From an uncultured Candidatus Saccharibacteria bacterium (lineage in GTDB: Bacteria; Patescibacteriota; Doudnabacteria; UBA920), in contig CAZACP010000002.1 in the NCBI GenBank assembly GCA_964483665.1, positions 33,171 to 97,170 of the forward strand: DNA of 64,000 bases. The letters are read 5' to 3'. The translations under genes were made by a program, and so were the position numbers. The notes beneath the pieces are model-generated. The model saw only the letters and a program-made list of their open reading frames with translations. It made no database searches and was not told the DNA's origin. This document shows, piece after piece, positions 1 through 64,000 of the stretch. Each line of letters starts with the position of its first letter. The first letter of the stretch is position 1.

Positions 1-600
<600 letters not shown>

Positions 601-606
601 GAAAAT

Positions 607-1461
607 TTGATTAATTTTCCCAACAATCTTGTGAGCAATATAACTTTTATAATTTTTACCTACAATGAAGAAAAACGTTTGCCATATGTTCTAAAAAACT
701 TTTCTAGATATGGGCAAATTTGCTTAATGGATGACGGTAGTACTGACAGGACCAGAGAGATTGCAGAAAGTTCCGGAGCCCTATATTTTAGGCGACCCGT
801 AAGCAATAGTGTTAATGTGGAAACAGTAGAAAATTTTAAATTTATAAAAACTTTTTTAAAAACAGAATGGATCTACTGGGGTTATGCAGATAACATTGCG
901 CCAAAAAGCCTTTTAGAAAAACTTACCGAGGTTTCAAAAGAGGAAAAATATAAACAAGTTTTCATTCCACTTTATACCTACTTGTGGGGCAATACTAAAA
1001 ATTACACCCTTAAAGCTTACGCCCCGTTTTTTTTTCACAAAGATTATATTGATTTTCAAAAAAATCATATCCATGGAATCGGTAAATTTTTAGGTTCTAA
1101 ATCACAGATTTTAAGGTTGCCCAACAAACCAGAATTTGCTTTAAGACATTTTAGCACTTATAATATTGAAAAATTTGTCCGAAATCATTTTAGATATAGT
1201 GACAAAGAGGCGCAAGAAAAATTTTTTCGGGGGGAAAAATTCAGCATTCTTAAGTTGCTTAGGGCTTTAGTTGCCTATGCCTGGTATTTTACCAAAGATA
1301 ATTACAAAAACGGCAAATTAGGATTTTTAATTCTACTCAATTATCTGTCCTATAGAATAATGACTTATACCAGGTTGTACGAAATTGAAAATAATATAAC
1401 TATTGAAAACATAGAGAATAATTATTCAAAAAAGAAAGCAGAGCTATTAAAGGATTTTTAA
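607..1461 (+). CDS. Glycosyltransferase family 2
   Basis: N-terminal GT-A signature IIFTYNEEKRLPYVLKNF...DDGSTDRT (DxD region). Confidence 0.65.
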   Translation: MINFPNNLVSNITFIIFTYNEEKRLPYVLKNFSRYGQICLMDDGSTDRTREIAESSGALYFRRPVSNSVNVETVENFKFIKTFLKTEWIYWGYADNIAPKSLLEKLTEVSKEEKYKQVFIPLYTYLWGNTKNYTLKAYAPFFFHKDYIDFQKNHIHGIGKFLGSKSQILRLPNKPEFALRHFSTYNIEKFVRNHFRYSDKEAQEKFFRGEKFSILKLLRALVAYAWYFTKDNYKNGKLGFLILLNYLSYRIMTYTRLYEIENNITIENIENNYSKKKAELLKDF

Positions 1462-2390
1462 TGTTAAGTAAAGTAATTGAATTTGTAAGAAATAACACGC
1501 CCCTTTGGTTACACCGGGCATTAGGCCCAATTTTAGCCAAAATCTTTTACTTTTTTCGTATTTACATACTTGGGAATAACCATACGCCAACAGTTTTGTC
1601 AATTATGGAAACTCTCAAGTTAGTAGAAAGAAATGGTCTGTCCTTTGTTCGTTTTGGTGATGGAGAGATTACTTTAATTGAAGGTAAGGATTTATTATTT
1701 CAAAAAGCCGACCCTAATTTAATTTTAAGATTAAAAAAGGTTCTAAAAGCAGATTTACCAGGATTTCTAATTTGTCTGCCTGATTTATTTGGCAAGTTAG
1801 ATGCTTATGTGGCTGAGGCCCATAAATTCGCTTTGCACCACCAATTTCATTATAGACACCAATGGTTAGAGCTGCTTTCCTTAAAACAAATTTATGGGAA
1901 TACCTTTGTAACCAGGCCTTATTTGGGTTTTAAAGATGATGAACGAAAAAAAAATAGCGCAGCTTTCAAAAAACTTTTTTCATTTTGGTATGGAAGAGAT
2001 GTGATTTTAGTAGAAGGCCTTAAGAGTCGTTTGGGTGTTGGAAATGATATGTTTAAAGAAGTAAAATCATTAAGAAGAATTTTATGTCCACCGGAAAATG
2101 CTTTTGAAAAATACACTCAAATTTTTGAAGCAGTAAGAAAAAAAAGCAAAGATCATTTGATTCTCCTATCATTGGGTCCGGCGGCTAAAGTTTTGGCCTA
2201 CGATTTATTTCTGGAAGGTTTTCGGGTTTTTGATATTGGGCATATAGATATGGAATATGAGATGTATTTAAAAAATGAACCAAAACTTACAAAGGTAAAG
2301 TACAAATATTTTAACGAAATAAATGAAAGGAATCCTGAAGATTGTAAAGACCCTGAATATTTGAGTCAAATCACAGAAAAAATTTTATGA
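1461..2390 (+). CDS. Putative GT-D/DUF1792-type glycosyltransferase
   Basis: The FVRFGDGE motif near the N-terminus is characteristic of the DUF1792 (GT-D fold) family. Its start overlaps the stop of the preceding gene. Confidence 0.45.
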   Translation: MLSKVIEFVRNNTPLWLHRALGPILAKIFYFFRIYILGNNHTPTVLSIMETLKLVERNGLSFVRFGDGEITLIEGKDLLFQKADPNLILRLKKVLKADLPGFLICLPDLFGKLDAYVAEAHKFALHHQFHYRHQWLELLSLKQIYGNTFVTRPYLGFKDDERKKNSAAFKKLFSFWYGRDVILVEGLKSRLGVGNDMFKEVKSLRRILCPPENAFEKYTQIFEAVRKKSKDHLILLSLGPAAKVLAYDLFLEGFRVFDIGHIDMEYEMYLKNEPKLTKVKYKYFNEINERNPEDCKDPEYLSQITEKIL

Positions 2391-3451
2391 AAAAAATAAG
2401 ATTAAAAATTTGCGACAAAAATTTAGGACAAAAATTTTCTTACGGAACCTTTTTTTTAAACCTTCTGAAAAAATATTATGAAGTTGAGCTTACTGAAAAA
2501 CCAGATTTTGTAATTTACAATGAATCAACTTTTGAGTATTTAAAATACGGGCAAGATCCTGTGCGACTTTTGTTTATAGGGGAGAATGTTTCTCCTGATT
2601 TTAATTTATGCGATTATGCGATCGGATTTGACTATCTTACTTTTCAGGATAGGTTTTACCGGATGCCTTTGTATTTAATTGCACAATTTTATTCAGACGC
2701 TGAAATTGAGTTGGCGGGGGGGATGGATTTCACCTTCCAAAAGCCCTTTTTAAAAGAAGAATTGGCAAAAAAAACTGGATTTTGCAGCTTTGTTTATAGT
2801 AATTATTTGGCAGGTGGCCAACGTGAAGAGATATTTTATAAATTATCTGAGTATAAGAAAGTTGATGCAGGGGGTGGCTATTTGAATAATGTGGGTGGTA
2901 AAATAAAAAATAAATTAGCCTTTGAAATGCAGCATAAATTTTCAATTGCCTTTGAGAATTCTTCCCGAAGTGGTTATACTACAGAAAAATTAGTCAATGC
3001 TTTTTCTGCAAGAACAATTCCAATTTACTGGGGTAATCCGGATGTTGGCCTTGAGTTTAATGAAAAGCGTTTTATAAATTGTCATTCTTATAAGAACTTT
3101 GGGGAAGTGGTAGCTCGCGTTAAGGAAATAGATCAAAATGACGAACTGTATTTGAAAATAATCAACGAGCCCGTGGCTGCAAGCGGTATGGAATTTAAAG
3201 TCTTAGAAGCAGGTTTAGAAAAGTTTTTGTGTCATATTTTTGACCAGTCTCCAGAACAAGCAAAACGACGAACAATTAACGCAGCCAGGGCGACAAATTT
3301 AGAACGACAAGAAAAGTTGATTGCTAAATATATGGCAAGAAATTTACTTATCAGGAAGGCTCTCGCTTTTTTTTACAAACCTTTTAAAAAAGTGGTTTTT
3401 ATGGAAAATTTGAAACAAAGAATTTTTGCGAAAAATATTTATAAAAAATAG
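2387..3451 (+). CDS. GT10-family alpha-1,3/4-fucosyltransferase-like protein
   Basis: The motif FENSSRSGYTTEKLVNAF matches the FucT signature FxxFENSxxxxYxTEK. It sits downstream of fcl. Confidence 0.6.
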   Translation: MKKIRLKICDKNLGQKFSYGTFFLNLLKKYYEVELTEKPDFVIYNESTFEYLKYGQDPVRLLFIGENVSPDFNLCDYAIGFDYLTFQDRFYRMPLYLIAQFYSDAEIELAGGMDFTFQKPFLKEELAKKTGFCSFVYSNYLAGGQREEIFYKLSEYKKVDAGGGYLNNVGGKIKNKLAFEMQHKFSIAFENSSRSGYTTEKLVNAFSARTIPIYWGNPDVGLEFNEKRFINCHSYKNFGEVVARVKEIDQNDELYLKIINEPVAASGMEFKVLEAGLEKFLCHIFDQSPEQAKRRTINAARATNLERQEKLIAKYMARNLLIRKALAFFYKPFKKVVFMENLKQRIFAKNIYKK

Positions 3452-3528
3452 AGTATTATATTTATTTTACCTAAAAACTACATTCAATTAGTCTTAAGTC
3501 TAACAAATAAATTATTCAGAGAATTTAA

Positions 3529-4152
3529 ATGGTAAATAAAACACCTAAATATTTAATTGGCAGGGCATTGGTAAAAGTAATGTGTTTAAAGGGTTTTTCG
3601 TATTCTTCTTTAAATGAAGATAACATTCTAGATTGGCTTACTGGCTATAAAGAAAAGGGGGTTTATATAGATATTGGGGCTTATAATCCTGATCATATAA
3701 ACAACACAAAGCTCTTTTATCAAAGAGGTTGGAGGGGTATAAATATAGAGCCAAATGAAGAGGGTTTTAAGAAGTTTTTGGAAAAAAGACCAGAAGATGT
3801 GAATTTAAATTGTGCTGTTGGCCTAGGGGAAGCGGATTACTATTTTGCCGAAGGTGGTAGTGGTAATACTTTTGTTAAGAATACCGCGGAACAGAGAGGA
3901 ATAGACAAAAAAATTAAAGTTAAGCTTAAACCCCTGTCAGAAATTTTTAAAGAGAACAACCTAAGCGTTGTTGATTTCATTTCAATGGATGTTGAAAATT
4001 TTGAACATGAGGTTATAAAAAGTAATGATTGGTTTAAATACAAAGCAAAAGTTTTGTGTTTGGAGGGTTCTGGTTACCCGGAGTTAAAAAAGTACGGGTA
4101 TAAGTTAGTATTTTGGGACGGTGGTAACTCCTACTTTAAGCTTGATTTATAG
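3529..4152 (+). CDS. FkbM-family methyltransferase
   Basis: IDIGAYNPDHINNTKLFYQRGWRGINIEPN resembles the FkbM SAM-binding region. Confidence 0.5.
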   Translation: MVNKTPKYLIGRALVKVMCLKGFSYSSLNEDNILDWLTGYKEKGVYIDIGAYNPDHINNTKLFYQRGWRGINIEPNEEGFKKFLEKRPEDVNLNCAVGLGEADYYFAEGGSGNTFVKNTAEQRGIDKKIKVKLKPLSEIFKENNLSVVDFISMDVENFEHEVIKSNDWFKYKAKVLCLEGSGYPELKKYGYKLVFWDGGNSYFKLDL

Positions 4153-4196
4153 TATATAGGGAGTAGTTTGGTACCTATTGACACTTTTTGACACAT

Positions 4197-4234
4197 AAAA
4201 AAACCTTTGATATGCTTAAATCAAAGGTTTTTTA
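4197..4234 (+). terminator. Rho-independent terminator
   Basis: Perfect hairpin aaacctttga/tcaaaggttt followed by a T-run. Confidence 0.6.
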
Positions 4235-4432
4235 CTCTATACTAGGAAGTCCTGAGGACGGAAGTCAGGGTAAAAGAGTGCCCACAAGTAGTCACACCCT
4301 GGCTTGAGTCCGGGGTAAATAGTATCCCTGAGATGAAATAATTAGCGTTTAATTTGATTGTAGTTGGGTTACGATCACTTGCGATCGTCACCAACAGAAA
4401 ACTCGCCCTTTAGGCGGGGAGGAGGTCATTTT

Positions 4433-4675
4433 ATGGAAATAAATCCCCACGAAATTTATACAACCCAAGAAACTCAAAAATTGCTTAAAGTAAGCAATAG
4501 TACAATTAAACGCATGCTAAAAAATGGTTTATTAAGAGCCAATAAAATTGGCAAGCAGTATCGGATTTTAGGCCATGAAATTTTACGCTTGGTTTCCCCG
4601 GAGGTTGAAAGAAAAGCAGTACAAGCCTATCAGGGAATAAAAACCAAAGCTCGAGTTAAGTTAGAAAATTGGTAA
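4433..4675 (+). CDS. Small HTH DNA-binding protein (excisionase/MerR-like HTH family)
   Basis: RBS GGAGGAGG sits 6 nt upstream of the ATG. The sequence TTQETQKLLKVSNSTIKRMLKNGLL fits a helix-turn-helix. The ORF track's longer 4364 start includes a GC-rich structured leader. Confidence 0.5.
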   Translation: MEINPHEIYTTQETQKLLKVSNSTIKRMLKNGLLRANKIGKQYRILGHEILRLVSPEVERKAVQAYQGIKTKARVKLENW

Positions 4676-4679
4676 TTTT

Positions 4680-5867
4680 ATGATTTTATATTTTGATACT
4701 TATATTATAGACCGCAGTTTAAGCAAAAAAAATCCTTTTGCAGAAAAAGATAATATTCGGGGAAAATCACCTGTATACCGAATGCCAAAAAAGATTGAAA
4801 TTGCAAAATACACATTAGCCAGCTACGCTACTTACCCATGGTCGCACGTTTTGATTAGATATGAATTAGCGGAGGGTGATTATAATGAGTTAGATGATTT
4901 TATTTACTCCCTGTTTCCAAAAGCTCAAATACTTCATACCCGAAGTGATAGTCAAATTGATTATTTAGATTCAATAAAATTGCTAGATAATGTGACTGAT
5001 GACTGGGTATTTTATTCGCCCAATAACGACCATCCCCTGTTGATTAGCCAGCCATCAGATATTGCTTTTATAAACAGTTTAATAAAAAAAGGCGATGAGT
5101 ATTCTGAAAAAAATAATTTTGTTTCGATTGCATATTCTCATTGGACTGAGTATATAAATGGGGTCAATAAAAGATTTGGCTATTTTCCAAAGGGCACACA
5201 GAAAATTGAAGACACAAGAGATTGTTTAGTTTTCGACGTACCGAAAGGTGATTATAGTTCAATCCAAATAGTGAATAAAAAACTTTTTAAGGATTGGTTT
5301 ACTTTTATGGATTTAAGCGGTCGTTTAATAATGCGAGCCGAAGATCTAGCGGCTTTACGGGACAAAAAACAAATAGAAATTGTACCCAAGAAGGAGTTAT
5401 GTTCACATTTTGATGGTTATGAGCATATGCTGGGGTATTCAAAGGAAATTTTTACCGATTTAATACCGCCTTTGTTTATACCGTTTGGATTTTTTGAAAA
5501 AAAAATAAAAATTGCCTACGGATATGATACATATCGCCCGGGTTGGACAAATATTAATCCTCTGGCGAAAAATTACAGTTTTCGCGATTTAGTCCACGGT
5601 ACGGATTTGAAATTAAACATCGAAGATATTCCTCTTTTCTGGAAATCAAGAATTTTGACCATAGATGTTAATCCAAAATTCAACCACGAAAAAGCAAAAC
5701 AATCCAAAGATCTTAAAATGCAAATTCTACTCAATCCCTGGTCACTAAAAAGCCAGGGCTGGAGTTTGAAAACCGCCAAATTTCAGGTAAAGCAACTTTT
5801 GTATCCTTACCGTAATTTTTTTGAAGCACTTGGTTTAATTCAGTTGTTAAAAAAATCTGGTAATTAA
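4680..5867 (+). CDS. Hypothetical protein (395 aa) inside the glycan locus
   Basis: Long ORF tightly coupled to its neighbours. No family recognised. Confidence 0.45.
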   Translation: MILYFDTYIIDRSLSKKNPFAEKDNIRGKSPVYRMPKKIEIAKYTLASYATYPWSHVLIRYELAEGDYNELDDFIYSLFPKAQILHTRSDSQIDYLDSIKLLDNVTDDWVFYSPNNDHPLLISQPSDIAFINSLIKKGDEYSEKNNFVSIAYSHWTEYINGVNKRFGYFPKGTQKIEDTRDCLVFDVPKGDYSSIQIVNKKLFKDWFTFMDLSGRLIMRAEDLAALRDKKQIEIVPKKELCSHFDGYEHMLGYSKEIFTDLIPPLFIPFGFFEKKIKIAYGYDTYRPGWTNINPLAKNYSFRDLVHGTDLKLNIEDIPLFWKSRILTIDVNPKFNHEKAKQSKDLKMQILLNPWSLKSQGWSLKTAKFQVKQLLYPYRNFFEALGLIQLLKKSGN

Positions 5868-5869
5868 TT

Positions 5870-7513
5870 ATGAAAAAAAGTGTTAACCATAAACAAATAT
5901 TTGCCATCATTCCTGCGGCTGGCAAGCCGAGTAATTTAATTATCCAACACTCGACCTTACCTGACACAATGTTGCCTATTAACGGCAAGCCAGTAATAGG
6001 TTATATTTTGGAGGATTTGTTAAGTAGGGGGATAAAAAATGCGGTTATTGCTTTGCATCCTGCGGATTCTCATACCCAAAAGTATGTTGAGCAAAAGTTT
6101 ACAGATAAAATGGGAATTAAGTTTATAAGAACTAATCCCGACAGGGGAGTGGGAAATTCAATTTATCTTGCCAGTAAGTTAGTCGAAAAAAATAATAGAA
6201 TTTTATTGTATTTGGGAGATACAATTTATAAAGGAAAATTAAATTTTGGTAATGATTTTTTAGTGTTTTCCAACCGATATGAAAATCCTGAAAAATGGTG
6301 TTTTATTGAAAAACACCACAACAGAAATTTTCTTTTTATCAATAAACCCGCAGAATATAAGTTAGGAGGCAAGGTTTTGTGCGGTGTTTATTATTTTAAA
6401 GATTATAAGAATTTTATTTTAGCAACTAACCGGGCAGTAAACAAAAATAAAAAAGTTGAAATTAGCCATATTTTAGAAGCTTATCAAAAATTTCATAAAT
6501 TTGATTTAATAAGTGCTAATCGTTGGTATGATTGTGGAAATATTGAAAATTACTATCAAGCCAAAGTTGATTTTTTACGGACAAGAAGTTTTAATCGGCT
6601 TAGTTATAATCCGCAATTCGGAATTATCACAAAAACTGGGACAAATATTCAAAAAATTAACCAGGAAATAAACTGGTATTTAAATACTCCCGACCCGCTA
6701 AAAATATTCTCACCAAGGTTATTTGACTACAAAATTGGGAAAAAAATGTCTTATTACAGTATTGAATATTACGGGTATCCGACCTTAGCTGACATTCATA
6801 TGTTTGCGTACATTAACCAATCTGTTTGGCAGTCAATTATTAACCGCTTGCTCGAAATCACAGAGCTTTTTAAAGGTTATCCAAATCATTTACCTAGAAG
6901 TTATTTTTCCGATATGTACGAAAAAAAAGTAGTCTTGCGATTAAATGATTTACAAAAACATTTTTATTGGAAAAAGGTTTTAAATAGGTCGACAATAAGC
7001 ATAAATGGGGTTGAACACAAAAATATAAGCTATTTTTTAAACAAGTTTGAAGAAATGACCGGCTTATTGTATGAAAAAAAAGATATGAGTTTTATTCATG
7101 GTGACTTTTGTATGGGAAACATATTGTATGATGTAAATAGCAAACTGCTCAAATTTTTAGACCCTCGCGGTTATTTTGGTAAAATGTCAATTTACGGAGA
7201 TATTAAATATGATATAGCAAAATTACGTCACAGTTTTTGTAGTTTTTACGATTTTATTGTTGCTGATTTATTTAAAATCATAGAGCCAGCGGAAGGTCAA
7301 TATTTTTACAATGTATATATTGATGATTATCACAGATTAATTGCTAATAAATTTGACGAGGTGCTTATAAAAAAAGGTTATAATTTAAAATTAATAAAAT
7401 ATGTGGAAGCTTTATTGTTTCTTTCGATGGCTTCTTTGCATTCAAATAGCTTGAGCCGTCAAAAAGCTATGTATGTTACGGGAATTAGACTTTTAAATGA
7501 GACATTTAAATAA
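5870..7513 (+). CDS. Bifunctional sugar-1-phosphate nucleotidyltransferase / APH-family anomeric sugar kinase (MurU-AmgK- or LicC-LicA-like fusion)
   Basis: The N-terminus IIPAAGKPSNL...LPINGKPVIGYILEDL shows an NTP-transferase fold. The C-terminus IHGDFCMGNILYD...LDPRG is a phosphotransferase-family (APH/choline kinase) catalytic motif. Confidence 0.6.
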   Translation: MKKSVNHKQIFAIIPAAGKPSNLIIQHSTLPDTMLPINGKPVIGYILEDLLSRGIKNAVIALHPADSHTQKYVEQKFTDKMGIKFIRTNPDRGVGNSIYLASKLVEKNNRILLYLGDTIYKGKLNFGNDFLVFSNRYENPEKWCFIEKHHNRNFLFINKPAEYKLGGKVLCGVYYFKDYKNFILATNRAVNKNKKVEISHILEAYQKFHKFDLISANRWYDCGNIENYYQAKVDFLRTRSFNRLSYNPQFGIITKTGTNIQKINQEINWYLNTPDPLKIFSPRLFDYKIGKKMSYYSIEYYGYPTLADIHMFAYINQSVWQSIINRLLEITELFKGYPNHLPRSYFSDMYEKKVVLRLNDLQKHFYWKKVLNRSTISINGVEHKNISYFLNKFEEMTGLLYEKKDMSFIHGDFCMGNILYDVNSKLLKFLDPRGYFGKMSIYGDIKYDIAKLRHSFCSFYDFIVADLFKIIEPAEGQYFYNVYIDDYHRLIANKFDEVLIKKGYNLKLIKYVEALLFLSMASLHSNSLSRQKAMYVTGIRLLNETFK

Positions 7514-7517
7514 TTTT

Positions 7518-8588
7518 ATGAGAATAATGTTAGATTTAGATGGGGTGATTTGCGAAATCCGAAAAGAAGGCCAAGATTATGATCAGGTCAGGGTAAATGA
7601 GGGAGCAATTGAAAAAATTAAGGAGTTAAAAGCAGCAGGCCATTATATTATTTTGCAGACCGCAAGACATATGAAGACCTGTAAGGGAGATCAGGGTCAA
7701 GTCGTGGCAAAAATTGGCAAAAAAACTTTGGATTGGTTGGAAAGGAATACTATTTTATATGATGAAATTTATTTTGGAAAACCGCACGCGGAAGTATATA
7801 TAGACGATTTGGCGTACGAGTTTAGAGGATGGGACAATATTTTACCTGATAATTTTGATTCAAATAAAGTCAACATACTAATTCCGATGGCGGGCGCTGG
7901 CTTGCGTTTTAAGCAAAAAGGTTTTGTCGATCCGAAGCCATTAATAAAGACAAAAGGTAAAACATTGGTAGAGTGGGCAGTTAGGTCCTTCCATTTTTTA
8001 AACAAGATAAAAACTTACCGTCTAATTTTTATTGTTTTAGATGAACATGTTAAAAAATTTCGGATCGATAAGCAGCTAAAAGAATTATTTGGAAATGAAA
8101 CTGTTGTTATAACGCAATTTGGCTTGCTTTCGGGTCAGGCCAAATCAAGCTATTTGGCAAAAGAATACATTGATAACTTTAACAAATTATTTATATTTAA
8201 CTGTGATACTTATTCGGAAAGTGCGATTTGGGAATTGATTGAAAAAGAAGACCCGGACGGAATTTTAGAAGTTTTTGAATCAAGCGAGCCTCGGTATAGT
8301 TTTGTAAAGTTAGATGAATTTGGTTACGTTACTCAGACTGCTGAAAAAGTGACAATTTCAAATTTAGCTTCAACCGGTATGTATTATTTTAAAAGGGGTA
8401 CAGATTTTGTTCGAGCAGCCGAGGCTCTTTTTATGCGACAAGAAACCCAAAATAACGAGTTTTATATAATACCTTGTTATAACGAAATGTTAAAATCTGG
8501 TAAAAAAATCAGGGCTGTGAAAGCTCTAAAAAATTATATACTTGGAACCCCCGAGGAATTAAAGGCTTTCGAAAAAAATAAGGAATAA
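7518..8588 (+). CDS. HAD-superfamily hydrolase fused to a nucleotidyltransferase domain
   Basis: The N-terminus MLDLDGVICE is HAD motif I (DxDG). The C-terminus ILIPMAGAGLRFKQKGFVDPKPL is a GT-A-like NTP-transferase glycine loop. The first non-overlapping ATG was chosen (the track starts at 7497). Confidence 0.55.
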   Translation: MRIMLDLDGVICEIRKEGQDYDQVRVNEGAIEKIKELKAAGHYIILQTARHMKTCKGDQGQVVAKIGKKTLDWLERNTILYDEIYFGKPHAEVYIDDLAYEFRGWDNILPDNFDSNKVNILIPMAGAGLRFKQKGFVDPKPLIKTKGKTLVEWAVRSFHFLNKIKTYRLIFIVLDEHVKKFRIDKQLKELFGNETVVITQFGLLSGQAKSSYLAKEYIDNFNKLFIFNCDTYSESAIWELIEKEDPDGILEVFESSEPRYSFVKLDEFGYVTQTAEKVTISNLASTGMYYFKRGTDFVRAAEALFMRQETQNNEFYIIPCYNEMLKSGKKIRAVKALKNYILGTPEELKAFEKNKE

Positions 8589-8591
8589 TGA

Positions 8592-10151
8592 ATGGAAGAA
8601 ACTTCTTTTTCTTACAAAACCCTAAAGAATTCAAGCTATTTGTTTGCCGGCTTTTTGTTGCCGATGGTTTTTACTATATTCGTTACCAGAGCGTTAGCTC
8701 TCAAATTAGGGAGTGTTGATTTTGGAATTTATTTGTTAGTAAACGCAATAAGTTCATTTGTGGGGTTTGTTGATTTGGGTTTAAGCAGCGCCATAACCAA
8801 ATACGCTTCGGAATATTTAGCTAAGGGTGATATTAAAGCTTTACAAAACTTGTTGGGTTCAGCTAGAAGCTTATTTTTAGCCCTGGGGTTTTTGGGTGTT
8901 TTGGTTTTTGTAGTAATTGGTAAATGGTTCTTGCCTTTATTTCATGTCACGGCCGAAAGTCAGACACATATTTTGATTGTCTTTTTACTTGCTGGAGCGG
9001 CTTTTTTGTTAAATACTTTTGGCTTGGTTTACGGGTCAATTTTAACAGCTTTGCAAAGATTTGATATTTCTACCAAACTTTCTATGACTAGTTTGATAGT
9101 TACAAGTTTGGGCTCGATTTGGCTTTTACAGAATAGTTATCAATTAAAGGCTGTAATGGCCCTTAATGTTTGTGTGATTTTATTTACAATCGTTTTTACA
9201 ATGTATTATTCCAGAAAACTTTTGCCTGATTTGCGATTGAAATTTAGTTTCAACAGGACAGAAATGAAAAAAGCCTACAGTTTTGGTTTTCAGACTTTTA
9301 TTTCAAATTTAGCAGCAAGTTGTTTGCAATATTTGGATCGCTTAATAATCCCATTTTTTTTAGGACCGGCAGTTTTGCCTTTTTATAGTGTGCCGGGTAA
9401 TATTGCGATTAAAATTGTTGGAGTGACCAACAGCCTCTCGGGTATGTTTTTTCCCATGGCTAGCAGTTTGTCAGGTTCGGGAGAAATGGAAAAATTAAAA
9501 CAAATTTACTTAAGAGCTTTTCGAAATTTAAGTGTAGTAGCCGCAGGAACTACAATAGCCATAGTATTATTTGCGCAAAAAATATTAATGTTTTGGCTAG
9601 GTTCTGAGTATGCGGCAAATGGCAGTAAAATCCTGGTAATTTTGGCAATTACTTATTATTTTATTGGACTTTATATACCTTTGCAGAGTATTTTGTTAGG
9701 TTTAGGAAAAATGAAATTTTTAATTCGACAATCTATTTTAATGTCAGCTATAAATCTTACACTGCTGTTAATACTGGTTCCGAAAGCTGGTATTCTGGGA
9801 GCGGCTTGGGCATACCTAATTGCGGTTTTGCCAATGGCTTATGCTTTTTATTGGACCGAGCGTAATATTTTTGGTTTAAAAAATCAGTCATCATTTTACT
9901 TAAAACTCTATCTAAAAATATTTTTAGTAGCTTTTGTAGATGTGTTAATAATATATTTTTTGATAGAGCCCATAACTACCAGTCTATCGTTGTTAGTCAT
10001 CAGTGGGCCATTTTCGGTCGTGTTGTATTTTGTTTTGTATTTTGCTTTTGGTTTTGTAGAAACAGATGATATTTTACTATTTAAAAGTTTTTTTTATAAA
10101 ATTTTTAGAATTAAGAAACCATTATATGAATCAGGCGCCCCAGATAAATAA
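8592..10151 (+). CDS. wzx: Polysaccharide biosynthesis protein / oligosaccharide flippase (Wzx, MOP superfamily)
   Basis: About 14 predicted TM segments across 519 aa. It sits in a glycan locus. Confidence 0.7.
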   Translation: MEETSFSYKTLKNSSYLFAGFLLPMVFTIFVTRALALKLGSVDFGIYLLVNAISSFVGFVDLGLSSAITKYASEYLAKGDIKALQNLLGSARSLFLALGFLGVLVFVVIGKWFLPLFHVTAESQTHILIVFLLAGAAFLLNTFGLVYGSILTALQRFDISTKLSMTSLIVTSLGSIWLLQNSYQLKAVMALNVCVILFTIVFTMYYSRKLLPDLRLKFSFNRTEMKKAYSFGFQTFISNLAASCLQYLDRLIIPFFLGPAVLPFYSVPGNIAIKIVGVTNSLSGMFFPMASSLSGSGEMEKLKQIYLRAFRNLSVVAAGTTIAIVLFAQKILMFWLGSEYAANGSKILVILAITYYFIGLYIPLQSILLGLGKMKFLIRQSILMSAINLTLLLILVPKAGILGAAWAYLIAVLPMAYAFYWTERNIFGLKNQSSFYLKLYLKIFLVAFVDVLIIYFLIEPITTSLSLLVISGPFSVVLYFVLYFAFGFVETDDILLFKSFFYKIFRIKKPLYESGAPDK

Positions 10152-11040
10152 TAACTCAGTTTCACAACACAAGGCTATAATTACAGCAGCATCGGGTAAA
10201 TATTTTCCATCTTTAATAAATTTATTAGGATCAATAAAACAAAATTACCCCGATCATCCTAAAATATTTGTTTATGATTTGGGTATGCCAGCTATTTTTG
10301 TCTCCGAGCTTAAAAGCCTAAAGGACGTGGAAGTAATAGCCATGCCCATTTTTTGCAAGTTCTGGCGTAGTTGTTATACTTGGAAAACTTATATATTTAG
10401 CCACCCTTTGGCAGATTTAAATTTTTATCTGGATGCTGGCTGTCAAGTGTTAAGACCGCTGGACCGAATATTTGATACGCTTGAAAAAGAAGATTTTTTT
10501 GCCATAGGCCAAGGGGTTTTACTGGAAAAAATTGTACCAAAAGAATATAAAGCAATATTTGAAATTTCAAATGAATTCGATGACTGTGAAGTAATCCATG
10601 CCGGGGAATTTGGCTTCAAAAATAAAGGGAAAATTTCAAATATTTTGAACCAGACTTTTGACTGTGCTTTAAGCGGGTTAGCTTTGGGTTTTTCACCTAA
10701 AGATATTTGGAGAAATAAAGGTTATAATAAAAGTCAATTTGTTAGAAACTGTGAAATTTTTAGGCATGATTTAACATTATTAAATATTCTAATAAGGAAA
10801 CATTTCGGAAGGAATGTAAAAATTCATTCAGTAGAACAATTTGCTGGCGGCCGTAATGCTCATCAAGAACAATTTATATGGCATCTAAGGATGGACTTTA
10901 AAAATTTGAGCTATGTAAATTTAAGGTTTTTACATACAGATTTTAGCTGCGTGATTTTATTAAATCGTCTTGTAATAAGTTTGATGATTTTGATAAAGAA
11001 TTTTAAAACTTTTTTCAGAGAATTTAAAATTGGGCTTTGA
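10126..11040 (+). CDS. Hypothetical protein, possibly a GT-A-like nucleotide-sugar transferase
   Basis: Motifs KIFVYDLG and YLDAGCQVL are present. The internal ATG at 10126 was preferred over the track start 10066, which lies deep in the flippase gene. The call is weak. Confidence 0.35.
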   Translation: MNQAPQINNNSVSQHKAIITAASGKYFPSLINLLGSIKQNYPDHPKIFVYDLGMPAIFVSELKSLKDVEVIAMPIFCKFWRSCYTWKTYIFSHPLADLNFYLDAGCQVLRPLDRIFDTLEKEDFFAIGQGVLLEKIVPKEYKAIFEISNEFDDCEVIHAGEFGFKNKGKISNILNQTFDCALSGLALGFSPKDIWRNKGYNKSQFVRNCEIFRHDLTLLNILIRKHFGRNVKIHSVEQFAGGRNAHQEQFIWHLRMDFKNLSYVNLRFLHTDFSCVILLNRLVISLMILIKNFKTFFREFKIGL

Positions 11041-11096
11041 CCTTAAATCTTAATTATTGTATAGTTTTATTGTAGAAAAATAGTAATTTTATATAT

Positions 11097-11891
11097 ATGA
11101 AAGTAATAATACTCTGCGGCGGGGAAGGAACCCGTATGAAGGAAGAAACCGAGTTTAAGCCCAAACCTTTGGTGGAAGTGGGCGGTAAGCCCATTTTGTG
11201 GCATATTATGAAAATTTACGCCCATTATGGTTTTAATGAGTTTATTTTGGCTTTGGGCTATAAAGGCAATAGTATAAAAGAATATTTTATGAACTGGAGG
11301 ACTTTTGTCAATGATTTTACTTTAGATACCAGCGAACACTCGTTAAGTTTTCATAACAAAAATCATGAAAATTTTAAAATAACTTTTGTGGATACAGGAC
11401 AAAAAAGTTTGACCGGTGAACGTCTGAGGAGGCTTGAAAAATATATTCCCGATCAGGAATTTATGCTAACTTATGGCGATGGGGTTGCAGATATTGATCT
11501 TGTTAAGCTTTTGGATTTCCATAAACGGCAAAATACCATTGGAACTATTACTGGTGTTAGACCTTTGACGAAGCTTGGAATAGTCCATCAAGACAAACAG
11601 ACAAAAAAAGTAATAGGTTTTAGTCAAAATTTAGTCGGGGATTTCGTTGACAAAGAGAATTACCATGATTTTTTAATTAACGGGGGTTTTATGGTTTTCA
11701 AAAAAGATGTTTTTAAGGATTTAAAACCAAATAGCATGATTGAAGAGTTATTCATTCCTCTGGCTAAACGGGGTCAATTGTCTTTATTTGATCATCAAGG
11801 AAAGTGGAAAGCCATGGACACCTATAAGGAAGTTGAGGAGATGAACGAGTATTGGGAAAAAAATCCTTTTTGGAAAATTTGGGAAAAATAA
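11097..11891 (+). CDS. rfbF: Glucose-1-phosphate cytidylyltransferase
   Basis: MKVIILCGGEGTRMKEETEFKPKPLVEVGGKPILWHIMKIY is an RfbF/DdhA hallmark. Confidence 0.85.
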   Translation: MKVIILCGGEGTRMKEETEFKPKPLVEVGGKPILWHIMKIYAHYGFNEFILALGYKGNSIKEYFMNWRTFVNDFTLDTSEHSLSFHNKNHENFKITFVDTGQKSLTGERLRRLEKYIPDQEFMLTYGDGVADIDLVKLLDFHKRQNTIGTITGVRPLTKLGIVHQDKQTKKVIGFSQNLVGDFVDKENYHDFLINGGFMVFKKDVFKDLKPNSMIEELFIPLAKRGQLSLFDHQGKWKAMDTYKEVEEMNEYWEKNPFWKIWEK

Positions 11892-11893
11892 TT

Positions 11894-12859
11894 ATGGAAA
11901 TAGCATTACAAAATAAGGCTTGCTTGGTAACCGGCGGCACTGGACTTGTAGGTTCCCATGTGGTTGAGAGGCTTTTAGGTTTAAACGCCCAGGTTTTTGT
12001 TGTTGATTTGCAGGTATTATCCAAAAGCTATTTTGATTTAAAAAAATTTTCAGACAAATGCCCGGTATTCATTCAGGATGTAAGGGATGCTGTCAAAATT
12101 AAAGAAATTGTAGATCAAAACAGGATTGAATATATATTTCATTTGGCGGCCCAACCTATTGTAGGAGAGGCATTTTTGCACCCCATGCTGACTCTTGATA
12201 CCAATATTATGGGCACGGTTTCAGTTTTGGAGGCCGCTAAGGAAAATAAAAATATTAAGGCTGTGGTTGTGGCTTCCTCAGATAAAGCATACGGAAAACA
12301 TTCATATAATGTTACGGAAGACCAGCCTTTAAGCGGAGATCATCCATATGATGTTTCAAAGTCAGCGGCTGATTTAATTAGCATGGCTTATTTTCATACT
12401 TATAATCTACCGGTGACGGTTAGCCGATTCGGCAATATTTTTGGGCCGGGTGATTTAAATTTTAGCCGGATTGTTCCCGGGGTTATGGACAGTATTATAA
12501 ATAATAAAAATTTGGAGATACGTAGCGATGGTACTTTTGTACGGGATTATGTTTATGTAAAAGATGTGGCTGATGGTTATGTGGTTTTAGCCGAGCAGAT
12601 TGGCAAAACAGCCGGCCAGGCTTTTAATTTTTCCAGCGGTCATAATTTGTCTGTCCTAAAAATAATTGAAGACATCGAGAAGGTTATAGGAAAAAAGTTA
12701 AAATATAGAGTTGTGAATAGCCAGCAAAATGAAATACCCAGACAAAGTTTGAACTATGAGAAAGTCAGAAAAACACTGGACTGGAAGCCTAAATTCACTT
12801 TTGAACAAGGTATTAAAGAAACTTTTGAGTGGTATAAAAGTTTTTTTAAGCAGGCTTAA
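11894..12859 (+). CDS. rfbG: NAD-dependent NDP-sugar dehydratase (likely CDP-glucose 4,6-dehydratase)
   Basis: The Rossmann motif VTGGTGLVGSHV and the catalytic YDVSK are present. It sits immediately downstream of rfbF. Confidence 0.55.
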   Translation: MEIALQNKACLVTGGTGLVGSHVVERLLGLNAQVFVVDLQVLSKSYFDLKKFSDKCPVFIQDVRDAVKIKEIVDQNRIEYIFHLAAQPIVGEAFLHPMLTLDTNIMGTVSVLEAAKENKNIKAVVVASSDKAYGKHSYNVTEDQPLSGDHPYDVSKSAADLISMAYFHTYNLPVTVSRFGNIFGPGDLNFSRIVPGVMDSIINNKNLEIRSDGTFVRDYVYVKDVADGYVVLAEQIGKTAGQAFNFSSGHNLSVLKIIEDIEKVIGKKLKYRVVNSQQNEIPRQSLNYEKVRKTLDWKPKFTFEQGIKETFEWYKSFFKQA

Positions 12860-12907
12860 AGAAACTTTTATATTAAAAACTGAATTAGAATATTAATAAA
12901 ATATTTT

Positions 12908-14086
12908 ATGAAATATCGTCTAACTTCCGCTGCGAACAATTTGGAGGGCCAGCCTATGTTTAAAGTTCTTGCCAAGGTTAAGGATTTAGAGAGACTTGGA
13001 GAGGATATCGTTCATTTTGAAATAGGTGATCCCGATTTTAACACCCCTGAGAATATTACAAATGCGGCTATCGATTCCCTTAAGCGAGGAGAAACGCATT
13101 ACCAAAGTTCTTACGGAATGACTGAATTTAGAGAATTAGTCAGGGATATAACTTTAAAATCAAGAGGTTTTAAGCCTGATTTAGACCAAGTTTTAATTAC
13201 ACCATCAGCAAATATAATTATTTATTATGCGGTGGCTTGTTTGGTGGAGCCGGGTGATGAGGTTATTGTGCCAGACCCGGGTTTTCCTACTTATAACGCG
13301 GTTTTAAAGTTTTGTGGAGTTAAGGCTGTAGGAATTCCTCTTTTAGAAAAAAATCATTTTCGAATGAGTCCTCAAGATGTTGAAAAAGCTATAACCGAAA
13401 AAACCCGAATGATTATTATGAATTCTCCACAGAATCCCACAGGCTCGGTTATGACTCCTGATGAAATAAATAAAATGGCTGAAATTGCTGAAAAGTACGA
13501 GATTTACCTTTATACTGATGAAATATATTCTCGTATGATTTTTGAGCCTTCTGACAGTTTTTGTTCCCCGGCAAAAAGGGATGGTTGTAAAAAGAGAACG
13601 ATTTTAGCAAATGGATTTTCTAAAGCTTTTGCAATGACAGGCTGGCGTTTGGGGGTATGCATTGCACCATCTGATGTGATTGAGAAAATGGCTTTACTTC
13701 TTCAGACTACTTCTTCTTGCACTTCGCCGTTTATTCAAAGAGCCGGTATGGAAGCAATTTCAGGTAGTCAAAAAAGTGTTGAAGCTATGGTAGCAGAATA
13801 CAAAGCCAGAAGGGATTTGCTAGTAGCAGGACTTAATAATATCCCTGGAATTACTTGTTTAACTCCTGGCGGAGCATTTTATGTTGTACCCAATATTACT
13901 AAAACCGGCATGACCTCAGAAGAATTTGCAAAATTTGCTTTGGAAAAGGCAAAAGTTGCACTTTTGCCTTTAACAAACTTTGGACCAAGCGGAGAGGGCT
14001 ACGTACGTTTGTGTTATGCAACTTCCAGAGAACGCATTCTGGAAGGGTTAAAAAGATTAAGCGCCGCACTTGAGGCGAGAAAATAA
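12908..14086 (+). CDS. Class I/II PLP-dependent aminotransferase (AspAT-like)
   Basis: The NSPQNPTGSVMT motif and the Lys region ANGFSKAFAMTGWRLGV are present. Confidence 0.7.
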   Translation: MKYRLTSAANNLEGQPMFKVLAKVKDLERLGEDIVHFEIGDPDFNTPENITNAAIDSLKRGETHYQSSYGMTEFRELVRDITLKSRGFKPDLDQVLITPSANIIIYYAVACLVEPGDEVIVPDPGFPTYNAVLKFCGVKAVGIPLLEKNHFRMSPQDVEKAITEKTRMIIMNSPQNPTGSVMTPDEINKMAEIAEKYEIYLYTDEIYSRMIFEPSDSFCSPAKRDGCKKRTILANGFSKAFAMTGWRLGVCIAPSDVIEKMALLLQTTSSCTSPFIQRAGMEAISGSQKSVEAMVAEYKARRDLLVAGLNNIPGITCLTPGGAFYVVPNITKTGMTSEEFAKFALEKAKVALLPLTNFGPSGEGYVRLCYATSRERILEGLKRLSAALEARK

Positions 14087-14092
14087 TATATT

Positions 14093-15889
14093 ATGCGAGT
14101 CGCTGATTATATTACTAAGTTTATTGAAAATTTAGGAGTTCAGGATATTTTTACACTTACTGGTGGTGGCGCGATGTTTTTAAATGATGCTGCAGCGCAA
14201 AATCAGAAAATTAGGAGTATTTTTAATCACCATGAACAATCCAGTGCAATGGCCGCTTTTGCTTATAGTAAATACACCGGGAATTGGGGAGTCGCTTATG
14301 TAACGACTGGTTGCGGAGGAACTAATGCCGTAACCGGGCTGCTTGATGCCTGGCAAGATAATATTCCTGTAATGATAGTTTCAGGCCAAGTTAAAAGAGC
14401 GGATACAATTTGGGCAATGCAGCAGCCACTTAGGCAGTATGGTGTTCAGGAAGCGGATATTATCCCTATAGTTCAGTCTTTGTGTAAATATGCAGTAATG
14501 GTTACTGAACCTGAGAAAATTCTTTATCATTTACAAAAGGCAGTCTATTTAGCAACTCATGGAAGGCCCGGGCCTGTTTGGCTTGACGTACCTTCGGATG
14601 TTCAAGGTGCAGTTGTTGATGAAAATAATTTGGTCAAATTTGATCCAAAAGATTTGCAAGTTGATTACAAAAACCAGTGCTCTCAAAATGATCTAGCAGG
14701 TTTAGAAAGATTATTGGGGGCGGCTAAACGGCCTGTTATTATTGCCGGACACGGTATCAGGCTCGCGCATGCTATCTCAACTTTTAAAACGTTTATTGAA
14801 ACTTATAATATTCCTTTTGTCGGAACTTATTTGGCGACGGATTTTGTTCCGGGAGACCACCCTTTATTTATTGGCCGTACCGGCCTTAAGGGAGATAGGG
14901 CAGGTAATTTTGCCATGCAGAACTCTGACCTTATTTTAAGTATTGGTAGTCGTTTGGGTGTTACGGTTATTGGCTATAACCCCAAAGAATTCGCTCGGGC
15001 CGCTAAAATTGTAGTTGTTGATATAGACCCAAATGAACATAAGAAAAAAACAATTCATATTGACCAGTTTATAAATGCTGACGCCAAATGGTTTTTGGAA
15101 AATTTCAAACCGCAGGGACTTGGCGATTTTAAAGAATGGAGAGAAAAGTGCAAAAATTGGAAGGATAATTATCCGGTTTGTCTGCCGGAATACAGGCAAA
15201 TCAAAAAAGGAATAAACTTATATCATTTTGTCGATGAGTTATGTAAGGCTTTGCCGGAAGATGGTGTAATTGTAGCAGACGCTGGTTCGGCGATTTATGC
15301 ACCAGCCCAAGGTTTTAAAGCCAAAACCAACCAGAGACTAATTCTTTCGGGTGCTCAAGCGGAAATGGGTTTTACTTTGCCTGGTTGTATTGGTGTTTGT
15401 GCTGCTAAAAAAGACGGGGAAGTGGTTGGTATAACCGGCGACGGTTCTTTTCAAACTAATTTACAAGAACTACAACTTTTAGTCGAGTATAAATTCCCAA
15501 TTAAGCTTTTTGTATGGAACAATGACGGCTATTTGTCGATTCGGGCTACTCAAACCAAAATTTTTGAGGGCCGTTTATATGGCACAGACAAAAGTAACGG
15601 AGTGTCTTTGCCTGACACCAAAAAAATTACAGAAGCCTATGGCTTGCCTTACGTAAAAATCGAAGGCAGTGAAAATTTAAATGAAAAAATTTCCGCTGTA
15701 CTTAATATGAAAGGACCTGTGGTATGTGAAGTTATGTGCATACGGGATCAGGAAATTGTACCAACAGTTTCTTCAAAAAAGTTACCCGACGGTAGAATGG
15801 TTTCTAAACCTTTGGAAGATTTATACCCGTTCTTAGATAGGGAAGTCTTTAAAAATGAAATGATAGTTGAGCCTTTGTCGGAAGAATAA
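14093..15889 (+). CDS. Thiamine-diphosphate-dependent enzyme, acetolactate-synthase-large-subunit-like (YerE-like candidate)
   Basis: The N-terminal Pyr domain TGGGAMFLNDAAAQ and the C-terminal TPP motif GITGDGSFQTNLQEL...NNDGY are present. At 598 aa it has the full three-domain ALS architecture. Confidence 0.7.
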   Translation: MRVADYITKFIENLGVQDIFTLTGGGAMFLNDAAAQNQKIRSIFNHHEQSSAMAAFAYSKYTGNWGVAYVTTGCGGTNAVTGLLDAWQDNIPVMIVSGQVKRADTIWAMQQPLRQYGVQEADIIPIVQSLCKYAVMVTEPEKILYHLQKAVYLATHGRPGPVWLDVPSDVQGAVVDENNLVKFDPKDLQVDYKNQCSQNDLAGLERLLGAAKRPVIIAGHGIRLAHAISTFKTFIETYNIPFVGTYLATDFVPGDHPLFIGRTGLKGDRAGNFAMQNSDLILSIGSRLGVTVIGYNPKEFARAAKIVVVDIDPNEHKKKTIHIDQFINADAKWFLENFKPQGLGDFKEWREKCKNWKDNYPVCLPEYRQIKKGINLYHFVDELCKALPEDGVIVADAGSAIYAPAQGFKAKTNQRLILSGAQAEMGFTLPGCIGVCAAKKDGEVVGITGDGSFQTNLQELQLLVEYKFPIKLFVWNNDGYLSIRATQTKIFEGRLYGTDKSNGVSLPDTKKITEAYGLPYVKIEGSENLNEKISAVLNMKGPVVCEVMCIRDQEIVPTVSSKKLPDGRMVSKPLEDLYPFLDREVFKNEMIVEPLSEE

Positions 15890-15894
15890 TTTTT

Positions 15895-16791
15895 ATGAGC
15901 GCCCAAAAAAGCATTTTGTTAACCGGAGGTAGCGGTTTTATTGGTAAGCATATTGTTGAGCAGCTTTTTAGTATTTACAATATATTGGCCCCAAAACATT
16001 CCGAGCTTGATATTTTAAACGCTGGCGAAGTTAGACAGTATATAAAAGAACATTCCGTAAAATCAGTCATCCATGCTGCCAATATTGGCGGCACCAGAAA
16101 AAATCAAGACACGCCCGAAGTTTACGAAAAAAATTTACAAATGTTTAAAAATTTATCCGATCTAGAAAATGAGTTGGATAAGATTATTTTTTTTGGTAGC
16201 GGGGCGGAGTACGATAAATCAAAACCAATTACGCGCGTAAAAGAGTCGGACTTTGGGAAAAATATTCCTAAAGACCAATATGGCTTAAGCAAGTTTGAGT
16301 GTTCTAAAATTATTTCCACTATGCGCAATTGCATTAATTTGCGCTGTTTTGGAGTGTATGGAATTTATGAAGACTACGATCTAAGATTTATTTCTTATGC
16401 TATTTTGCGGGCCTTGCTTAATTTACCTATTATAATAAAACAAGATGTTTTGTTTGAATATGTATACGCAAAAGACTTGTGCCTGGTAGTTGAATATTTT
16501 TTAAAACATCACCCGAAAGAAAAATTTTATAATATTGGCACCAATCAGCCAATTTTGCTTAGTGAATTAGCAGAAATAGTAAAGAGTGTAAGCAATAGCC
16601 AGTCGCAAATTTTAGTTTTAAGTTCTGGTTTAGGTAAAGAATACACTTGTAATTCAGAAAAGCTGTTAGTCGAATTAAAGGACTTTAAGTTTACGCCCCT
16701 TAAAGTTGCTATAAAGGAAATGTTTGATTGGTACAAAGCTAACCTTGGTAGTCTAGATTTGAAAAATATTAAAGCAGAATATCCTCTTTAA
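15895..16791 (+). CDS. NAD(P)-dependent NDP-sugar reductase/epimerase (SDR)
   Basis: The motif ILLTGGSGFIGKHI is present. Confidence 0.6.
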   Translation: MSAQKSILLTGGSGFIGKHIVEQLFSIYNILAPKHSELDILNAGEVRQYIKEHSVKSVIHAANIGGTRKNQDTPEVYEKNLQMFKNLSDLENELDKIIFFGSGAEYDKSKPITRVKESDFGKNIPKDQYGLSKFECSKIISTMRNCINLRCFGVYGIYEDYDLRFISYAILRALLNLPIIIKQDVLFEYVYAKDLCLVVEYFLKHHPKEKFYNIGTNQPILLSELAEIVKSVSNSQSQILVLSSGLGKEYTCNSEKLLVELKDFKFTPLKVAIKEMFDWYKANLGSLDLKNIKAEYPL

Positions 16792-16794
16792 GTA

Positions 16795-17682
16795 ATGAAC
16801 AGTATTAAACCCACAATTTTACTTACCGGAGCAACGGGTTTTTTAGGTAGCCATTTGCTTAAAAAATTGGTGAGCTTAGATATATATAATTTAGTTGTAC
16901 TTAAGCGTTCTATTTCTAACACCTTTAGAATTTCGGAAGCCATAGAAAAAGTTCAAACTTACGACTTAGACAAAATTAGCCTTGAAACAGTTTTTGCGCA
17001 TCATAAAGTTGATTACATACTTCATTGCGCAACTGACTACGGCCGTAAGAACAGCCCTGTTCAGCTAATTATAGAAGCTAATTTACTTTTACCGCTTAAA
17101 CTCTTAGAATTAGGCAAACAAAACGGCATAAAGAGTTTTATAAACACCGATACGATTTTAGACAAAAGAATCAACGCATATTCTTTGTCTAAAAAACAAT
17201 TTAAAGAGTGGCTTAATTTGTCCAAAAATTCTTTGGCTTGTGTAAATATTGCACTCGAACATTTTTTTGGGCCCGGCGATGACAAAACCAAATTTTCTAG
17301 TTATATTATAGACTCCTTACTACGAGGAGTGGAATCTATTGACTTAACTAAAGGGGAACAGCAGAGAGATTTTATTTATATAGACGACTGCGTTGACGCT
17401 TTTTTAACTATTATTGATTATGTAAAAAATCTTACCAGTGGTTTTTATGAATTCGAAATTGGCACTAACCAACCAGTGACTATAAAAGATTTCGTGCTTT
17501 TAATAAAAGAACTTTCCGGCAACACAGCCACGGTTTTAAATTTTGGAGCTCTGCCCTATAGGGAAAATGAAGTTATGGAATGCCGTACCAATACCGAACC
17601 TATTTGTAAGCTTGGCTGGGCGCCAAAATTTTCTTTAAAGTTAGGACTATTAAAAACTATTGAAAGAGAGAAGGAGTTATGA
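16795..17682 (+). CDS. NAD(P)-dependent NDP-sugar reductase (SDR; CDP-abequose/paratose-synthase-like)
   Basis: The motif ILLTGATGFLGSHLLKKL is present and the protein is about 295 aa. Confidence 0.6.
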   Translation: MNSIKPTILLTGATGFLGSHLLKKLVSLDIYNLVVLKRSISNTFRISEAIEKVQTYDLDKISLETVFAHHKVDYILHCATDYGRKNSPVQLIIEANLLLPLKLLELGKQNGIKSFINTDTILDKRINAYSLSKKQFKEWLNLSKNSLACVNIALEHFFGPGDDKTKFSSYIIDSLLRGVESIDLTKGEQQRDFIYIDDCVDAFLTIIDYVKNLTSGFYEFEIGTNQPVTIKDFVLLIKELSGNTATVLNFGALPYRENEVMECRTNTEPICKLGWAPKFSLKLGLLKTIEREKEL

Positions 17683-18707
17683 AATATTTAATTACTGGAG
17701 GAGCTGGATTTTTAGGATCAAATTTAGCCGCCGAAGTTTTAAAAAGAAAAGAGAAATTAGTCATTTATGACAATCTCTCCCGCATGGGAAGTGAGAAGAA
17801 TTTAGAATGGCTTAAGACCCAAGGTGAGTTTGAATTTTTAAAAGAAACTACCGCAGATTTTAAATCTCTGACTGAAATTTTAAAAAATTTTCAGCCTGAC
17901 GTAATTTTCCATTTGGCCGGCCAGGTGGCAATGACAACATCTATTTTTGACCCACGTAAAGATTTTGAAACCAACGCGTTAGGCAGCTTTAATGTTTTAG
18001 ATGCAGTTAGGCTATACGCACCTAATGCTGCGGTTATTTATTCTTCCACCAACAAAGTCTACGGGGATTTAGAGTATTTGAATTATAAAGAAACCAATAC
18101 CCGTTACGAGCTGACCGATTTCCCGAAAGGACTGCCGGAGTCAGTTAGTTTGGACTTTGCTTCGCCTTACGGCTGCTCTAAAGGCAGCGCGGATCAGTAT
18201 ATGCACGATTTTTACAAAACTTTTAAAGTCAAAACCGTAGTATTTAGGCACTCTTCTATGTACGGGGGCCGCCAGTTTTCTACCTTTGACCAGGGCTGGC
18301 TGGGCTGGTTTTGTGAGCAGGCGGTGTTGTCTAAATTAGGAAAGCTTTCAAAACCCTTCACTATTTCCGGCAATGGTAAACAAGTTCGCGATGTTTTGCA
18401 TTCACAAGATATGGTAGCTTTATATTTTAAAGCAGCAGAAAATATAAGCAGTATTGCCGGAGAAGTTTTTAACATAGGCGGGGGACAAGAAAATAGCTTG
18501 TCTTTAATTGAACTTTTTTCTATTTTAGAAAAACAGCTAGAAGTTAAATTAAGTTTTACCCAATTGCCAACCAGGCAGAGTGACCAAAAAGTTTTTGTGG
18601 CTGACATTGCCAAAGCTAAACGGCTAATTGGCTGGGAGCCTAAAGTTTTGGCAAAAGAGGGTATACGGCAAATGTTGGAATGGGTTAAGAGCATAAACAA
18701 TGAATGA
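17679..18707 (+). CDS. NAD-dependent NDP-sugar epimerase (CDP-paratose/tyvelose 2-epimerase-like)
   Basis: The motifs LITGGAGFLGSNLA and SSTNKVYGDL are present. Confidence 0.6.
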   Translation: MKYLITGGAGFLGSNLAAEVLKRKEKLVIYDNLSRMGSEKNLEWLKTQGEFEFLKETTADFKSLTEILKNFQPDVIFHLAGQVAMTTSIFDPRKDFETNALGSFNVLDAVRLYAPNAAVIYSSTNKVYGDLEYLNYKETNTRYELTDFPKGLPESVSLDFASPYGCSKGSADQYMHDFYKTFKVKTVVFRHSSMYGGRQFSTFDQGWLGWFCEQAVLSKLGKLSKPFTISGNGKQVRDVLHSQDMVALYFKAAENISSIAGEVFNIGGGQENSLSLIELFSILEKQLEVKLSFTQLPTRQSDQKVFVADIAKAKRLIGWEPKVLAKEGIRQMLEWVKSINNE

Positions 18708-21700
18708 AGTTGAAATAAGCGTTGTTATACCAGCCTATTTAGAAGCCGAAAATTTGCGGCTGCTTTTACCGCGTCTTAAAAATATTTTAGCAAAACTATC
18801 TTCCAGTTCTGAAATAGTGGTAGCAGATACGCTAGAGCCAAAAGATGACACTCCTGTGGTATGCAAGGAGCAAGGAGTAGTGTATTTAAATAGGCAAGGC
18901 GGCAATACTTATGGCGATGCTGTAAGAACCGGTATAAAAAATGCCAAAGGTAAATATATTGTCTTTATGGATGCAGACGGTTCTCACGATCCGGAGTTTA
19001 TAGAAAAACTATATGCGGAAAGAACGGCACACGATGTGGTCATAGCCTCTCGCTATGTACAAGGCGGCAATACGGACAATACTTTTATATCAAAGCTTAT
19101 GAGCCTTACGGTTAACAAATTGTTTGCCCTTGGCCTTGGGCTGCCTTATAAAGACGTTTCCAATAGCTTTAAACTCTACAACGCCGAGCAATTAAAAAAT
19201 TTGCAACTCTACTGCAATAACTTTGACATAATAGAGGAAATTTTGTATAAGCTCAAAAAAAATAAGAAAAATTTGTTGGTAAAAGAAATCCCTTTTTATT
19301 TTAAAAAAAGGATTTATGGCGAAACCAAAAGAGAGTTGGTAAAGTTTATATTTTCTTACGCCCGCACAATGTTTCGCCTAAGATTTGGAAATTCTGGCAA
19401 CAAAATGACTAGAATACCCGAGCTTTATAGCAAATTAAAACAGAGTAGTTTTGTTCGGTTCTGCATAGTAGGAACTATAGGCGTTATTACTAACCTGGTG
19501 GTTTTTTATTTAACCAGGCATTACTTAGCCCTTAGTGTAAGCTTAGCTGCTGTTGCTGCTTTTTTGGTCGCAGTTACGCAAAACTACTATTTTAACCACA
19601 AATGGACATTTAGCTTTGACGAGCAATCAAAGCCCAATTTATTTAGTTTTATAAAGTATGCGGGTGTTAACTTGTTTAGTTTGGCTGTTAATTTGATAGT
19701 TACCAACTTAGTCCTGTTTTTTGCGGGCAAAGGCTTTTCTGAAAGCTTGGCCCAGGCTTTTGGCATATTAACCGGGTTTGTTTTAACTTACGTGGGTTCT
19801 TCGGTGTTTATTTTTGCCAAAAAAGACAACCTCTCTTTGCTGTTTAAAGAGCGCTTTGTTATGGCCAACAGGGTTGAATATTTGTTAAAGTTAAAAAATA
19901 ATTTGTTTTATTTTTTTAAAAATGAGTACAAAGTTTTTATAAGTTTTGCCATTTTGTTTTTAGGGCTTTTATATTTAGGGCAAGTAGTTTCGGTGATTGG
20001 CAATAAAACTATTTTACAACCAGTTACTATTGAGGCTTATAATCAAGCCGACCAAAACCCTGAGTCTTTAGAGCGCTTTATGCAGCTTGCGAGGGCTGGT
20101 AACTATACTTTCCTAAAACCCAATTTAGAATCCAAGCAGCCTTGGACAGTCGAAAATGTTTTTTTTAAAAAAGTCCTGGTTGGAATGAGTGAAAAAGACC
20201 TTAAAACTTTAAAAGTCATTTCGGTAAAAATAGGTAATTCTGATTTCGCATATACTCAAGATGAATTTCTAGATTCTTGGAACAGTGTTGACCTAAATCT
20301 TTTAAAAGGCAATTTGTCCGGAAAGGAAGATGTAGATTTTAAGTTGTTTGAATCTCCGGAAGCTTTAAGCCTGCCAAAGTCGCACATTCCTGTTTACAAA
20401 AGTTTTTTTGGCAGCATAATAAACTGGGGAGGGGACAGTACTTTGTTTTTAAAACCCCTGAAAAATGCTTTAGGGGCTTGGGTTTTGGTTTTGTTTTTGA
20501 CTATTTTTATAAGGGTTGTTTATTTAATCGTGCGAAATAGTAGTTTTTTAGAGAGCCATGAACAAGAAGAGTTAAGAAAATACATAGCTTTTAGTTTAAG
20601 TATATATACCAGTGTTTTTTGTTTGCTTTTGTTAAATATTTTTTTAAAGCTTTTTTACAAGCCCAATACCGCGGGTATTTTGTCGCAAGCAAAACTAGAC
20701 TACGTTAATTACTTTTTCAAATCTATAAGGCCAAAGCCGGTTGAAAGGCTTCAGTTTGTCCTAAGCACAGTTTTGTCGCCGTTTTTGGTTTATTTTTCTT
20801 ACTTATGGTTTGAAAAGAAAAATTTTTTTTCTAAAGCTTTGTACAAAGTCCTTTTCTTTTTTAACCTATTTTTGTTTGCCAGTGTTATTTATTTAGGTTT
20901 GGCTGTGAGCGGTTTCTTTTTTGTCAGAGATAGTTTTTTTGCAGGCTTTTACTTCCGCTATGTGTATGCTTTAATTTTATTTCCGCTGTGCTTTGTGTTT
21001 TTGTATTACAAAAATCCGCCTAAGAGCGTACTATTATTTTTAAAGCTTCTTGGGCTTTTGGCAGTTGTGACAGTATTTAGTTTGGGAATAGTTAATTTAT
21101 TTGACGGGTATTTGCCCTTAGATTTAGACCCGGTAATTTACCCGCAAATTCAAGTATTGTCCGGTAAAAATTTACTCGCGCCGGTTACCAGTTTTTATGG
21201 CCTTTACGCGTTTTTCCTACAGCCCATTTTTAAACTAATTGGCTTTTCGGTTTTAAAATTTTCTTTAGTAATGTCCAGCTTAATGCTATTAAGTTTTTGG
21301 TTTTTGAAAAAAATGTTAAGACGCGCAGTAGAGAACACCACCATTTATTTATTAGGTTTTCTTGCTATAGTTTTTTACACTGTGTTAGCTACAAGAACAA
21401 TGCCGGAATACTATTTTCAGTATTGGCCAATTCGTTTTATATTTCCAGCTTTAGGTTTTTACCTAATTACCTGGTATTTAAAAAATAAAAGTCAGTTAGC
21501 TTATTTTTTCGGAATTTTGCTTAGTGCAATTGGAGTTTTGTGGAATTTAGATGTTGGTCTTGTTTTGTTTATAGCTCTCATGGCAACTTTAATTTTAGAT
21601 GCTTGGTGTGGTAAACAAAACATAAAAGATTTTTTTAAAAAGACATTTTGGCATATAGTTTACGGAGCGCTCGGTTTAATTTTAGTAGTAGGCTTTTTTG

Positions 21701-22527
21701 CAGAAGTTACTCATTTACAAAGTGGTATGTGGCCAGACGTAGCTCTGCTTTTGCGCTATCAAAAGTTGTTTGTTTCAGGCTACCTAAATATTCCTATGGT
21801 TCCACCCCCACATACTTGGACTGTAGTTTTACTTGTTTATTTAATTGGCCTTATAAGTGTAGCTAAAGACTTAGTAAAAAAAGAAGTTACTTACCAAAGC
21901 AAAATTATTTTTTTTAGTGGTATTTTAGGCCTTGGTTTGTTTGCTTACTACGAAGGGCAGTCGAGCGACATAACTTTGTTCCGTACTTCTTACCCTGCGC
22001 TTATAATTGTTATTATGTTTGTTGACAAGCTTTGGACAGAGCTTAAAGCCAAGGGACAATTAATTTTTGGTAAATTTGTAATTCTTAGTTTTTTGTTATT
22101 TGTCCTTTTTTCCGTACCGTTTAGTTTAATAGCTAACTTAGGTAGTTACTACGTTTTTGCTAAAGACGCTGTAAAGAATATTCAGCTTAAAGACTCTAGC
22201 TATTTAAGGAATGTAAAGTTTATAAAACAAAATACTCAACCAAACGAACGAGTTTTTATATTGGCCAGTCCGCAGCAAGGGGTTTACTACACAGAAAGCA
22301 AAACTTTGCCGGTAGTAACTGTGGCTTCGGTCGCGGATATAGTTTTTCCCAAAGACTTGGATGTCCAATATAATTTTTTACAGACCAATAAGGCCACAAA
22401 AGTTTTTGCATTAATGCCTTTGGAAAACTATGATAAATTTGACCCGCGGCTTAAAAAAATTATTATGGAGCAATACAAACAAGTTTTAAAGTCCGAAGAT
22501 GGAATGGTATACTTTTTACCCAAATAA
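18700..22527 (+). CDS. 1275-aa fusion: GT2 polyprenyl-phosphate sugar synthase (GtrB/DPM1-like) + GtrA-like 4-TM domain + large polytopic GT-C-like domain with a C-terminal soluble domain
   Basis: Residues 1-230: VVIPAYLEAENL...DADGSHDP. Around residues 245-370: FVRFCIVGTIGVITNLVVFYL (GtrA family). Residues 380-1275 carry more than 20 hydrophobic segments. Confidence 0.7.
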   Translation: MNEVEISVVIPAYLEAENLRLLLPRLKNILAKLSSSSEIVVADTLEPKDDTPVVCKEQGVVYLNRQGGNTYGDAVRTGIKNAKGKYIVFMDADGSHDPEFIEKLYAERTAHDVVIASRYVQGGNTDNTFISKLMSLTVNKLFALGLGLPYKDVSNSFKLYNAEQLKNLQLYCNNFDIIEEILYKLKKNKKNLLVKEIPFYFKKRIYGETKRELVKFIFSYARTMFRLRFGNSGNKMTRIPELYSKLKQSSFVRFCIVGTIGVITNLVVFYLTRHYLALSVSLAAVAAFLVAVTQNYYFNHKWTFSFDEQSKPNLFSFIKYAGVNLFSLAVNLIVTNLVLFFAGKGFSESLAQAFGILTGFVLTYVGSSVFIFAKKDNLSLLFKERFVMANRVEYLLKLKNNLFYFFKNEYKVFISFAILFLGLLYLGQVVSVIGNKTILQPVTIEAYNQADQNPESLERFMQLARAGNYTFLKPNLESKQPWTVENVFFKKVLVGMSEKDLKTLKVISVKIGNSDFAYTQDEFLDSWNSVDLNLLKGNLSGKEDVDFKLFESPEALSLPKSHIPVYKSFFGSIINWGGDSTLFLKPLKNALGAWVLVLFLTIFIRVVYLIVRNSSFLESHEQEELRKYIAFSLSIYTSVFCLLLLNIFLKLFYKPNTAGILSQAKLDYVNYFFKSIRPKPVERLQFVLSTVLSPFLVYFSYLWFEKKNFFSKALYKVLFFFNLFLFASVIYLGLAVSGFFFVRDSFFAGFYFRYVYALILFPLCFVFLYYKNPPKSVLLFLKLLGLLAVVTVFSLGIVNLFDGYLPLDLDPVIYPQIQVLSGKNLLAPVTSFYGLYAFFLQPIFKLIGFSVLKFSLVMSSLMLLSFWFLKKMLRRAVENTTIYLLGFLAIVFYTVLATRTMPEYYFQYWPIRFIFPALGFYLITWYLKNKSQLAYFFGILLSAIGVLWNLDVGLVLFIALMATLILDAWCGKQNIKDFFKKTFWHIVYGALGLILVVGFFAEVTHLQSGMWPDVALLLRYQKLFVSGYLNIPMVPPPHTWTVVLLVYLIGLISVAKDLVKKEVTYQSKIIFFSGILGLGLFAYYEGQSSDITLFRTSYPALIIVIMFVDKLWTELKAKGQLIFGKFVILSFLLFVLFSVPFSLIANLGSYYVFAKDAVKNIQLKDSSYLRNVKFIKQNTQPNERVFILASPQQGVYYTESKTLPVVTVASVADIVFPKDLDVQYNFLQTNKATKVFALMPLENYDKFDPRLKKIIMEQYKQVLKSEDGMVYFLPK

Positions 22528-22554
22528 CCAAAATTATTAATTGTAATAAATAGT

Positions 22555-22707
22555 ATGCACTATATTTGTACCGGCGGATGTAAAGGAGTTTCCGAAACTC
22601 CCGGCACTTGCCAAGCTAAAGACTGCCCTTTGTATGGTCACGAGCTTCAGCCTTGCGACTGCACAGACGGAAAACATTACGGTAAGCAAGACGAAAAAGC
22701 CGAATAA
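22555..22707 (+). CDS. Small Cys-rich protein (50 aa, 6 Cys), hypothetical
   Basis: Translation is MHYICTGGCKGVSETPGTCQAKDCPLYGHELQPCDCTDGKHYGKQDEKAE. It lies between the giant GT gene and its own terminator, and was not in the ORF track because it is shorter than 60 aa. Confidence 0.35.
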   Translation: MHYICTGGCKGVSETPGTCQAKDCPLYGHELQPCDCTDGKHYGKQDEKAE

Positions 22708-22720
22708 GCAAAACTCACTA

Positions 22721-22750
22721 AAAGCAAGGCCAAAAACCCTTGCTTTTTTG
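22721..22750 (+). terminator. Rho-independent terminator
   Basis: Hairpin gcaagg/ccttgc followed by a T-run. Confidence 0.55.
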
Positions 22751-22855
22751 TATGTTTTATGATATATTATAACGTCGCCCCAATTGCCATAAAGGGCGAA
22801 TTTGATGCGGCACTCGCATCATAGGTTTGGCAAAAAAGACCCCAGGAGGTGGGGA

Positions 22856-23608
22856 ATGGATTGGAAAGATAGACTGAAAAAGGAAAAATGGGTGGAGGGA
22901 AGGCTTATTTATTTTCACCCTTCCTCTTACCGCCACCGAGTGGTGGTGGTATGCTATGAACTTGGTCGTCAGAAAGCCGAGTTCTCAAATGGCACTCTCA
23001 ACTACGGTGCGTATGTTGAACTGTGTCGCCCGGATGGTACCTGGATCCGGGAAGGAGTCAACGTCGTGCCGGTTTTACCGGACGGCCGTATCGTTATGGT
23101 TGTTGAACAACGCCCCGCTCAATTTGCTTATGGAGACTGTCCTTCTCAGATTGAGACAGAAGGGCACAAGGCAATGGATTTGGAGAAATTTGGCCCCTAC
23201 AGCTCCTTGGAGTTTCCGGGAGGTGGTGTGGACGCGGATCAAAATTTCCATGCCGCTTTTCTTGCCGAACTAATCGGAGAAACAGGACTCGAAGATCAGA
23301 CCGCAACACTGATCACGCGGGAACCGTATTTCTATCCGGCGGGTGCGGACGTCGCTCTTCGTTCTAAGCAAGCTGTAATTTACCTGACTGGGATGAAGTT
23401 TGAAGGTTATGTGAACGATGACGGCGGTCTGCATGTCTTGGCATTGAGTCCTTATGACATTCTCCGTAATATCCGCACCGGTGCTTTGGCTTCGTCGCAG
23501 ACCGTGCTCTTGCCGTGGTATTTCTACCAGGAGTTACAAAATTCAGATACATCGGCTCTCGAAAAGACCGGGTACATCTCTCGTAAGGAGGTGAAGATCA
23601 AAAAGTAG
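22856..23608 (+). CDS. NUDIX hydrolase, carried on a GC-rich islet
   Basis: A strong RBS AGGAGGTGGGGA precedes the ATG. A Nudix-box-like region EFPGGGVDADQNFHAAFLAELIGETGL is present. GC content jumps well above the surroundings. Confidence 0.6.
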   Translation: MDWKDRLKKEKWVEGRLIYFHPSSYRHRVVVVCYELGRQKAEFSNGTLNYGAYVELCRPDGTWIREGVNVVPVLPDGRIVMVVEQRPAQFAYGDCPSQIETEGHKAMDLEKFGPYSSLEFPGGGVDADQNFHAAFLAELIGETGLEDQTATLITREPYFYPAGADVALRSKQAVIYLTGMKFEGYVNDDGGLHVLALSPYDILRNIRTGALASSQTVLLPWYFYQELQNSDTSALEKTGYISRKEVKIKK

Positions 23609-23641
23609 GAAAGTATGAGGAGGAAAGGAGACAAGTAGCAT

Positions 23642-23708
23642 AAAGCGCTGGAAGTACGTTAGTTGTGCCCGAGTCGACGGCGGCACAAAGGACAGACTTT
23701 CAGCGCTT
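23642..23708 (+). terminator. Long GC-rich hairpin, probable terminator of the NUDIX gene
   Basis: Arms aagcgctggaagt / actttcagcgctt, with an inner gtgcc/ggcac stem around a gtcgac palindrome. Confidence 0.45.
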
Positions 23709-23859
23709 CTTTCAATGGTGGAAATAGCTCTTTCTTTTTTGTTTATTTTCTGGTAATCTAAACCACAGATACGCAAATTATCATAAATCACACAGATTTA
23801 AAAAATCAAACAAATATCTGCGTTATCTGCTTTTATCTGTGTATCTGTGGACTAAAAAT

Positions 23860-25140
23860 ATGAGTTCAAAATACCCCTCGCATCACGATATAAAAACCGG
23901 TTACATAAACTATTGCCAAATTTGTAATTCCCAAAAACTCCATACTATTTTAGACTTAGGCCACCAGCCTTTATGCGACACTTTGCTTACCCAAAAATCT
24001 TTAAACGAACCGGAAAAAACTTATCCTTTAAGGATGATCTGGTGTGAAAATTGCACAGGCGTGCAAATTGACTATTGTGTAGACGGCAGCGAAGTTTATC
24101 ACCCGGACTATCCATACAAAAGCGGGGTGACTAAAGAATTGGTAGAGTACCAAGTTAAAATTGGCCAGGGGCTTATAAAAAAGTTTAATTTAAAAGAAGG
24201 TGACTTGGTTATAGATGTAGGTTCCAACGACGGCACGCTTTTAAGCGGCTTTAAAGGCACAGGCATAAAAACTGTTGGCATAGAGCCTACCAACATAGCA
24301 AAACTTGCAAACCTTGCAGGCATAGAAACTGTTCAGGCATTTTTTAATATAGAAACTTCAGAAAAAGTTAAAGAAAAATACGGACAAGCCAACGTAATAG
24401 TTACAACCAATACTTTTGCTCATATGCAAGGATTGGGTGAATTTATAATGGGCGCTTACAATTTGCTTAAAGATGGCGGGGTGTTTGTTTCTGAAACCCA
24501 TTATTTACTAGACGCGCTCCAAGGCGGACAGTTCGATACTATTTACCACGAGCATTTAAGAACTTATTCTTTGCATAGCTTAATAGCGTTGTTCGACCAA
24601 TATGACTTTACCGTGGTAGATGTAGAAAGAGGGGAACGTTATGGTGGCAATATTCGTGTTTATGCAGCGAAAGGTAAGGGTAAAGAAGTTAGCCAAGCGG
24701 TTACTGACTTGCTTAAAAAAGAAAAAGAAGCGGGTTTGGACAAAATCGAAACTTACACTAAATTTGCCGACCGAGTAAAGAAAGCGCGACTTGAATTTGT
24801 AGACTTTTTAATAAAAGCAAAAAAAGAAGGTAAGAGCATTGTTGGGAACTCTTGTCCGGGCAGGTCGAGCACTTTACTTAACTACTACGGTATAGATACA
24901 GAACTTTTGCCTTACTTAGCCGAGCAGCCACAGTCCCTAAAACTTGGAATGTATTTACCGGGTAAGCATATACCAGTGGTAAACAACCAACGCTTAATAG
25001 ACGAACAACCAAATTATGTAGTTTTGCTGGCTTGGCACTATGCCAAACCTATAATGCAGCAGCTAAAAGCGCGAGGGCTTAAATCGGACTTTATAATTCC
25101 TTTACCTGAATTTACAATTGTAAAAAATTCCGAAGTATAA
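23860..25140 (+). CDS. NDP-hexose C-methyltransferase (TylCIII/Methyltransf_13-14 family)
   Basis: The N-terminal zinc-ribbon CQICNSQ...LGHQPLCDTL...YPLRMIWCENCTGVQI is present, followed by a class-I SAM MTase region. The track starts at a GTG (23839); the first ATG is 23860. Confidence 0.65.
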   Translation: MSSKYPSHHDIKTGYINYCQICNSQKLHTILDLGHQPLCDTLLTQKSLNEPEKTYPLRMIWCENCTGVQIDYCVDGSEVYHPDYPYKSGVTKELVEYQVKIGQGLIKKFNLKEGDLVIDVGSNDGTLLSGFKGTGIKTVGIEPTNIAKLANLAGIETVQAFFNIETSEKVKEKYGQANVIVTTNTFAHMQGLGEFIMGAYNLLKDGGVFVSETHYLLDALQGGQFDTIYHEHLRTYSLHSLIALFDQYDFTVVDVERGERYGGNIRVYAAKGKGKEVSQAVTDLLKKEKEAGLDKIETYTKFADRVKKARLEFVDFLIKAKKEGKSIVGNSCPGRSSTLLNYYGIDTELLPYLAEQPQSLKLGMYLPGKHIPVVNNQRLIDEQPNYVVLLAWHYAKPIMQQLKARGLKSDFIIPLPEFTIVKNSEV

Positions 25141-25144
25141 AATT

Positions 25145-26143
25145 ATGCTTAAAGTGGGGATTATAGGAACCGGGTTTGGTATGTATGGGCATTTGCCGGC
25201 TTTCGCAACTACAAATAATTGCCAAGTAGTTAGCATATGTGGAGAAAAAAGTGAACGTCTTTCAAAGTTTTGTAAGAAGTATAAAGTTGAAAAAGTTTAT
25301 AGTGACTGGAAAGAGATGCTAAAAGCTGAAAAGCTAGACGCTGTAAGTATAGCCGTGGTGCCCGACGCACAATATGAAATTGCAAAGTTTGCTATAAAAA
25401 AAGGTATAAATGTTTTTGCTGAAAAACCTTTGACCGCAAATCTTAAACAAGCAGAAGAACTTTACAGGCTTTCACAAAAAGCTAAGATTACGACCGCGGT
25501 AGATTTTATTTTTCCTCAAGTACCAGAATTTAAAAAAGTTAAAGAATTACTTGTAAAAAAAGAAATAGGGGAACTAGAATATATAAAAGCCGAATGGGAT
25601 TTTTTAAGCCACGATTTGGCTCGTAAGCTAAAATCGTGGAAAACAGACTCAAAAAAAGGCGGAGGTGCGCTAGCTTACTATTTCTCACATGTTTTGTACT
25701 ACTTAACTGACTTTTTAGGAGAAATAACTTTTAAAAAAGCTCAGCTAATTCATTCCCAAAAAAGTTTAAGCGGCGGTGAAGCGGGTGTGGATGTATTTTT
25801 TAAGGCTAAAAAGGCTACAGGTATAGCGCATCTAAACTGTTCGGCAGAAGGCTTAAATAGGCACAGTATAATTTTTACCGGGGGAAAGGGGGGTATTGTT
25901 TTAGAAAATAAACAAGATGTAGTACAAGGTTTTGAAATTACAGTCTACAGGAATTCAAAAGTAAAAAAAGTTAAAGCCGGCAAAAAATTTATTGCAAACG
26001 AAGACCAGCGGGTAGCTATAGTTAAAGAAAATGTTTCCAAGTTTGTGGAAGGCTGTTTAAAACATAAGCCAATTAAGCCTTCTTTCAAAGAAGGCTTAGA
26101 AGTTCAAAAGTTAATTAGTCATTTACGAAAAATATCAATATGA
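25145..26143 (+). CDS. Gfo/Idh/MocA-family NAD(P)-dependent oxidoreductase
   Basis: The motif MLKVGIIGTGFGMYGHLPAF is present. Confidence 0.65.
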   Translation: MLKVGIIGTGFGMYGHLPAFATTNNCQVVSICGEKSERLSKFCKKYKVEKVYSDWKEMLKAEKLDAVSIAVVPDAQYEIAKFAIKKGINVFAEKPLTANLKQAEELYRLSQKAKITTAVDFIFPQVPEFKKVKELLVKKEIGELEYIKAEWDFLSHDLARKLKSWKTDSKKGGGALAYYFSHVLYYLTDFLGEITFKKAQLIHSQKSLSGGEAGVDVFFKAKKATGIAHLNCSAEGLNRHSIIFTGGKGGIVLENKQDVVQGFEITVYRNSKVKKVKAGKKFIANEDQRVAIVKENVSKFVEGCLKHKPIKPSFKEGLEVQKLISHLRKISI

Positions 26144-27357
26144 AAAAAGAAAAATATTTAAGAGTTCCCTATGGTTTTTCCGTACACGGTAAAGAAGAAA
26201 TTGCCGCGGTGGTAAAAGTTTTAGAAGGCAATACCGCAATGGGCGACTACACCAAAGAGTTTGAGGAAAAAGTCGCTAAAATGTTTGGTAAAAAATATGG
26301 CATAATGGTCAACTCCGGCAGCAGCGCCAACTTGCTGGCTTTTGAACTTTTAAATTTGCCTAAAGGTAGTGAAGTTATTACACCGATTCTTACTTTTTCC
26401 ACCACTGTGGCGCCAATTGTTCAGAAAGGCTTGGTACCGGTGTTTTGTGATGTAAAAAAACATACTTTGCAAATTAATATTGACCAGTTGGAAAAGGCTA
26501 TTACCAAAAAAACCCGCGCGCTTATGATTCCGTCTTTAATGGGCAATATACCAGATTTGCCAAGACTACAAAAAATTGCCAGAAAACATAAAGTATTTTT
26601 AATAGAAGATTCTTGTGATACTTTGGGAGGCCAGATAAACGGTCAGCCCACCGGCAAATTTAGCGATATTTCCATAACCAGTTTTTATGGTAGTCATGTT
26701 ATTAACGGGGCTGGGGGTGGTGGAATGATTATGGTTAACAATCCAAAGTGGGCTGAGCGTTTAATGATTTTGCGCGGGTGGGGCAGGCGTTCAAGTTTGT
26801 TTGGGGAAAAACAAAATAGTGAACAATTGAAAAATCGGTTTCGCAGCAAGCTTTCAGGTGTGCCTTACGATGAGAAATTTGTTTTTAGCGAAATTGGCTA
26901 CAATTTTTTGCCTTTGGAAATTTCTTCCGCGTTTGCACTGGAGCAGTTAAAAAAATTTCCAAGTTTTAAAGCTGTTAGAAAAAATAACTGGGAAAATTTG
27001 AAAAAGTATTTCTTTTTAAATAATAAATATTTTAATTACGGCGAGACAACCCCCAAAACAGAAAGTATTTGGCTTGCCTTCCCTATATTTATAAAGCCCG
27101 AAGCGCCTTTTAGTCGCTTTGAGCTTGTTAAATTTTTAGAAGACCATAATATTCAAACCAGACCTGTATTTACCGGTAATATACTCAAACAGCCGGGTTT
27201 TAAAAACTTTAAATATAAAACTCCTTTTACTGACTATCCGAATGCTGAATATATAATGCGAAATGCGTTCGTTGTCGGTTCTCATCACGGTCTGGATCAA
27301 AAGCAGATTAACCACATAAAAAACAGCATTAGTGATTTCATTGCTAAGTATGAATAA
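26140..27357 (+). CDS. DegT/DnrJ/EryC1 fold-type-I enzyme of the PMP-dependent sugar 3-dehydrase type (E1/DdhC or ColD-like)
   Basis: The family motif normally reads SFHxxK. Here it reads ITSFYGSHVIN, with His where the Schiff-base Lys sits, as in E1 and ColD dehydrases. Confidence 0.65.
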   Translation: MKKEKYLRVPYGFSVHGKEEIAAVVKVLEGNTAMGDYTKEFEEKVAKMFGKKYGIMVNSGSSANLLAFELLNLPKGSEVITPILTFSTTVAPIVQKGLVPVFCDVKKHTLQINIDQLEKAITKKTRALMIPSLMGNIPDLPRLQKIARKHKVFLIEDSCDTLGGQINGQPTGKFSDISITSFYGSHVINGAGGGGMIMVNNPKWAERLMILRGWGRRSSLFGEKQNSEQLKNRFRSKLSGVPYDEKFVFSEIGYNFLPLEISSAFALEQLKKFPSFKAVRKNNWENLKKYFFLNNKYFNYGETTPKTESIWLAFPIFIKPEAPFSRFELVKFLEDHNIQTRPVFTGNILKQPGFKNFKYKTPFTDYPNAEYIMRNAFVVGSHHGLDQKQINHIKNSISDFIAKYE

Positions 27358-28264
27358 TCCGCTTTTGAGCATCGCCATACCCACTTTTAACCGTAAAGAT
27401 TGTCTTAAAGAATGCTTGGAGAGCATACTTTCCCAGTTTTCTGATCAGAATATTAGTAATTTGGTAGAAGTGGTTATTTCAGACAACGCAAGCACTGACG
27501 GCACAGAGCAGATTATTGAGGAATATAAAAAAAAATATCAACAGATTACTTACAAAAAAAACCCGGTTAATTTTGGGGTCGACAAAAATATTTTGCAAGT
27601 CGCGGCAATGTCCGCGGGAAAATATGTTTGGTTTTTAGGGGATGATGACGCGCTTTTTTCTGATGCCCTTTTGACCGTTTTAAATATTTTAAAAACTGAA
27701 AAAGCCGACTATTTAATTGTAAATTGCTGGGGATACGATAAAAGTTTAACAGATAAAGCCGTAAATAAACCCAATATTTTAATTTCCGAGAACCAATACT
27801 ACGCAAGCCTTAAAGACTATGTTGTTAAAGCTCCTCATAATAATAGCTTAGTCGGCATGTTCTGCGGCTTGTCCATGCAAATTTTTTTAAAAGTCCCCTG
27901 GGAAAGATTGGCCAATAAGGATCGATTTATAGGGACTAACGCAGTACATATGCATTCGCTTATGTTGGCAATGAAAAACAGAAAGTTTGGGCTGATTGCC
28001 AAGCCTTGTGTAAAAGTTAGGGCGGACAACATTCGTTGGGAGGTTTTTGAAGGTTTGGAGAATGCAAAAAAGAGGGCATTGCTTACTCAGCAAGCGTTAG
28101 TATGGATTTTGAATGAATATTCAATCAGATATTCTAAGCTTAGACTGAGAATTATTTATTTGAACGGGATTATTTTTGACGAATTGCGACTAGTATTAAG
28201 AAAATATATTTTGACTAATCAAAAATCGAGGGATATGCTAAAAAAAATTTTAGGCAAATTATAA
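27350..28264 (+). CDS. Glycosyltransferase family 2
   Basis: The motif LLSIAIPTFNRKDCL...VVISDNASTDGT is present. Confidence 0.65.
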   Translation: MNNPLLSIAIPTFNRKDCLKECLESILSQFSDQNISNLVEVVISDNASTDGTEQIIEEYKKKYQQITYKKNPVNFGVDKNILQVAAMSAGKYVWFLGDDDALFSDALLTVLNILKTEKADYLIVNCWGYDKSLTDKAVNKPNILISENQYYASLKDYVVKAPHNNSLVGMFCGLSMQIFLKVPWERLANKDRFIGTNAVHMHSLMLAMKNRKFGLIAKPCVKVRADNIRWEVFEGLENAKKRALLTQQALVWILNEYSIRYSKLRLRIIYLNGIIFDELRLVLRKYILTNQKSRDMLKKILGKL

Positions 28265-29163
28265 TGCTGTATCTATATTCTGAAAATTTTTTTTTGATGG
28301 GCAAACTCAAAAAAGGCCTAAAATATTTATTAGGTGTTAGGAGTAGAGGACCTGAGGCAGTTTTTAAGTCTTTGACAAAAGGTCTTACTGAAGCCGGGGT
28401 TGATTTTGAGGTAAATAAAACTATAAAAAATCAAATTGAGACGGCCTGCGTTATAAGTGGCGTAAAAACATTAAGCTGGGCAATAGAACAAAAACGGCTG
28501 GGCAAAATAAATCACATAGTCGCAGGTCCAAATTTGGTTATTTCACCAGACGACAGCGGGGGGATTTTAAAGGATTCCTTAATAGATGCAATTGTGGTAC
28601 CAAGCCAGTGGGTTTTAGAACATTACGCTAAAGTTGAGCCTAGTATACTCAGCAAAATTAAAATTTGGACGGCAGGGGTAGGAATGCCTATAAAAGCCGA
28701 GGTGTCAAAAGACCTGGATTTTTTGGTATATAATAAAATCGGCAGAGTCGGGTTATTTAAAAATATTTGTGAAAAACTAAACAAAAAAGGATTTTCTTAT
28801 AAGGTTTTAGAGTACGGCAAATTTACTCAAAACGAGTACTTTAACCTTTTAGACAAAGCTAAGTACGAGATCTATTTGTCAGCTTCTGAAAGCCAAGGAC
28901 TTGCTATGTTTGAAGCCTGGGCTAGGGGGGTACCAACTTTCATTTGGGAGAACGGGCAATTTTCTAAAGACGGAGTAAAAATTACGGGTAAAATTAGCGC
29001 TCCTTATTTAACCGACCAATGTGGATTAAGTTTCCTTTCTGAAAAAGAATTTGAATCAAAGTTACAGGAGTTTCTTGAAAAGTCTTATATGCCAAGGGAA
29101 TATATAGAAGAAAATTATACAGATAAAATTTCTGCTTTAAAATATTTTAAAATAATGAATTAA
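28264..29163 (+). CDS. GT-B (GT4-like) glycosyltransferase, short N-domain
   Basis: The C-terminal motif LSASESQGLAMFEAWARGVPT follows the E-x7-E pattern. Confidence 0.45.
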   Translation: MLYLYSENFFLMGKLKKGLKYLLGVRSRGPEAVFKSLTKGLTEAGVDFEVNKTIKNQIETACVISGVKTLSWAIEQKRLGKINHIVAGPNLVISPDDSGGILKDSLIDAIVVPSQWVLEHYAKVEPSILSKIKIWTAGVGMPIKAEVSKDLDFLVYNKIGRVGLFKNICEKLNKKGFSYKVLEYGKFTQNEYFNLLDKAKYEIYLSASESQGLAMFEAWARGVPTFIWENGQFSKDGVKITGKISAPYLTDQCGLSFLSEKEFESKLQEFLEKSYMPREYIEENYTDKISALKYFKIMN

Positions 29164-29319
29164 ATAAACATTATGAGAGAGTATGGTATAAATCCTGAAG
29201 AAGTGGAAAAAATAAAAAGCCATATCAAGCAATTGTGGTAATGCCGTATAGTTCTGGTGAGTATGTATGGGGCAGGAGGTCGAAAATAAGTCCTAACTTA
29301 TGAGTCAAAATTATCTGCG

Positions 29320-29682
29320 TTGGCCGCGTATCAAGCCTTTAAGGAAGGAAAAGCTGATAAAATAATTCTTACGGGAGAAAGCACTGTCGGGGCACCTGAA
29401 TATTCAACTACAGATTTTTTAAAAGAGTTTCTTGTTTCTAAGGGGGTGCCGGGTTCTTCGATTGAGGTATATAGCAATCTGCAAAACTCAGCGGAACAGT
29501 TGCAGAAGATTAAGGAGGTTCAAGGGCAAAATGATAAATTTTTAATTATATCTTTAGGCTTTCATACAAAAAGGGTCAAGGTGATATCAGATAGCGAAGA
29601 GATACAAGCTGAGCATCAAGTAGCTGAAGATTTACTTAAAAAACGCAATAAGAAATATGAAGGAATAATGCAATTGGAATAA
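29320..29682 (+). pseudogene. DUF218/YdcF-like domain fragment (TTG start, N-terminally truncated); probable gene remnant
   Basis: AAYQAFKEGKADKIILTGES resembles the central DUF218 motif. Only 120 aa remain. Upstream at 29174-29300 there are short out-of-frame ORFs. Confidence 0.3.
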
Positions 29683-29947
29683 ATCCAAGGGATTAAAATC
29701 AGCAAGAAAATTAGAGGCAATACTAACACCTCTAAGCAGATATGAACTAGCACGCAAATTCTTAAATTTAATAACGGCTCTAAAAGGTACTCGTAAGCCT
29801 TTAACTGCCGGAGAGTTTCCACGAAAGCCTAAAAAAGGTATAAACACATAACTCTTAAAAAAACTTTTTTGCGTAATATTCTAATTTATTGTAATGGCTT
29901 ACTTGCCTTAAAGTTAGTGCGGGCTAAGAAAAATCAGCAAAATATAA

Positions 29948-31144
29948 ATGCTTGACTACATCGTATCCCGATTACAAAGAACTACTAATTCAACAGTTTT
30001 TATTCCTCAGGTAGATGGACTGAGATTCATTGCTATTTTCAGCGTTGTATTGCTGCATATAAACGGTTTTATAACAAATAAAGCGCCTTTTATTTTTGAT
30101 AAAAGTCCTCAAAGTTACGGTTGGTTTTATTATGTGTTAAGCGCAGGTTTTGGGGGACATAAGGCAGTCCTCTTGTTTTTTGTTATAAGCGGATTTATTT
30201 TAAGCTTGCCATTTGCCAAGTATTATTGGCAAGAAGGCAAACCCGTAAATTTAAAATCATATTTTCTACGCAGGCTGACAAGGTTAGAGCCTCCATATAT
30301 AGTAAATATGGTCACGGTTACATTTTTGCTAATATGGTTTGGTAACCCTGATTTTTTTCTAACTAATCCTAGGAGTTTAGAGTCTTTATTACCTAATTTA
30401 GCCGCGTCTTTGGCTTATGTTCACAATCTTGTATTTCCTAAAGGTTTTTCGGTTAACGCCGTTGCTTGGTCTCTGGAAATTGAAGTGCAATTTTATATTT
30501 TAATGCCATTGTTCGTACAAGTGCTGAGACTAGAAAAAAAACTTAGGCGTTTTTTTATTTGTATAGCAATTGTTGTATTGGTTTTTTTACAGCACGCATA
30601 TCCGACTGATCGGATTAGCTTGTTTAATTTCATACAATATTTTTTTCTCGGATTTTTGTTGGCAGACTTGTATTTAAACAAGATAAGACTAAATATTGGA
30701 AGTCTAGTGAGTTTTTTTGCGGGAATGGGTGTTTTGTTGTCCGAAATGTCCATAGTTGATATTTATTCAAATATTTATTTTGAATTTGTTTTTATTATTT
30801 TTCTTTTTATTTTTTGTTTTTTGGTTTTAACCGATGCTTTTTGGATCAGGATTTTTAGCTTGAAGCCTTTAACAGTAATAGGGGGTATGTGTTACTCAAT
30901 TTATTTATGGCATGATATTGTAATTTCTGCTGTAGGGAGATATACTATATATTTAAATATTTCATACTCGTATCCGATAGCTTTCTTCTGGCATTCAGTA
31001 ATACTTCTTTTGTCAGTGTTGTTTTTTTCCGCCCTAATGTTTCTATTTATTGAAAAACCTTGCATGGATAGACTCTGGCCGCATAAATTTTTTGAGTGGG
31101 CTAAAAAATTACCGCAACTTGTTGCTAAGTTTTATTTTAACTAG
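29948..31144 (+). CDS. Acyltransferase family 3 (O-acyl/acetyltransferase, membrane)
   Basis: The opening FIPQVDGLRFIAIFSVVLLH is typical of the family, and the protein has about 10 TM segments. Confidence 0.7.
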   Translation: MLDYIVSRLQRTTNSTVFIPQVDGLRFIAIFSVVLLHINGFITNKAPFIFDKSPQSYGWFYYVLSAGFGGHKAVLLFFVISGFILSLPFAKYYWQEGKPVNLKSYFLRRLTRLEPPYIVNMVTVTFLLIWFGNPDFFLTNPRSLESLLPNLAASLAYVHNLVFPKGFSVNAVAWSLEIEVQFYILMPLFVQVLRLEKKLRRFFICIAIVVLVFLQHAYPTDRISLFNFIQYFFLGFLLADLYLNKIRLNIGSLVSFFAGMGVLLSEMSIVDIYSNIYFEFVFIIFLFIFCFLVLTDAFWIRIFSLKPLTVIGGMCYSIYLWHDIVISAVGRYTIYLNISYSYPIAFFWHSVILLLSVLFFSALMFLFIEKPCMDRLWPHKFFEWAKKLPQLVAKFYFN

Positions 31145-31180
31145 TAAGCTATAATCAAATATATAATTTAAATAAAATTT

Positions 31181-31915
31181 ATGAAAGCTTTTATTTTGGC
31201 CGCCGGACTTGGTACCCGGCTTAGACCCTTAACTGAAAAACAGCCTAAAGTTATGGTCGAAGTGGGTGGACAAAAAATTTTAGAACGCACCATAGACCAA
31301 CTGCGCGCGGCAGGGGTAGATGAATTTATAATAAATACCCACTATTTTCCGGAAATAGTTCCAAACTATTTTGGCGATGGACATAAGTGGGGTGTAAAAA
31401 TTGAATATTCTCATGAACGTGATATTTTGGGTACTGCCGGTGGATTAAAAAAAGTTGAAGAGAGGTTTAGGAGTGAAAAAGAATTTTTAGTAGTCTATGG
31501 AGATAATGTTTTTGATTTAGATTTTTCCCCGTTTATTCAGAAACCTTTGGCCGGCAGTTGTATGCTAATGCTATATGATAGGAGTAAAAGTCCTAACAGC
31601 GAGGCTGTCGCGGGTCTGGTAGAGTTAGATGAAAATGGCTTAGTCAAATCTTTTTACGAGGGAGTGGAAAAAACGGAATTAATTTATGGTAATGGCGGAG
31701 TGTATAAATGCAGTCCCCAAATTTTTGAATTTATTCCACCTGCTCAGTTTTTTGATTTTGGCCGGCAGGTTTTTCCGGAAATGCTTAAGAGTGATGTAAA
31801 AATTGAAACATATATTATTTCTCCAAACGAGGCTTTGTTTGGGATAGATAATTTGGACTGTCTGGAAAAGGCAAATCAGTATTTTAATTCCAGAATGCAT
31901 GGACTGAGGGGTTAA
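31181..31915 (+). CDS. Sugar-phosphate nucleotidyltransferase
   Basis: The motif MKAFILAAGLGTRLRPLTEKQPKVMV is present. Confidence 0.65.
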   Translation: MKAFILAAGLGTRLRPLTEKQPKVMVEVGGQKILERTIDQLRAAGVDEFIINTHYFPEIVPNYFGDGHKWGVKIEYSHERDILGTAGGLKKVEERFRSEKEFLVVYGDNVFDLDFSPFIQKPLAGSCMLMLYDRSKSPNSEAVAGLVELDENGLVKSFYEGVEKTELIYGNGGVYKCSPQIFEFIPPAQFFDFGRQVFPEMLKSDVKIETYIISPNEALFGIDNLDCLEKANQYFNSRMHGLRG

Positions 31916-31916
31916 T

Positions 31917-32657
31917 ATGCCTAAAATTTCCGTTAATATTTTAACCAAAAACCGGAAAGATCAATTGCAAAAAGCCATTGAGTCTGTTTTGAAGCAATCT
32001 TTTAAGGACTATGAAATAATTGTGGTAAATGACGGATCAACTGATAAAACAGAGGAAATAATATTGAGGTATAAGGATATTAAGGTATTGAGGCACGAAA
32101 CATCGGTTGGAATAACCCAAAGCAGGCAGGAAGCATTAGAAGCATCGCAAGGAGAATATATTGCAATTTTGGACGACGATGACGAATGGATTGATACCGA
32201 TAAGTTAAAAAAGCAGGTAGAGTTTTTAGACAAACACAATGACTATGTTTTGGTGGGAGGAGGAGTTAGAATATCAAATATCAATCCGCCAGCTGGCGGA
32301 CAAATATCAAAATTCAGACCTAAGACAGACAGCCAGATTCGGAACTGGATGCTTTTAAAAAATCCATTTTTTACTTCAACTGTAATGTTTAGAAAATCCG
32401 CTGCTTTTAAAGCTGGAGGTTTTAAAAAAGACCAAATAGATTTAGGAGAAGACTATGACCTTTGGCTCAGAATGGGACTCTTAGGCAAACTGCATAATTT
32501 TCAGGAAGTCTTTACCTTGTACCGCGAATCCAGCTATAATAAAGCTAAATTTAAGCTATTTTTAAAAAAGCAGCTTAAATTAATAACTGCTTTTAAAAGT
32601 AATTACCCCTTTTTTTGGTTAAGTAATATAATTTTAAGGCTTAGGTTAATGTTATGA
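31917..32657 (+). CDS. Glycosyltransferase family 2
   Basis: The motif ISVNILTKNRKDQL...IIVVNDGSTD is present. Confidence 0.65.
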   Translation: MPKISVNILTKNRKDQLQKAIESVLKQSFKDYEIIVVNDGSTDKTEEIILRYKDIKVLRHETSVGITQSRQEALEASQGEYIAILDDDDEWIDTDKLKKQVEFLDKHNDYVLVGGGVRISNINPPAGGQISKFRPKTDSQIRNWMLLKNPFFTSTVMFRKSAAFKAGGFKKDQIDLGEDYDLWLRMGLLGKLHNFQEVFTLYRESSYNKAKFKLFLKKQLKLITAFKSNYPFFWLSNIILRLRLML

Positions 32658-33958
32658 GAAAGTCCAGTTCGCTTTGGTTGTTAATTATTCCCGACGTAAT
32701 TCTGTTTTACGCGTCTTTGTATTTGGCAATTTTAATACGTTACCCCGATAGTTATAACAATATAAACTGGCAAGCTCATTTTACGCCTTTTAGTTTTTTG
32801 TTTGCTGTTTGGATTTTGGTATTTTTTATATACGGCTTGTTTGATATTTCTTCTTTGCGCCGGTATAGCGGCTTGGTTATAAAACTAACCGGAGCAACAC
32901 TAATAAATTTGTTGGCAGCGATTATTTATTTTTATTTTCAGCCCAATTTGATTTTAACCCCAAGGCGTTTTTTGCTTATAGACATAGCTGTAAGCTTTTT
33001 GTTAATTTCAGCCTGGCATTTGCTAGCCAAATATTTTTTAAAGAACCGCTTTTACGAAAATTTATATTTATTTTCTTTTGACACAGAATTAAACGACTTA
33101 GAAAGAGAAATCAAGCATCACAGCTATTTAGGCTATAAGGTCTTGGGGCACTTAAACCCCGGCCAACTTTCTTTGCAGTCAATTCATAATAACGCAAGCA
33201 TTGTTTTACCCGACAATTTGCATAGCCGCCCCGAAGTTTTGCAGCAGTTTTATACTTTGAGAAAAAACGGCGTTGCTTTTTACAATTACCGCTCGTTTTA
33301 TGAAAATCTTTTAAGGCGGGTTTATTTGGCGGAAATAAACGAGCTTTGGTTTTTAGAAAATATTAATTATAAAGAAAAACGTTTTTATAATTTTGTTAAG
33401 CGTTTTTTGGACATAATTTTCGGATTTTTGGGTACTTTGATTTTTTTAATTACATTTCCGTTAATCGCCCTGTTAATTATGCTCAGTTCAAAAGGCCCAA
33501 TTTTGTTTATTCAGCAAAGGGTGGGTAAAAACGGCAAAATATTTAAGGTTTATAAGTATAGGACAATGAAAACCGATACCGCGGCCAATACTTGGACTTC
33601 GGTAAACGACCCCAGAGTCACGTTTGTCGGTAAATTTTTGAGAAAAAGCCGCATAGATGAGTGGCCTCAATTTGTAAATTTGTTAATTGGCAATATGAGC
33701 CTGGTGGGTCCGCGTCCGGAACAGCCCAATATAGTTGAAGATTTGCGAAAAATTATACCTTTCTACGACGAAAGGCATTTGGTAAAGCCAGGCATAACCG
33801 GCTGGGCGCAAATTAACAACATTTACGCCGGCAGCGAGGAGGAGACCAAGCTTAAACTTCAGTTCGACTTATACTACGTAAAACATAAAAGCGTATTTTT
33901 TGACTTGGAAATTATATTAAAAACAATTTATTATATTTTCACCTGGCAGGGTAGGTAA
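32654..33958 (+). CDS. Polyprenyl-phosphate glycosyl-1-phosphate transferase (bacterial sugar transferase, WbaP/WcaJ type), initiating enzyme
   Basis: An N-terminal TM block is present. The C-terminal catalytic domain carries KFRTM-like YKYRTMK and the SLVGPRPE motif. Confidence 0.8.
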   Translation: MRKSSSLWLLIIPDVILFYASLYLAILIRYPDSYNNINWQAHFTPFSFLFAVWILVFFIYGLFDISSLRRYSGLVIKLTGATLINLLAAIIYFYFQPNLILTPRRFLLIDIAVSFLLISAWHLLAKYFLKNRFYENLYLFSFDTELNDLEREIKHHSYLGYKVLGHLNPGQLSLQSIHNNASIVLPDNLHSRPEVLQQFYTLRKNGVAFYNYRSFYENLLRRVYLAEINELWFLENINYKEKRFYNFVKRFLDIIFGFLGTLIFLITFPLIALLIMLSSKGPILFIQQRVGKNGKIFKVYKYRTMKTDTAANTWTSVNDPRVTFVGKFLRKSRIDEWPQFVNLLIGNMSLVGPRPEQPNIVEDLRKIIPFYDERHLVKPGITGWAQINNIYAGSEEETKLKLQFDLYYVKHKSVFFDLEIILKTIYYIFTWQGR

Positions 33959-34074
33959 TTTTTGTTGACATTGTTTTTGAAGATCGCACTTTGCGATTTT
34001 TTGTTTTTCTGTTATAATAAATAAGTCAATTTATCCACAAAGAAACAAAATTCCTAATATCAAGACGTTAAAAA

Positions 34075-35832
34075 ATGGATATCAAACAGCTTAATGCTGC
34101 TTTAAAAGAAAAGCGGATATTAAACGAGGAAAAAATAAAAGCCCTGGAAAAAGACAGGCTTTCTTCCAAGAACCCAAGCGCTTGGGAAGATTTTTTAGTG
34201 GAAAAAAAGCTTTTGTTAGAGGAAGATTTGCTAAAAATAAAGGCGGAAATACTTAGCGTGCCGGTGGTGGATTTAAAAAATACCCAAATTTCTCAAGATG
34301 TTTTAAATTTAGTGCCAGAGCCTATTGCTCACAGGCATAAAGTTATAAGTTTTGCTAAAACCAAAGAAGGACTTTCTTTGGCAATGGTAGACCCCGACGA
34401 CATTCAAACCAGGGATTTTATACAAAAAAAGACAGGCCTTAAAATTCAAACTTTTTTAATTGGCAAAACTAGCTTAGACTCCGGGCTTTCTAAGTATCAC
34501 TCAAGTTTGGAAAAAGAAATTAAGCATTTGTTTACCCCGGAAGGCAAGTCCTTAACCGAAGGCGCTAAAGCCGAAGGGGAGAGCGCGGACGACGGCCTTA
34601 AGAAAATGGCCGAAGAGATTCCCGTTATACGCGTGGTAGACACTTTGCTTGAATACGCTGTATTTGAAAAAGCTTCCGACATTCATATTGAGCCGCAGGA
34701 AAGCGCGGTCACGGTTAGGTACCGTATAGACGGCGTGCTGCACGACGTTATGACTTTGCCTAAGGTAATTCAGGCGGCTATTGTTGCCCGCGTGAAGGTT
34801 TTGTCTAACTTAAAAATAGACGAACACAGGCTGCCTCAGGACGGCAGGTTTAAAATTGAAAAAGAAGGCTATAAGTTCAGTTTGCGCGTTTCTACCATAC
34901 CTATTTTTGACGGGGAAAAAGTAGTTATACGTCTTTTGGACGAATCTGCCAAAGCTCAGAGCCTGGAAGATTTGGGTTTTGAAAAATCTGCTTACGAAGC
35001 TATTTCTAGGAATGTAAAAAAGCCCCACGGCATGCTTTTAATTACCGGACCTACGGGAAGCGGCAAATCTACCACGCTTTATACCTTGCTTTCAATGCTA
35101 AATACTAAGTCTGTAAATATTTCAACCATTGAAGACCCTGTCGAATATCGAATTTCCGGCACCAACCAAATGCAGGTAAACCCGAAAATCGGCTTAACTT
35201 TTGCCATGGGTTTGCGTTCGCTTTTAAGGCAAGATCCTAACATAATTATGATTGGTGAAATCCGCGACAAAGAAACCGCGGAAGAAGCGGTGCACGCGGC
35301 AATGACCGGCCACGTTGTGTTTTCCACGCTTCATACCAATACCGCTGCCGGAGCTTTGCCCAGGCTTTTAGATATTGGAGTCGAAGCTTACCTTATTGCC
35401 TCCACCGTAAATGCCGTACTTGCTCAGCGTTTGGTTAGAGTAGTCTGCAAAGACTGCAAGACCAAGTATGAGTTAGACGACGCCATGATAGACAGTCTTT
35501 CCAAAATTTTTCATTTAGACAAATTAATGCCCGTGCTTACCAGGGAAGGGGTTGTTCCGGCAAAAGCAAAAAGCATAAAAGACCTGACTTTTTATAAAGG
35601 CGCGGGCTGCGACAAATGCAATAACAGCGGCTATAAAGGCCGTATGGGCATACACGAAATTTTGGAGGTTACTCCAGAAGTGGCCGACTTAATTATGCAG
35701 CACAAGAGCGCGCAGGAAATACAGGACGAAGCCGAAAAGCACGGCATGGTTTTAATGTGGGAGGACGGTTTTATAAAAGCCTTAAAGGGCATAACCACAG
35801 TTGACGAAATACTTAGAGTGAGCAAGGAATAA
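34075..35832 (+). CDS. pilB: Type IV pilus assembly ATPase PilB (GspE family)
   Basis: The Walker A motif GPTGSGKSTT is present, along with the tetracysteine CKDC...CDKC and an N-terminal GspE-N domain. Confidence 0.85.
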   Translation: MDIKQLNAALKEKRILNEEKIKALEKDRLSSKNPSAWEDFLVEKKLLLEEDLLKIKAEILSVPVVDLKNTQISQDVLNLVPEPIAHRHKVISFAKTKEGLSLAMVDPDDIQTRDFIQKKTGLKIQTFLIGKTSLDSGLSKYHSSLEKEIKHLFTPEGKSLTEGAKAEGESADDGLKKMAEEIPVIRVVDTLLEYAVFEKASDIHIEPQESAVTVRYRIDGVLHDVMTLPKVIQAAIVARVKVLSNLKIDEHRLPQDGRFKIEKEGYKFSLRVSTIPIFDGEKVVIRLLDESAKAQSLEDLGFEKSAYEAISRNVKKPHGMLLITGPTGSGKSTTLYTLLSMLNTKSVNISTIEDPVEYRISGTNQMQVNPKIGLTFAMGLRSLLRQDPNIIMIGEIRDKETAEEAVHAAMTGHVVFSTLHTNTAAGALPRLLDIGVEAYLIASTVNAVLAQRLVRVVCKDCKTKYELDDAMIDSLSKIFHLDKLMPVLTREGVVPAKAKSIKDLTFYKGAGCDKCNNSGYKGRMGIHEILEVTPEVADLIMQHKSAQEIQDEAEKHGMVLMWEDGFIKALKGITTVDEILRVSKE

Positions 35833-35942
35833 ATAAAATGACAAAAACGACGAAAATGAGCAAAAATGACAAAAATAGACTGCAATCTGCAGCAATATTT
35901 TTGTCATTTTTTTAATTTTTGTTCATTTTTGTCATTTAACCT
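35833..35942. promoter_or_regulatory. Highly palindromic intergenic element between pilB and pilC
   Basis: aaatgacaaaaa ... ctgcaatctgcag ... tttttgtcattt. The near-perfect dyad symmetry spans about 90 nt. Confidence 0.5.
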
Positions 35943-37154
35943 ATGGAATTCTCCTACGAAGCCATTGCAAAAGACGGGCACAGGGAAACTGCTACCATAA
36001 CGGCGGCTGACTCTGCCGCAGCCGGACATATGCTAAAAGAGCAGGGGCTTATACCAGTGGAAATAAAAGAAAAAGGCGCGGGCAATAATATTCTCGATAC
36101 GTTAAGAAAGTTTTCTACTATTTCTTTGGCGGAAAAAATCGGCTTTGTTGAAAATTTGCATATTATGTATAAAGCCGGCATTGCCTTGCCAAGAGCTTTG
36201 CAGATTTTGGTCAAGCAAAGTAAAAATTTAAGGTTTAAATTGGTTTTAACCGACATTTATAACCAAGTTCAATCGGGTAAATATTTGTCTGAAGCCTTGG
36301 AATCTCATTCTGAAGTTTTTTCCAATATTTTTTTAAGCATGGTAAGAGTGGGGGAAATGTCCGGCAGTTTAGAAAAGAGTCTTGAATATTTAAGCATTCA
36401 GCTTAAAAGAGAAGCGGATCTTAAAAGCAAAACCAAAGGCGCAATGATATATCCTTCGGTTATAGTCGGCGCCATGCTAATAATCGGCGTATTAATGTCA
36501 ATTTTTGTTTTGCCAAAATTGACTTCTGTTTTTAAGGATTTTAGCACTGATCTGCCTTTTGCCACGGTTATGGTTATAAAATTTGCGGACTTTATGCAAG
36601 GTAATGCGGTTTTGGTTATTGGCATGATGGTAGCTATAGTTGTTGCCTTTGTGTATTTGCTTAAAACGTATGTGGGAAAAAAATATTTTGGGTTTTTAAT
36701 TCTTCATACTTTAGTCATTGGGGAAATAGTCAGAAAAGTCAATTTAGCCCGTTTTGCCCGCATATTAAGCTCGCTTTTAAAAAGCAGCGTGAATATGGTT
36801 CAGGCGCTGCAGGTTACCTCGGAATCTTTGGGAAATGTGGCTTACCGCGAAATTGTTGCTCAATCGGCTGAGACTGTAAAACTCGGGAAAAATTTAACCG
36901 AAAGCCTGAGCAAAGAGCCTAATTTATTTCCTATTTTGGTGGTGCAAATGCTGCAGGTGGGGGAGGAGAGCGGAACCATAGAAGAAATGCTAAACCAGTT
37001 GGCTGAACACTATGAAGACGAGGTGGATACCACTCTAAAAAACCTGTCTTCCATAATAGAACCTTTGCTGCTTTTGGTTATTGGCGGAGTGGTTGGGCTG
37101 CTTGCCATGGCATTAATTATGCCAATTTATAATATTGGTGCTAATATAAAGTAA
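35943..37154 (+). CDS. pilC: Type IV pilus inner-membrane platform protein PilC (GspF family)
   Basis: It has the two-repeat GspF architecture and 3 TM segments. Confidence 0.8.
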   Translation: MEFSYEAIAKDGHRETATITAADSAAAGHMLKEQGLIPVEIKEKGAGNNILDTLRKFSTISLAEKIGFVENLHIMYKAGIALPRALQILVKQSKNLRFKLVLTDIYNQVQSGKYLSEALESHSEVFSNIFLSMVRVGEMSGSLEKSLEYLSIQLKREADLKSKTKGAMIYPSVIVGAMLIIGVLMSIFVLPKLTSVFKDFSTDLPFATVMVIKFADFMQGNAVLVIGMMVAIVVAFVYLLKTYVGKKYFGFLILHTLVIGEIVRKVNLARFARILSSLLKSSVNMVQALQVTSESLGNVAYREIVAQSAETVKLGKNLTESLSKEPNLFPILVVQMLQVGEESGTIEEMLNQLAEHYEDEVDTTLKNLSSIIEPLLLLVIGGVVGLLAMALIMPIYNIGANIK

Positions 37155-37178
37155 TACTACAGAGCTGTTGTTTTTCCG

Positions 37179-37295
37179 CACTACAGATGCCTACAGAAAT
37201 AAATTTATACATAAACCAAGCAATATAATTTTAAGAAATAAATATTATTAACTTCTTTAACTTTTAAATAGTAATTCTGTAGGCATTTGTAGTTT
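37179..37295. repeat. Inverted-repeat pair CTACAGATGCCTACAGAA / TTCTGTAGGCATTTGTAG flanking a 76-bp AT-rich core (copy A)
   Basis: Seen directly. The arms lie at 37179-37198 and 37275-37295. Confidence 0.7.
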
Positions 37296-37318
37296 ATCTT
37301 ATTCGTAGCTCAGTAGTT

Positions 37319-38371
37319 ATGTTTAATTTTTCTAAAACTTTAAGTTCCATAGGCCTGGACATAAGCTCGGGCAGCATCAAGCTAATGCAGGTAAAAAAAG
37401 ACGGCAAAAATTTTGTTGTTAAAGCTTTTTCCCGCGCTTCTTTGCCTAAAGGCGCTGTAATTAACGACCTTGTGGCAGACCAAAAAACTTTTGGTTTTTT
37501 AATTAAGCAGGCTCTAGACAAGCCGCAGTTTGGCAGGTTTGATACCCAATATGTAACAGTTTCTTTACCCGAGGCTAAATCTTTTATTCGGGTAATACAA
37601 ATACCTAAAATGTCCGACCTGGAAAGCGAATCGGCTGTGCCTTACGAAGCGGAGAGCTTTATACCTATGCCTATTGACCAGGTCTATTTGGACTGGCAAA
37701 AGGTAGGCGAGACTTCGGAAAAAAACAACATATTAATTATTGCTAGCCCGAAAGAGTATGTTGAAAAATATTTGGAACTAATTGACTTAAGCGGTCTTAA
37801 GCCGACAGCGCTTGAGGCTGAATCGCAAAGTTTGTGCAGAAGCCTAATTGGTTGGAAGTCGGAGGAGACCTCGTTTATTGCCGATATAGACGCAAGTCGG
37901 AGCAATTTGGTTATGATAGAAGCGGGAAATTTGCAGTTTTCTTCTACTGTGCCTATAGCCGGGGGAGCCTTTACCGAGAGCTTGGCTCGGTCTTTGGGCG
38001 TTGCTTCGGCAAAAGCCGAAGAAATAAAAAAGAAAGTCGGGCTTTTAAACACCGCCGAGTACCCGAACATTAAAATTTCTTTAGCGCCGATTTTAAATAA
38101 TTTAACTGCCGAAATTAAAAATGTTTTAAAATTTCACTCGGAAAGGTCTGAAAAACCGGTTGAAAAAGTTATATTGGCCGGAGGCGGCGCAAAGTTAAAG
38201 GGGATGATAGATTTAATGCAGAATGATTTTGCTTCGGAAGGCAATATTAAAGTGGAACTTGGTAATCCGTGGAGGAATTTAAGCGAACTTAAATCCCCGC
38301 CAATTTTTGGCGAGGAGGCCTTAAGCTGGAGCACGGCGATTGGCCTTGCTATAAGAAATTATGAAGAGTAG
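37319..38371 (+). CDS. pilM: Type IV pilus assembly protein PilM (actin-like ATPase fold)
   Basis: The motif SIGLDISSGSIKLMQV is present and the protein is 350 aa. Confidence 0.7.
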   Translation: MFNFSKTLSSIGLDISSGSIKLMQVKKDGKNFVVKAFSRASLPKGAVINDLVADQKTFGFLIKQALDKPQFGRFDTQYVTVSLPEAKSFIRVIQIPKMSDLESESAVPYEAESFIPMPIDQVYLDWQKVGETSEKNNILIIASPKEYVEKYLELIDLSGLKPTALEAESQSLCRSLIGWKSEETSFIADIDASRSNLVMIEAGNLQFSSTVPIAGGAFTESLARSLGVASAKAEEIKKKVGLLNTAEYPNIKISLAPILNNLTAEIKNVLKFHSERSEKPVEKVILAGGGAKLKGMIDLMQNDFASEGNIKVELGNPWRNLSELKSPPIFGEEALSWSTAIGLAIRNYEE

Positions 38372-38396
38372 TCTACAGAATCATTAAGCATATTGC

Positions 38397-38514
38397 ACCA
38401 CAGATGCCTACAGAATCTAACTAATAAAATTTTCTTTATGTTAATATCTTTAGTAATAAAAATATTAAATTTATTCCATATAAAAATATAAAAAATCTGT
38501 AGGTATCTGTAGTG
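38397..38514. repeat. Inverted-repeat pair CCACAGATGCCTACAGAATC / AATCTGTAGGTATCTGTAG flanking a 75-bp AT-rich core (copy B)
   Basis: Seen directly. It has the same length class (118 bp) as copy A. Confidence 0.7.
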
Positions 38515-38541
38515 TTTTTAATCCGTAGTTTATGTAGTTTT

Positions 38542-39093
38542 ATGAAATTAATTAACCTGTTACCAAAAACCAGACAAGAGGAGCTGCGCTACGAGCGAGT
38601 TTTGCAGCGTTTTTTGAAAATCTTTTGGTTTTCATTGAGTAGCTTTATAGTTGTTATAGGCCTTCAGCTTGGGGCAAAAATTTATTTGCAGGGTCAAGCT
38701 GTGCGGGTTTCCGCTGAAATTCAGAATTTAAAAAATCAGGTTAGCAAGAGCGAAAACGAGCAGATAAAAAAGAAAATAACCGCTCTAAATAATTACATTG
38801 CGGATTATAAGAATCTATCCACTGTGCCTAAATGGTCCAAAGCACTGCTGGCTTTTTCTGCTTTGCCCCCTGAAGAAGTTGCTATTACTTCGCTCAATTT
38901 AGACGTAAAAACTAAGACAGTTAAAATACTTGGTTTTGCGCCGACCAGAGAAAAAGTTATAGAGTTTTATAACAGTATTAAAGCCGATGAGAAGGAATTT
39001 ACCGGGGTAGACTACCCGTTAGAGAACGTGGCTAAGCCCACGGACAACAATTTTCATTTTACTTTTTTTATTAAAGACGAGTTAATTCAATAG
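38542..39093 (+). CDS. pilN: PilN-like pilus assembly protein (single N-terminal TM)
   Basis: MKLINLLPK is a typical PilN start, followed by one TM segment and a coiled coil. The internal ATG was preferred over the track start 38512. Confidence 0.5.
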   Translation: MKLINLLPKTRQEELRYERVLQRFLKIFWFSLSSFIVVIGLQLGAKIYLQGQAVRVSAEIQNLKNQVSKSENEQIKKKITALNNYIADYKNLSTVPKWSKALLAFSALPPEEVAITSLNLDVKTKTVKILGFAPTREKVIEFYNSIKADEKEFTGVDYPLENVAKPTDNNFHFTFFIKDELIQ

Positions 39094-39095
39094 GC

Positions 39096-39165
39096 TACGA
39101 AAGTACTAAACATACGAAAATACTAAATCAAACTTTCGTACTTTAGTAAATTTTCGTACTTTAGC
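39096..39165. repeat. Clustered short repeats upstream of the pilO-like gene
   Basis: tacgaaa[g/a]tactaaa occurs twice at 39096-39127. tttcgtactttag occurs twice at 39134-39165. Both sets share a GTAC core. Confidence 0.6.
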
Positions 39166-39173
39166 AGCCATTT

Positions 39174-39728
39174 ATGAAGCCAATGTCAGCGAAAAATAAA
39201 ATAGTTATTGCCGTAGTTTTGTGGCTGGTGGTTTCGGCTGCCATGATTATGTATGGCTTTAATATATTTTCGGGCAGCAATCAGAAAATGCTTTTTCAAA
39301 TCCAGGAGTCTAAAAAAGAACTTGCTGCTTTGCAGGAAGAAAAAAACAGTTACACGCAGGCCCAAAAAGACCTGGAACAGATGCAAAAAAAAGACATTCA
39401 GCCCTCAGATTTTTTTAGTAAAGATATTACTTTGGTCGAAGAACTGAAAATTTTAGAAGATTTGCAGGAAAGCTTACAAATTAAACTCACGGTTTCGGGA
39501 GTTAGCGGCACTGCCGGAACTGCCCCAAAAGCAAAAACTCAAAGCGACATTGTGGTTGTGCCCTATGCAATTTCTGCTTCGGGTCCGTTTGAAAATATTT
39601 TAAAATTGGTTCAGACTTTGGAGAATTTGCCCTTTATAACCAACATCGGTTCTTTGGCAGTGAGCACGGGTGAAAAGGGAAGTGTAAATTTTTCCACCAG
39701 CGCAAATTTCTATTTAAGAAGAAACTAA
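39174..39728 (+). CDS. PilO-like pilus assembly protein (N-terminal TM, coiled coil)
   Basis: Topology and operon position support the call. There is no strong motif. Confidence 0.4.
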   Translation: MKPMSAKNKIVIAVVLWLVVSAAMIMYGFNIFSGSNQKMLFQIQESKKELAALQEEKNSYTQAQKDLEQMQKKDIQPSDFFSKDITLVEELKILEDLQESLQIKLTVSGVSGTAGTAPKAKTQSDIVVVPYAISASGPFENILKLVQTLENLPFITNIGSLAVSTGEKGSVNFSTSANFYLRRN

Positions 39729-39750
39729 AATAATTTACCAACTACGAATC

Positions 39751-39818
39751 TGTACTAATATACTAATTTGTCACAACTTAATTAAATTATTAGTTACGGG
39801 TATTAGTATATTAGTATC
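39751..39818. repeat. 16-bp inverted repeat tactaatatactaat flanking a 30-bp spacer
   Basis: Arms tgtactaatatactaattt (39751-39769) and gtattagtatattagtatc (39800-39818). Confidence 0.6.
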
Positions 39819-39838
39819 AATTAGTATTTAGTAAAGAT

Positions 39839-40135
39839 ATGTCTAATATTTCTATAGGTATAAAAAATTTTACGGCCAAAATATTGTCTATAAAAAATAA
39901 TTTTTCAATATTTTTTTACATTGGTTTGGCCATACTACTTTTTTTTGAATTTTTAGTTTTGCAAGATTTGCTGAAAGTTATTCTTGAATCCGCCAAGGAC
40001 CAGTTACCCAGCCATTCGGTGCAGAGAGTAAGAATTAATTTTGCCGATTACGATCAAAATTTAAAAAAAGTTGAAGACGCCCAGAATTTTGAGGCAGACA
40101 TAAGTCCGCCCCAAAACCCTTTTAAGAGCAAATAA
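39839..40135 (+). CDS. Small membrane protein, last gene of the pilus operon (hypothetical)
   Basis: 98 aa with one TM segment. Confidence 0.3.
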   Translation: MSNISIGIKNFTAKILSIKNNFSIFFYIGLAILLFFEFLVLQDLLKVILESAKDQLPSHSVQRVRINFADYDQNLKKVEDAQNFEADISPPQNPFKSK

Positions 40136-40158
40136 AGCTACAGAATGTACAGTTAAAT

Positions 40159-40210
40159 ACACTACAGATGCCTACAGAACAAGGAGTTTTGGGGGTCATT
40201 TGTAGTTTTT
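40159..40210. repeat. Third copy of the CTACAGATGCCTACAGAA motif with a degenerate partner TCATTTGTAGTTTTT
   Basis: acactacagatgcctacagaac lies at 40159-40180. The partial arm lies at 40197-40210. Confidence 0.55.
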
Positions 40211-40302
40211 AAATTGTGGACATTTGGCCATGTTTTCCAGTATAATATAATACAACCCTGAACCCGTAGCTCATTTGGATACCCGCTCGACCCTTACAAC
40301 TA

Positions 40303-40379
40303 GGCTCCGTAGCTCATTTGGATAGAGCGCCTGGCTTCGAACCAGGAGGTAGTAGGTTCAAATCCTACCGGAGTCACCA
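40303..40379 (+). tRNA. tRNA-Arg (anticodon UCG)
   Basis: Manual cloverleaf. Acceptor ggctccg/cggagtc (one G-U pair). D-arm gctc-atttggata-gagc. Anticodon stem cctgg/ccagg with loop cttcgaa. T-arm gtagg-ttcaaat-cctac. Discriminator A and an encoded CCA. Confidence 0.75.
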
Positions 40380-40403
40380 CGAATCATTTTTGCGAGTCAG
40401 GCG

Positions 40404-40500
40404 GGTGGGAAGCGCCTGGCTTCGAACCAGGAGGTAGTAGAGCCTGTCCTGAGCGAAGTCGAAGGATTCGAATTCTACCGGGTGCGCCATTGAAAAATAT
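40404..40500 (+). other. tRNA-derived fragment / pseudo-tRNA
   Basis: A 28-nt exact copy of the tRNA-Arg anticodon arm (40413-40440) sits in a context that does not fold as a cloverleaf. A second 18-nt copy of the D-arm lies at 40264-40281, just 5' of the tRNA. Confidence 0.5.
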
Positions 40501-40558
40501 AGCTAACTAATGTAAACTGTCATAGTGTCTAAAAATATGCTCCCTTAATAAGGGAACC

Positions 40559-40636
40559 CCAAAAATTAGGAGCGCACACAATCTACTTTTTCTAGCCTTA
40601 AAAAAGTAGATTGGGGAGCACGGATTTTTGGGGAGA
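40559..40636 (+). ncRNA. Candidate structured RNA element (nested hairpin), unclassified
   Basis: ccccaaaaat...aatctacttttt-ctagcctta-aaaaagtagatt...atttttgggg. Outer and inner perfect stems enclose GC-rich internal loops. Two more hairpins follow at 40655-40700. Confidence 0.3.
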
Positions 40637-40705
40637 GGAGCAATTGCGAAGGGTATGAGTTTTGGTCTAAAGACCAAAACGTAAGCCCGAAGCAAATTGC
40701 GACGT

Positions 40706-40781
40706 GGATCGGTAGCTCAGTTGGTAGAGCAGCGGACTCTTAATCCGCTTGTCGTGGGTTCGATCCCCACCCGATCCACCA
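40706..40781 (+). tRNA. tRNA-Lys (anticodon CUU)
   Basis: Acceptor ggatcgg/ccgatcc. D-arm gctc-agttggta-gagc. Anticodon stem gcgga/tccgc with loop ctcttaa. T-arm gtggg-ttcgatc-cccac. An A followed by CCA is encoded. Confidence 0.85.
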
Positions 40782-40815
40782 AAACAGCTTAAATTTGAGC
40801 TGTTTTTTAAATGGT
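40782..40815 (+). terminator. Rho-independent terminator after tRNA-Lys
   Basis: Hairpin aacagct/agctgtt followed by a T-run. Confidence 0.55.
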
Positions 40816-40832
40816 GGTACTATTAGCTGGCT

Positions 40833-41825
40833 ATGTTGTATTTATATTTAGGGGCGGATGATTTTACGAAAAAACAGAAAATTGACTCTTTGGTTAAAGA
40901 AAAAAGGGCGGAGTTAGTCGTGTTTGGAGAGGGCGATGAAACACCAAAAGTTCAGGATTTAATAGCAACAGATTTATTCTCAAAGCCAAAGGTTTTTGTT
41001 CTTAGTCTCCCTCCCCCTTTGGGGGAGGGTAAGGGAGAGGGTGTATTGATTATTGACAAATTAATATTATCTTCCAACCACATAGTTATTTCAACTATTT
41101 CTTTAGACAAGCGAAAAAAAGAAAACAAGGATATATTGCTAAACAAAAAAATAATAGTAAAGGAATTTATTTTGCCTCACGGCCAAGAGCTTGATAAATG
41201 GATTTTAGAAAGAGTCTTGTTGCTTGGCGGAAAAATGTCAAAAGACGCGGCAAACCAATTGGCCGTGCGGTTAGGCCGGGACGAAGCAAAAGAAACTAAA
41301 TTTGGCGGTAAAGTGGTAAGCACCGAAGAAGTTTTTAGCTTATGGCAAGCGGACAGTGAAATTAAGAAATTAATAGCTTATTCAGGCGGACGAGAAATAA
41401 CAAAAGAAGATGTAATAGAATTAGTTTCGGAAAATGGGGAGGTCGATGCTCTGCAAATAACTAACGCTCTTGCGGACAAGAACAAGGAACTCTCATTTTT
41501 GCTAATACAAAAGTTTTTAAAAGAACAAACGGCAAGCGACGAAAAAGGCAGCATAATTCAACTAAACGCGCTACTTTCTGAGCAGTTTAGGAACGTGGCA
41601 ATCACGCAGGATTTTGCAAATAGAAAAACAAATGAGGCGGAAATTTTGGAAAAAACCGGGTGGAAAAGCGGAAGGCTTTTTGTAATGAAGAAAATTTCCG
41701 ACAGATTCGACCAGGCTAAAGTAGTGGAAACTTTAAGCAAATTAGCCAGTTTAGACGAGGAAATTAAGACTTCCCAAATGCCGCCAAGAGTGCTGCTCGA
41801 GCTTATTTTGGGGCAATTGTTTTAG
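40833..41825 (+). CDS. holA: DNA polymerase III delta subunit-like protein
   Basis: The N-terminus LYLYLGADDF matches the delta-subunit opening pattern, and the length is about 330 aa. The gene contains an in-frame GC-rich palindromic insert at 41027-41063. Confidence 0.45.
   Translation: MLYLYLGADDFTKKQKIDSLVKEKRAELVVFGEGDETPKVQDLIATDLFSKPKVFVLSLPPPLGEGKGEGVLIIDKLILSSNHIVISTISLDKRKKENKDILLNKKIIVKEFILPHGQELDKWILERVLLLGGKMSKDAANQLAVRLGRDEAKETKFGGKVVSTEEVFSLWQADSEIKKLIAYSGGREITKEDVIELVSENGEVDALQITNALADKNKELSFLLIQKFLKEQTASDEKGSIIQLNALLSEQFRNVAITQDFANRKTNEAEILEKTGWKSGRLFVMKKISDRFDQAKVVETLSKLASLDEEIKTSQMPPRVLLELILGQLF
41027..41063. repeat. GC-rich palindromic element (copy 1) inside the holA-like CDS
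   Basis: ccctccccc-ttt-gggggaggg followed by taagggagagggtg. It encodes LPPPLGEGKGEG in-frame. Confidence 0.65.
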
Positions 41826-41931
41826 TTGTAACAGTTTAGAGATTATTGCGTTATATTATGTGGTATAATAAATATAAGTATTAATTGCCTAATAAATCGC
41901 AAATTAGCGAAAGGGCAGGAGACAAAAATAA

Positions 41932-42984
41932 ATGAATAACAAGATGCTTAAAATTGCAGCGAGCGCTGCAATTTCCGCCGGACTTATTTTTCCGGCATTT
42001 TCAGCATTAGCTGTTACATCCCAAGAATTACAAGGAAAAATATTGGGCATTCAGACTTCAATGAAAGAACAGTCTGAATCGTACAAAAAAGAAATGGAAC
42101 AGAAGCGCGAAGAGCTTAAAGATTTAATGGAAGCCAAGGCTGAATCTTATAAGAAGGAAATGGAAAGCAAGCGAGAAGAGTTAAAGAAGTTGTCGGAAGA
42201 AAAAAAAGAAGCTTTGAAAAAAGAAGCCGAAAGCAAGAGAGAAGAGCTGAAGAAGAAAGCGGAAGAACAGAAAGAGGCTTTAAAAATTTGTAAGCAGCAG
42301 AATAAAGATGTAAATGAAGATTATTCTGAAGCTGCCAAAGTTGCCAGGGAAGTTCGCTCGGAAGCGTTAAAAAAAGCCAGGGAGACCAGGCAGACTGAGT
42401 TAAAAACTGCTTTAGAAACAAGAAAAGCGGCTCGCGCCCAGGTAATTGGCACTAGTACCACCACTAACAGTACCTTAAAAGCCACAAGAAACGCTGCTAT
42501 TGAAACTGCTAAGAATACCAGAAAAACTGAAATTGAAGCCGCTAAAACCGTACTTAATAATGTATTAAATGCAAGTTCAACCCCGGAAAGCATTGCCGCT
42601 GCTAAGGTTGCTTACGAAGCTGCGGTTAAAGCTGCGAACCAAAAGTACGAAGCTGCGGTAAAAGCGGCTAATGAAGCCTATAAAGCAGCTGCAGGCACAA
42701 GCGCAGATTCTTATAAAGAAGCAATGAAAGATGCTAACGAAGCATATGCGGAGGCGGTTAAAGCGGCTAATGAAAAATATAATGCTGCGGTAAAAGCGGC
42801 TAATGAAGCCTATAAAGCAGCTACAAAAACAGCCGGCGAAACTAGAAAGTCAAATATAAAAAATTGCACAACCTCGGGAAATTCAACTTCTACACCTCCC
42901 TCTACAACCCCGACACCTACGCCGACTCCTTCGCCCACAGTCACTCCAACTCCAACCCCTACAGCCACCCCGACCCCCACCTAA
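41932..42984 (+). CDS. Secreted repetitive protein (signal peptide, coiled-coil repeats, AAVKAANEAYKAA repeats, C-terminal Pro/Thr-rich tail)
   Basis: The signal peptide MNNKMLKIAASAAISAGLIFPAFSALA is present. Tandem repeats at the DNA level span 42060-42300 and 42600-42830. The C-terminal tail reads TPTPTPTPSPTVTPTPTPTATPTPT. Confidence 0.6.
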   Translation: MNNKMLKIAASAAISAGLIFPAFSALAVTSQELQGKILGIQTSMKEQSESYKKEMEQKREELKDLMEAKAESYKKEMESKREELKKLSEEKKEALKKEAESKREELKKKAEEQKEALKICKQQNKDVNEDYSEAAKVAREVRSEALKKARETRQTELKTALETRKAARAQVIGTSTTTNSTLKATRNAAIETAKNTRKTEIEAAKTVLNNVLNASSTPESIAAAKVAYEAAVKAANQKYEAAVKAANEAYKAAAGTSADSYKEAMKDANEAYAEAVKAANEKYNAAVKAANEAYKAATKTAGETRKSNIKNCTTSGNSTSTPPSTTPTPTPTPSPTVTPTPTPTATPTPT

Positions 42985-43327
42985 GCTAGCTTTAAAAACT
43001 CCCTTGCTATCTGCCCGCCAAAGTTATTCCAAAATACCTAATAGGACAAATAACACAGATAAAATACGTCTAGAGAGTATTTAATCTGTGGGATCAAGTG
43101 GTATTAGTGAATTTATGGTTAAAAACCTTGGCAGGCAGTTTACCCAGCACCTTTCTTTGTGAACTTAAACTTCCCAGGAATTAAATCTCAATAATTATTT
43201 TGGAATAATAGTTTAGGAGATTTTGAAAGGTGCTGGGTTTAGCAGGGGAGTTTTTGTTTGTTTTTTATTTAAATCCCAGCCAGCATTAGGGGGGATTTTT
43301 TGGTATAATTATTCCAAGGAGGGCCTA

Positions 43328-43825
43328 ATGAGGCTGCTAGCTCTTTTCTTGTTCGCTTTTCTTGCCTACGGGCAAGACGTTTTGGTGGAAAACTTGACGT
43401 TCCCGCCCCTTGCGCGGCAGGCCCGGATCGGGAGTGAAGTGATAATATTGGTTGGACGAGAGGGCGTTGAGGTTTTGTCAGGGCACTGGCTGTTTGTGCC
43501 AACTGCTATTTCCAACCTGGCCGTTTTAGCGGCGCTTGGGGCCATTCCTGATAGTGTTTTGGTTGCTCAGTATTACTTCATTATCGAACACCCGGAAACA
43601 CTTATGACTACGGAATATGTTGACCGTAATTTTTTTAGTCGCATATTTTTAAAGTTGTTCCGGCGCCCTACGGGCAAAATAATTCAATATAAAAATTGTA
43701 TTAACCCAACTGAACAGCAAAAGAAAAACACATTCTCAGTCATAAAAGGCGTGTTGAGGGTTACTGTCCAACATCAAGCTCAATGCTTGGTGACAGAACC
43801 CTCTCGGCTGCTCGCCGAAAAATGA
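43328..43825 (+). CDS. Hypothetical secreted protein on a GC-rich islet
   Basis: The RBS AAGGAGG and an ATG at 43328 give the signal-like N-terminus MRLLALFLFAFLAYG. GC content is elevated over 43250-43880. Confidence 0.4.
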   Translation: MRLLALFLFAFLAYGQDVLVENLTFPPLARQARIGSEVIILVGREGVEVLSGHWLFVPTAISNLAVLAALGAIPDSVLVAQYYFIIEHPETLMTTEYVDRNFFSRIFLKLFRRPTGKIIQYKNCINPTEQQKKNTFSVIKGVLRVTVQHQAQCLVTEPSRLLAEK

Positions 43826-43848
43826 GTTTGACTGCGGCAGGAGACAAC

Positions 43849-43881
43849 TTGGCCAGGGCGACCGCCTTGGCCAGTTTTTTT
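43849..43881 (+). terminator. Rho-independent terminator
   Basis: ggccagggcg-acc-gccttggccag followed by a T-run. Confidence 0.5.
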
Positions 43882-43929
43882 ATTTTGGATTTTAATGTAA
43901 AATATATAAAGTTATTAATCTGAATTTTA

Positions 43930-44808
43930 ATGAATTGGATTCTATTTTCAATTTTAGCGGCGTTCGTTTGGGCTTTGGGGAATGTCTTAGACAAATACAT
44001 ATTTAACAAATGGATTAAAGAGCCTAACGTAGCGCTTCTGTTTTTCGGATTCTTTGGGCTAATATCGAGCTTGATAGTTTTTTGGTATAGCGGATTTACT
44101 TATTTAAACTTCCATCAATTAACAACAGTAGGTTTAGTAGGGTTCGTATATGTTGTGGCCTGCAAGCTCTATTATACAGCGTTAAAGAGCGGCGAGGTGT
44201 CTGTTGTTGTGCCGTTAATTTATTTGGATCCTCTATTTACAGCAATGTTTGCTGGAATTTTTATAAACGAATTATTCCCAGCCTATAAATATATTGGCGT
44301 ATGTCTTATAGTTTTCGGTGCCATGTTAATTTCATTCAAAGATGCTGGTAGCCTTAAGTTGAATAAAGCAGTTGGGCTGGCTGTACTCTCGGCAATTTTT
44401 TTCGGTGCATATAATGTAATTCTAAAAAGTTTACTCAGTGAGATGAACTTTTGGAAGGTATTCGCATATGTCCGTTTTTCAACGTTCGTGTTTTTAATAC
44501 CTTTATATTTTGTTTACTTTAAACAGATGGTTATGATTTTAAAACAACCTAAAGCATTTAGTGTGGTGGGGGTTAGTAACGTGTTTAGTTTTACCGGAAT
44601 ATTGTTTTATACTCTTGCTACATCTTTAACTTTTATAACATTCACTTCCACACTTACGGCATTACAGCCTTTTTTTGTTTTAATGATTACTTTGTTTTTA
44701 AGCATTTTTGCGCCAAAAATATTTAAGGAAGAAACCAGTCGTCGCCATTTTGTGCAAAAGGTCGCGGCTGTGGTTTTGATGTTTGTTGGAATATATTTAA
44801 CAAGTTAA
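43930..44808 (+). CDS. EamA/DMT-family transporter
   Basis: It has 10 TM segments and the EamA-like N-terminus ILFSILAAFVWALGNVLDK. Confidence 0.65.
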   Translation: MNWILFSILAAFVWALGNVLDKYIFNKWIKEPNVALLFFGFFGLISSLIVFWYSGFTYLNFHQLTTVGLVGFVYVVACKLYYTALKSGEVSVVVPLIYLDPLFTAMFAGIFINELFPAYKYIGVCLIVFGAMLISFKDAGSLKLNKAVGLAVLSAIFFGAYNVILKSLLSEMNFWKVFAYVRFSTFVFLIPLYFVYFKQMVMILKQPKAFSVVGVSNVFSFTGILFYTLATSLTFITFTSTLTALQPFFVLMITLFLSIFAPKIFKEETSRRHFVQKVAAVVLMFVGIYLTS

Positions 44809-44813
44809 AAACT

Positions 44814-45200
44814 ATGATGGTTAAAAATTTAGGTAAAATAGAAATAGTTACAGCTATCTTAATATTGCTTTTAGTTATGTGGAATGCTAAGTTAGCCGCC
44901 TTTTTAGCTGTTGTTGCTTTATTAATTTTTGGGTTTTTAAGATATAAAAATAGCCGGGCGGATGATTTAGAAGGCAATGTTTTAAACCCGCAGGCTATAA
45001 AACAGAGGCGCGAGAATTTAGACAAAATTATGCAGCTTGCGGCTATACACCCGCGTTTGACCAATAACATAGTTGAGCAAAACCTAAAAGTTTCCGACGC
45101 TACCGCAACCAGGTATTTAACCTATCTTGCTAACTTAGGAAACTTAGTCCGTATAAACGACAGGGGTAGGGAAGTGTACTACCAATTACCCAAAAAATAA
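44814..45200 (+). CDS. Hypothetical membrane-anchored protein with a C-terminal winged-helix-like domain
   Basis: One TM pair is followed by LTNNIVEQNLKVSDATATRYLTYLANLGNLVRIND. Confidence 0.4.
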   Translation: MMVKNLGKIEIVTAILILLLVMWNAKLAAFLAVVALLIFGFLRYKNSRADDLEGNVLNPQAIKQRRENLDKIMQLAAIHPRLTNNIVEQNLKVSDATATRYLTYLANLGNLVRINDRGREVYYQLPKK

Positions 45201-45339
45201 GGCTTTTTAAAGGCTCACTCGGAGTGAGCCTTTAAAGTCGATTGCCTTTTACTTTAGTGTACTAGTACGGTGATACACAAAAAAAGAGACAGCGCCAAGG
45301 AATTGCTTCCAAGGCGCTTTTGGGGGTTGGTGGACGAGC

Positions 45340-45630
45340 TTACGCGGCCCTTGCCGTTGCGTCCAGGCAACAGGCAAATGTGCTAAAGGGGACGCACATT
45401 CCTTCCACTTTGGAAGAGAGCCCTAGGACAGGGCTCCATCTACTAAAATAGACTTGGGTTGCTGTTTTCGACCACTCTCGTCTATTTAGGCAATTGGCCA
45501 ACTCTTCCATTCTGTGTACGTGTGGCGTTCCCTCGTCGTCCTGTGGGATGAACTCCGTTCTTGTCTGGTTTAGGAAGTGCCCTTCGGGCCCTTCCACAAT
45601 ATAGCCTTCAACGTGTGTGGGGCGCGACAT
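45340..45630 (-). CDS. Hypothetical protein on a GC-rich islet (may alternatively be a structured RNA)
   Basis: A GGAG RBS lies 7 nt upstream of the ATG at 45630. However, the GC-rich context makes long spurious ORFs likely, and extensive hairpins are present. Confidence 0.25.
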   Translation of the reverse strand: MSRPTHVEGYIVEGPEGHFLNQTRTEFIPQDDEGTPHVHRMEELANCLNRREWSKTATQVYFSRWSPVLGLSSKVEGMCVPFSTFACCLDATARAA

Positions 45631-45828
45631 AGTTTCTCCTGTGTGTTGTACTTATAGGCATTTTAACAGGTTATTTAACTAGATGGTAGATTATTAGATA
45701 ATAGAATTATCCACAACCCAGTACCTTGCATAAAAAGGTAGCGAGTGCTATACTTCAGTTAGCGAATAGAGAATAGTGCCTAGAGACAAGAAAAGCACAA
45801 AGAAAATTTATTATTCAAACACAATTTT

Positions 45829-46185
45829 ATGGAAAAGGAACAAGACATAGAAAATAGCAAAGCGCAAATGCGCAAGGGGATTTTAGAGTTTTGTATATTA
45901 CTCATTATTTCCAAAGAAGAGGTTTACCCTTCCGATATTTTAAAGGAGCTTAAAGAATTTGACTTAATTGTGGTGGAAGGTACGCTGTATCCGCTTTTAA
46001 GTAGGCTTAAGGACTATGGGCTTCTTGAATATCGGTGGGAAGAAAGCAAATCAGGTCCCCCTAGAAAATACTACAAGCTTACTTTGGAGGGTAAGAAAGT
46101 TTTGAGCCAAATGGAAAAGAACTGGGCGGAACTTAGTAAAAGTATTCAAGCATTAATAAAAAAACACGGAGGGAATGAGAAGTAA
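45829..46185 (+). CDS. PadR-family transcriptional regulator
   Basis: ILEFCILLIISKEEVYPSDILKEL...EGTLYPLLSRLKDYGLLEYRWEE...PRKYYKLT matches the family. Confidence 0.8.
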   Translation: MEKEQDIENSKAQMRKGILEFCILLIISKEEVYPSDILKELKEFDLIVVEGTLYPLLSRLKDYGLLEYRWEESKSGPPRKYYKLTLEGKKVLSQMEKNWAELSKSIQALIKKHGGNEK

Positions 46186-46301
46186 GAATGGGATAAAATA
46201 AATTTACCATTCCGAAAGCAGTGAGGAATCCCTTTTATAAGTTTTAAGGGATCCTTCGCTCCGCTCTGGATGGTAACATAACATCAATTAATTAAAATAA
46301 T

Positions 46302-48152
46302 ATGAACAAAACAATATCAATTAACTTAGGCGGCAGAAACTTTTTTATAGAAGAAGATGCCTATAAAAAACTGGACGAATATTTAAAAGCCATAAAATTG
46401 CGTTTTGCAGAATACGCGGGAAGCGAGGAAATTGTGGCAGATATGGAAAGCAGAATCGGTGAAAAGTTTACAGACAAGTACGAGGGCAAGACACAGGCGG
46501 TTATAACTTTGGGCGATGTAGACAGCCTGATTTTAGAACTTGGCAGCGTGGACGACATTGCGGGCGACGACCCTTCGACAAGCTCAGGACCTAGCGGGGT
46601 CGAGAGAAGGAATAATAACTATAATAACGACAAAACATCATTCGCGCCTAAACGGCTTATGCGTAATGGGGAAGACAAAATTATTGCCGGCGTTGCTTCG
46701 GGGTTAGCCGCGTATTTTGACGTAGACCCGATTATTTTTAGGGCTCTATTTGTAATTTTGCTGTTTGCCTGGGGAACTATGATCCCTATTTATTTGGTTT
46801 TATGGCTTATAATGCCTGAGGCTAAAACTCTCACTGAAAAAATGCAAATGCGCGGCCAGGCGCTAAATTTAGACAACATAGGCGAAACCATAAAAGAGAG
46901 GGCAGAGGAATTTAAGGCTCACATTAACGGGGTAAAAAACAAAGAAGAGTGGAAAGAATGGGGCAAGAAGGCAAAAGCGGATGTAAAAGCCGTGGGGGAA
47001 GACATAAAACAAAGCGCGCAAAGTATGGGACGGGAAGCGGGCGAAGTTAGTAAAAAAAAAGCCCAAGGGCTAGCTAATTTTTTGCGCCAAATTTTTCAGG
47101 GTTTAGGAAGGCTAATTGCCTTTGTATTTATACTGCTTCGCAGAGTAGTCAGCTTTGCGTTAATTGCGGCGTTTGGTCTTGCCATAGCCGGCCTGACTCT
47201 GGCTTTTGTTACCGCAGTTTTTAATGTAACTTCGCCTTACGTATTTTTGCCCATTGCCGGCATAGCACATACGGCGCCGTTCTATGTTTTGCTTATAGCC
47301 GCGTATGTTTTGGCTTTTGTGCCCATTTTGCTTTTACTGCTTTTGGCAGTCAGCCTGTTTAACCTTAAGTCCGCGTTTAAGCCGGCTTTGGGCTTTAGCT
47401 TGTTTGGGGTTTGGGTCATAGCTTTGGCAATAGGCGGAGCGGTAGGTGCCCGCTATGCGCCTGCCTATGTGGAGCAAATAAAAAACAGCCCCGAGCTTAA
47501 AACTACAACTAAAAGTTTTAATGTTAGCGAATTTGAAAATTTAGATTTGGGAAGTTCGGTAGAGTACAGGCTTACGCAGGGGAGTGAATATAAAATTGAG
47601 GCAGAAGGCTGGAACATAGACCTAGAAAGGCTAAGCGCCAACGTTTCAAACAAAACATTGGTGGTGGAAAAAACAAATAAAAACTTTTGCATATTTTGCC
47701 TAAGCGGCAGGCCAAAAGTTACCATAACCGCGCCCGGCTTTGTTAATATTCGAGCGACCAACTCTTCTACCGTCAACTCCGAAGCTATTGTGGCCACCTC
47801 TACAACACTAAGCCTTGCCAACTCTTCCCGCGCGAACATTAATTTTACTGTTAGCGAGCTAATTTTAAATTTAAGCAATTCCAGTTCCGCGAATTTGTCC
47901 GGCAGCGCAAATTTAATGACCGCTAAGTTAAGCAACTCTTCGCGCCTTTATGGAGAAGATTTAAATATAAAAAACGCGGGTATTACCGCGTCTAACTCTT
48001 CGGTTGCCAATGTAAACGTGAGCGAAAAGTTATACTACAATACTTCTAACTCCAGCCGGATTTATTACACCGGCAGTCCGCAAATAATTACTGAACAAGA
48101 AGAAAGTTTCAAATTGCCGAAAATTCCCGAAACTCCAATAATAATAAATTAA
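46302..48152 (+). CDS. PspC-domain membrane protein with a C-terminal DUF4097/DUF2807 beta-helix (putative adhesin-like) region
   Basis: The PspC domain reads EDKIIAGVASGLAAYFDVDPIIFRALFVILLFAWGTMIPIYLVLWLIMP. The C-terminal repeats read NSSRANINF...NSSSANLSGSANLM...NSSVANVNVS. Confidence 0.7.
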   Translation: MNKTISINLGGRNFFIEEDAYKKLDEYLKAIKLRFAEYAGSEEIVADMESRIGEKFTDKYEGKTQAVITLGDVDSLILELGSVDDIAGDDPSTSSGPSGVERRNNNYNNDKTSFAPKRLMRNGEDKIIAGVASGLAAYFDVDPIIFRALFVILLFAWGTMIPIYLVLWLIMPEAKTLTEKMQMRGQALNLDNIGETIKERAEEFKAHINGVKNKEEWKEWGKKAKADVKAVGEDIKQSAQSMGREAGEVSKKKAQGLANFLRQIFQGLGRLIAFVFILLRRVVSFALIAAFGLAIAGLTLAFVTAVFNVTSPYVFLPIAGIAHTAPFYVLLIAAYVLAFVPILLLLLLAVSLFNLKSAFKPALGFSLFGVWVIALAIGGAVGARYAPAYVEQIKNSPELKTTTKSFNVSEFENLDLGSSVEYRLTQGSEYKIEAEGWNIDLERLSANVSNKTLVVEKTNKNFCIFCLSGRPKVTITAPGFVNIRATNSSTVNSEAIVATSTTLSLANSSRANINFTVSELILNLSNSSSANLSGSANLMTAKLSNSSRLYGEDLNIKNAGITASNSSVANVNVSEKLYYNTSNSSRIYYTGSPQIITEQEESFKLPKIPETPIIIN

Positions 48153-48165
48153 AATGAATACAGCG
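48039..48165. repeat. Direct repeat copy 1 (3' end of the PspC-domain gene plus its terminator hairpin)
   Basis: About 90% identical to 48705-48829. Confidence 0.75.
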
Positions 48166-48209
48166 TGCTCGTAACTGGTACGAGCGCGCTGTAGAAAGCG
48201 TTTTGGGAG

Positions 48210-48599
48210 TCATGCTCCCTTTGCCACCAAAATGTCAATGAACTCACCAATCGTGGCTGTAGGCTCCATGTCTGGCAAGAAAACCATGTTGCGGTTGGAC
48301 GTCCACAAAATCTTCGCAAGCAGAATATTATATTCAAGCTGATTGGTGATATACCGCTGCAGAGGTTGTGCATCGGCAATTTCTTCGATGCTGACTTTGC
48401 ATGTCGAAGATATAAATCTGTATATCGCCTTTGCAATCCGGAATTCCGGCTTCTCATCACACAGCTGCTGTTCGGCAATCTGCCAGTTTGCTAGCTGGTC
48501 CGGATTTGTAGACTCGAGCCAAACCTGCATTGCCCGCATGCGGATTATTTCCACCCGCTGTTTTTCCCTTGGAAGGCTTTCGAATTCAATTGTCATCTG
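48210..48599 (-). CDS. Hypothetical protein (about 130 aa) on a GC-rich insert
   Basis: ATG at 48599 (MTIEFESLPREKQ...). It is the lower-coordinate part of the track ORF 48210..49148. No family recognised. Confidence 0.35.
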   Translation of the reverse strand, partial: QMTIEFESLPREKQRVEIIRMRAMQVWLESTNPDQLANWQIAEQQLCDEKPEFRIAKAIYRFISSTCKVSIEEIADAQPLQRYITNQLEYNILLAKILWTSNRNMVFLPDMEPTATIGEFIDILVAKGA

Positions 48600-48704
48600 C
48601 TCCTCCAGTTTGTTGGCCAAGCACAGGCCTTGTGCGCCGCGGGTTCTGCCGTGGCTCAGTTTGGTAAGTAAGTTATTGTAGTAAAAACGTCTAAAAAAAT
48701 CAAT

Positions 48705-48829
48705 AATACTTCCAACTCCAGCCGGGTTTACTACACCGGTAGCCCGGAAATAATTACAGAAGAAGAAAGTTTCAAATTGCCGGAAATTCCCGAAACGCCA
48801 ATAATAATAAATTAAAATGAATACAGCGC
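48705..48829. repeat. Direct repeat copy 2 (orphan duplicate of the gene 3' end; encodes ...SNSSRVYYTGSPEIITEEESFKLPEIPETPIIIN*)
   Basis: Aligned by eye to copy 1. It carries a 3-nt in-frame deletion and about 10 substitutions, and is followed by its own GC-rich hairpin. Confidence 0.75.
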
Positions 48830-48876
48830 GCTGCCTTGGGGGCGGCGCGCTGTTATGGCGAGTCGTCGAGCGGTGC

Positions 48877-49215
48877 TTAGGCTGCCTTGTACCAGATGAA
48901 GACACTTGACAGCTGGAGGCGCTGAACTGGTTCTTCGGGGACAGCTTTGTCATTCCCGGATCCGTCGCCGGGGTCAAATGTCGCAGGTATGATGAACGCG
49001 ACCTCTTCAACCCATGCCCGTTTACGCAGGATGGCTCGTGCGATGCTTTTCGAACTGTGCACGTAACAGGCCGCCAGTTCCGGCCTGTCGATCCATCGGG
49101 GTCTGCGAAGCTCGCCCTTTTTGTTCCAGCGGCTTCCGCTGAGAGCAATTACTTCGCCGTTGTCGCGTATTTTCAGTACAATGATGTAGCCACGAACCGG
49201 TTTGGCTGTTGGCAT
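48877..49215 (-). CDS. Hypothetical protein (112 aa) on a GC-rich insert
   Basis: ATG at 49215 (MPTAKPVRGYIIVLKIRDNGEVIALSG...). No family recognised. Confidence 0.3.
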   Translation of the reverse strand: MPTAKPVRGYIIVLKIRDNGEVIALSGSRWNKKGELRRPRWIDRPELAACYVHSSKSIARAILRKRAWVEEVAFIIPATFDPGDGSGNDKAVPEEPVQRLQLSSVFIWYKAA

Positions 49216-49368
49216 ATGTCTTCCTTTTCTTTGTATTCTGCCGTATTTGGTTGTTCACCAAGCAGGCAGTTAGAAAATTTTATCAAATATAAGCAGAAAA
49301 AGCAATGCGTTAGTGTTTAGATTCCGGATAAATTTTGTTGCTAAAAATTTTCCGGAATGACACAAACA

Positions 49369-49402
49369 AAAATCCCCTTGAGGATTATTCTCAAGGGGAT
49401 TT
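49369..49402 (-). terminator. Rho-independent terminator of typA
   Basis: Perfect hairpin aatccccttgag/ctcaaggggatt with a T-run on the minus strand. Confidence 0.6.
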
Positions 49403-49442
49403 AATATATGTTTTGTTCTCGACAAGCTCGAACAATATTGCT

Positions 49443-51278
49443 TTACCTCTTAGCTCTTTTTCGTTCGGTTGCGGAAAGGATTTTTTTGCGGATGCGAATA
49501 GAAAGGGGAGTTACTTCCAAAAGTTCGTCGGGCCCTATATATTCCATAGCAAAGTCTAAGGTGATTGGCCTAGGCGGGGTTAGAATTATGGCATCATCTG
49601 CACCGCTTGAGCGCATATTGGTTAACTTTTTGGTCTTGGTAACGTTAAGCTCTAAGTCAGTGTCAACCGCGTTTTGACCAACTACCATACCTTCGTAAAC
49701 TTCTACGGCCGGGCCTATAAACATAGTACCGCGTTCTTGAGCGTTGTTAAGGCCGTAAGCGTTAGAAACGCCCGCCTCGCTGGCTATAAGCGAGCCGTGG
49801 TCAGAAACATGTTCGTCAATGTCGTGCGCGGGTTTATAGCTATCAAACAAATTGTTTACAACCGCAGTACCGCGGGTTCTGGTTAACAGTAAATTTTTTA
49901 AACCAATTAAACCACGGGTTGGTATTAAATATTCCGCGTGAAGTTCGCCGCCCGGAGTGGTGTCCATATGCTGAAGTTCTCCGCCACGTTTGCCCATTTC
50001 TTCTATTACCACGCCCTGGTATTCGCTAGGTATGTCTATAGTACAAATTTCGTAAGGCTCATGTTTTACGCCATCAACCTGGTGGTAAATAACCTGAGGC
50101 TGCGAAACCTGCAGTTCAAAACCTTCTCTGCGCATTGTTTCAATTAAAATGCCTAAGTGCAGTTCGCCGCGGCCTGAAACCAAAAAGCTCTCGGCGCCTT
50201 CTTCCGAAGGGTCAACTTTTAAAGCCACGTTGGTTTCCAGTTCCTTGTAAAGCCGTTCGCGCAAATTTCTGGAAGTGACAAATTTTCCTTCCCGGCCGGC
50301 AAAAGGGGAAGTGTTAACGCCAAAAGTCATTTTTATGGTCGGCGGTTCTATTTCCACAGGCGGCAAGGCAACCGGATTTTGAGGGTCGGTTAAAACGTCG
50401 CCAATATGAATGTCGTCAAAACCGGCTATGGCAACAATGTCGCCGGCTTCCGCTGTTTCTACGTCTATTTGCTTTAAGCCCTGGTACATAGAAAGCGCGG
50501 TCACTCTGCCGGTTTCTTTTTCTCCGCTTTGTTTGGCGTGTAAAACATTTTCCGCTTTTTTAACTTTGCCGGAAACAATTTTGCCTATGCCCATTTTGCC
50601 TTTGTAATTGTCGGACATTAAGGCAAAAACCTGCATAGCAAAATTTTGGCCGTCAAAGACCGTGGGAGCCGGAATGTGTTTGACTATGGCTTCAAAAAGC
50701 GCGGTTAAGTCCGGCGGGGTGGATTCGTCGCTGACTTTTAAAAGCAGTTCTTCGGCGGATTCGCTGGCAAGCCCCCTTATGCCGGAAGCGTAAATAATAG
50801 GGAAGTCGAGCTGCAAATGTGTGGCGTTTAACTTTACAAACAAGTCAAAAGTTTTGTTTAAAGCTTCGTCTATGTTGGCGCCGGGTTTGTCTACCTTGTT
50901 TATAACCACAATCGCTCGGTGGCCTAAAGCCAAAGCTTTTTTTAGCACAAACTTGGTTTGAGGCATAGGGCCTTCTTTGGCGTCTACCAAAAGCAAAACG
51001 CCGTCCGCCATTTTTAGGGTGCGTTCTACTTCTCCGCCAAAATCCGCGTGACCGGGAGTGTCTACTATATTTATTTTGGTGTCCCCATACATCATAGAAG
51101 CGTTTTTAGCTTTTATGGTTATGCCGCGCTCTCTTTCTAAATCCATACTGTCCATAACTAAATCGGCCTGTTCGTCTTTTACAGTGTGAGTGGCTTTAAG
51201 CATTGCGTCTACCAGCGTAGTTTTTCCATGGTCGACGTGAGCTATAATGGCTATGTTTCTTAAGTTGTCTCTGGTCAT
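49443..51278 (-). CDS. typA: Translational GTPase TypA/BipA
   Basis: [18 protein letters not shown] (G1), [14 protein letters not shown] and NKVDKPGA are present. The protein is about 610 aa. Confidence 0.9.
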
Positions 51279-51466
51279 ATTTATACTGATTAACACTGAT
51301 TTTTACGGAAGGACACGGATTTAGTACAATCGTTGTAACTTTATTTCCGTGTAAATCTGTTTTTATTAATCTGTGTAGGTGTGTTTTTATTAATTCAACC
51401 TGCTAATAATACCAAAAATTTCATAAAAAGTCAATTATCTGATATAATATATTTATAATCAGTCGT

Positions 51467-52492
51467 ATGAAAACTTTAAAACAAAACCGTCAACTTATAG
51501 GTTTTTTTCTGTTACTTAGCATAACTTCTATAGTGGTTTTAATGATGCTTTTTCCGCTTTGGCAGATTTTGGCTTTGGCAGGAATTTTCGCGGTTATTTT
51601 TCACCCTTTATACGAAAGAATAAATAGGGGAATGGCTAGCCCAAATCTGGCTTCGGTTTTAACAATACTAATAATTATTTTAGTGGCGATTTTGCCTTTG
51701 TGGTTTATAGGCCAATTGCTGTTTAACGAAATTGTAGACGTTTATAACAAGTTTCGCTTTGGCGAGTTGGTGTTTAATCAGGCCGATTTTATAGCCCGCT
51801 TGCCCCAGCAAGTACAAAATATTTTGCAAAGTTTAAATAACGATATTAACGCCATAGTTTCCCGCTTTACCGGCAGTGCTTTTAACTTAGTCTCGGGCCT
51901 GCTTTCTAATTTGGCCAGTTTTTTCCTGTCTTTATTTTTACTTATCTTTATTCTATTTTTCTTTTTAAGAGACGGAAAAAAATTAAAGGATTTGGTTAAA
52001 GAGCTTTCGCCTTTGTCTGAAGCGTACGACTCGGTGTTAATGACTAAACTGGAAACCGCGGTCGGCGGAGTGCTTAAGGGTTCGTTTTTAATCGCCTTAA
52101 TTCAGGGAACGGTTGCGAGCGTGGGGTTTGTTATTTTTGGCGTACCTCAGCCCGTTTTATGGGGCGCTTTTACCGTGCTTACGGCTTTGGTGCCCACGGT
52201 CGGAACTTCTATTTCTTTAATTCCGGCTATTTTGTATTTGTTTTTTACCGGGCATACTGGAGCCGGCATAGGCATGGCCATTTGGGGAGCGGTGGCAGTA
52301 GGCGCCATAGACAACATAGTCGGTCCAAGGCTGGTGGGAGAGAAAATAAATTTACACCCGTTGTTGGTTTTGCTTTCAGTCTTAGGCGGCATCCAGCTGT
52401 TTGGTTTTTTGGGTTTTTTATTTGGCCCCATACTTATGTCGGTGTTTGTTGCGCTTTTAGACATTTATAGAAAGAATTTAAAAGCGCCTTAG
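51467..52492 (+). CDS. AI-2E family transporter (PerM/UPF0118)
   Basis: It has 8 TM segments and a typical length and hydrophobicity pattern. Confidence 0.65.
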   Translation: MKTLKQNRQLIGFFLLLSITSIVVLMMLFPLWQILALAGIFAVIFHPLYERINRGMASPNLASVLTILIIILVAILPLWFIGQLLFNEIVDVYNKFRFGELVFNQADFIARLPQQVQNILQSLNNDINAIVSRFTGSAFNLVSGLLSNLASFFLSLFLLIFILFFFLRDGKKLKDLVKELSPLSEAYDSVLMTKLETAVGGVLKGSFLIALIQGTVASVGFVIFGVPQPVLWGAFTVLTALVPTVGTSISLIPAILYLFFTGHTGAGIGMAIWGAVAVGAIDNIVGPRLVGEKINLHPLLVLLSVLGGIQLFGFLGFLFGPILMSVFVALLDIYRKNLKAP

Positions 52493-52505
52493 TCGAAATA
52501 TATTT

Positions 52506-52534
52506 TAAAAAGGCTTTTGTTAAAAGCCTTTTTT
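52506..52534 (+). terminator. Rho-independent terminator
   Basis: aaaaggctttt-gtt-aaaagcctttt followed by a T-run. Confidence 0.55.
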
Positions 52535-52563
52535 TATTTTTTGTGTTATTATAGTTATAAGTT

Positions 52564-54027
52564 ATGAAGAAATTTAGTTCCTTAAACTTGCCCGAAAATT
52601 TGCCTCCCACCATACTGACTATTTTTGGGGCTACCGGAGACCTTTCTGCCGACTATTTGTTGCCGGCGCTTTTGCGTATGGACAAGCAAAAACTTTTGCC
52701 CAAAACGTTTAAGCTGGTGTGCGTGGGCAGAAGGGAGCTGACTAATAAGACTTTTTTAGATTTTATAGTTAAAAAATCAGGCGTTGTAAAAAAACTTTCG
52801 CCTTCGGCAAAAAAAAGTTTTTTAAAGCACCTGGTCTACTTTCAGGGTGACTTTGAAAATCCGGAAAGCTTTAAAGCCCTTTCGGCAATTTTGGCAGACC
52901 AAGAAAAACCAAAGCACGCCTGCTATAACCGGCTTTTTTATTTTGCTACCAAACCCCAGCAATTTGCCGATTTGGCCCATATACTTAAGTCGCAGGGCCT
53001 GCTTATGGCTTGTGCTATACACAAGCGCCAGTCAAGAGTTTTGGTAGAAAAGCCGTTTGGTTTTAACTTAAAGTCTGCCCAGGCTTTAAACCAGCTGCTT
53101 TTGAAATATTTTAAGGAAGAACAAATTTACAGAATTGACCATTACGCGGGCAAGGAAACCGTACAGAATTTAATGGTTGTCAGGTTTGCTAACAGCCTTT
53201 TTGAGCCGTTGTGGAATAACCGGTTTATTGACCATGTGGAAATTTCTGTTTTGGAGAAAGACGGAATTCGCGGACGGGCGGAATACTATGACCAAACCGG
53301 CGCGGTAAAAGATTTTTTGCAAAATCACATTCTGCAAATGCTTGCCTTAATTGCCATGGACGAGCCTTACAATATGACGGCCGATTTAATCCGGGACCAG
53401 AAACTTTCGGTTTTAAAAGCCCTTGAGCCCTTTGAAAGTGCGAAAATGTCTGCCCGGGTGGTAAAAGGGCAGTATAAAGGTTATGCCAAAGACATAAAAG
53501 GTTCGAGCGAGACAGAAACCTATTTTGCCTTAAAGACTTATGTGAACCTGCCAAGGTGGGCAGGCGTGCCGTTTTATTTGCGCACCGGCAAAAGGCTTTC
53601 CAAAAAACTTACCCAAATTTCCATACATTTTAGAGAGCCTATTCGCTGTTTGTTTGAGGGCTGCGCGGAAAATGTTTTAACTTTTACCATTCAGCCTAAC
53701 GAGTCAGTGCATTTGCAAATTAACAACAAAATTCCGGGCTTTGGCGTTAAGCTGCACCAGGGCGATTTAGAGTTTGGCTACAAGCAGGCGTTTAAGGGAG
53801 AAATTCCTTCGGCTTACGAGCGCTTGCTTTTGGATTTTATGGAAGGCGATCAGCGTTTGTTTATTCGCAGTGACGAAATAGAGGCAGCTTGGAAATACGT
53901 GGACAGCATTTGCGAGAGCCCAAGTTTTAAAAAATTGCCTTTGTACGTTTATAAACCCGGCAGCAACGGGCCAAAAGAAGCGGAGAAGTTTATAGAGAAA
54001 GACGCGAAAACTTGGAGGACCAAGTAA
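52564..54027 (+). CDS. zwf: Glucose-6-phosphate 1-dehydrogenase
   Basis: The NADP site LTIFGATGDLSADYLLPAL and the signature RIDHYAGKETVQNL are present. Confidence 0.9.
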   Translation: MKKFSSLNLPENLPPTILTIFGATGDLSADYLLPALLRMDKQKLLPKTFKLVCVGRRELTNKTFLDFIVKKSGVVKKLSPSAKKSFLKHLVYFQGDFENPESFKALSAILADQEKPKHACYNRLFYFATKPQQFADLAHILKSQGLLMACAIHKRQSRVLVEKPFGFNLKSAQALNQLLLKYFKEEQIYRIDHYAGKETVQNLMVVRFANSLFEPLWNNRFIDHVEISVLEKDGIRGRAEYYDQTGAVKDFLQNHILQMLALIAMDEPYNMTADLIRDQKLSVLKALEPFESAKMSARVVKGQYKGYAKDIKGSSETETYFALKTYVNLPRWAGVPFYLRTGKRLSKKLTQISIHFREPIRCLFEGCAENVLTFTIQPNESVHLQINNKIPGFGVKLHQGDLEFGYKQAFKGEIPSAYERLLLDFMEGDQRLFIRSDEIEAAWKYVDSICESPSFKKLPLYVYKPGSNGPKEAEKFIEKDAKTWRTK

Positions 54028-54057
54028 ATATAAGATATAGGATGTAAGATATAAGAT

Positions 54058-54822
54058 ATGAAGAACAAAAACACATCGTGGGGTGGGGTTGCTAAGTGGT
54101 ATGAAAAAACGGTTTCAGATGACAGCAGTTATCAGAACACTGTTATTAAGCCGAATCTACTTAGGATACTAAACATTAGCAAGGGAGAAAATATACTTGA
54201 TGTTGCCTGCGGCAGCGGGTTTTTTGCGCGAGAGTTTTCTAAAGTAGGCGCTAAAGTTACGGGTTTGGATATTGGAGCGGAATTAGTTAAAATTGCCAAA
54301 CAGCAAGACCCTAAAGGCACATATTTAGTGGGCAATGCCGAGAAAATGAATAACATAGAAACTGGAAAATTTGATGTCGCGACTATTGTCCTTGCCTTGC
54401 AAAACATAAAAAATTTTCAAAATGCGCTTAGCGAAATAGCCCGGGTTTTAAAGCCGAACGGCAGATGCTTAGTAGTTTTAAACCACCCGGCTTTCCGCAT
54501 ACCGGGTAAAACCTCGTGGGAGTTTGATGAACAATCTAATATACAATATCGTCGAGTCGATGCGTATTTAAGCGAAGGCAGTAAGGCGATGGATATGCAC
54601 CCGGGCCGGAAAAAATCACAATTAACTTATTCTTTTCACCGCCCTTTGCAGGTTTATTTTAAAGCTTTTGCAAAACATAATCTTGCGGTAAAAAACTTGG
54701 AAGAGTGGATTTCGCCCAAACAAAGCGACAAAGGCTCGCGTAAATTAGCGGAAGACAAAGCACGCAAAGAGTTTCCATTGTTTATGTGTTTGGAGCTAAA
54801 AAAAACCGATGAACACCGATAA
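54058..54822 (+). CDS. Class I SAM-dependent methyltransferase
   Basis: Motif I ILDVACGSGFFAREF is present. Confidence 0.6.
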   Translation: MKNKNTSWGGVAKWYEKTVSDDSSYQNTVIKPNLLRILNISKGENILDVACGSGFFAREFSKVGAKVTGLDIGAELVKIAKQQDPKGTYLVGNAEKMNNIETGKFDVATIVLALQNIKNFQNALSEIARVLKPNGRCLVVLNHPAFRIPGKTSWEFDEQSNIQYRRVDAYLSEGSKAMDMHPGRKKSQLTYSFHRPLQVYFKAFAKHNLAVKNLEEWISPKQSDKGSRKLAEDKARKEFPLFMCLELKKTDEHR

Positions 54823-54909
54823 AGAAACAGATAATCACGGACTTATGGAATAAAGGTCGTAATTTTGGTCTGTGCTAATCCGTAAATATCCGCGTTAGTC
54901 TGTATATAA

Positions 54910-55152
54910 ATGAATATTGAGCAAGAAATTTTAGAAATTAAGGAGCGTAACGAAAAAGTGGAAAACGATAAAGCTTGGGAAATAAGCTTTGCGCGGAGAT
55001 TTTTTATTTCCGTCGTAACTTATATATTCGCTTTTTGGTGGCTGTTTATAATACAAGAGCCCAAAGCGTGGCTTAAAAGCTTTGTGCCGGTTATTGGGTA
55101 TGTTGTATCTACGCTTTCATTGCCAATAGTAAGAAAAATTTGGACAAAATAA
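54910..55152 (+). CDS. Small 2-TM membrane protein (hypothetical)
   Basis: ORF with two hydrophobic segments. Confidence 0.35.
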   Translation: MNIEQEILEIKERNEKVENDKAWEISFARRFFISVVTYIFAFWWLFIIQEPKAWLKSFVPVIGYVVSTLSLPIVRKIWTK

Positions 55153-55189
55153 ATATTCCAACATTCTGCAGAATGTTGGAATATTTTAA

Positions 55190-56560
55190 TTAGCGGTATC
55201 TTTTTGGGGAACGGTGGTTGCCGAATTTACCGGGGCGGGGAGGTTTTTGAATAAAGTAGCCTTTGCCACTTTCGCCGCGTTCCTGGCTTTTTGTAAAATC
55301 ATCGTGCTGATGATTTTTTTGTTGTCCGTGCTTATTGTTAAAATTCTTAAAAGGATGGCGGGGAGAACGGTGAAAATTATTTCTGCCCCTGGGTCTTTGA
55401 AAATTGTCTTCTCTTATAGGAGCGTCAAAAGCTCTGGTGGGGGGCAGGTCAGGCAAAGCTGCCAGCGGCAACTGCTTTTTTATAAGCCTTTCTATTGTTC
55501 TTACGTCAAACTTTTGGTCAGGCGTGGCAAAAGAAATGGCGTGGCCTTTGTGGCTGGCTCTGCCGGTTCGGCCAATTCTGTGCACGTAGTCTTCGGCGTT
55601 TTCCGGCAAATCAAAATTTATAACCAGTTCTATGCCGGTTACGTCTATGCCTCTGGCTGCAATGTCGGTAGCTACTAAAACGCGATATTTGCCGATTTTA
55701 AAACCTTGCAAAGCTTCCAGGCGCTGGTTAAGCGAGCGGTTAGAATGGATCTCGGCCGAATTATGGCCCATTTTTCTGACAGTAGCGGCAATTTTTTTTG
55801 CGCCAAATTTAGTTCGGCTAAAGACCAAAACGCTGCCTCTATATTCCTTAAGTATATTTTCTAAAAGCGCAAGCTTGTTTTGCTTTTGCACTACGTAAAG
55901 TTCCTGGGTTACGTTTTCCGTGGCTGTGCCGGCCGGCGCTACTTCCACTCTTACGGGAAGCTGCATATAGGTTTTGGCAATGTCTACAATTTCGTGCGGC
56001 ATGGTTGCGGAAAAGAGCATAGTTTGGCGAACCTTTGGCACTGTGGCAAGGATTTTTTTAATCTGCGGAGCAAAACCCATATCTAACATTCTGTCGGCTT
56101 CGTCTAAAACCAACACTTTTACGGCATCTAGCCGTATGGTTTTTTGTTCAAGATGGTCTATTAAACGGCCCGGGGTGGCAATTATTATGTGCGGGTTATT
56201 TTTAAGCATCCTTACCTGTTTGCCTATGTTTTCGCCGCCAATTAAAATAGCGGTTTTAAGGCCTAAAAAGCGGCCGACTTTGTTTAAAGATTCATCTACT
56301 TGAACGGCCAGTTCGCGAGTTGGCAACAGTACCAAGCCTTTGCCGCCGCTTTGAGCCAGGCGCTGGATCATCGGCAAACCAAAAGCCAGAGTTTTGCCTG
56401 TGCCGGTTTGAGCAATACCCATAATGTCTTTGCCTTCCAGAGCGGTCGGTATAGACTGCGCCTGAATGGGCGTGGGAGTGGTAAATTTAAGCTTGTCTAA
56501 AATCTCCAATAGTTTTGGAGCAATATTTAGTCCGTCAAAGCTGGTGGGAATTTGTGGTGT
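55190..56560 (-). CDS. DEAD-box ATP-dependent RNA helicase with an RG-rich C-terminal tail
   Basis: The Q-motif TPIQAQSIP, the Walker A motif AQTGTGKT, DEAD and SAT are present. The ATG at 56560 was preferred over the track start. Confidence 0.85.
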   Translation of the reverse strand, partial: TPQIPTSFDGLNIAPKLLEILDKLKFTTPTPIQAQSIPTALEGKDIMGIAQTGTGKTLAFGLPMIQRLAQSGGKGLVLLPTRELAVQVDESLNKVGRFLGLKTAILIGGENIGKQVRMLKNNPHIIIATPGRLIDHLEQKTIRLDAVKVLVLDEADRMLDMGFAPQIKKILATVPKVRQTMLFSATMPHEIVDIAKTYMQLPVRVEVAPAGTATENVTQELYVVQKQNKLALLENILKEYRGSVLVFSRTKFGAKKIAATVRKMGHNSAEIHSNRSLNQRLEALQGFKIGKYRVLVATDIAARGIDVTGIELVINFDLPENAEDYVHRIGRTGRASHKGHAISFATPDQKFDVRTIERLIKKQLPLAALPDLPPTRAFDAPIREDNFQRPRGRNNFHRSPRHPFKNFNNKHGQQKNHQHDDFTKSQERGESGKGYFIQKPPRPGKFGNHRSPKRYR

Positions 56561-56681
56561 CATAATAAGCATTATAAAACCCCGAAAATCGGGGGCGTGG
56601 ACAATAAGCCACTTGTTTATATAATTATAGCACAACTGCATATTTTTGTCAAATATATAGTTATAATGCTATAGTTATGTC

Positions 56682-56873
56682 ATGAATTCTCAACATCGCG
56701 ATGATATAAAAATAGGGGCCGAAGTGGAGATTGTTTTAAAACAAGACCAAGGGAGCGGAGCGCTTACCCGCGGGTTTGTGGAAGAAATTTTAACCAACTC
56801 GGGCTTTCATCCGCACGGCATAAAGGTAAGGCTACAGGACGGGCAAGTGGGCAGGGTTAAAAATATTCTATGA
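56682..56873 (+). CDS. YwbE-family small protein
   Basis: GAEVEIVLKQDQGSGALTRGFVEEILTNSGFHPHGIKVRLQDGQVGRV matches the YwbE consensus. Confidence 0.5.
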   Translation: MNSQHRDDIKIGAEVEIVLKQDQGSGALTRGFVEEILTNSGFHPHGIKVRLQDGQVGRVKNIL

Positions 56874-57181
56874 CTTTTAAAGAAGCCGTTATTTTGCTTG
56901 TAAAAAAAATTCCCAAAGGCAAAGTTGCAAGTTACGGGCGAATTGCGGCAATGGCAGGGCAGCCAAGAGCGGCCAGGCAGGTTGGGCAGATATTAAAGAT
57001 AATTGATATTGCAAATTTGGAAGTTCCCTGGTGGAGAGTTGTAAATAGCAAGGGCGTTATATCAATTAAGGGAAATTTAACAGCGACAAAGGAGCTGCAA
57101 AGGGATTTTTTGAAACGTGATGGCGTAAAAATAAGTAGAGATTTTAAAATAAGTATGGAAAAATACAATTGGAAAAAATAA
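56870..57181 (+). CDS. Alkyltransferase-like protein (MGMT DNA-binding domain lacking the acceptor Cys)
   Basis: PWWRV sits in place of the PCHRV active-site motif. The upstream HTH KVASYGRIAAMAGQPRAARQVG is present. Confidence 0.6.
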   Translation: MTFKEAVILLVKKIPKGKVASYGRIAAMAGQPRAARQVGQILKIIDIANLEVPWWRVVNSKGVISIKGNLTATKELQRDFLKRDGVKISRDFKISMEKYNWKK

Positions 57182-57663
57182 AACAAAAAGGGTTTACTCT
57201 TATTGAGCTGGTTATTACTATTGGAATTATAGGACTGCTTTCCTCGGTTCTTGTTGTCGCTACTTTAAATGCCAGAGTAAAAGCCAGAGACGTAAAAAGA
57301 AAAAGTTCTTTGGCGCAAATGGGCAGACTTTTGTTTTCTTCCAGTTGTTATGCGCCAAACAGCGGTGCTGGGGATTACGATTTAGCAGATTTGGTTCCTG
57401 AACTTACCGTTAAATACCCACAGCTCGCGCAATATAGCTCTATGCTGCCTAAAGACCCAAAAACCGGTACTGAAAACAAAACAAATTACGGTTATGTGTA
57501 TACATCCGACGGGCATTGCGCGCTTTATACGAATTTTGAAAATGAAAAAGAAACTGTAAATTTAAGCGTTACAACAGTAACGCCCACAGCCGGCCAGGGC
57601 GTCTTTAAGGCCACAACTGAAGGCCCAAACGGCAGTAATATTTATTTCCAAATTGGTAAATGA
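57169..57663 (+). CDS. Type IV pilin / pseudopilin (prepilin N-terminal methylation domain)
   Basis: KQKG|FTLIELVITIGIIGLLSS is a class III signal peptide. Confidence 0.7.
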   Translation: MEKIKQKGFTLIELVITIGIIGLLSSVLVVATLNARVKARDVKRKSSLAQMGRLLFSSSCYAPNSGAGDYDLADLVPELTVKYPQLAQYSSMLPKDPKTGTENKTNYGYVYTSDGHCALYTNFENEKETVNLSVTTVTPTAGQGVFKATTEGPNGSNIYFQIGK

Positions 57664-58205
57664 ACAACCAAGTTCTAACTTATAAATTAAAACGCAGCAA
57701 AAAAGCCAGGCTTATGAGGATTTCGGTTTCTTGCGATGCCGGCGTGGTGGTAACCGTACCCTGGGGAATGGAAGAAAGCCGGTTTGAAAAATTTATAAGA
57801 GAAAAAACAAATTGGATTTTACAAAAGCTTAAGTATGTTAGCCGGTTTCAAAATTTACCGAGAATAAAAACATCGGCTGTAGAATATCGTAAACTAAAAT
57901 TACAAGCACTAAATTTAGCTAAAGAAAAACTTAAATACTGGAACCAATTTTATAATTTTAGTTACAATAGGGTAAGCGTTAAAAACCAAAAAACCCGTTG
58001 GGGCAGCTGCAGCAGAAAAGGGAATTTAAATTTTAATTATAAAATTGTCCATTTGCCCGAGGACCAGCTGGACTATTTAATAGTCCACGAGCTATGTCAT
58101 TTAAAAGAAATGAATCACAGCCGTGGGTTTTGGGAATTGGTCGGCCGAACTATTCCTAAGTTTAAAATTTTAAGAAAAGAATTAAGAAATATTATTTTAA
58201 AATGA
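57660..58205 (+). CDS. YgjP-like (DUF45) zinc metallohydrolase
   Basis: The motif RWGSCS...YLIVHELCHLKEMNHSRGFW (HExxH) is present. Confidence 0.7.
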   Translation: MNNQVLTYKLKRSKKARLMRISVSCDAGVVVTVPWGMEESRFEKFIREKTNWILQKLKYVSRFQNLPRIKTSAVEYRKLKLQALNLAKEKLKYWNQFYNFSYNRVSVKNQKTRWGSCSRKGNLNFNYKIVHLPEDQLDYLIVHELCHLKEMNHSRGFWELVGRTIPKFKILRKELRNIILK

Positions 58206-58813
58206 AAGAGACTACAAAACACAAAATATTTTTAGGCCTGGCTACGTTAGTTTTTATTTGGTCGGCAATTGGGCCAAAAGACTATTTAACCTGGTCTATG
58301 GAAGTAGCGCCCGCGGTAATAGGTTTTTTTATTTTATATTTTACTTATGACCGCTTTAGGTTAAGTACGCTTTTGTACGGGTGTATTGCGCTTCACGCCA
58401 TAATTTTAATGGTGGGCGGGCATTATACTTACGCCGAGGTACCTTTATTTAATTGGTTTAAAGACATTGGGCTTTTTGCGCGCAACAACTACGACAAAGT
58501 TGGACATTTGGCCCAAGGTTTTTTCCCAAGCCTGGTGGCCAGGGAAATTTTTATTAGAACCTCGCCTTTAAAGCCGGGCAAGTGGCTTAACTTTGTAATT
58601 ATTTGCGTGGTGCTTGCCATAAGCGCTTTGTATGAACTTATTGAATGGGCGGGCGCGCTAATAATGGGTGATGCGGCTACCGACTTTTTAGGCACGCAAG
58701 GCTATGTTTGGGATACGCAGTCAGATATGTGGTACGCGTTAATTGGTGGAATTTTAGCTTTACTTTTGTTTAGCAAAATTCATGACAGGGCAATGAAAAA
58801 GTTAAATAAATAA
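58202..58813 (+). CDS. Polytopic membrane protein (possibly DUF2238/YjdF-like)
   Basis: It has 5-6 TM segments. The family guess is weak. Confidence 0.4.
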   Translation: MKETTKHKIFLGLATLVFIWSAIGPKDYLTWSMEVAPAVIGFFILYFTYDRFRLSTLLYGCIALHAIILMVGGHYTYAEVPLFNWFKDIGLFARNNYDKVGHLAQGFFPSLVAREIFIRTSPLKPGKWLNFVIICVVLAISALYELIEWAGALIMGDAATDFLGTQGYVWDTQSDMWYALIGGILALLLFSKIHDRAMKKLNK

Positions 58814-58816
58814 ATT

Positions 58817-59368
58817 ATGAATAATCAAAATTCAAATAATAATATAGCCGTGTTCGGTAACGGGTGTTTCTGGTGCACGGAGGCAATATTTCAAAAGCTA
58901 AAGGGAGTAATTAGCGTAAAGCCGGGCTACAGCGGAGTCACCAAACCAAACCCCAGCTACGAGGAAGTTTGTAACGGCAATACCGGGCATGCGGAAGTTA
59001 TAAAAATCGAGTATGACCCGACGCAAATAGAATACAAAGTTTTGCTGGAAGTGTTTTTTTTCACTCACGATCCGACCACTTTAAACAGGCAGGGGAATGA
59101 CGTGGGGGAACAATACCGAAGCGTGATTTTTTACGCCAGCGATGATCAGAAAACCGAAGCAGAAAAATTTATTGGCCAGCTAACCTCGGAGAGTGTATAT
59201 TCATCGCCAATCGTTACCGAACTTAAGCCTTTAGATAAATTTTTTGAAGCCGAAGACTACCACCGTAACTATTACGAAAGAAACAAAGACAAGCCTTACT
59301 GCCAGGTAATAATTAACCCAAAGCTGCAAAAATTTAAACAGCATTATTCAAAATTAATGAAGGAGTAA
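58817..59368 (+). CDS. msrA: Peptide methionine sulfoxide reductase MsrA
   Basis: The active-site motif AVFGNGCFWCTEA is present. Confidence 0.9.
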   Translation: MNNQNSNNNIAVFGNGCFWCTEAIFQKLKGVISVKPGYSGVTKPNPSYEEVCNGNTGHAEVIKIEYDPTQIEYKVLLEVFFFTHDPTTLNRQGNDVGEQYRSVIFYASDDQKTEAEKFIGQLTSESVYSSPIVTELKPLDKFFEAEDYHRNYYERNKDKPYCQVIINPKLQKFKQHYSKLMKE

Positions 59369-59371
59369 ACA

Positions 59372-59815
59372 ATGACTTTGGATATTTTAGGATTATTTTT
59401 ATTGCTTTCCGGGTTTATTGTGGGTCTTGGCGCGGTTACGGTTATAGACATTCACGGGTTTTTGGGAAGAAAGTCAGGCTACTGGACTGAAGCCACTACG
59501 CGCGCGCATAAAGTTACCAAGCCATTGATTTGGCTAGGTATGTTTTTAGCAATACTTGGTGGTCTAATATTTTTCCGCCAGGACTATTGCGGCACCCCAA
59601 GTATTTTAGGCGCGGTTGCTATAGTGCTTATTTTAAACGGCATTTTTTTGAGTTTTTCTGTCAGCCCGTTTTTATTAAAGCGGGAAAAAGAGGGCAGGCA
59701 GGCCGAACTCTTACCCAAAGAATGGCAGAATAGAATTATAGTAAGTTTAATAGTTTCAGACCTCGGCTGGTGGGGAAGCTTGCTATTGTTAGTTATTTAT
59801 TTGCTAAGAGCGTGA
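59372..59815 (+). CDS. Hypothetical 4-TM membrane protein
   Basis: ORF translationally coupled to msrA. Confidence 0.4.
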   Translation: MTLDILGLFLLLSGFIVGLGAVTVIDIHGFLGRKSGYWTEATTRAHKVTKPLIWLGMFLAILGGLIFFRQDYCGTPSILGAVAIVLILNGIFLSFSVSPFLLKREKEGRQAELLPKEWQNRIIVSLIVSDLGWWGSLLLLVIYLLRA

Positions 59816-59849
59816 TATAATTTACTATATAAATATTTATAATAAAACG

Positions 59850-60803
59850 ATGCAAATAGCGGTGTTTGGACTGGGAAAAATGGGCATGCAAATTGCCAAA
59901 AGGCTGTCCGATAATGGTTTTTCGGTTTTAGCCTGGAACAGGTCAGAGGGACCAAGGCAGGAGTTTGAAAAGTTTTTATTAGAGAAAAGAGAAGAGAGGA
60001 AAGAGAAAAGGGGTGTGTTTTCAAGTATTGACGATTTAGCCAATGCGTTTAAACACGAGCCAAGAATTTTTTGGTTAATGCTGCCTTCCGAAACCGTGGA
60101 AGATTTTATATTTAACAAAGAACTTTTGGGCGGGGTTTTAAAGAAGGGCGATATAGTTATAGACGGCGGCAACAGTCATTATAAAAAAAGCATTGAGCGC
60201 GCGCAAAAACTAAAAGAAATGGACGTGCATTTTTTTGACGTAGGCGTAAGCGGAGGGGTTTGGGGCTATAAAAACGGTTTTGCGCTTATGGCGGGCGGAT
60301 CAATACAAAATTATAAACATATTGAACCTATACTTAAAGCATTATCATCCGGCGAAAATTACGGACTGGTGGGCCCTAGCGGCGCCGGACATTTTGTAAA
60401 AATGGTTCATAACGGCATAGAGTACGGCATGATGGAAGCTATAGGCGAGGGTTACGGGATTATGAAGGAAAGTAAAATGGATTTAGACTTACTTCAAGTT
60501 ACTAAAATTTACCAGGAAGGCACGGTTATACGAAGCTGGCTTATAGATTTAACCCGCAATATTTTTGAACAGGAAGATTTGGAAAAAACCAAAGGCGAAA
60601 TAAATATGCTGGGCGAGGGGGAGTGGACAGTAGAAACCGCCAAGGAACTTGGCGTTGACGCGAGAGTAATAGAAGATTCGGTAAATGTGCGTAAGGAATC
60701 TAAAGACCCTAAAAATCAAAAAAAGTTTTCCAACAAAATTGTCGCACTTTTAAGAAAGCAGTTCGGGGGACACAAGGTCAATGACAAAATTGACCATAAT
60801 TGA
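59850..60803 (+). CDS. gnd: 6-phosphogluconate dehydrogenase, short (decarboxylating, YqeC/GndA-like) form
   Basis: The motifs MQIAVFGLGKMGMQIAKRL and MVHNGIEYGMMEAIGEGY are present. Confidence 0.8.
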   Translation: MQIAVFGLGKMGMQIAKRLSDNGFSVLAWNRSEGPRQEFEKFLLEKREERKEKRGVFSSIDDLANAFKHEPRIFWLMLPSETVEDFIFNKELLGGVLKKGDIVIDGGNSHYKKSIERAQKLKEMDVHFFDVGVSGGVWGYKNGFALMAGGSIQNYKHIEPILKALSSGENYGLVGPSGAGHFVKMVHNGIEYGMMEAIGEGYGIMKESKMDLDLLQVTKIYQEGTVIRSWLIDLTRNIFEQEDLEKTKGEINMLGEGEWTVETAKELGVDARVIEDSVNVRKESKDPKNQKKFSNKIVALLRKQFGGHKVNDKIDHN

Positions 60804-60809
60804 TCAGAA

Positions 60810-61469
60810 TTGAGCAAAATTTATAATACAGAAGAAGAAAAAATTTTCAAAAAACTGAATTCGTCTAAGAAAATTCAGGATTTTTTGAATTCACTTACCA
60901 TCAACTTTGAAAAAAAGGGGGAGACGGTTTATTCACCAAGGATGGTTATAAAACATAAAAAAGCGCATTGTATGGAAGGCGCTATGTTTGCGGCCGCGGC
61001 TTTGGAATATCATGGTCAAAAGCCGTGGGTAATGGATTTGCGTTCTATAGATAGCGATTATGACCACGTGGTTGCGGTGTTTCAGCAGTTTGGCTGCTAT
61101 GGGGCAATTTCTAAAACTAACCACGCAGTGCTTAGATATCGCGAACCAATTTATAAAACTATACGCGAACTGGCCTTGTCGTATTTTCATGAATATTTTA
61201 CAGACAGCGGCAAAAAAACTTTAAGGGAATACTCAAGAATTTTTGATTTAAGCTGGTTTGATAAGCACCCTCACCCCCAACCCCTCTCCCAGAGGGAGAG
61301 GGGAGAAAAATATAGTTGGAGAACGAGTGAAGAAAATTTATTTGAAATACCGGAAAAGTTAGATAAAATAAAGCACTACTCAATACTATCATCAGCACAG
61401 GTTAAAAACCTTCGCAAGGCAGATGCAATAGAAATAAAAGCCGGGAAGTTGGTGGAATTTAAAAGTTAG
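60810..61469 (+). CDS. Hypothetical protein carrying an in-frame GC-rich palindromic insert
   Basis: ORF. The insert at 61266-61305 encodes HPHPQPLSQRERGEK. Confidence 0.45.
   Translation: MSKIYNTEEEKIFKKLNSSKKIQDFLNSLTINFEKKGETVYSPRMVIKHKKAHCMEGAMFAAAALEYHGQKPWVMDLRSIDSDYDHVVAVFQQFGCYGAISKTNHAVLRYREPIYKTIRELALSYFHEYFTDSGKKTLREYSRIFDLSWFDKHPHPQPLSQRERGEKYSWRTSEENLFEIPEKLDKIKHYSILSSAQVKNLRKADAIEIKAGKLVEFKS
61266..61305. repeat. GC-rich palindromic element (copy 2, opposite orientation to copy 1)
   Basis: cccctctccc-aga-gggagagggg preceded by caccctcacccccaa. Its reverse complement parallels copy 1. Confidence 0.65.
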
Positions 61470-61521
61470 TTTTAGTCTGTTTTTTGTGCTATAATCAGGA
61501 AAAGTATTTAGCTTTAATTTT

Positions 61522-62718
61522 ATGAGAAAATTTAAGGAAATTTTAAGAACAGGGGTTATTTTGGGCGGCATGGTAGCTGCCGAAGATGCAATGGGTCAAG
61601 AAGTTTTTGAAGAAAGCAAGCAATCCCAAGTTAATTCTGAAAGTATAAGAGATAGCTCAACCAAGATAGGAATAGAAAAAATTAATCCCTCTAGCTTAGA
61701 TGACTTTAAAATAAAATTAAAACGCCTGTCTGAACAGAAAAATAAAGGCCAGTATTCAGAAAGTTTTTTTTTAAGTGAGGCAGTTGCTCGTTTTGATGAG
61801 TATAGTAAATTTCCAGGGGCGGATGATTTTTTGGTAGAATGCGGTGAAAAATATTTGAAAGATTTACCCAATTATTTTTTTTCGAACTTAGAGAATGTTT
61901 CCAGCGCTTTGCCAGTCAAATTTGAAAGTTTGATTATAAGAGCTGCCAAAGAATACCCTTTACAAGCTTTGCATGATGATAATATTTTAAAAAATTTTGA
62001 AAAAATTTATCCACAAATTATTTTGGCGACTTTGAATAAAGAATTATTGTCTCAAAATAAAACAGAAGAATTAATAGGCGCATATTTAAATATTTTAAAA
62101 GCAAAAACAACTCATCCCGCTTCCGAAATATTGAAGGATATATTAAACGAAAAACTTAAAAATAAAGCAAGAGAAAACCCTCAAGAAATTTTTCAGTTAG
62201 CGATGGGGAATCTTGAAGAGTGGTCAACAAATATTTTTCCTGAAAAAAATGAAAGAGAAGAATTTCTATATATTTTTTTAAGTGGACTAATAGGAAAAGG
62301 GAATACCGAAGAGATTTTTTCAGACTTTGAGTTGTTTGCGAAATATGAAATGTGCCGGTCGCTGCTTTTTGTTTTGATAGAAAAAACACCTGAACGTGTT
62401 TTACAGGTAGCGGAAGGCGAGTTAGGAGGCGTAAGTGTGTCGGGAGCCAGCTCATTAAGCTTGCCAGATAATGTTAGAGACTTTTATTTTTTTCTTATTT
62501 CAGAATCATTGCTTAAAGCAAAAGTAGGAGAGGGGCAAGAAGATTATGACCCAAGCCCAAATAATTGGGGGGTAATAAAATTTTTGTACCCCCAGGCCTA
62601 TGAAAACTTACAAAGTAAATTTGGTAATAAAAAAGAATTGAGGGAAATTTTTGGTAAGGATGCAAAGTTAGAACTAAACACTGAACTAAAAGACTTTCTC
62701 TCACAAAAAGGTAAATAA
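61522..62718 (+). CDS. Hypothetical protein (398 aa)
   Basis: ORF with a hydrophobic N-terminus. Confidence 0.45.
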   Translation: MRKFKEILRTGVILGGMVAAEDAMGQEVFEESKQSQVNSESIRDSSTKIGIEKINPSSLDDFKIKLKRLSEQKNKGQYSESFFLSEAVARFDEYSKFPGADDFLVECGEKYLKDLPNYFFSNLENVSSALPVKFESLIIRAAKEYPLQALHDDNILKNFEKIYPQIILATLNKELLSQNKTEELIGAYLNILKAKTTHPASEILKDILNEKLKNKARENPQEIFQLAMGNLEEWSTNIFPEKNEREEFLYIFLSGLIGKGNTEEIFSDFELFAKYEMCRSLLFVLIEKTPERVLQVAEGELGGVSVSGASSLSLPDNVRDFYFFLISESLLKAKVGEGQEDYDPSPNNWGVIKFLYPQAYENLQSKFGNKKELREIFGKDAKLELNTELKDFLSQKGK

Positions 62719-62735
62719 AATTAAATCAGAATTTA

Positions 62736-62759
62736 AAAGCAGCCGTTAAGGGCTGCTTT
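62736..62759. terminator. Bidirectional terminator hairpin between convergent genes
   Basis: aaagcagcc-gtta-agggctgcttt with T-runs on both sides. Confidence 0.5.
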
Positions 62760-63924
62760 TTTGTGAGAGGATTTTTTTATAATAGTCCATGTACTTTGGA
62801 ACTATTTTTGAGCTGCAGAATTTTTCATTTGCGGCTTTTTTGGCATTTTCACCCATTTGTTTTCTTAAATCGCTATTCGCTATAAGCAGTTTTAAATTTT
62901 TAACAAAGCCTTTTACGTCGCCAACTTTGCAGAGCAGGCCGGTTTTGTTGTGCACTATTACCTCGGGCGTACCTCCGCTGTTTGTGGCCAAAACAGGACT
63001 GCCGTAACTCATAGCTTCTAAAGCGCCCATACCAAAACTTTCCGTTTCAGAAGTAAAAATTCCAATGTCGGCTGCGTTTAAATAGTTTTCTATGTCTTTA
63101 ACTTTTTCCTTAACTATTATTTTATTTTGTATTCCGAGTTTTTTAACAAGTGGTTTGTAGGGAGAAAAATCTGCGCCAGACAAAATAAGTAGTTTAAATT
63201 TTGGCTCGTTTTTGATCTGTGCCACTATTTTTAGCAGATCTGGAATTCTTTTTACCGGGCGAAGATTTGAAAGATGGATGACTAGAATATCGCTGTCCTT
63301 AATTTTTAATCCTTTGCGCATTGCGGCGCGCGACTTAGTGGGAGTTGGGGGAGAATAGAAGTTATATATAACTTCTATAGGTTTGTCGGTTTTTAATACT
63401 TTTATTGTTTCTTCTTTTAAACTTTGGGAAACCGTTGTCACACCATGGCTGCGTTCAATAGAATATTTTATGGCTTCAAAGAGGTTTGGGTCTTTAGCTA
63501 GCAGGGTAATGTCGGTTCCGTGAAGAGTGGTGACTATTTTTGGCAGCGGAATATTGTTGCTGCGCATAATTCGCCTGGCCAGTAATGCTGCGGCCGCGTG
63601 CGGGAAAGCATAATGAACATGTAAAATATCTAACTCAAATTTTTTTTGCACTTTTTCTATTTCCACAGCCAAAGGTAGGGTATAGTCCGGGTACTTGAAC
63701 AAGCTGTATTCGTTTATATGGACTTTGTGAAAAAAAATATTTTTATGTTTTCCCATTAATCTAAAAGGCGGTTCATAGGAAATAAAATGAACCTCGTGGC
63801 CTAATTTAGAAAGTTCAAGGCCCAAATTAGTGGCAACAATTCCGCTGCCGCCGACAGAAGGGTAGCAGACAATACCAATCTTTAGATTTAAGATTGAAGA
63901 TTTAGGATTTAAGATTTTATTCAT
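62746..63924 (-). CDS. GT4 glycosyltransferase, BshA-like (N-acetylglucosaminyl-malate synthase-like)
   Basis: The N-terminus LKIGIVCYPSVGGSGIVATNLGLELSKLGHEVHFIS closely follows the BshA opening. The C-terminal EX7E region ETESFGMGALEAMSYGSPVLAT is present. Confidence 0.7.
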   Translation of the reverse strand: MNKILNPKSSILNLKIGIVCYPSVGGSGIVATNLGLELSKLGHEVHFISYEPPFRLMGKHKNIFFHKVHINEYSLFKYPDYTLPLAVEIEKVQKKFELDILHVHYAFPHAAAALLARRIMRSNNIPLPKIVTTLHGTDITLLAKDPNLFEAIKYSIERSHGVTTVSQSLKEETIKVLKTDKPIEVIYNFYSPPTPTKSRAAMRKGLKIKDSDILVIHLSNLRPVKRIPDLLKIVAQIKNEPKFKLLILSGADFSPYKPLVKKLGIQNKIIVKEKVKDIENYLNAADIGIFTSETESFGMGALEAMSYGSPVLATNSGGTPEVIVHNKTGLLCKVGDVKGFVKNLKLLIANSDLRKQMGENAKKAANEKFCSSKIVPKYMDYYKKILSQKSSP

Positions 63925-64000
63925 TTAAATTAGTAATTGCGCGAAGATAGGTTTAAGTCACTCAACGTGTCTATTCTAACCGGATCATTAATCCAAAGGC

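Follow-up and report, generated by a model that had tools for sequence, protein, structure and literature searches.

For the BoxC/PIT/TMECO family of short repeats we know of no established function or mechanism of mobilisation. The repeat was first noticed in the 1990s and was named BoxC, then PIT (potential intrastrand triplex) and then TMECO, the earlier work on BoxC/PIT being that of Bachellier and of Hoyne and Maher as it is cited by Holder et al. (PMC4666352). The published TMECO pattern is CCCTCNCCC N3-6 GGGNGAGGG N3 GGGNGAGGG, and in vitro the motif folds, as a single-stranded oligonucleotide, into a stable class II purine-motif triplex; no triplex was detected by in-vivo footprinting in E. 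coli (PMC4666352). In E. coli K-12 there are 23 copies, "always located intergenically", for which neither promoter or terminator activity nor an association with transposons or transposases was found, and the loci that they occupy are unusually variable between strains (PMC4666352). Two other groups of repeats come into comparison, the Rickettsia palindromic elements (RPEs), which are ~150 bp long and encode a conserved peptide (PMC10969869), and the G-quadruplex/C-track repeats of the Methanomicrobiaceae, which in vitro exist as an equilibrium of hairpin, antiparallel triplex and G-quadruplex (PMC8044849).

The window studied here, by which the whole analysed stretch of 64 kb is meant, has a GC content of 38% and is 93% coding, and contains two elements whose features are collected in Table 1. 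It comes from an uncultured bacterium of the Patescibacteria (CPR) that is probably a relative of the Doudnabacteria. Copy 1 reads CTCCCTCCCCC-TTT-GGGGGAGGG-TAA-GGGAGAGGGTG on the plus strand, and copy 2 reads TCCCCTCTCCC-TCT-GGGAGAGGG-GTTGG-GGGTGAGGG-TG on the minus strand. A preliminary description of this DNA had placed the first copy at 41027–41063, about 20 nt too far to the right of its actual position at 41007–41044, while the second was correctly located (61266–61304, minus strand). The architecture described there, a C-rich arm of 9–10 nt, a 3-nt loop, a complementary G-rich arm and a G-rich tail ending in GGGTG, is also found in both copies, as are the opposite orientations and the preserved reading frame. 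Against the AT-rich genome the elements appear GC-pure. A scan for GC islands (at least 23 of 28 positions G or C) missed them and returned mostly ordinary GC-rich coding DNA.

A full-text literature search with the tail sequence of the element led to the family, as described by Holder et al. in 2015 (PMC4666352). Copy 1 is an exact fit to the published pattern and copy 2 fits except for its second loop, which has 5 nt and not 3. When aligned globally with the E. coli K-12 copies of Table 1 in that paper, both window copies, a third copy from the same genome and the copy of a relative showed 84–92% identity, and blastn against E. coli chromosomes gave 91.7% identity over 34 nt, the matched DNA carrying no annotated feature. 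Using the slightly wider three-arm pattern CCCTCNCCC N3-6 GGGNGAGGG N2-5 GGGNGAGGG, copies 1 and 2 were the only two matches in the 64-kb window, with no additional copy inside it, compared with no match in 100 dinucleotide-preserving shuffles of the window. Judged by sequence and architecture, the elements are to be placed with BoxC/PIT/TMECO.

Table 1. Position of the triplex-motif (TM) elements, their parts and their host genes in the window
Feature	Position	Strand	Basis or remark
holA, DNA polymerase III delta subunit, 330 aa	40833–41825	+	Pfam, homologue annotation, AlphaFold model
TM element copy 1	41007–41044	+	Sense within holA; sequence, 89% identity to E. coli K-12 copy
Copy 1 core	41009–41041	+	Exact fit to published TMECO pattern
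Copy 1 C-arm, CCCTCCCCC	41009–41017	+	9-bp hairpin with 41021–41029
Copy 1 loop 1, TTT	41018–41020	+	
Copy 1 first G-arm, GGGGGAGGG	41021–41029	+	Duplex purine strand
Copy 1 loop 2, TAA	41030–41032	+	
Copy 1 second G-arm and tail, GGGAGAGGG-TG	41033–41043	+	Candidate third strand; inspection, class II scheme of PMC4666352
Predicted tryptic peptide across a holA insert junction, VFVLSLPPPLGEGK			
CPR-C4 family cysteine protease, 219 aa	60810–61469	+	Foldseek, phmmer; PMC9108980
TM element copy 2	61266–61304	-	Antisense within CPR-C4 gene; 86% identity to E. coli copy
Probable complete copy-2 insertion, 45 nt/15 codons, HPHPQPLSQRERGEK	61266–61310	+	Filled versus empty-site DNA; gap in PDB 7OB6

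Both copies are situated within genes. The open reading frame holding copy 1 matches the Pfam family DNA_pol3_delta_C (E = 7e-14) and its homologues bear the annotation DNA polymerase III delta subunit; the element encodes residues L59–G70, LPPPLGEGKGEG, which in the AlphaFold model form a coil between the strand at 53–57 and the helix at 69–79 with a confidence among the lowest in the protein. The gene holding copy 2 had been labelled hypothetical but is identified as a CPR-C4 protease, with a TM-score of ~0.8 and 49–50% identity to PDB 7OB6, 7OB7 and 7PJO in Foldseek and an E-value of 5e-57 in phmmer. Here the element encodes aa 153–167, HPHPQPLSQRERGEK, and the aligned crystallised protein has its gap exactly at HPHPQPLSQRERG; no insertion is mentioned in the published description of the CPR-C4 structure. 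The confidence of the model is lower at residues 151–170 than to either side, and the surface-loop placement suggested in the preliminary description thus agrees with the models, in which both inserts are low-pLDDT coil. An assembly artefact is ruled out by independent contigs encoding the insert-bearing proteins, at least 14 for CPR-C4 (ENA, Logan and NCBI assemblies) and two in the ENA collection for holA (P0121).

That the two segments are insertions relative to orthologues, as had been supposed, is borne out by the gap in the CPR-C4 structure, by the empty site in 59 of 112 close CPR-C4 homologues and by a relative of the window holA at 76% identity which lacks the element and has an ancestral-looking LPDLDN instead. 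Another relative of holA, at 79% identity, carries the same element. The state of the site varies also among other close relatives, one having an extra 30-nt GC-rich segment nested within loop 2 and another only a decayed remnant of the element, and in more distant orthologues the loop is an ordinary one and about as long.

Further copies, sought as the preliminary description had proposed, were found both in this genome and in its relatives. The genome holds a third locus 7 kb past the end of the window (L001:14436–14483), within an ORF of 307 aa, where the unit has a compact four-arm form, giving three loci in ~71 kb, the stretch from which copy number and the ratio of coding to intergenic copies for this genome are extrapolated. 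A census covered the surroundings of CPR-C4 homologues, 1.36 Mb in all, from Patescibacteria and from MAGs labelled DPANN archaea, and revealed 18 three-arm units compared with none in five shuffles. Eleven of these 18 are located in a single Doudnabacteria locus of 20.6 kb (L063), with in-frame hosts that include CarB and CarA (large and small subunit of carbamoyl-phosphate synthase), HisRS (histidyl-tRNA synthetase) and the C-terminus of a DUF559 protein, and most copies of this locus are, like both window copies, in-frame within genes confirmed by Pfam or PDB. When CarB of L063 was compared with solved structures, a 29-aa insertion appeared between QYAVNP and VIEVNAR that consists of a head-to-head pair of units, and such pairs are found in CarA as well. 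Common to the copies are a conserved GGGTG at the 3' end and an A/T-rich 5' flank. A scan of related loci in metagenomes added one unit in 0.4 Mb and returned mainly distant orthologues with an empty site, and in a close relative with 81% identity both sites are empty and no unit occurs in 20 kb.

The same protein loops were found to be occupied repeatedly. In a second clade the loop of holA that holds copy 1 in the window carries a sense unit in one locus (L266) and an antisense unit in another (L267), the latter being a clean insertion of 33 nt (11 codons) between conserved codons without target-site duplication and the only clean filled/empty junction seen. Since opposite orientations at one site are hard to derive by descent, this points to two or more independent events at the holA loop. 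At the CPR-C4 site the 59 empty homologues have a 12-aa site and the remaining 53 of the 112 are filled with 7–67 extra residues, so that about half of the closest homologues have some palindromic insert where copy 2 is located. The inserts consist of many variants of the antisense triplex-motif unit, some of them in tandem, and of at least three other types of palindromic insert, for example GCCGATAAATCGGC (L265) and CTTCGTCCGC...GCGGACTACGAAG (L011). Fitch parsimony on an NJ tree gave at least 24 changes of site state, a count inflated by tree error, compared with 36 when the tips were shuffled, and already within the clade of the window protein (at least 75% identity to it) at least four different site states occur. 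The site states are clearly scattered over the tree. The TM-type inserts at the CPR-C4 site all have one orientation, and these could also stem from one old insertion that later diverged and was in part lost. A consistent target-site duplication or a fixed 5' target tetranucleotide was found neither at the 18 census copies nor at the filled and empty CPR-C4 sites nor in L267.

When compared with the E. coli repeat, the window copies have the same three-arm architecture and consensus. In both cases loop 2 is variable and the arms are conserved, the loop CCG of a holA relative (L007) being that of the E. coli 'type B'; single units occur together with head-to-head pairs, which are the form originally called BoxC; and the repeat is dispersed and multi-copy, has no associated transposase and occupies sites that are locally unstable. 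The differences concern foremost the context, since the E. coli copies are intergenic whereas the CPR copies are in-frame within conserved genes, and since particular protein loops are repeatedly occupied in the CPR relatives. The host is here a low-GC CPR bacterium and there Proteobacteria, and the second loop of copy 2 has 5 nt. The repeat class is thus known, and what is new is its presence in the CPR phylum and the intragenic context with recurrent landing sites, of which no earlier account for CPR/Patescibacteria was found in the open-access literature. Near-identical units in a distant phylum, in-frame in essential genes, make a family hitherto treated as strictly intergenic much broader and imply that its members can be translated.

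We regard it as likely that both elements represent a short, dispersed repeat of the BoxC/PIT/TMECO class which in a 93%-coding genome survives only as loop insertions that keep the frame. The data show its resemblance to the family, its presence in several copies, their status as insertions, their place in loops, conservation of the DNA rather than of the peptide, and independent hits at one site. The dispersed repeat is probably mobile, and its active mobility, the mechanism behind it and the neutrality of the encoded peptides are what we infer. Copies would reach new sites without target-site duplication, possibly by single-strand, structure-dependent transposition or by a repair or recombination event acting in trans; the missing duplication is compatible with single-strand transposition of the HUH type as well as with insertion mediated by repair or recombination. 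Because 93% of the DNA is coding, a repeat that is continually added would land mostly in genes, intergenic DNA being scarce, and only copies that are in-frame, stop-free and situated in tolerant surface loops would survive, from which the preserved frame of every genic copy, the loop locations, patchiness and decay or nesting are all expected. The survivors would be translated as flexible loops, which arise as a by-product of the DNA and are not selected as peptides. Occupied sites would remain unstable through decay, nesting and replacement, and a few permissive loops would in this way become recurrent landing sites. With alleles that are filled, empty, decayed or in opposite orientation, one site offers natural material for studying gain and loss of the motif, and the recurrent sites flag permissive loops of holA, CPR-C4, CarB, CarA and HisRS for protein engineering. 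In a practical sense such segments break up matches to profiles, and the alignment, annotation and structure prediction of CPR proteins may go astray because of them.

To address the level at which the element is conserved, the window holA was compared with that of L007, a protein of 79% identity. The genes share 77.5% of their nucleotides and 61% at third codon positions, whereas copy 1 and the L007 element are identical at 35 of 38 positions, the three that differ all lying in loop 2 (TAA and CCG), and nowhere else in the gene is an identical run as long as the stretch of C-arm, loop and G-arm. The conserved arms are translated in various frames and in either orientation, the products being LPPPLGEGKGEG, HPHPQPLSQRERG, PPHPTLSLKGRG, PSPNPSPPGRGK and IPPPRGRRLGGG. 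Conservation acts on the DNA and not on the peptide, and the encoded loops are rich in Pro, Gly, Ser, Arg and Glu because their codons are C- and G-rich.

As DNA the hairpin of copy 1 (9 bp) has a computed energy of -10.9 kcal/mol (z = -2.5) and that of copy 2 (10 bp) -11.7 kcal/mol (z = -3.8), within a computed range of -10.9 to -11.8 kcal/mol and z-scores of -2.5 to -4.5. As RNA the hairpins reach -19.6 and -21.2 kcal/mol, the value of copy 1 not being significant (z = -0.73). By inspection eight of nine triplets in copy 1 and nine of nine in copy 2 appear compatible with the class II purine motif, and both copies carry a putative canonical G-quadruplex motif of four G3+ tracts with a spacing of 1–7 nt, namely GGGGG-A-GGG-TAA-GGG-AGA-GGG in copy 1 and, on the minus strand, GGG-AGA-GGGG-TT-GGGGG-TGA-GGG in copy 2. 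Going by these letters, the unit can as single-stranded DNA be predicted to adopt a hairpin, a purine-motif intrastrand triplex or a G-quadruplex.

Such structures could be read as selected switches that act in cis on the host gene or the chromosome, for example through intragenic pausing of translation or transcription, mRNA stabilisation or sites of programmed recombination or instability. The arms conserved at the nucleotide level beside a variable loop 2, the stable hairpins (-11 to -12 kcal/mol as DNA, -20 to -21 kcal/mol as RNA) and the four G3+ tracts in both copies are in line with this, as are the triplex and G-quadruplex formed in vitro by related oligonucleotides (PMC4666352, PMC8044849) and the local instability around E. 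coli copies (PMC4666352). However, the two copies are oppositely oriented to transcription, so their mRNA structures differ, the host genes are functionally unrelated and the element is absent from most orthologues. The RNA fold of copy 1 is moreover not significant, a purine-motif triplex is not formed by RNA and regulatory activity was not found in E. coli (PMC4666352), and we hold a selected switch to be unlikely.

The holA site also bears on whether a pre-existing unit was inserted at all. The window element gives a net gain of only ~4–5 residues over typical orthologues, and it seems from the alignment to overlie or replace 6–7 ancestral codons rather than to be a plain insertion; with L-P-(D/E)-L codons underneath and so small a gain, replacement or subsequent trimming must therefore be allowed for. 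An origin on the spot, in which template switching on a Pro-codon-rich stretch produced the inverted repeat and slippage then duplicated the G-arm, would agree with the position of the C-arm codons (LPPPL) over the ancestral ones, with the small net gain and with the absence of a target-site duplication. It would leave unexplained that the arms C3-T-C-N-C3 / G3-N-G-A-G3 are common to unrelated loci and phyla, with 84–92% identity to E. coli, that L267 holds a clean 33-nt insertion in the opposite orientation and that the motif is absent from shuffled sequence, and it is in our judgement quite improbable.

Conservation of the sequence across phyla and over contigs of 36–73% GC may also be expected of a site recognised by a DNA-binding or DNA-uptake system, in the manner of uptake signal sequences or of REP sites bound by gyrase or IHF, and kept for this wherever it fits, within genes too, and the window does contain a type IV pilus/competence-like cluster with homologues of PilB, PilC and PilM. 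The density of the units, ~1 per 20–25 kb and none in 20 kb of the 81%-identical relative, lies however far under that of known uptake sequences, their distribution is patchy among close relatives and there is no known binding protein, which makes this reading very unlikely. That the Pro/Gly-rich peptides are flexible linkers selected for their function, with the palindromic DNA incidental, is hardly credible, for although both peptides are hydrophilic, tolerable and situated in loops, the same arms yield unrelated peptides in several frames and both orientations, are conserved above the synonymous sites of the host gene and are missing from most orthologues and from the solved structure.

A dispersed repeat of the BoxC/PIT/TMECO class, the reading favoured here, was also compared with other families. 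REP elements and REPINs are extragenic, are mobilised by RAYT (HUH Y1) transposases, have a 5' GTAG-type tetranucleotide and do not include a third arm. Like the CPR units they are short imperfect palindromes, single or as inverted doublets, dispersed, non-autonomous and inserted without target duplication. No GTAG-like motif was found at the 5' flanks of the 18 census copies, and a scan of 14 window ORFs revealed no gene for a RAYT, a transposase or another means of mobilisation. The preliminary description had likened the elements to RPEs, and the part of this that stands is the colonisation of unrelated genes in-frame at structurally tolerant sites. RPEs are likewise palindromic repeats lying in-frame in unrelated, often essential genes as surface segments that fit the protein fold. 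They are, however, ~150 bp long, found in Rickettsia only and endowed with a conserved peptide in each family, while the CPR units have 33–45 bp, are translated in more than one frame and are by sequence members of another family; membership is therefore rejected, a size of 33–45 bp with peptides that depend on frame and orientation contrasting with ~100–150 bp and a family-specific peptide. The repeats of the Methanomicrobiaceae resemble the units in having a run of four G-tracts beside a complementary C-track and in being dispersed and recurrent, but their C-track lies 3' of the G-run and not 5', their copies are reported as intergenic only and their host is archaeal (PMC8044849).

Other identities were considered and set aside. 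A MITE would have terminal inverted repeats and a target-site duplication, but the 33-nt insertion of L267 shows no duplication at its flanks and the 18 copies show no consistent one; an intein or intron is rejected since the element is too short and its strictly in-frame, stop-free survival implies translation; and the units form no array as in a CRISPR or tandem repeat. At gathering thresholds Rfam identified only two tRNAs in the whole window. With permissive E-values both copies matched the whalefall-1 RNA (RF01762) in the orientation of the element, at 17.8 and 14.4 bits compared with a gathering threshold of 37 and only in outer parts of the model, and the nested variant of L008 gave no match, so that membership is rejected and the resemblance is kept as a lead. 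For the palindrome ACAGCGCGC...GCGCGCTGT no second copy was present in any of the loci examined.

A bolder form of the dispersed-repeat reading, which we consider possible but doubtful, is that BoxC/TMECO is an actively spreading, cross-phylum family of insertional DNA without a transposase of its own, which prefers particular DNA or structural contexts in conserved genes of gene-dense CPR bacteria. If so, the CPR-C4 site, the beta-alpha loop of holA and the ATP-grasp loop of CarB would be landing pads used again and again and would add to the diversity of protein loops, and phage-borne copies could carry the motif between phyla. The pattern was found in at least 120 stretches of IMG/VR, on contigs with a GC content of 36–73%, where the ORF context of the matches is uninterpretable on high-GC contigs, long spurious ORFs being usual there. 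This occurrence on many IMG/VR contigs differs from the 2015 paper, which reported no phage association (PMC4666352). In one annotated phage record the pattern lies under a head-morphogenesis gene.

The site in the CPR-C4 cysteine protease gene that carries one of the two triplex-motif units of the window is occupied by further types of palindromic insert in homologous loci (L265, L011 and L013), and short GC-rich palindromes appear to use it as a general landing pad. One of these inserts, GCCGATAAATCGGC, adds the peptide ADKSARY and is present in four homologues, another has the form CTTCGTCCGC...GCGGACTACGAAG (PTSSARGGLRRAS), and a composite insert of 67 residues was found in a Doudnabacteria MAG. 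Nesting was seen in the holA gene of L008 (L008:10001-11026, GCA_964453265.1), where loop 2 of the triplex-motif unit holds a 30-nt GC-rich segment, TCGGCCTGCCCGCAGTAGCCTTGGCGAAGGCG, giving the extra protein residues PARSSLGEGG.

Close homologues of the CPR-C4 protease (53–61% identity) are located on contigs of DPANN-labelled MAGs (L023, L026, L027, L034 and others), the archaeal labels being Woesearchaeota, Pacearchaeota and Nanoarchaeota. Either the gene has passed between CPR and DPANN or the bins carry wrong labels.

Features of the window and of comparison loci
Feature	Position	Remark
CPR-C4 site with other inserts	L265:3150-3797, L011:~10001-10633, L013:10001-10801	orthologous to window 61263-61313
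Two triplex-motif units	L200:155-188 and L201:2144-2178	low-GC viral contig IMGVR_UViG_3300014057_000020, 36% GC
GC-pure inverted repeat	window 48823-48853	13-nt arms ACAGCGCGCTGCC / GGCGGCGCGCTGT, 5-nt spacer
Second GC-rich island	window 43396-43434	GACGTTCCCGCCCCTTGCGCGGCAGGCCCGGATCGGGAG; within 200-aa ORF 43223-43825
350-aa protein gene	window 41932-42984	directly 3' of holA
Type IV pilus-like cluster; tRNAs	window 34075-38371 and 40303-40781	upstream of holA; adjoining holA

The triplex-motif pattern was matched in at least 120 IMG/VR stretches overall, and one of the two tabulated viral units is identical across its 35 nt to the commonest "type A mm" copy of E. coli K-12 (CCCTCGCCCCTTTGGGGAGAGGGTTAGGGTGAGGG). 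Both units of the window gave sub-threshold matches to the Rfam family RF01762, whalefall-1 RNA, in the orientation of the element (41007–41042, plus strand, and 61267–61304, minus strand). This RNA is known only from whale-fall metagenomes. The outer parts of the RF01762 model (UCUCUCC..GGAGAGA ... AGGGUGAGGAC) look like a triplex-motif unit into which 24 nt have been inserted, and what Rfam lists as an "RNA" could be a related DNA repeat.

Two other GC-rich elements lie in reading frames without a Pfam match. The inverted repeat falls within a 312-aa ORF (48210–49148, minus strand); its exact pattern had no second copy in any of the loci retrieved, and AACAGCGCGGCCGGCGCGCTGCC in a PilB-like gene (L008:3519-3548) shows partial likeness to it. 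When searched for an inverted repeat, the second island gave none.

The protein encoded 3' of holA, also without a Pfam match, is repetitive and rich in Ala, Lys and Glu; its N-terminus is signal-like, and it has a tail of (Thr-Pro)n. The upstream cluster is made up of a PilB/T2SSE ATPase, a PilC/T2SSF protein and PilM. tRNA-Arg(TCG) and tRNA-Lys(CTT) directly precede holA.

What the first reader, a model, noticed from the sequence alone, without database searches (positions are those of the whole stretch)
48039..49300. Tandem GC-rich mini-cassettes bracketed by a 125-bp duplicated gene 3' end (integration scar)
The last about 125 bp of the PspC/DUF4097 gene, including the stop codon and its terminator hairpin, recur about 90% identical 666 bp downstream. 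Each copy is followed by a GC-rich segment encoding one small minus-strand protein, at 48210-48599 and 48877-49215. The pattern is [repeat][cargo][repeat][cargo], which is what sequential site-specific integrations into the 3' end of a gene produce when each event regenerates the att site. No integrase is present. The cassettes may therefore be mobilised in trans or be relics. The cargo proteins have no recognised family; they could be toxin/antitoxin or immunity-like.
Basis: seen in the sequence. Interest (0 to 1): 0.65.

Follow-up and report, generated by a model that had tools for sequence, protein, structure and literature searches.

The report
Displaced gene-end scar in variable hotspot
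The duplicated end of the PspC-like gene is real, but it is most likely a scar of ordinary recombination that stacked two strain-specific small genes in a variable spot between two core genes, not the footprint of an integrase-driven cassette system.

Summary
The last 114 nt of the PspC/DUF2807 gene plus 17 nt downstream (48039-48169) recur at 48705-48832 at 90% identity with one in-frame codon indel. The novel junction is identical in 8 independent assemblies. The integrase/att reading is not supported. The 64-kb window has no recombinase domain, no attC-type core sites and no third repeat. Four other occupied versions of the slot carry no tail duplication. PspC (+) and typA (-) are convergent core genes. 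Distant relatives have them 42 bp apart (empty site). Closer relatives carry different cargo there: a Swt1-HEPN gene, CapH/CapP-like genes, PemK, or unknown genes. Cargo 1 with hairpin H1 sits directly after PspC in a relative whose PspC is 74% identical. Cargo 2 with hairpin H2 sits directly after PspC in a ~96% relative. The relic tail encodes exactly the functional C-terminus of PspC in a sister strain. The two tails differ mostly synonymously (pN/pS 0.14), as much as alleles of different lineages do. So two alternative downstream modules were probably stacked by one homologous and one illegitimate crossover, as in C-terminal displacement at rhs and T6SS loci. Cargo functions remain unknown. 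Cargo 2 belongs to an uncharacterised ~105-aa family. Interest is modest.

The parts
45829..46185 (+). PadR-family regulator, first gene of the PadR-PspC pair (conserved left flank)
   Evidence: Pfam PF03551, E 8e-19. It has the same position in all relatives.
46302..48152 (+). PspC-domain / LiaI-LiaF-TM / DUF2807 (GIN) membrane protein, 616 aa. This is the conserved left flank whose 3' end is duplicated.
   Evidence: Pfam PF04024, PF22571 and PF10988. It is identical to database protein P0147.
48039..48169 (+). Repeat copy c1. It holds the translated last 37 codons plus stop of PspC, a 9-nt spacer and the left arm of H1.
48159..48193 (.). Hairpin H1 between the convergent PspC and cargo 1 genes. 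On the minus strand it is followed by a U-rich run that the last PspC codons encode.
   Evidence: RNA fold gives -29.2 kcal/mol (z -6.7) on the + strand and -22.5 (z -6.0) on the - strand. A homologous hairpin occurs in L009.
48210..48596 (-). Cargo 1, 128 aa, predicted all-helical, no known family. The Shine-Dalgarno sequence GGAGGAG is at 48600-48606.
   Evidence: Only itself was found among 5.8 billion proteins. A gapless 52%-identical homolog over 128 aa lies in L009, with one in-frame TAA. pS is 0.62 and pN 0.43. The AF2 model has pLDDT 44 and is unusable.
48675..48703 (-). Promoter-like site for cargo 1 (TTGATT, 17 nt, TACAAT). The -35 hexamer lies on the junction bases.
   Evidence: The -10 region is conserved in L009.
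48699..48704 (.). Novel (illegitimate) joint. Homology to L009's cargo 1 upstream region ends at 48698, and homology to the PspC tail starts at 48705.
   Evidence: The joint is identical in 8 assemblies.
48705..48832 (+). Repeat copy c2, the displaced and untranslated relic of a PspC 3' end. Its frame and stop codon are intact. No ATG, GTG or TTG start lies in frame after the upstream stop at 48669-48671.
   Evidence: Its translation equals the C-terminus of PspC allele P0145 at 36 of 36 residues.
48823..48853 (.). Hairpin H2, the terminator-like hairpin of cargo 2. Its minus-strand U-rich run is supplied by the end of the relic c2.
   Evidence: RNA fold gives -30.3 kcal/mol (z -4.5) on the + strand and -23.4 (z -4.7) on the - strand. 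It is identical in L012.
48877..49215 (-). Cargo 2, 112 aa, 55.5% GC, a member of an uncharacterised ~105-aa family. The Shine-Dalgarno sequence AAGGAAG is at 49220-49226. An extended -10-like TGaTAAAAT lies at 49285-49277, with TTGCTT at 49305-49300.
   Evidence: HMMER search of representatives gave 16 hits, best 52% identity at E 6e-16. Alignment A2 shows conserved motifs. No Pfam, PHROG or PDB match. The protein is 100% identical in L012. The promoter and SD were read from the sequence.
49319..49402 (.). Right edge of the variable region. Homology to L007 resumes at 49319. An AT-rich palindrome lies at 49321-49358. The ancestral bidirectional terminator of typA and PspC lies at 49370-49402.
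   Evidence: A hairpin of similar sequence (CCCCTYGAGG...) is the only thing between PspC and typA in L021.
49443..51278 (-). typA/bipA GTPase, the conserved right flank, convergent with PspC
   Evidence: Pfam families of the called gene

Best explanation
This is a recombination scar, a displaced gene end, in a strain-variable islet between two convergent core genes, the PadR-PspC pair and typA. Related strains carry alternative downstream modules at this spot. Two of them have become stacked in this population. Module 1 is tail c1, hairpin H1 and cargo 1. Module 2 is tail c2, hairpin H2 and cargo 2. Stacking needs one homologous exchange (in the PspC tail or body, or on the typA side) and one non-homologous joint (48699-48704). 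That is homology-facilitated illegitimate recombination with DNA from a related strain. An equivalent route is RecA-type insertion of a circularised fragment through the ~113-131-bp tail homology. One PspC end stayed on the gene. The other was pushed downstream and survives as an untranslated relic (c2). The relic still supplies the U-rich run of cargo 2's terminator. It also acts as a homology arm through which cargo 2 can be exchanged on its own. No dedicated integrase is involved. Shown: the anatomy, the alternative arrangements in relatives, a functional c2-type tail in a sister strain, selection-type divergence of the two tails, and the absence of a recombinase or att core. Inferred: the mechanism of the joint, the order of events, and DNA uptake by transformation. 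Cargo 1 and cargo 2 are independent monocistronic small genes of unknown function. From the defence and TA-type content of the same slot in relatives, they are most likely accessory conflict-related genes (low confidence).
For: (1) An empty site exists. L020 and L021 have the PspC stop, one hairpin and the typA stop within 42 bp. (2) The same slot holds unrelated cargo in other relatives: a 104-aa gene plus a Swt1-HEPN gene in L007/L008; a cargo 1 homolog plus PaaX-like, DinB, CapH/CapP-like and PemK genes in L009; a 449-aa gene in L018. None of these has a tail duplication. (3) Module 1 exists on its own. In L009 (PspC 74% aa identity) the PspC tail, an H1-like hairpin and a cargo 1 homolog are collinear, and homology ends at window 48698, 6 bp before c2. 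Cargo 1 has pS 0.62 against 0.61 for PspC. (4) Module 2 exists on its own. L012 has a PspC tail, H2, cargo 2 and typA with no cargo 1, and shows 0 differences to the window over 48792-49499. (5) The relic's translation is identical (36 of 36) to the functional C-terminus of PspC allele P0145, which is otherwise window-like. (6) c1 and c2 differ by 6 synonymous and 3 non-synonymous changes plus one whole-codon indel. pN/pS is 0.14, and P is 0.004 against neutrality. Their pS of 0.26 matches the window-versus-L007 PspC value of 0.19-0.22. They therefore diverged as translated alleles in separate lineages, not as a duplicate decaying in place. (7) Mosaic tracts are present. L012 equals the window at 47449-47852 and 48792-49499, and equals L007 at 47886-48134 and over most of 50669-55174. 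P0149 has an L007-like N-terminal half and a window-like C-terminal half. PilB, PilC and ALS proteins are identical between the window genome and the L007 contig. (8) No recombinase or transposase domain occurs in any called gene of the 64-kb window. No GTTRRRY cores lie at module borders. No third tail copy exists. [quoted passage not shown]
Against: The parent sequence on one side of the joint was not seen, so microhomology at 48699-48704 cannot be assessed. The order of events cannot be resolved: cargo 1 may have been added in front of cargo 2, or cargo 2 added behind cargo 1. P0145 and L012 could also be deletion derivatives of the tandem rather than precursors. The mosaic contigs (L012, P0145, P0149) come from metagenome assemblies and could in part be strain chimeras. 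H1, H2 and the L009 hairpin share the outer stem CAGCGCGCTG, which could mark a specific site. A recombinase encoded elsewhere in the genome cannot be excluded. Natural competence of this organism is not shown; only type IV pilus genes lie in the window.
Confidence: 0.6

Rival explanations
1. Small circular cassettes, each carrying an att site that mimics the PspC 3' end, were integrated one after another by a site-specific recombinase encoded elsewhere. Each event regenerated the gene end.
For: Direct repeats of the gene's 3' end bracket the 666-bp cargo 1 segment. Empty and single-module sites exist in relatives. An element-borne gene end would also evolve under selection, so the synonymous bias does not exclude this model. 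The hairpins share outer stems. The slot is a hotspot with varied cargo.
Against: The 64-kb window has no recombinase. No third repeat follows cargo 2. Other occupied alleles have no tail duplication, and their left borders differ: L007 diverges at the stop codon, whereas c1 and c2 diverge inside the hairpin. The cargo 1 module co-diverged with PspC in L009, which has no downstream repeat. The cargo proteins are absent from phage, plasmid and viral collections. The CAGCGCGCTG motif is not dispersed in the window.
Confidence: 0.12
2. An in-place tandem duplication of the tail, hairpin and small gene occurred in an ancestor. The duplicate then decayed, and one of the two small genes was replaced.
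For: c1 and c2 share three derived bases against the L012/L007 tail (48114, 48125, 48128). This is weak support for the two copies being each other's closest relatives.
Against: Cargo 1 and cargo 2 show no similarity (hhalign E 0.45). The untranslated copy c2 carries fewer private changes (2-3) than the translated copy (6-7), and the differences are mostly synonymous. That is the opposite of what a decaying relic would show. A c2-type tail is a functional gene end in P0145. Each module occurs alone in relatives.
Confidence: 0.06
3. The tandem is ancestral in this species group. The single-module strains (L012, P0145) arose from it by deletion between the 131-bp direct repeats or by replacement. 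On this view the window shows the old state rather than a new stacking event.
For: Direct repeats at 90% identity can recombine. L012's crossover maps to the last ~24 bp of the tail. L012's backbone is L007-like, so it is itself a recombinant.
Against: This model still needs the same kind of stacking event earlier, so it changes only timing and direction. A relic kept through a pS of 0.26 without a frameshift or stop codon is unlikely.
Confidence: 0.15
4. The arrangement is an assembly artefact: a chimeric join of two co-occurring strains.
For: Some contigs break at the repeat. L013 starts at window position 48799.
Against: The junction joins non-homologous sequence, so a graph switch inside a repeat cannot create it. 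It is identical in 8 contigs from 8 samples and three assembly pipelines.
Confidence: 0.02

Closest known systems
C-terminal displacement at rhs loci (Jackson et al. 2009, PMC2935791) and orphan arrays at Vibrio cholerae T6SS effector-immunity loci (Kirchberger et al. 2017, PMC5361080)
   Same: A new gene end with its linked downstream gene is brought in by recombination anchored in the conserved part of the upstream gene. The old end is pushed downstream as a start-less fragment that forms a direct repeat of the conserved part. Each copy is followed by different cargo. The alternative ends are functional in other strains. No integrase is involved, and the proposed mechanisms are homologous recombination with circular intermediates or HFIR.
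   Different: Here the displaced piece is a 37-codon tail that stays 90% conserved, not a variable toxin domain. The linked small genes are convergent with the main gene, not co-oriented immunity genes. The main gene is an envelope-stress-type PspC/DUF2807 protein, not a polymorphic toxin. Only one displacement is seen.
Minimal mobile elements of Neisseria (Saunders & Snyder; recalled from own knowledge, and the term occurs in the papers listed)
   Same: A slot lies between two conserved genes, and different strains carry different whole-gene cargo in it. The cargo has no mobility genes of its own and is exchanged by homologous recombination in the flanks.
   Different: Minimal mobile elements normally replace one another and leave no duplicated gene end. 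Competence is established in Neisseria but not in this organism.
Homology-facilitated illegitimate recombination in naturally transformable bacteria (de Vries & Wackernagel 2002; Prudhomme et al. 2002; Meier & Wackernagel 2003; cited through PMC5361080, and in the abstract of PMC3240628)
   Same: One end of the incoming DNA recombines homologously and the other joins illegitimately. This adds foreign DNA next to the anchor.
   Different: That process was demonstrated experimentally, with joints at short microhomologies. Here it is only inferred from the product, and one parent of the joint is unknown.
Integrase-mediated islands and integron cassettes
   Same: Direct repeats that include a gene's 3' end, stacked single-gene units, and a hairpin after each unit.
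   Different: There is no integrase and no attC core sites. Each unit has its own promoter-like site and Shine-Dalgarno sequence. There is no terminal repeat, and other insertions at the same slot are not duplicated.

Membership tests
Integrative element targeting a gene 3' end (att-regenerating) | Tyrosine or serine recombinase gene in or next to the element | tested here: not met
   No recombinase or transposase Pfam domain in any called gene across the 64-kb window. A few genes have no Pfam hit at all.
Integrative element targeting a gene 3' end (att-regenerating) | Each inserted unit is flanked by attL and attR direct repeats | tested here: not met
   The cargo 1 segment is flanked by c1 and c2. 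Cargo 2 has no repeat on its far side: the best local score of 17 is below the shuffle mean of 19.
Integrative element targeting a gene 3' end (att-regenerating) | Independent insertions use the same att boundaries | tested here: not met
   L007/L008, L009, L018 and L012 carry other cargo in the slot with no tail duplication. Their left borders differ.
Integrative element targeting a gene 3' end (att-regenerating) | Empty site in relatives | tested here: met
   In L020 and L021, PspC and typA are 42 bp apart. L012 lacks cargo 1.
Integrative element targeting a gene 3' end (att-regenerating) | Excised circular form or precise excision | not testable with these tools
   This needs raw reads of the samples.
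Integron gene cassette array | intI integrase with attI and Pc upstream | tested here: not met
   No integrase in the window.
Integron gene cassette array | attC hairpin with R''/R' core sites (RYYYAAC / GTTRRRY) at each cassette end | tested here: not met
   The only GTTRRRY in 48000-49400 is at 48294-48300, inside the cargo 1 coding sequence. H1 and H2 form near-continuous stems (one G-U pair or mismatch each) without the bulged bases typical of attC.
Integron gene cassette array | Promoterless, co-oriented cassettes | tested here: not met
   The units are co-oriented, but each has its own Shine-Dalgarno sequence and promoter-like site.
C-terminal displacement / orphan-fragment arrays (rhs, CDI, T6SS) | A start-less partial copy of the upstream gene's 3' part lies downstream as a direct repeat, with different cargo after each copy | tested here: met
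C-terminal displacement / orphan-fragment arrays (rhs, CDI, T6SS) | The displaced end is the functional end of the gene in other strains | tested here: met
   P0145 ends with the exact translation of c2.
C-terminal displacement / orphan-fragment arrays (rhs, CDI, T6SS) | Variable toxic C-terminal domain followed by a cognate co-oriented immunity gene | tested here: not met
   The tail is 37 aa, 90% conserved and has no domain. The cargo genes are convergent with PspC. No toxin or immunity family was found. The locus works like these systems but is not a polymorphic toxin locus.
Minimal mobile element / flank-mediated islet exchange | Conserved flanking genes with different cargo between them in different strains, and no mobility genes | tested here: met
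   Seven arrangements of the PspC-typA interval.
Minimal mobile element / flank-mediated islet exchange | Exchange by homologous recombination in the flanks | tested here: inconclusive
   Sharp mosaic tracts are seen. They come from metagenome contigs that could be partly strain chimeras.
Homology-facilitated illegitimate recombination | Illegitimate joint at a short microhomology opposite a homologous anchor | tested here: inconclusive
   The joint is located to 48699-48704. One parental sequence is unknown.

The most novel reading that the evidence does not exclude
The PspC tail plus its GC-rich hairpin may be a dedicated, reusable docking site at which single-gene modules are captured and stacked. 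Each module would carry a copy of the tail and a hairpin with the shared CAGCGCGCTG stem. The recombinase would be encoded elsewhere or be a host function. That would be an integron-like gene-capture system in a small-genome, probably Patescibacteria-type bacterium that has no recognisable integrase.
Probability: 0.07. Interest if true: 0.65.

Novelty: new member of a known kind. Interest (0 to 1): 0.3.

Why it matters
The locus is a clean natural example, outside toxin loci, of accessory genes being added to a small, element-poor genome without any mobile-element machinery. The genes pile up between two convergent core genes through exchange with sister strains, and the displaced gene end records the event. 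It also gives a practical caution: a duplicated gene 3' end with cargo in between is not by itself evidence for an integrase. The work defines a variable slot that holds defence and TA-type genes in relatives. It also defines an uncharacterised ~105-aa protein family, with two divergent copies flanking the PadR-PspC pair, that could be tested for function.

Tried and rejected
(1) Family searches for both cargo proteins in Pfam, NCBIfam, PHROGs and PADLOC found nothing significant. The only near hit was Csn2 at E 6e-4 over a helical stretch, which I treat as noise.

(2) Word-indexed homology searches found only the proteins themselves.

(3) Single-sequence AlphaFold2 gave pLDDT 44 and 48. That is too poor for fold search, so none was run.

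(4) A profile of the cargo 2 family found nothing credible against PDB sequences, Pfam or PHROGs.

(5) tblastn of both cargo proteins against the phage and plasmid collections found nothing, and a viral-contig scan for cargo 1 found nothing. The family alignment was too divergent for a locus scan.

(6) A genome-contig scan with PspC found no relative. Scans with a degenerate tail DNA pattern in metagenome contigs and genome contigs returned only chance hits, a serpin gene and a Dehalococcoidales contig.

(7) Rfam found no family above threshold in 44000-52000.

(8) I tested whether cargo 2 is a conserved partner of PspC. Family members in L025 and L026 have no PspC-like neighbour, so the idea is rejected.

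(9) I tested whether L007's 104-aa gene in the same slot belongs to the cargo 2 family. It aligns collinearly but not significantly (E 0.033, probability 1.5%), so this is left open.

(10) An apparent difference at the PadR-PspC junction in L002 is only a run of N.

(11) Xer/dif-type exploitation (IMEX, pdif modules) was considered. The repeat is 131 bp of coding sequence rather than a 28-bp dif-like site. This was not tested formally because the organism's dif site is unknown. 

(12) The organism's taxonomy could not be established, because the cluster look-ups carry no organism names.


Full report
**1. The observation**

The window is AT-rich (37.7% GC). Around the finding it encodes PadR (45829-46185, +), a 616-aa PspC / LiaI-LiaF-TM / DUF2807 protein (46302-48152, +) and typA (49443-51278, -). 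So PspC and typA are convergent.

The last 114 nt of PspC, including the stop codon, plus the next 17 nt (48039-48169, 'c1') recur at 48705-48832 ('c2'). Identity is 90%, with one 3-bp in-frame indel. After a divergent stretch, a further 9 nt (GCGCGCTGT) is shared. That stretch is the right arm of a hairpin.

Both copies are followed by a strong hairpin: H1 at 48159-48193 and H2 at 48823-48853. Fold energies are -29 and -30 kcal/mol, and no shuffle folds as well. The hairpins share only their outer stem.

Behind each hairpin lies a small minus-strand gene:
- Cargo 1 is 48210-48596, 128 aa.
- Cargo 2 is 48877-49215, 112 aa.

Each has a Shine-Dalgarno sequence and a promoter-like site. No third tail copy follows cargo 2. 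The exact junction sequence is present in 8 independent contigs from 8 samples and three assembly pipelines. The arrangement is therefore real.

**2. What relatives show**

Homologs of PspC and their contigs give seven versions of the PspC-typA interval.

| Locus | Relation to the window | Content of the interval |
|---|---|---|
| L020, L021 | PspC 54-57% aa identity | One hairpin; the two stop codons are 42 bp apart (empty site) |
| L018 | PspC 56% aa identity | A 449-aa gene between two similar hairpins |
| L009 | PspC 74% aa identity | PspC tail, H1-like hairpin, full-length cargo 1 homolog, then PaaX-like, DinB, CapH/CapP-like and PemK genes |
| L007, L008 | 93% DNA identity | A 104-aa minus-strand gene and a Swt1-HEPN gene (PADLOC candidate PDC-M34B) |
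| L012 | ~96% DNA identity | PspC tail, H2, cargo 2, typA; no cargo 1 |
| Window | - | Both modules in tandem |

The cargo 1 homolog in L009 is 52% identical over 128 aa, gapless, with one in-frame TAA.

Homology between the window and L007 breaks right after the PspC stop codon and resumes at 49319, just before the typA terminator at 49370-49402. A similar terminator sequence is the only element present in the empty site of L021. None of the other occupied versions has a second copy of the tail.

**3. The two tails are alleles, not a decaying duplicate**

- c1 and c2 differ by 6 synonymous changes, 3 non-synonymous changes and one whole-codon indel. The relic keeps its frame and stop codon.
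- pN/pS is 0.14. The excess of synonymous changes has P = 0.004.
- Their synonymous distance (0.26) equals that between the PspC genes of the window and L007 (0.19-0.22).
- The untranslated copy c2 has fewer private changes than the translated copy c1.
- Most directly, database allele P0145 is a full-length, otherwise window-like PspC whose C-terminus is exactly the translation of c2, 36 of 36 residues.

So c2 was, or still is in a sister strain, a working gene end.

**4. The modules have separate histories**

Cargo 1 with H1 is collinear with PspC in L009. Homology stops at window position 48698, six bases before c2 begins at 48705. Its synonymous divergence from L009 (0.62) matches that of PspC (0.61). 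Its protein evolves fast (pN 0.43).

Cargo 2 with H2 is 100% identical between the window and L012 over 48792-49499.

The window therefore carries two modules side by side that occur singly elsewhere. They are joined at a non-homologous joint at 48699-48704.

**5. Recombination is pervasive here**

Site-by-site comparison shows sharp mosaics.
- L012 equals the window at 47449-47852 and 48792-49499.
- L012 equals L007 at 47886-48134 and over most of 50669-55174.
- L012's switch from an L007-type tail to window-type H2 maps to the last ~24 nt of the tail. This shows the tail can serve as a homology arm for moving cargo 2 alone.
- PspC allele P0149 has an L007-like N-terminal half and a window-like C-terminal half with a c1-type tail.
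- Several proteins (PilB, PilC, ALS) are identical between the window's genome and the L007 contig, although the PspC region differs by 7%.

One caveat applies. These are metagenome contigs, and some mosaics could be strain chimeras. The tandem itself cannot be one, because its joint links non-homologous sequence.

**6. Tests of the integrase/att model**

- No recombinase or transposase domain occurs in any called gene of the window.
- No attC-type core sites lie at the module borders.
- The hairpin motif CAGCGCGCTG occurs only in these hairpins within the window.
- No Rfam family matches.
- The cargo proteins have no matches in phages, plasmids or viral contigs.
- There is no terminal repeat.
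- Other insertions at the slot show no duplication.

Taken together, the defining features of an att-regenerating integrative element and of an integron are not met. The exceptions are the presence of an empty site and of one repeat pair.

**7. Most likely mechanism**

DNA from a related strain recombined at this locus with one homologous crossover and one illegitimate joint. The homologous crossover was either in PspC, if module 1 was added in front of module 2, or on the typA side, if module 2 was added behind module 1. An equivalent route is insertion of a circularised fragment through the tail homology.

The result keeps PspC intact and pushes the other tail downstream as a start-less relic. 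No ATG, GTG or TTG lies in frame after the stop at 48669-48671.

This is the pattern described as C-terminal displacement at rhs loci, attributed there to homologous recombination with circular intermediates (PMC2935791). It is also the pattern of sequential displacement at V. cholerae T6SS clusters, attributed to homology-facilitated illegitimate recombination (PMC5361080).

The differences from those systems are these. The displaced piece is a short conserved tail, not a toxin domain. The linked genes are convergent, not co-oriented immunity genes. So the locus works like those systems but is not a polymorphic-toxin locus.

A functional detail can be read from the sequence. On the minus strand, the U-rich run after H1 and H2 is encoded by the last PspC codons (…CCAATAATAATAAATTAAAATGAAT). 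The end of the tail therefore forms part of each cargo gene's terminator. This may be why the tail end, hairpin and cargo travel together. That last point is inference.

Transformation is plausible but unproven. Type IV pilus genes lie in the window. Natural competence with homologous integration has been shown for Saccharibacteria (abstracts of PMC10633639 and PMC10187176). The taxonomy of this organism could not be established. Its small-genome relatives include a single 1.21-Mb contig, and the nearest named PspC relative is Ca. Falkowbacteria at 29% identity. These only suggest a Patescibacteria-type organism.

**8. The cargo**

Cargo 1 is predicted helical at low confidence and is restricted to this clade. 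Cargo 2 belongs to an uncharacterised family of ~105-aa proteins with the motifs GYIIV, ALSR, W, ECFVHS, RAI, W..EA and ATYNP. The family has no Pfam, PHROG or PDB match.

A second, very divergent member of the family is the 96-aa minus-strand ORF at 45340-45630, just upstream of PadR (hhalign probability 90.5%, E 1.3e-6). Family members elsewhere are not next to PspC.

Function is unknown. Relatives carry HEPN, CapH/CapP-like and PemK genes in the slot. On that basis the best guess is an accessory, conflict-related role, at low confidence.

**9. Verdict**

Its mechanistic core (an integrase, and regeneration of an att site by sequential site-specific events) is not supported.

The best explanation is a displacement scar from homologous plus illegitimate recombination (confidence about 0.6). 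This is a new member of a known kind and of modest interest.

Noticed in passing
window 45340-45630 (-); L007 7098-7391 (-): A 96-aa, GC-rich (53%) minus-strand ORF between orf128 and PadR is a probable distant homolog of the cargo 2 family (hhalign probability 90.5%, E 1.3e-6, 91 columns). The PadR-PspC pair is therefore flanked on both sides by divergent members of one uncharacterised small-protein family, both antisense to the pair.
   Followed up: partly
window 49321-49358: An AT-rich imperfect palindrome (ATTCCGGATAAATTTT ... AAAAATTTTCCGGAAT, 14 of 16 pairs) sits exactly at the right edge of the variable region. It is 100% conserved in L007 and L012 and absent from L009, L020 and L021. 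It could be an operator, a second terminator or a recombination-related site.
   Followed up: no
L009 3471-3521 and 4232-4282: Two 51-nt direct repeats (88% identical) flank the PaaX-like gene in the L009 version of the slot. Each contains an inverted repeat (ATTATGTGGGAAAA ... TTTTCCCACATAAT).
   Followed up: no
L018 7806-7833 and 9256-9283: The 449-aa gene that fills the slot in L018 is bracketed by two similar terminator-like hairpins (TTAAAAACCCCGC...GCGGGGTTT). This echoes the shared outer stems of H1 and H2 in the window.
   Followed up: no
L009 2947-3330 (-): The cargo 1 homolog in L009 aligns gaplessly over all 128 codons but has a single in-frame TAA at codon 74. It is a recent pseudogene or a sequencing error.
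   Followed up: partly
L007 9910-10224 (-): The 104-aa gene in the same slot and orientation as cargo 2 shows weak collinear similarity to cargo 2 (BLASTP E 0.006), to orf96 (E 0.003) and to the family profile (hhalign E 0.033). It may be a very divergent member of the same family. This is not established.
   Followed up: partly
window 34075-37154 and 14093-15889 versus the L007 contig: PilB, PilC and an acetolactate-synthase-like protein are 100% identical between the window's genome and the 151-kb contig of L007, although the PspC-typA region differs by about 7%. This indicates genome-wide patchy exchange between these lineages.
   Followed up: no
window 42600-42825 (+), inside ORF 41932-42984: An internal tandem-like coding repeat (about 33 and 99 nt periods, Ala/Lys/Glu-rich) lies in a 350-aa protein with no Pfam match.
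   Followed up: no
window 1-33000: A long, lower-GC (30-36%) cluster of glycosyltransferase, sugar-nucleotide and polysaccharide-export genes occupies half of the window.
   Followed up: no
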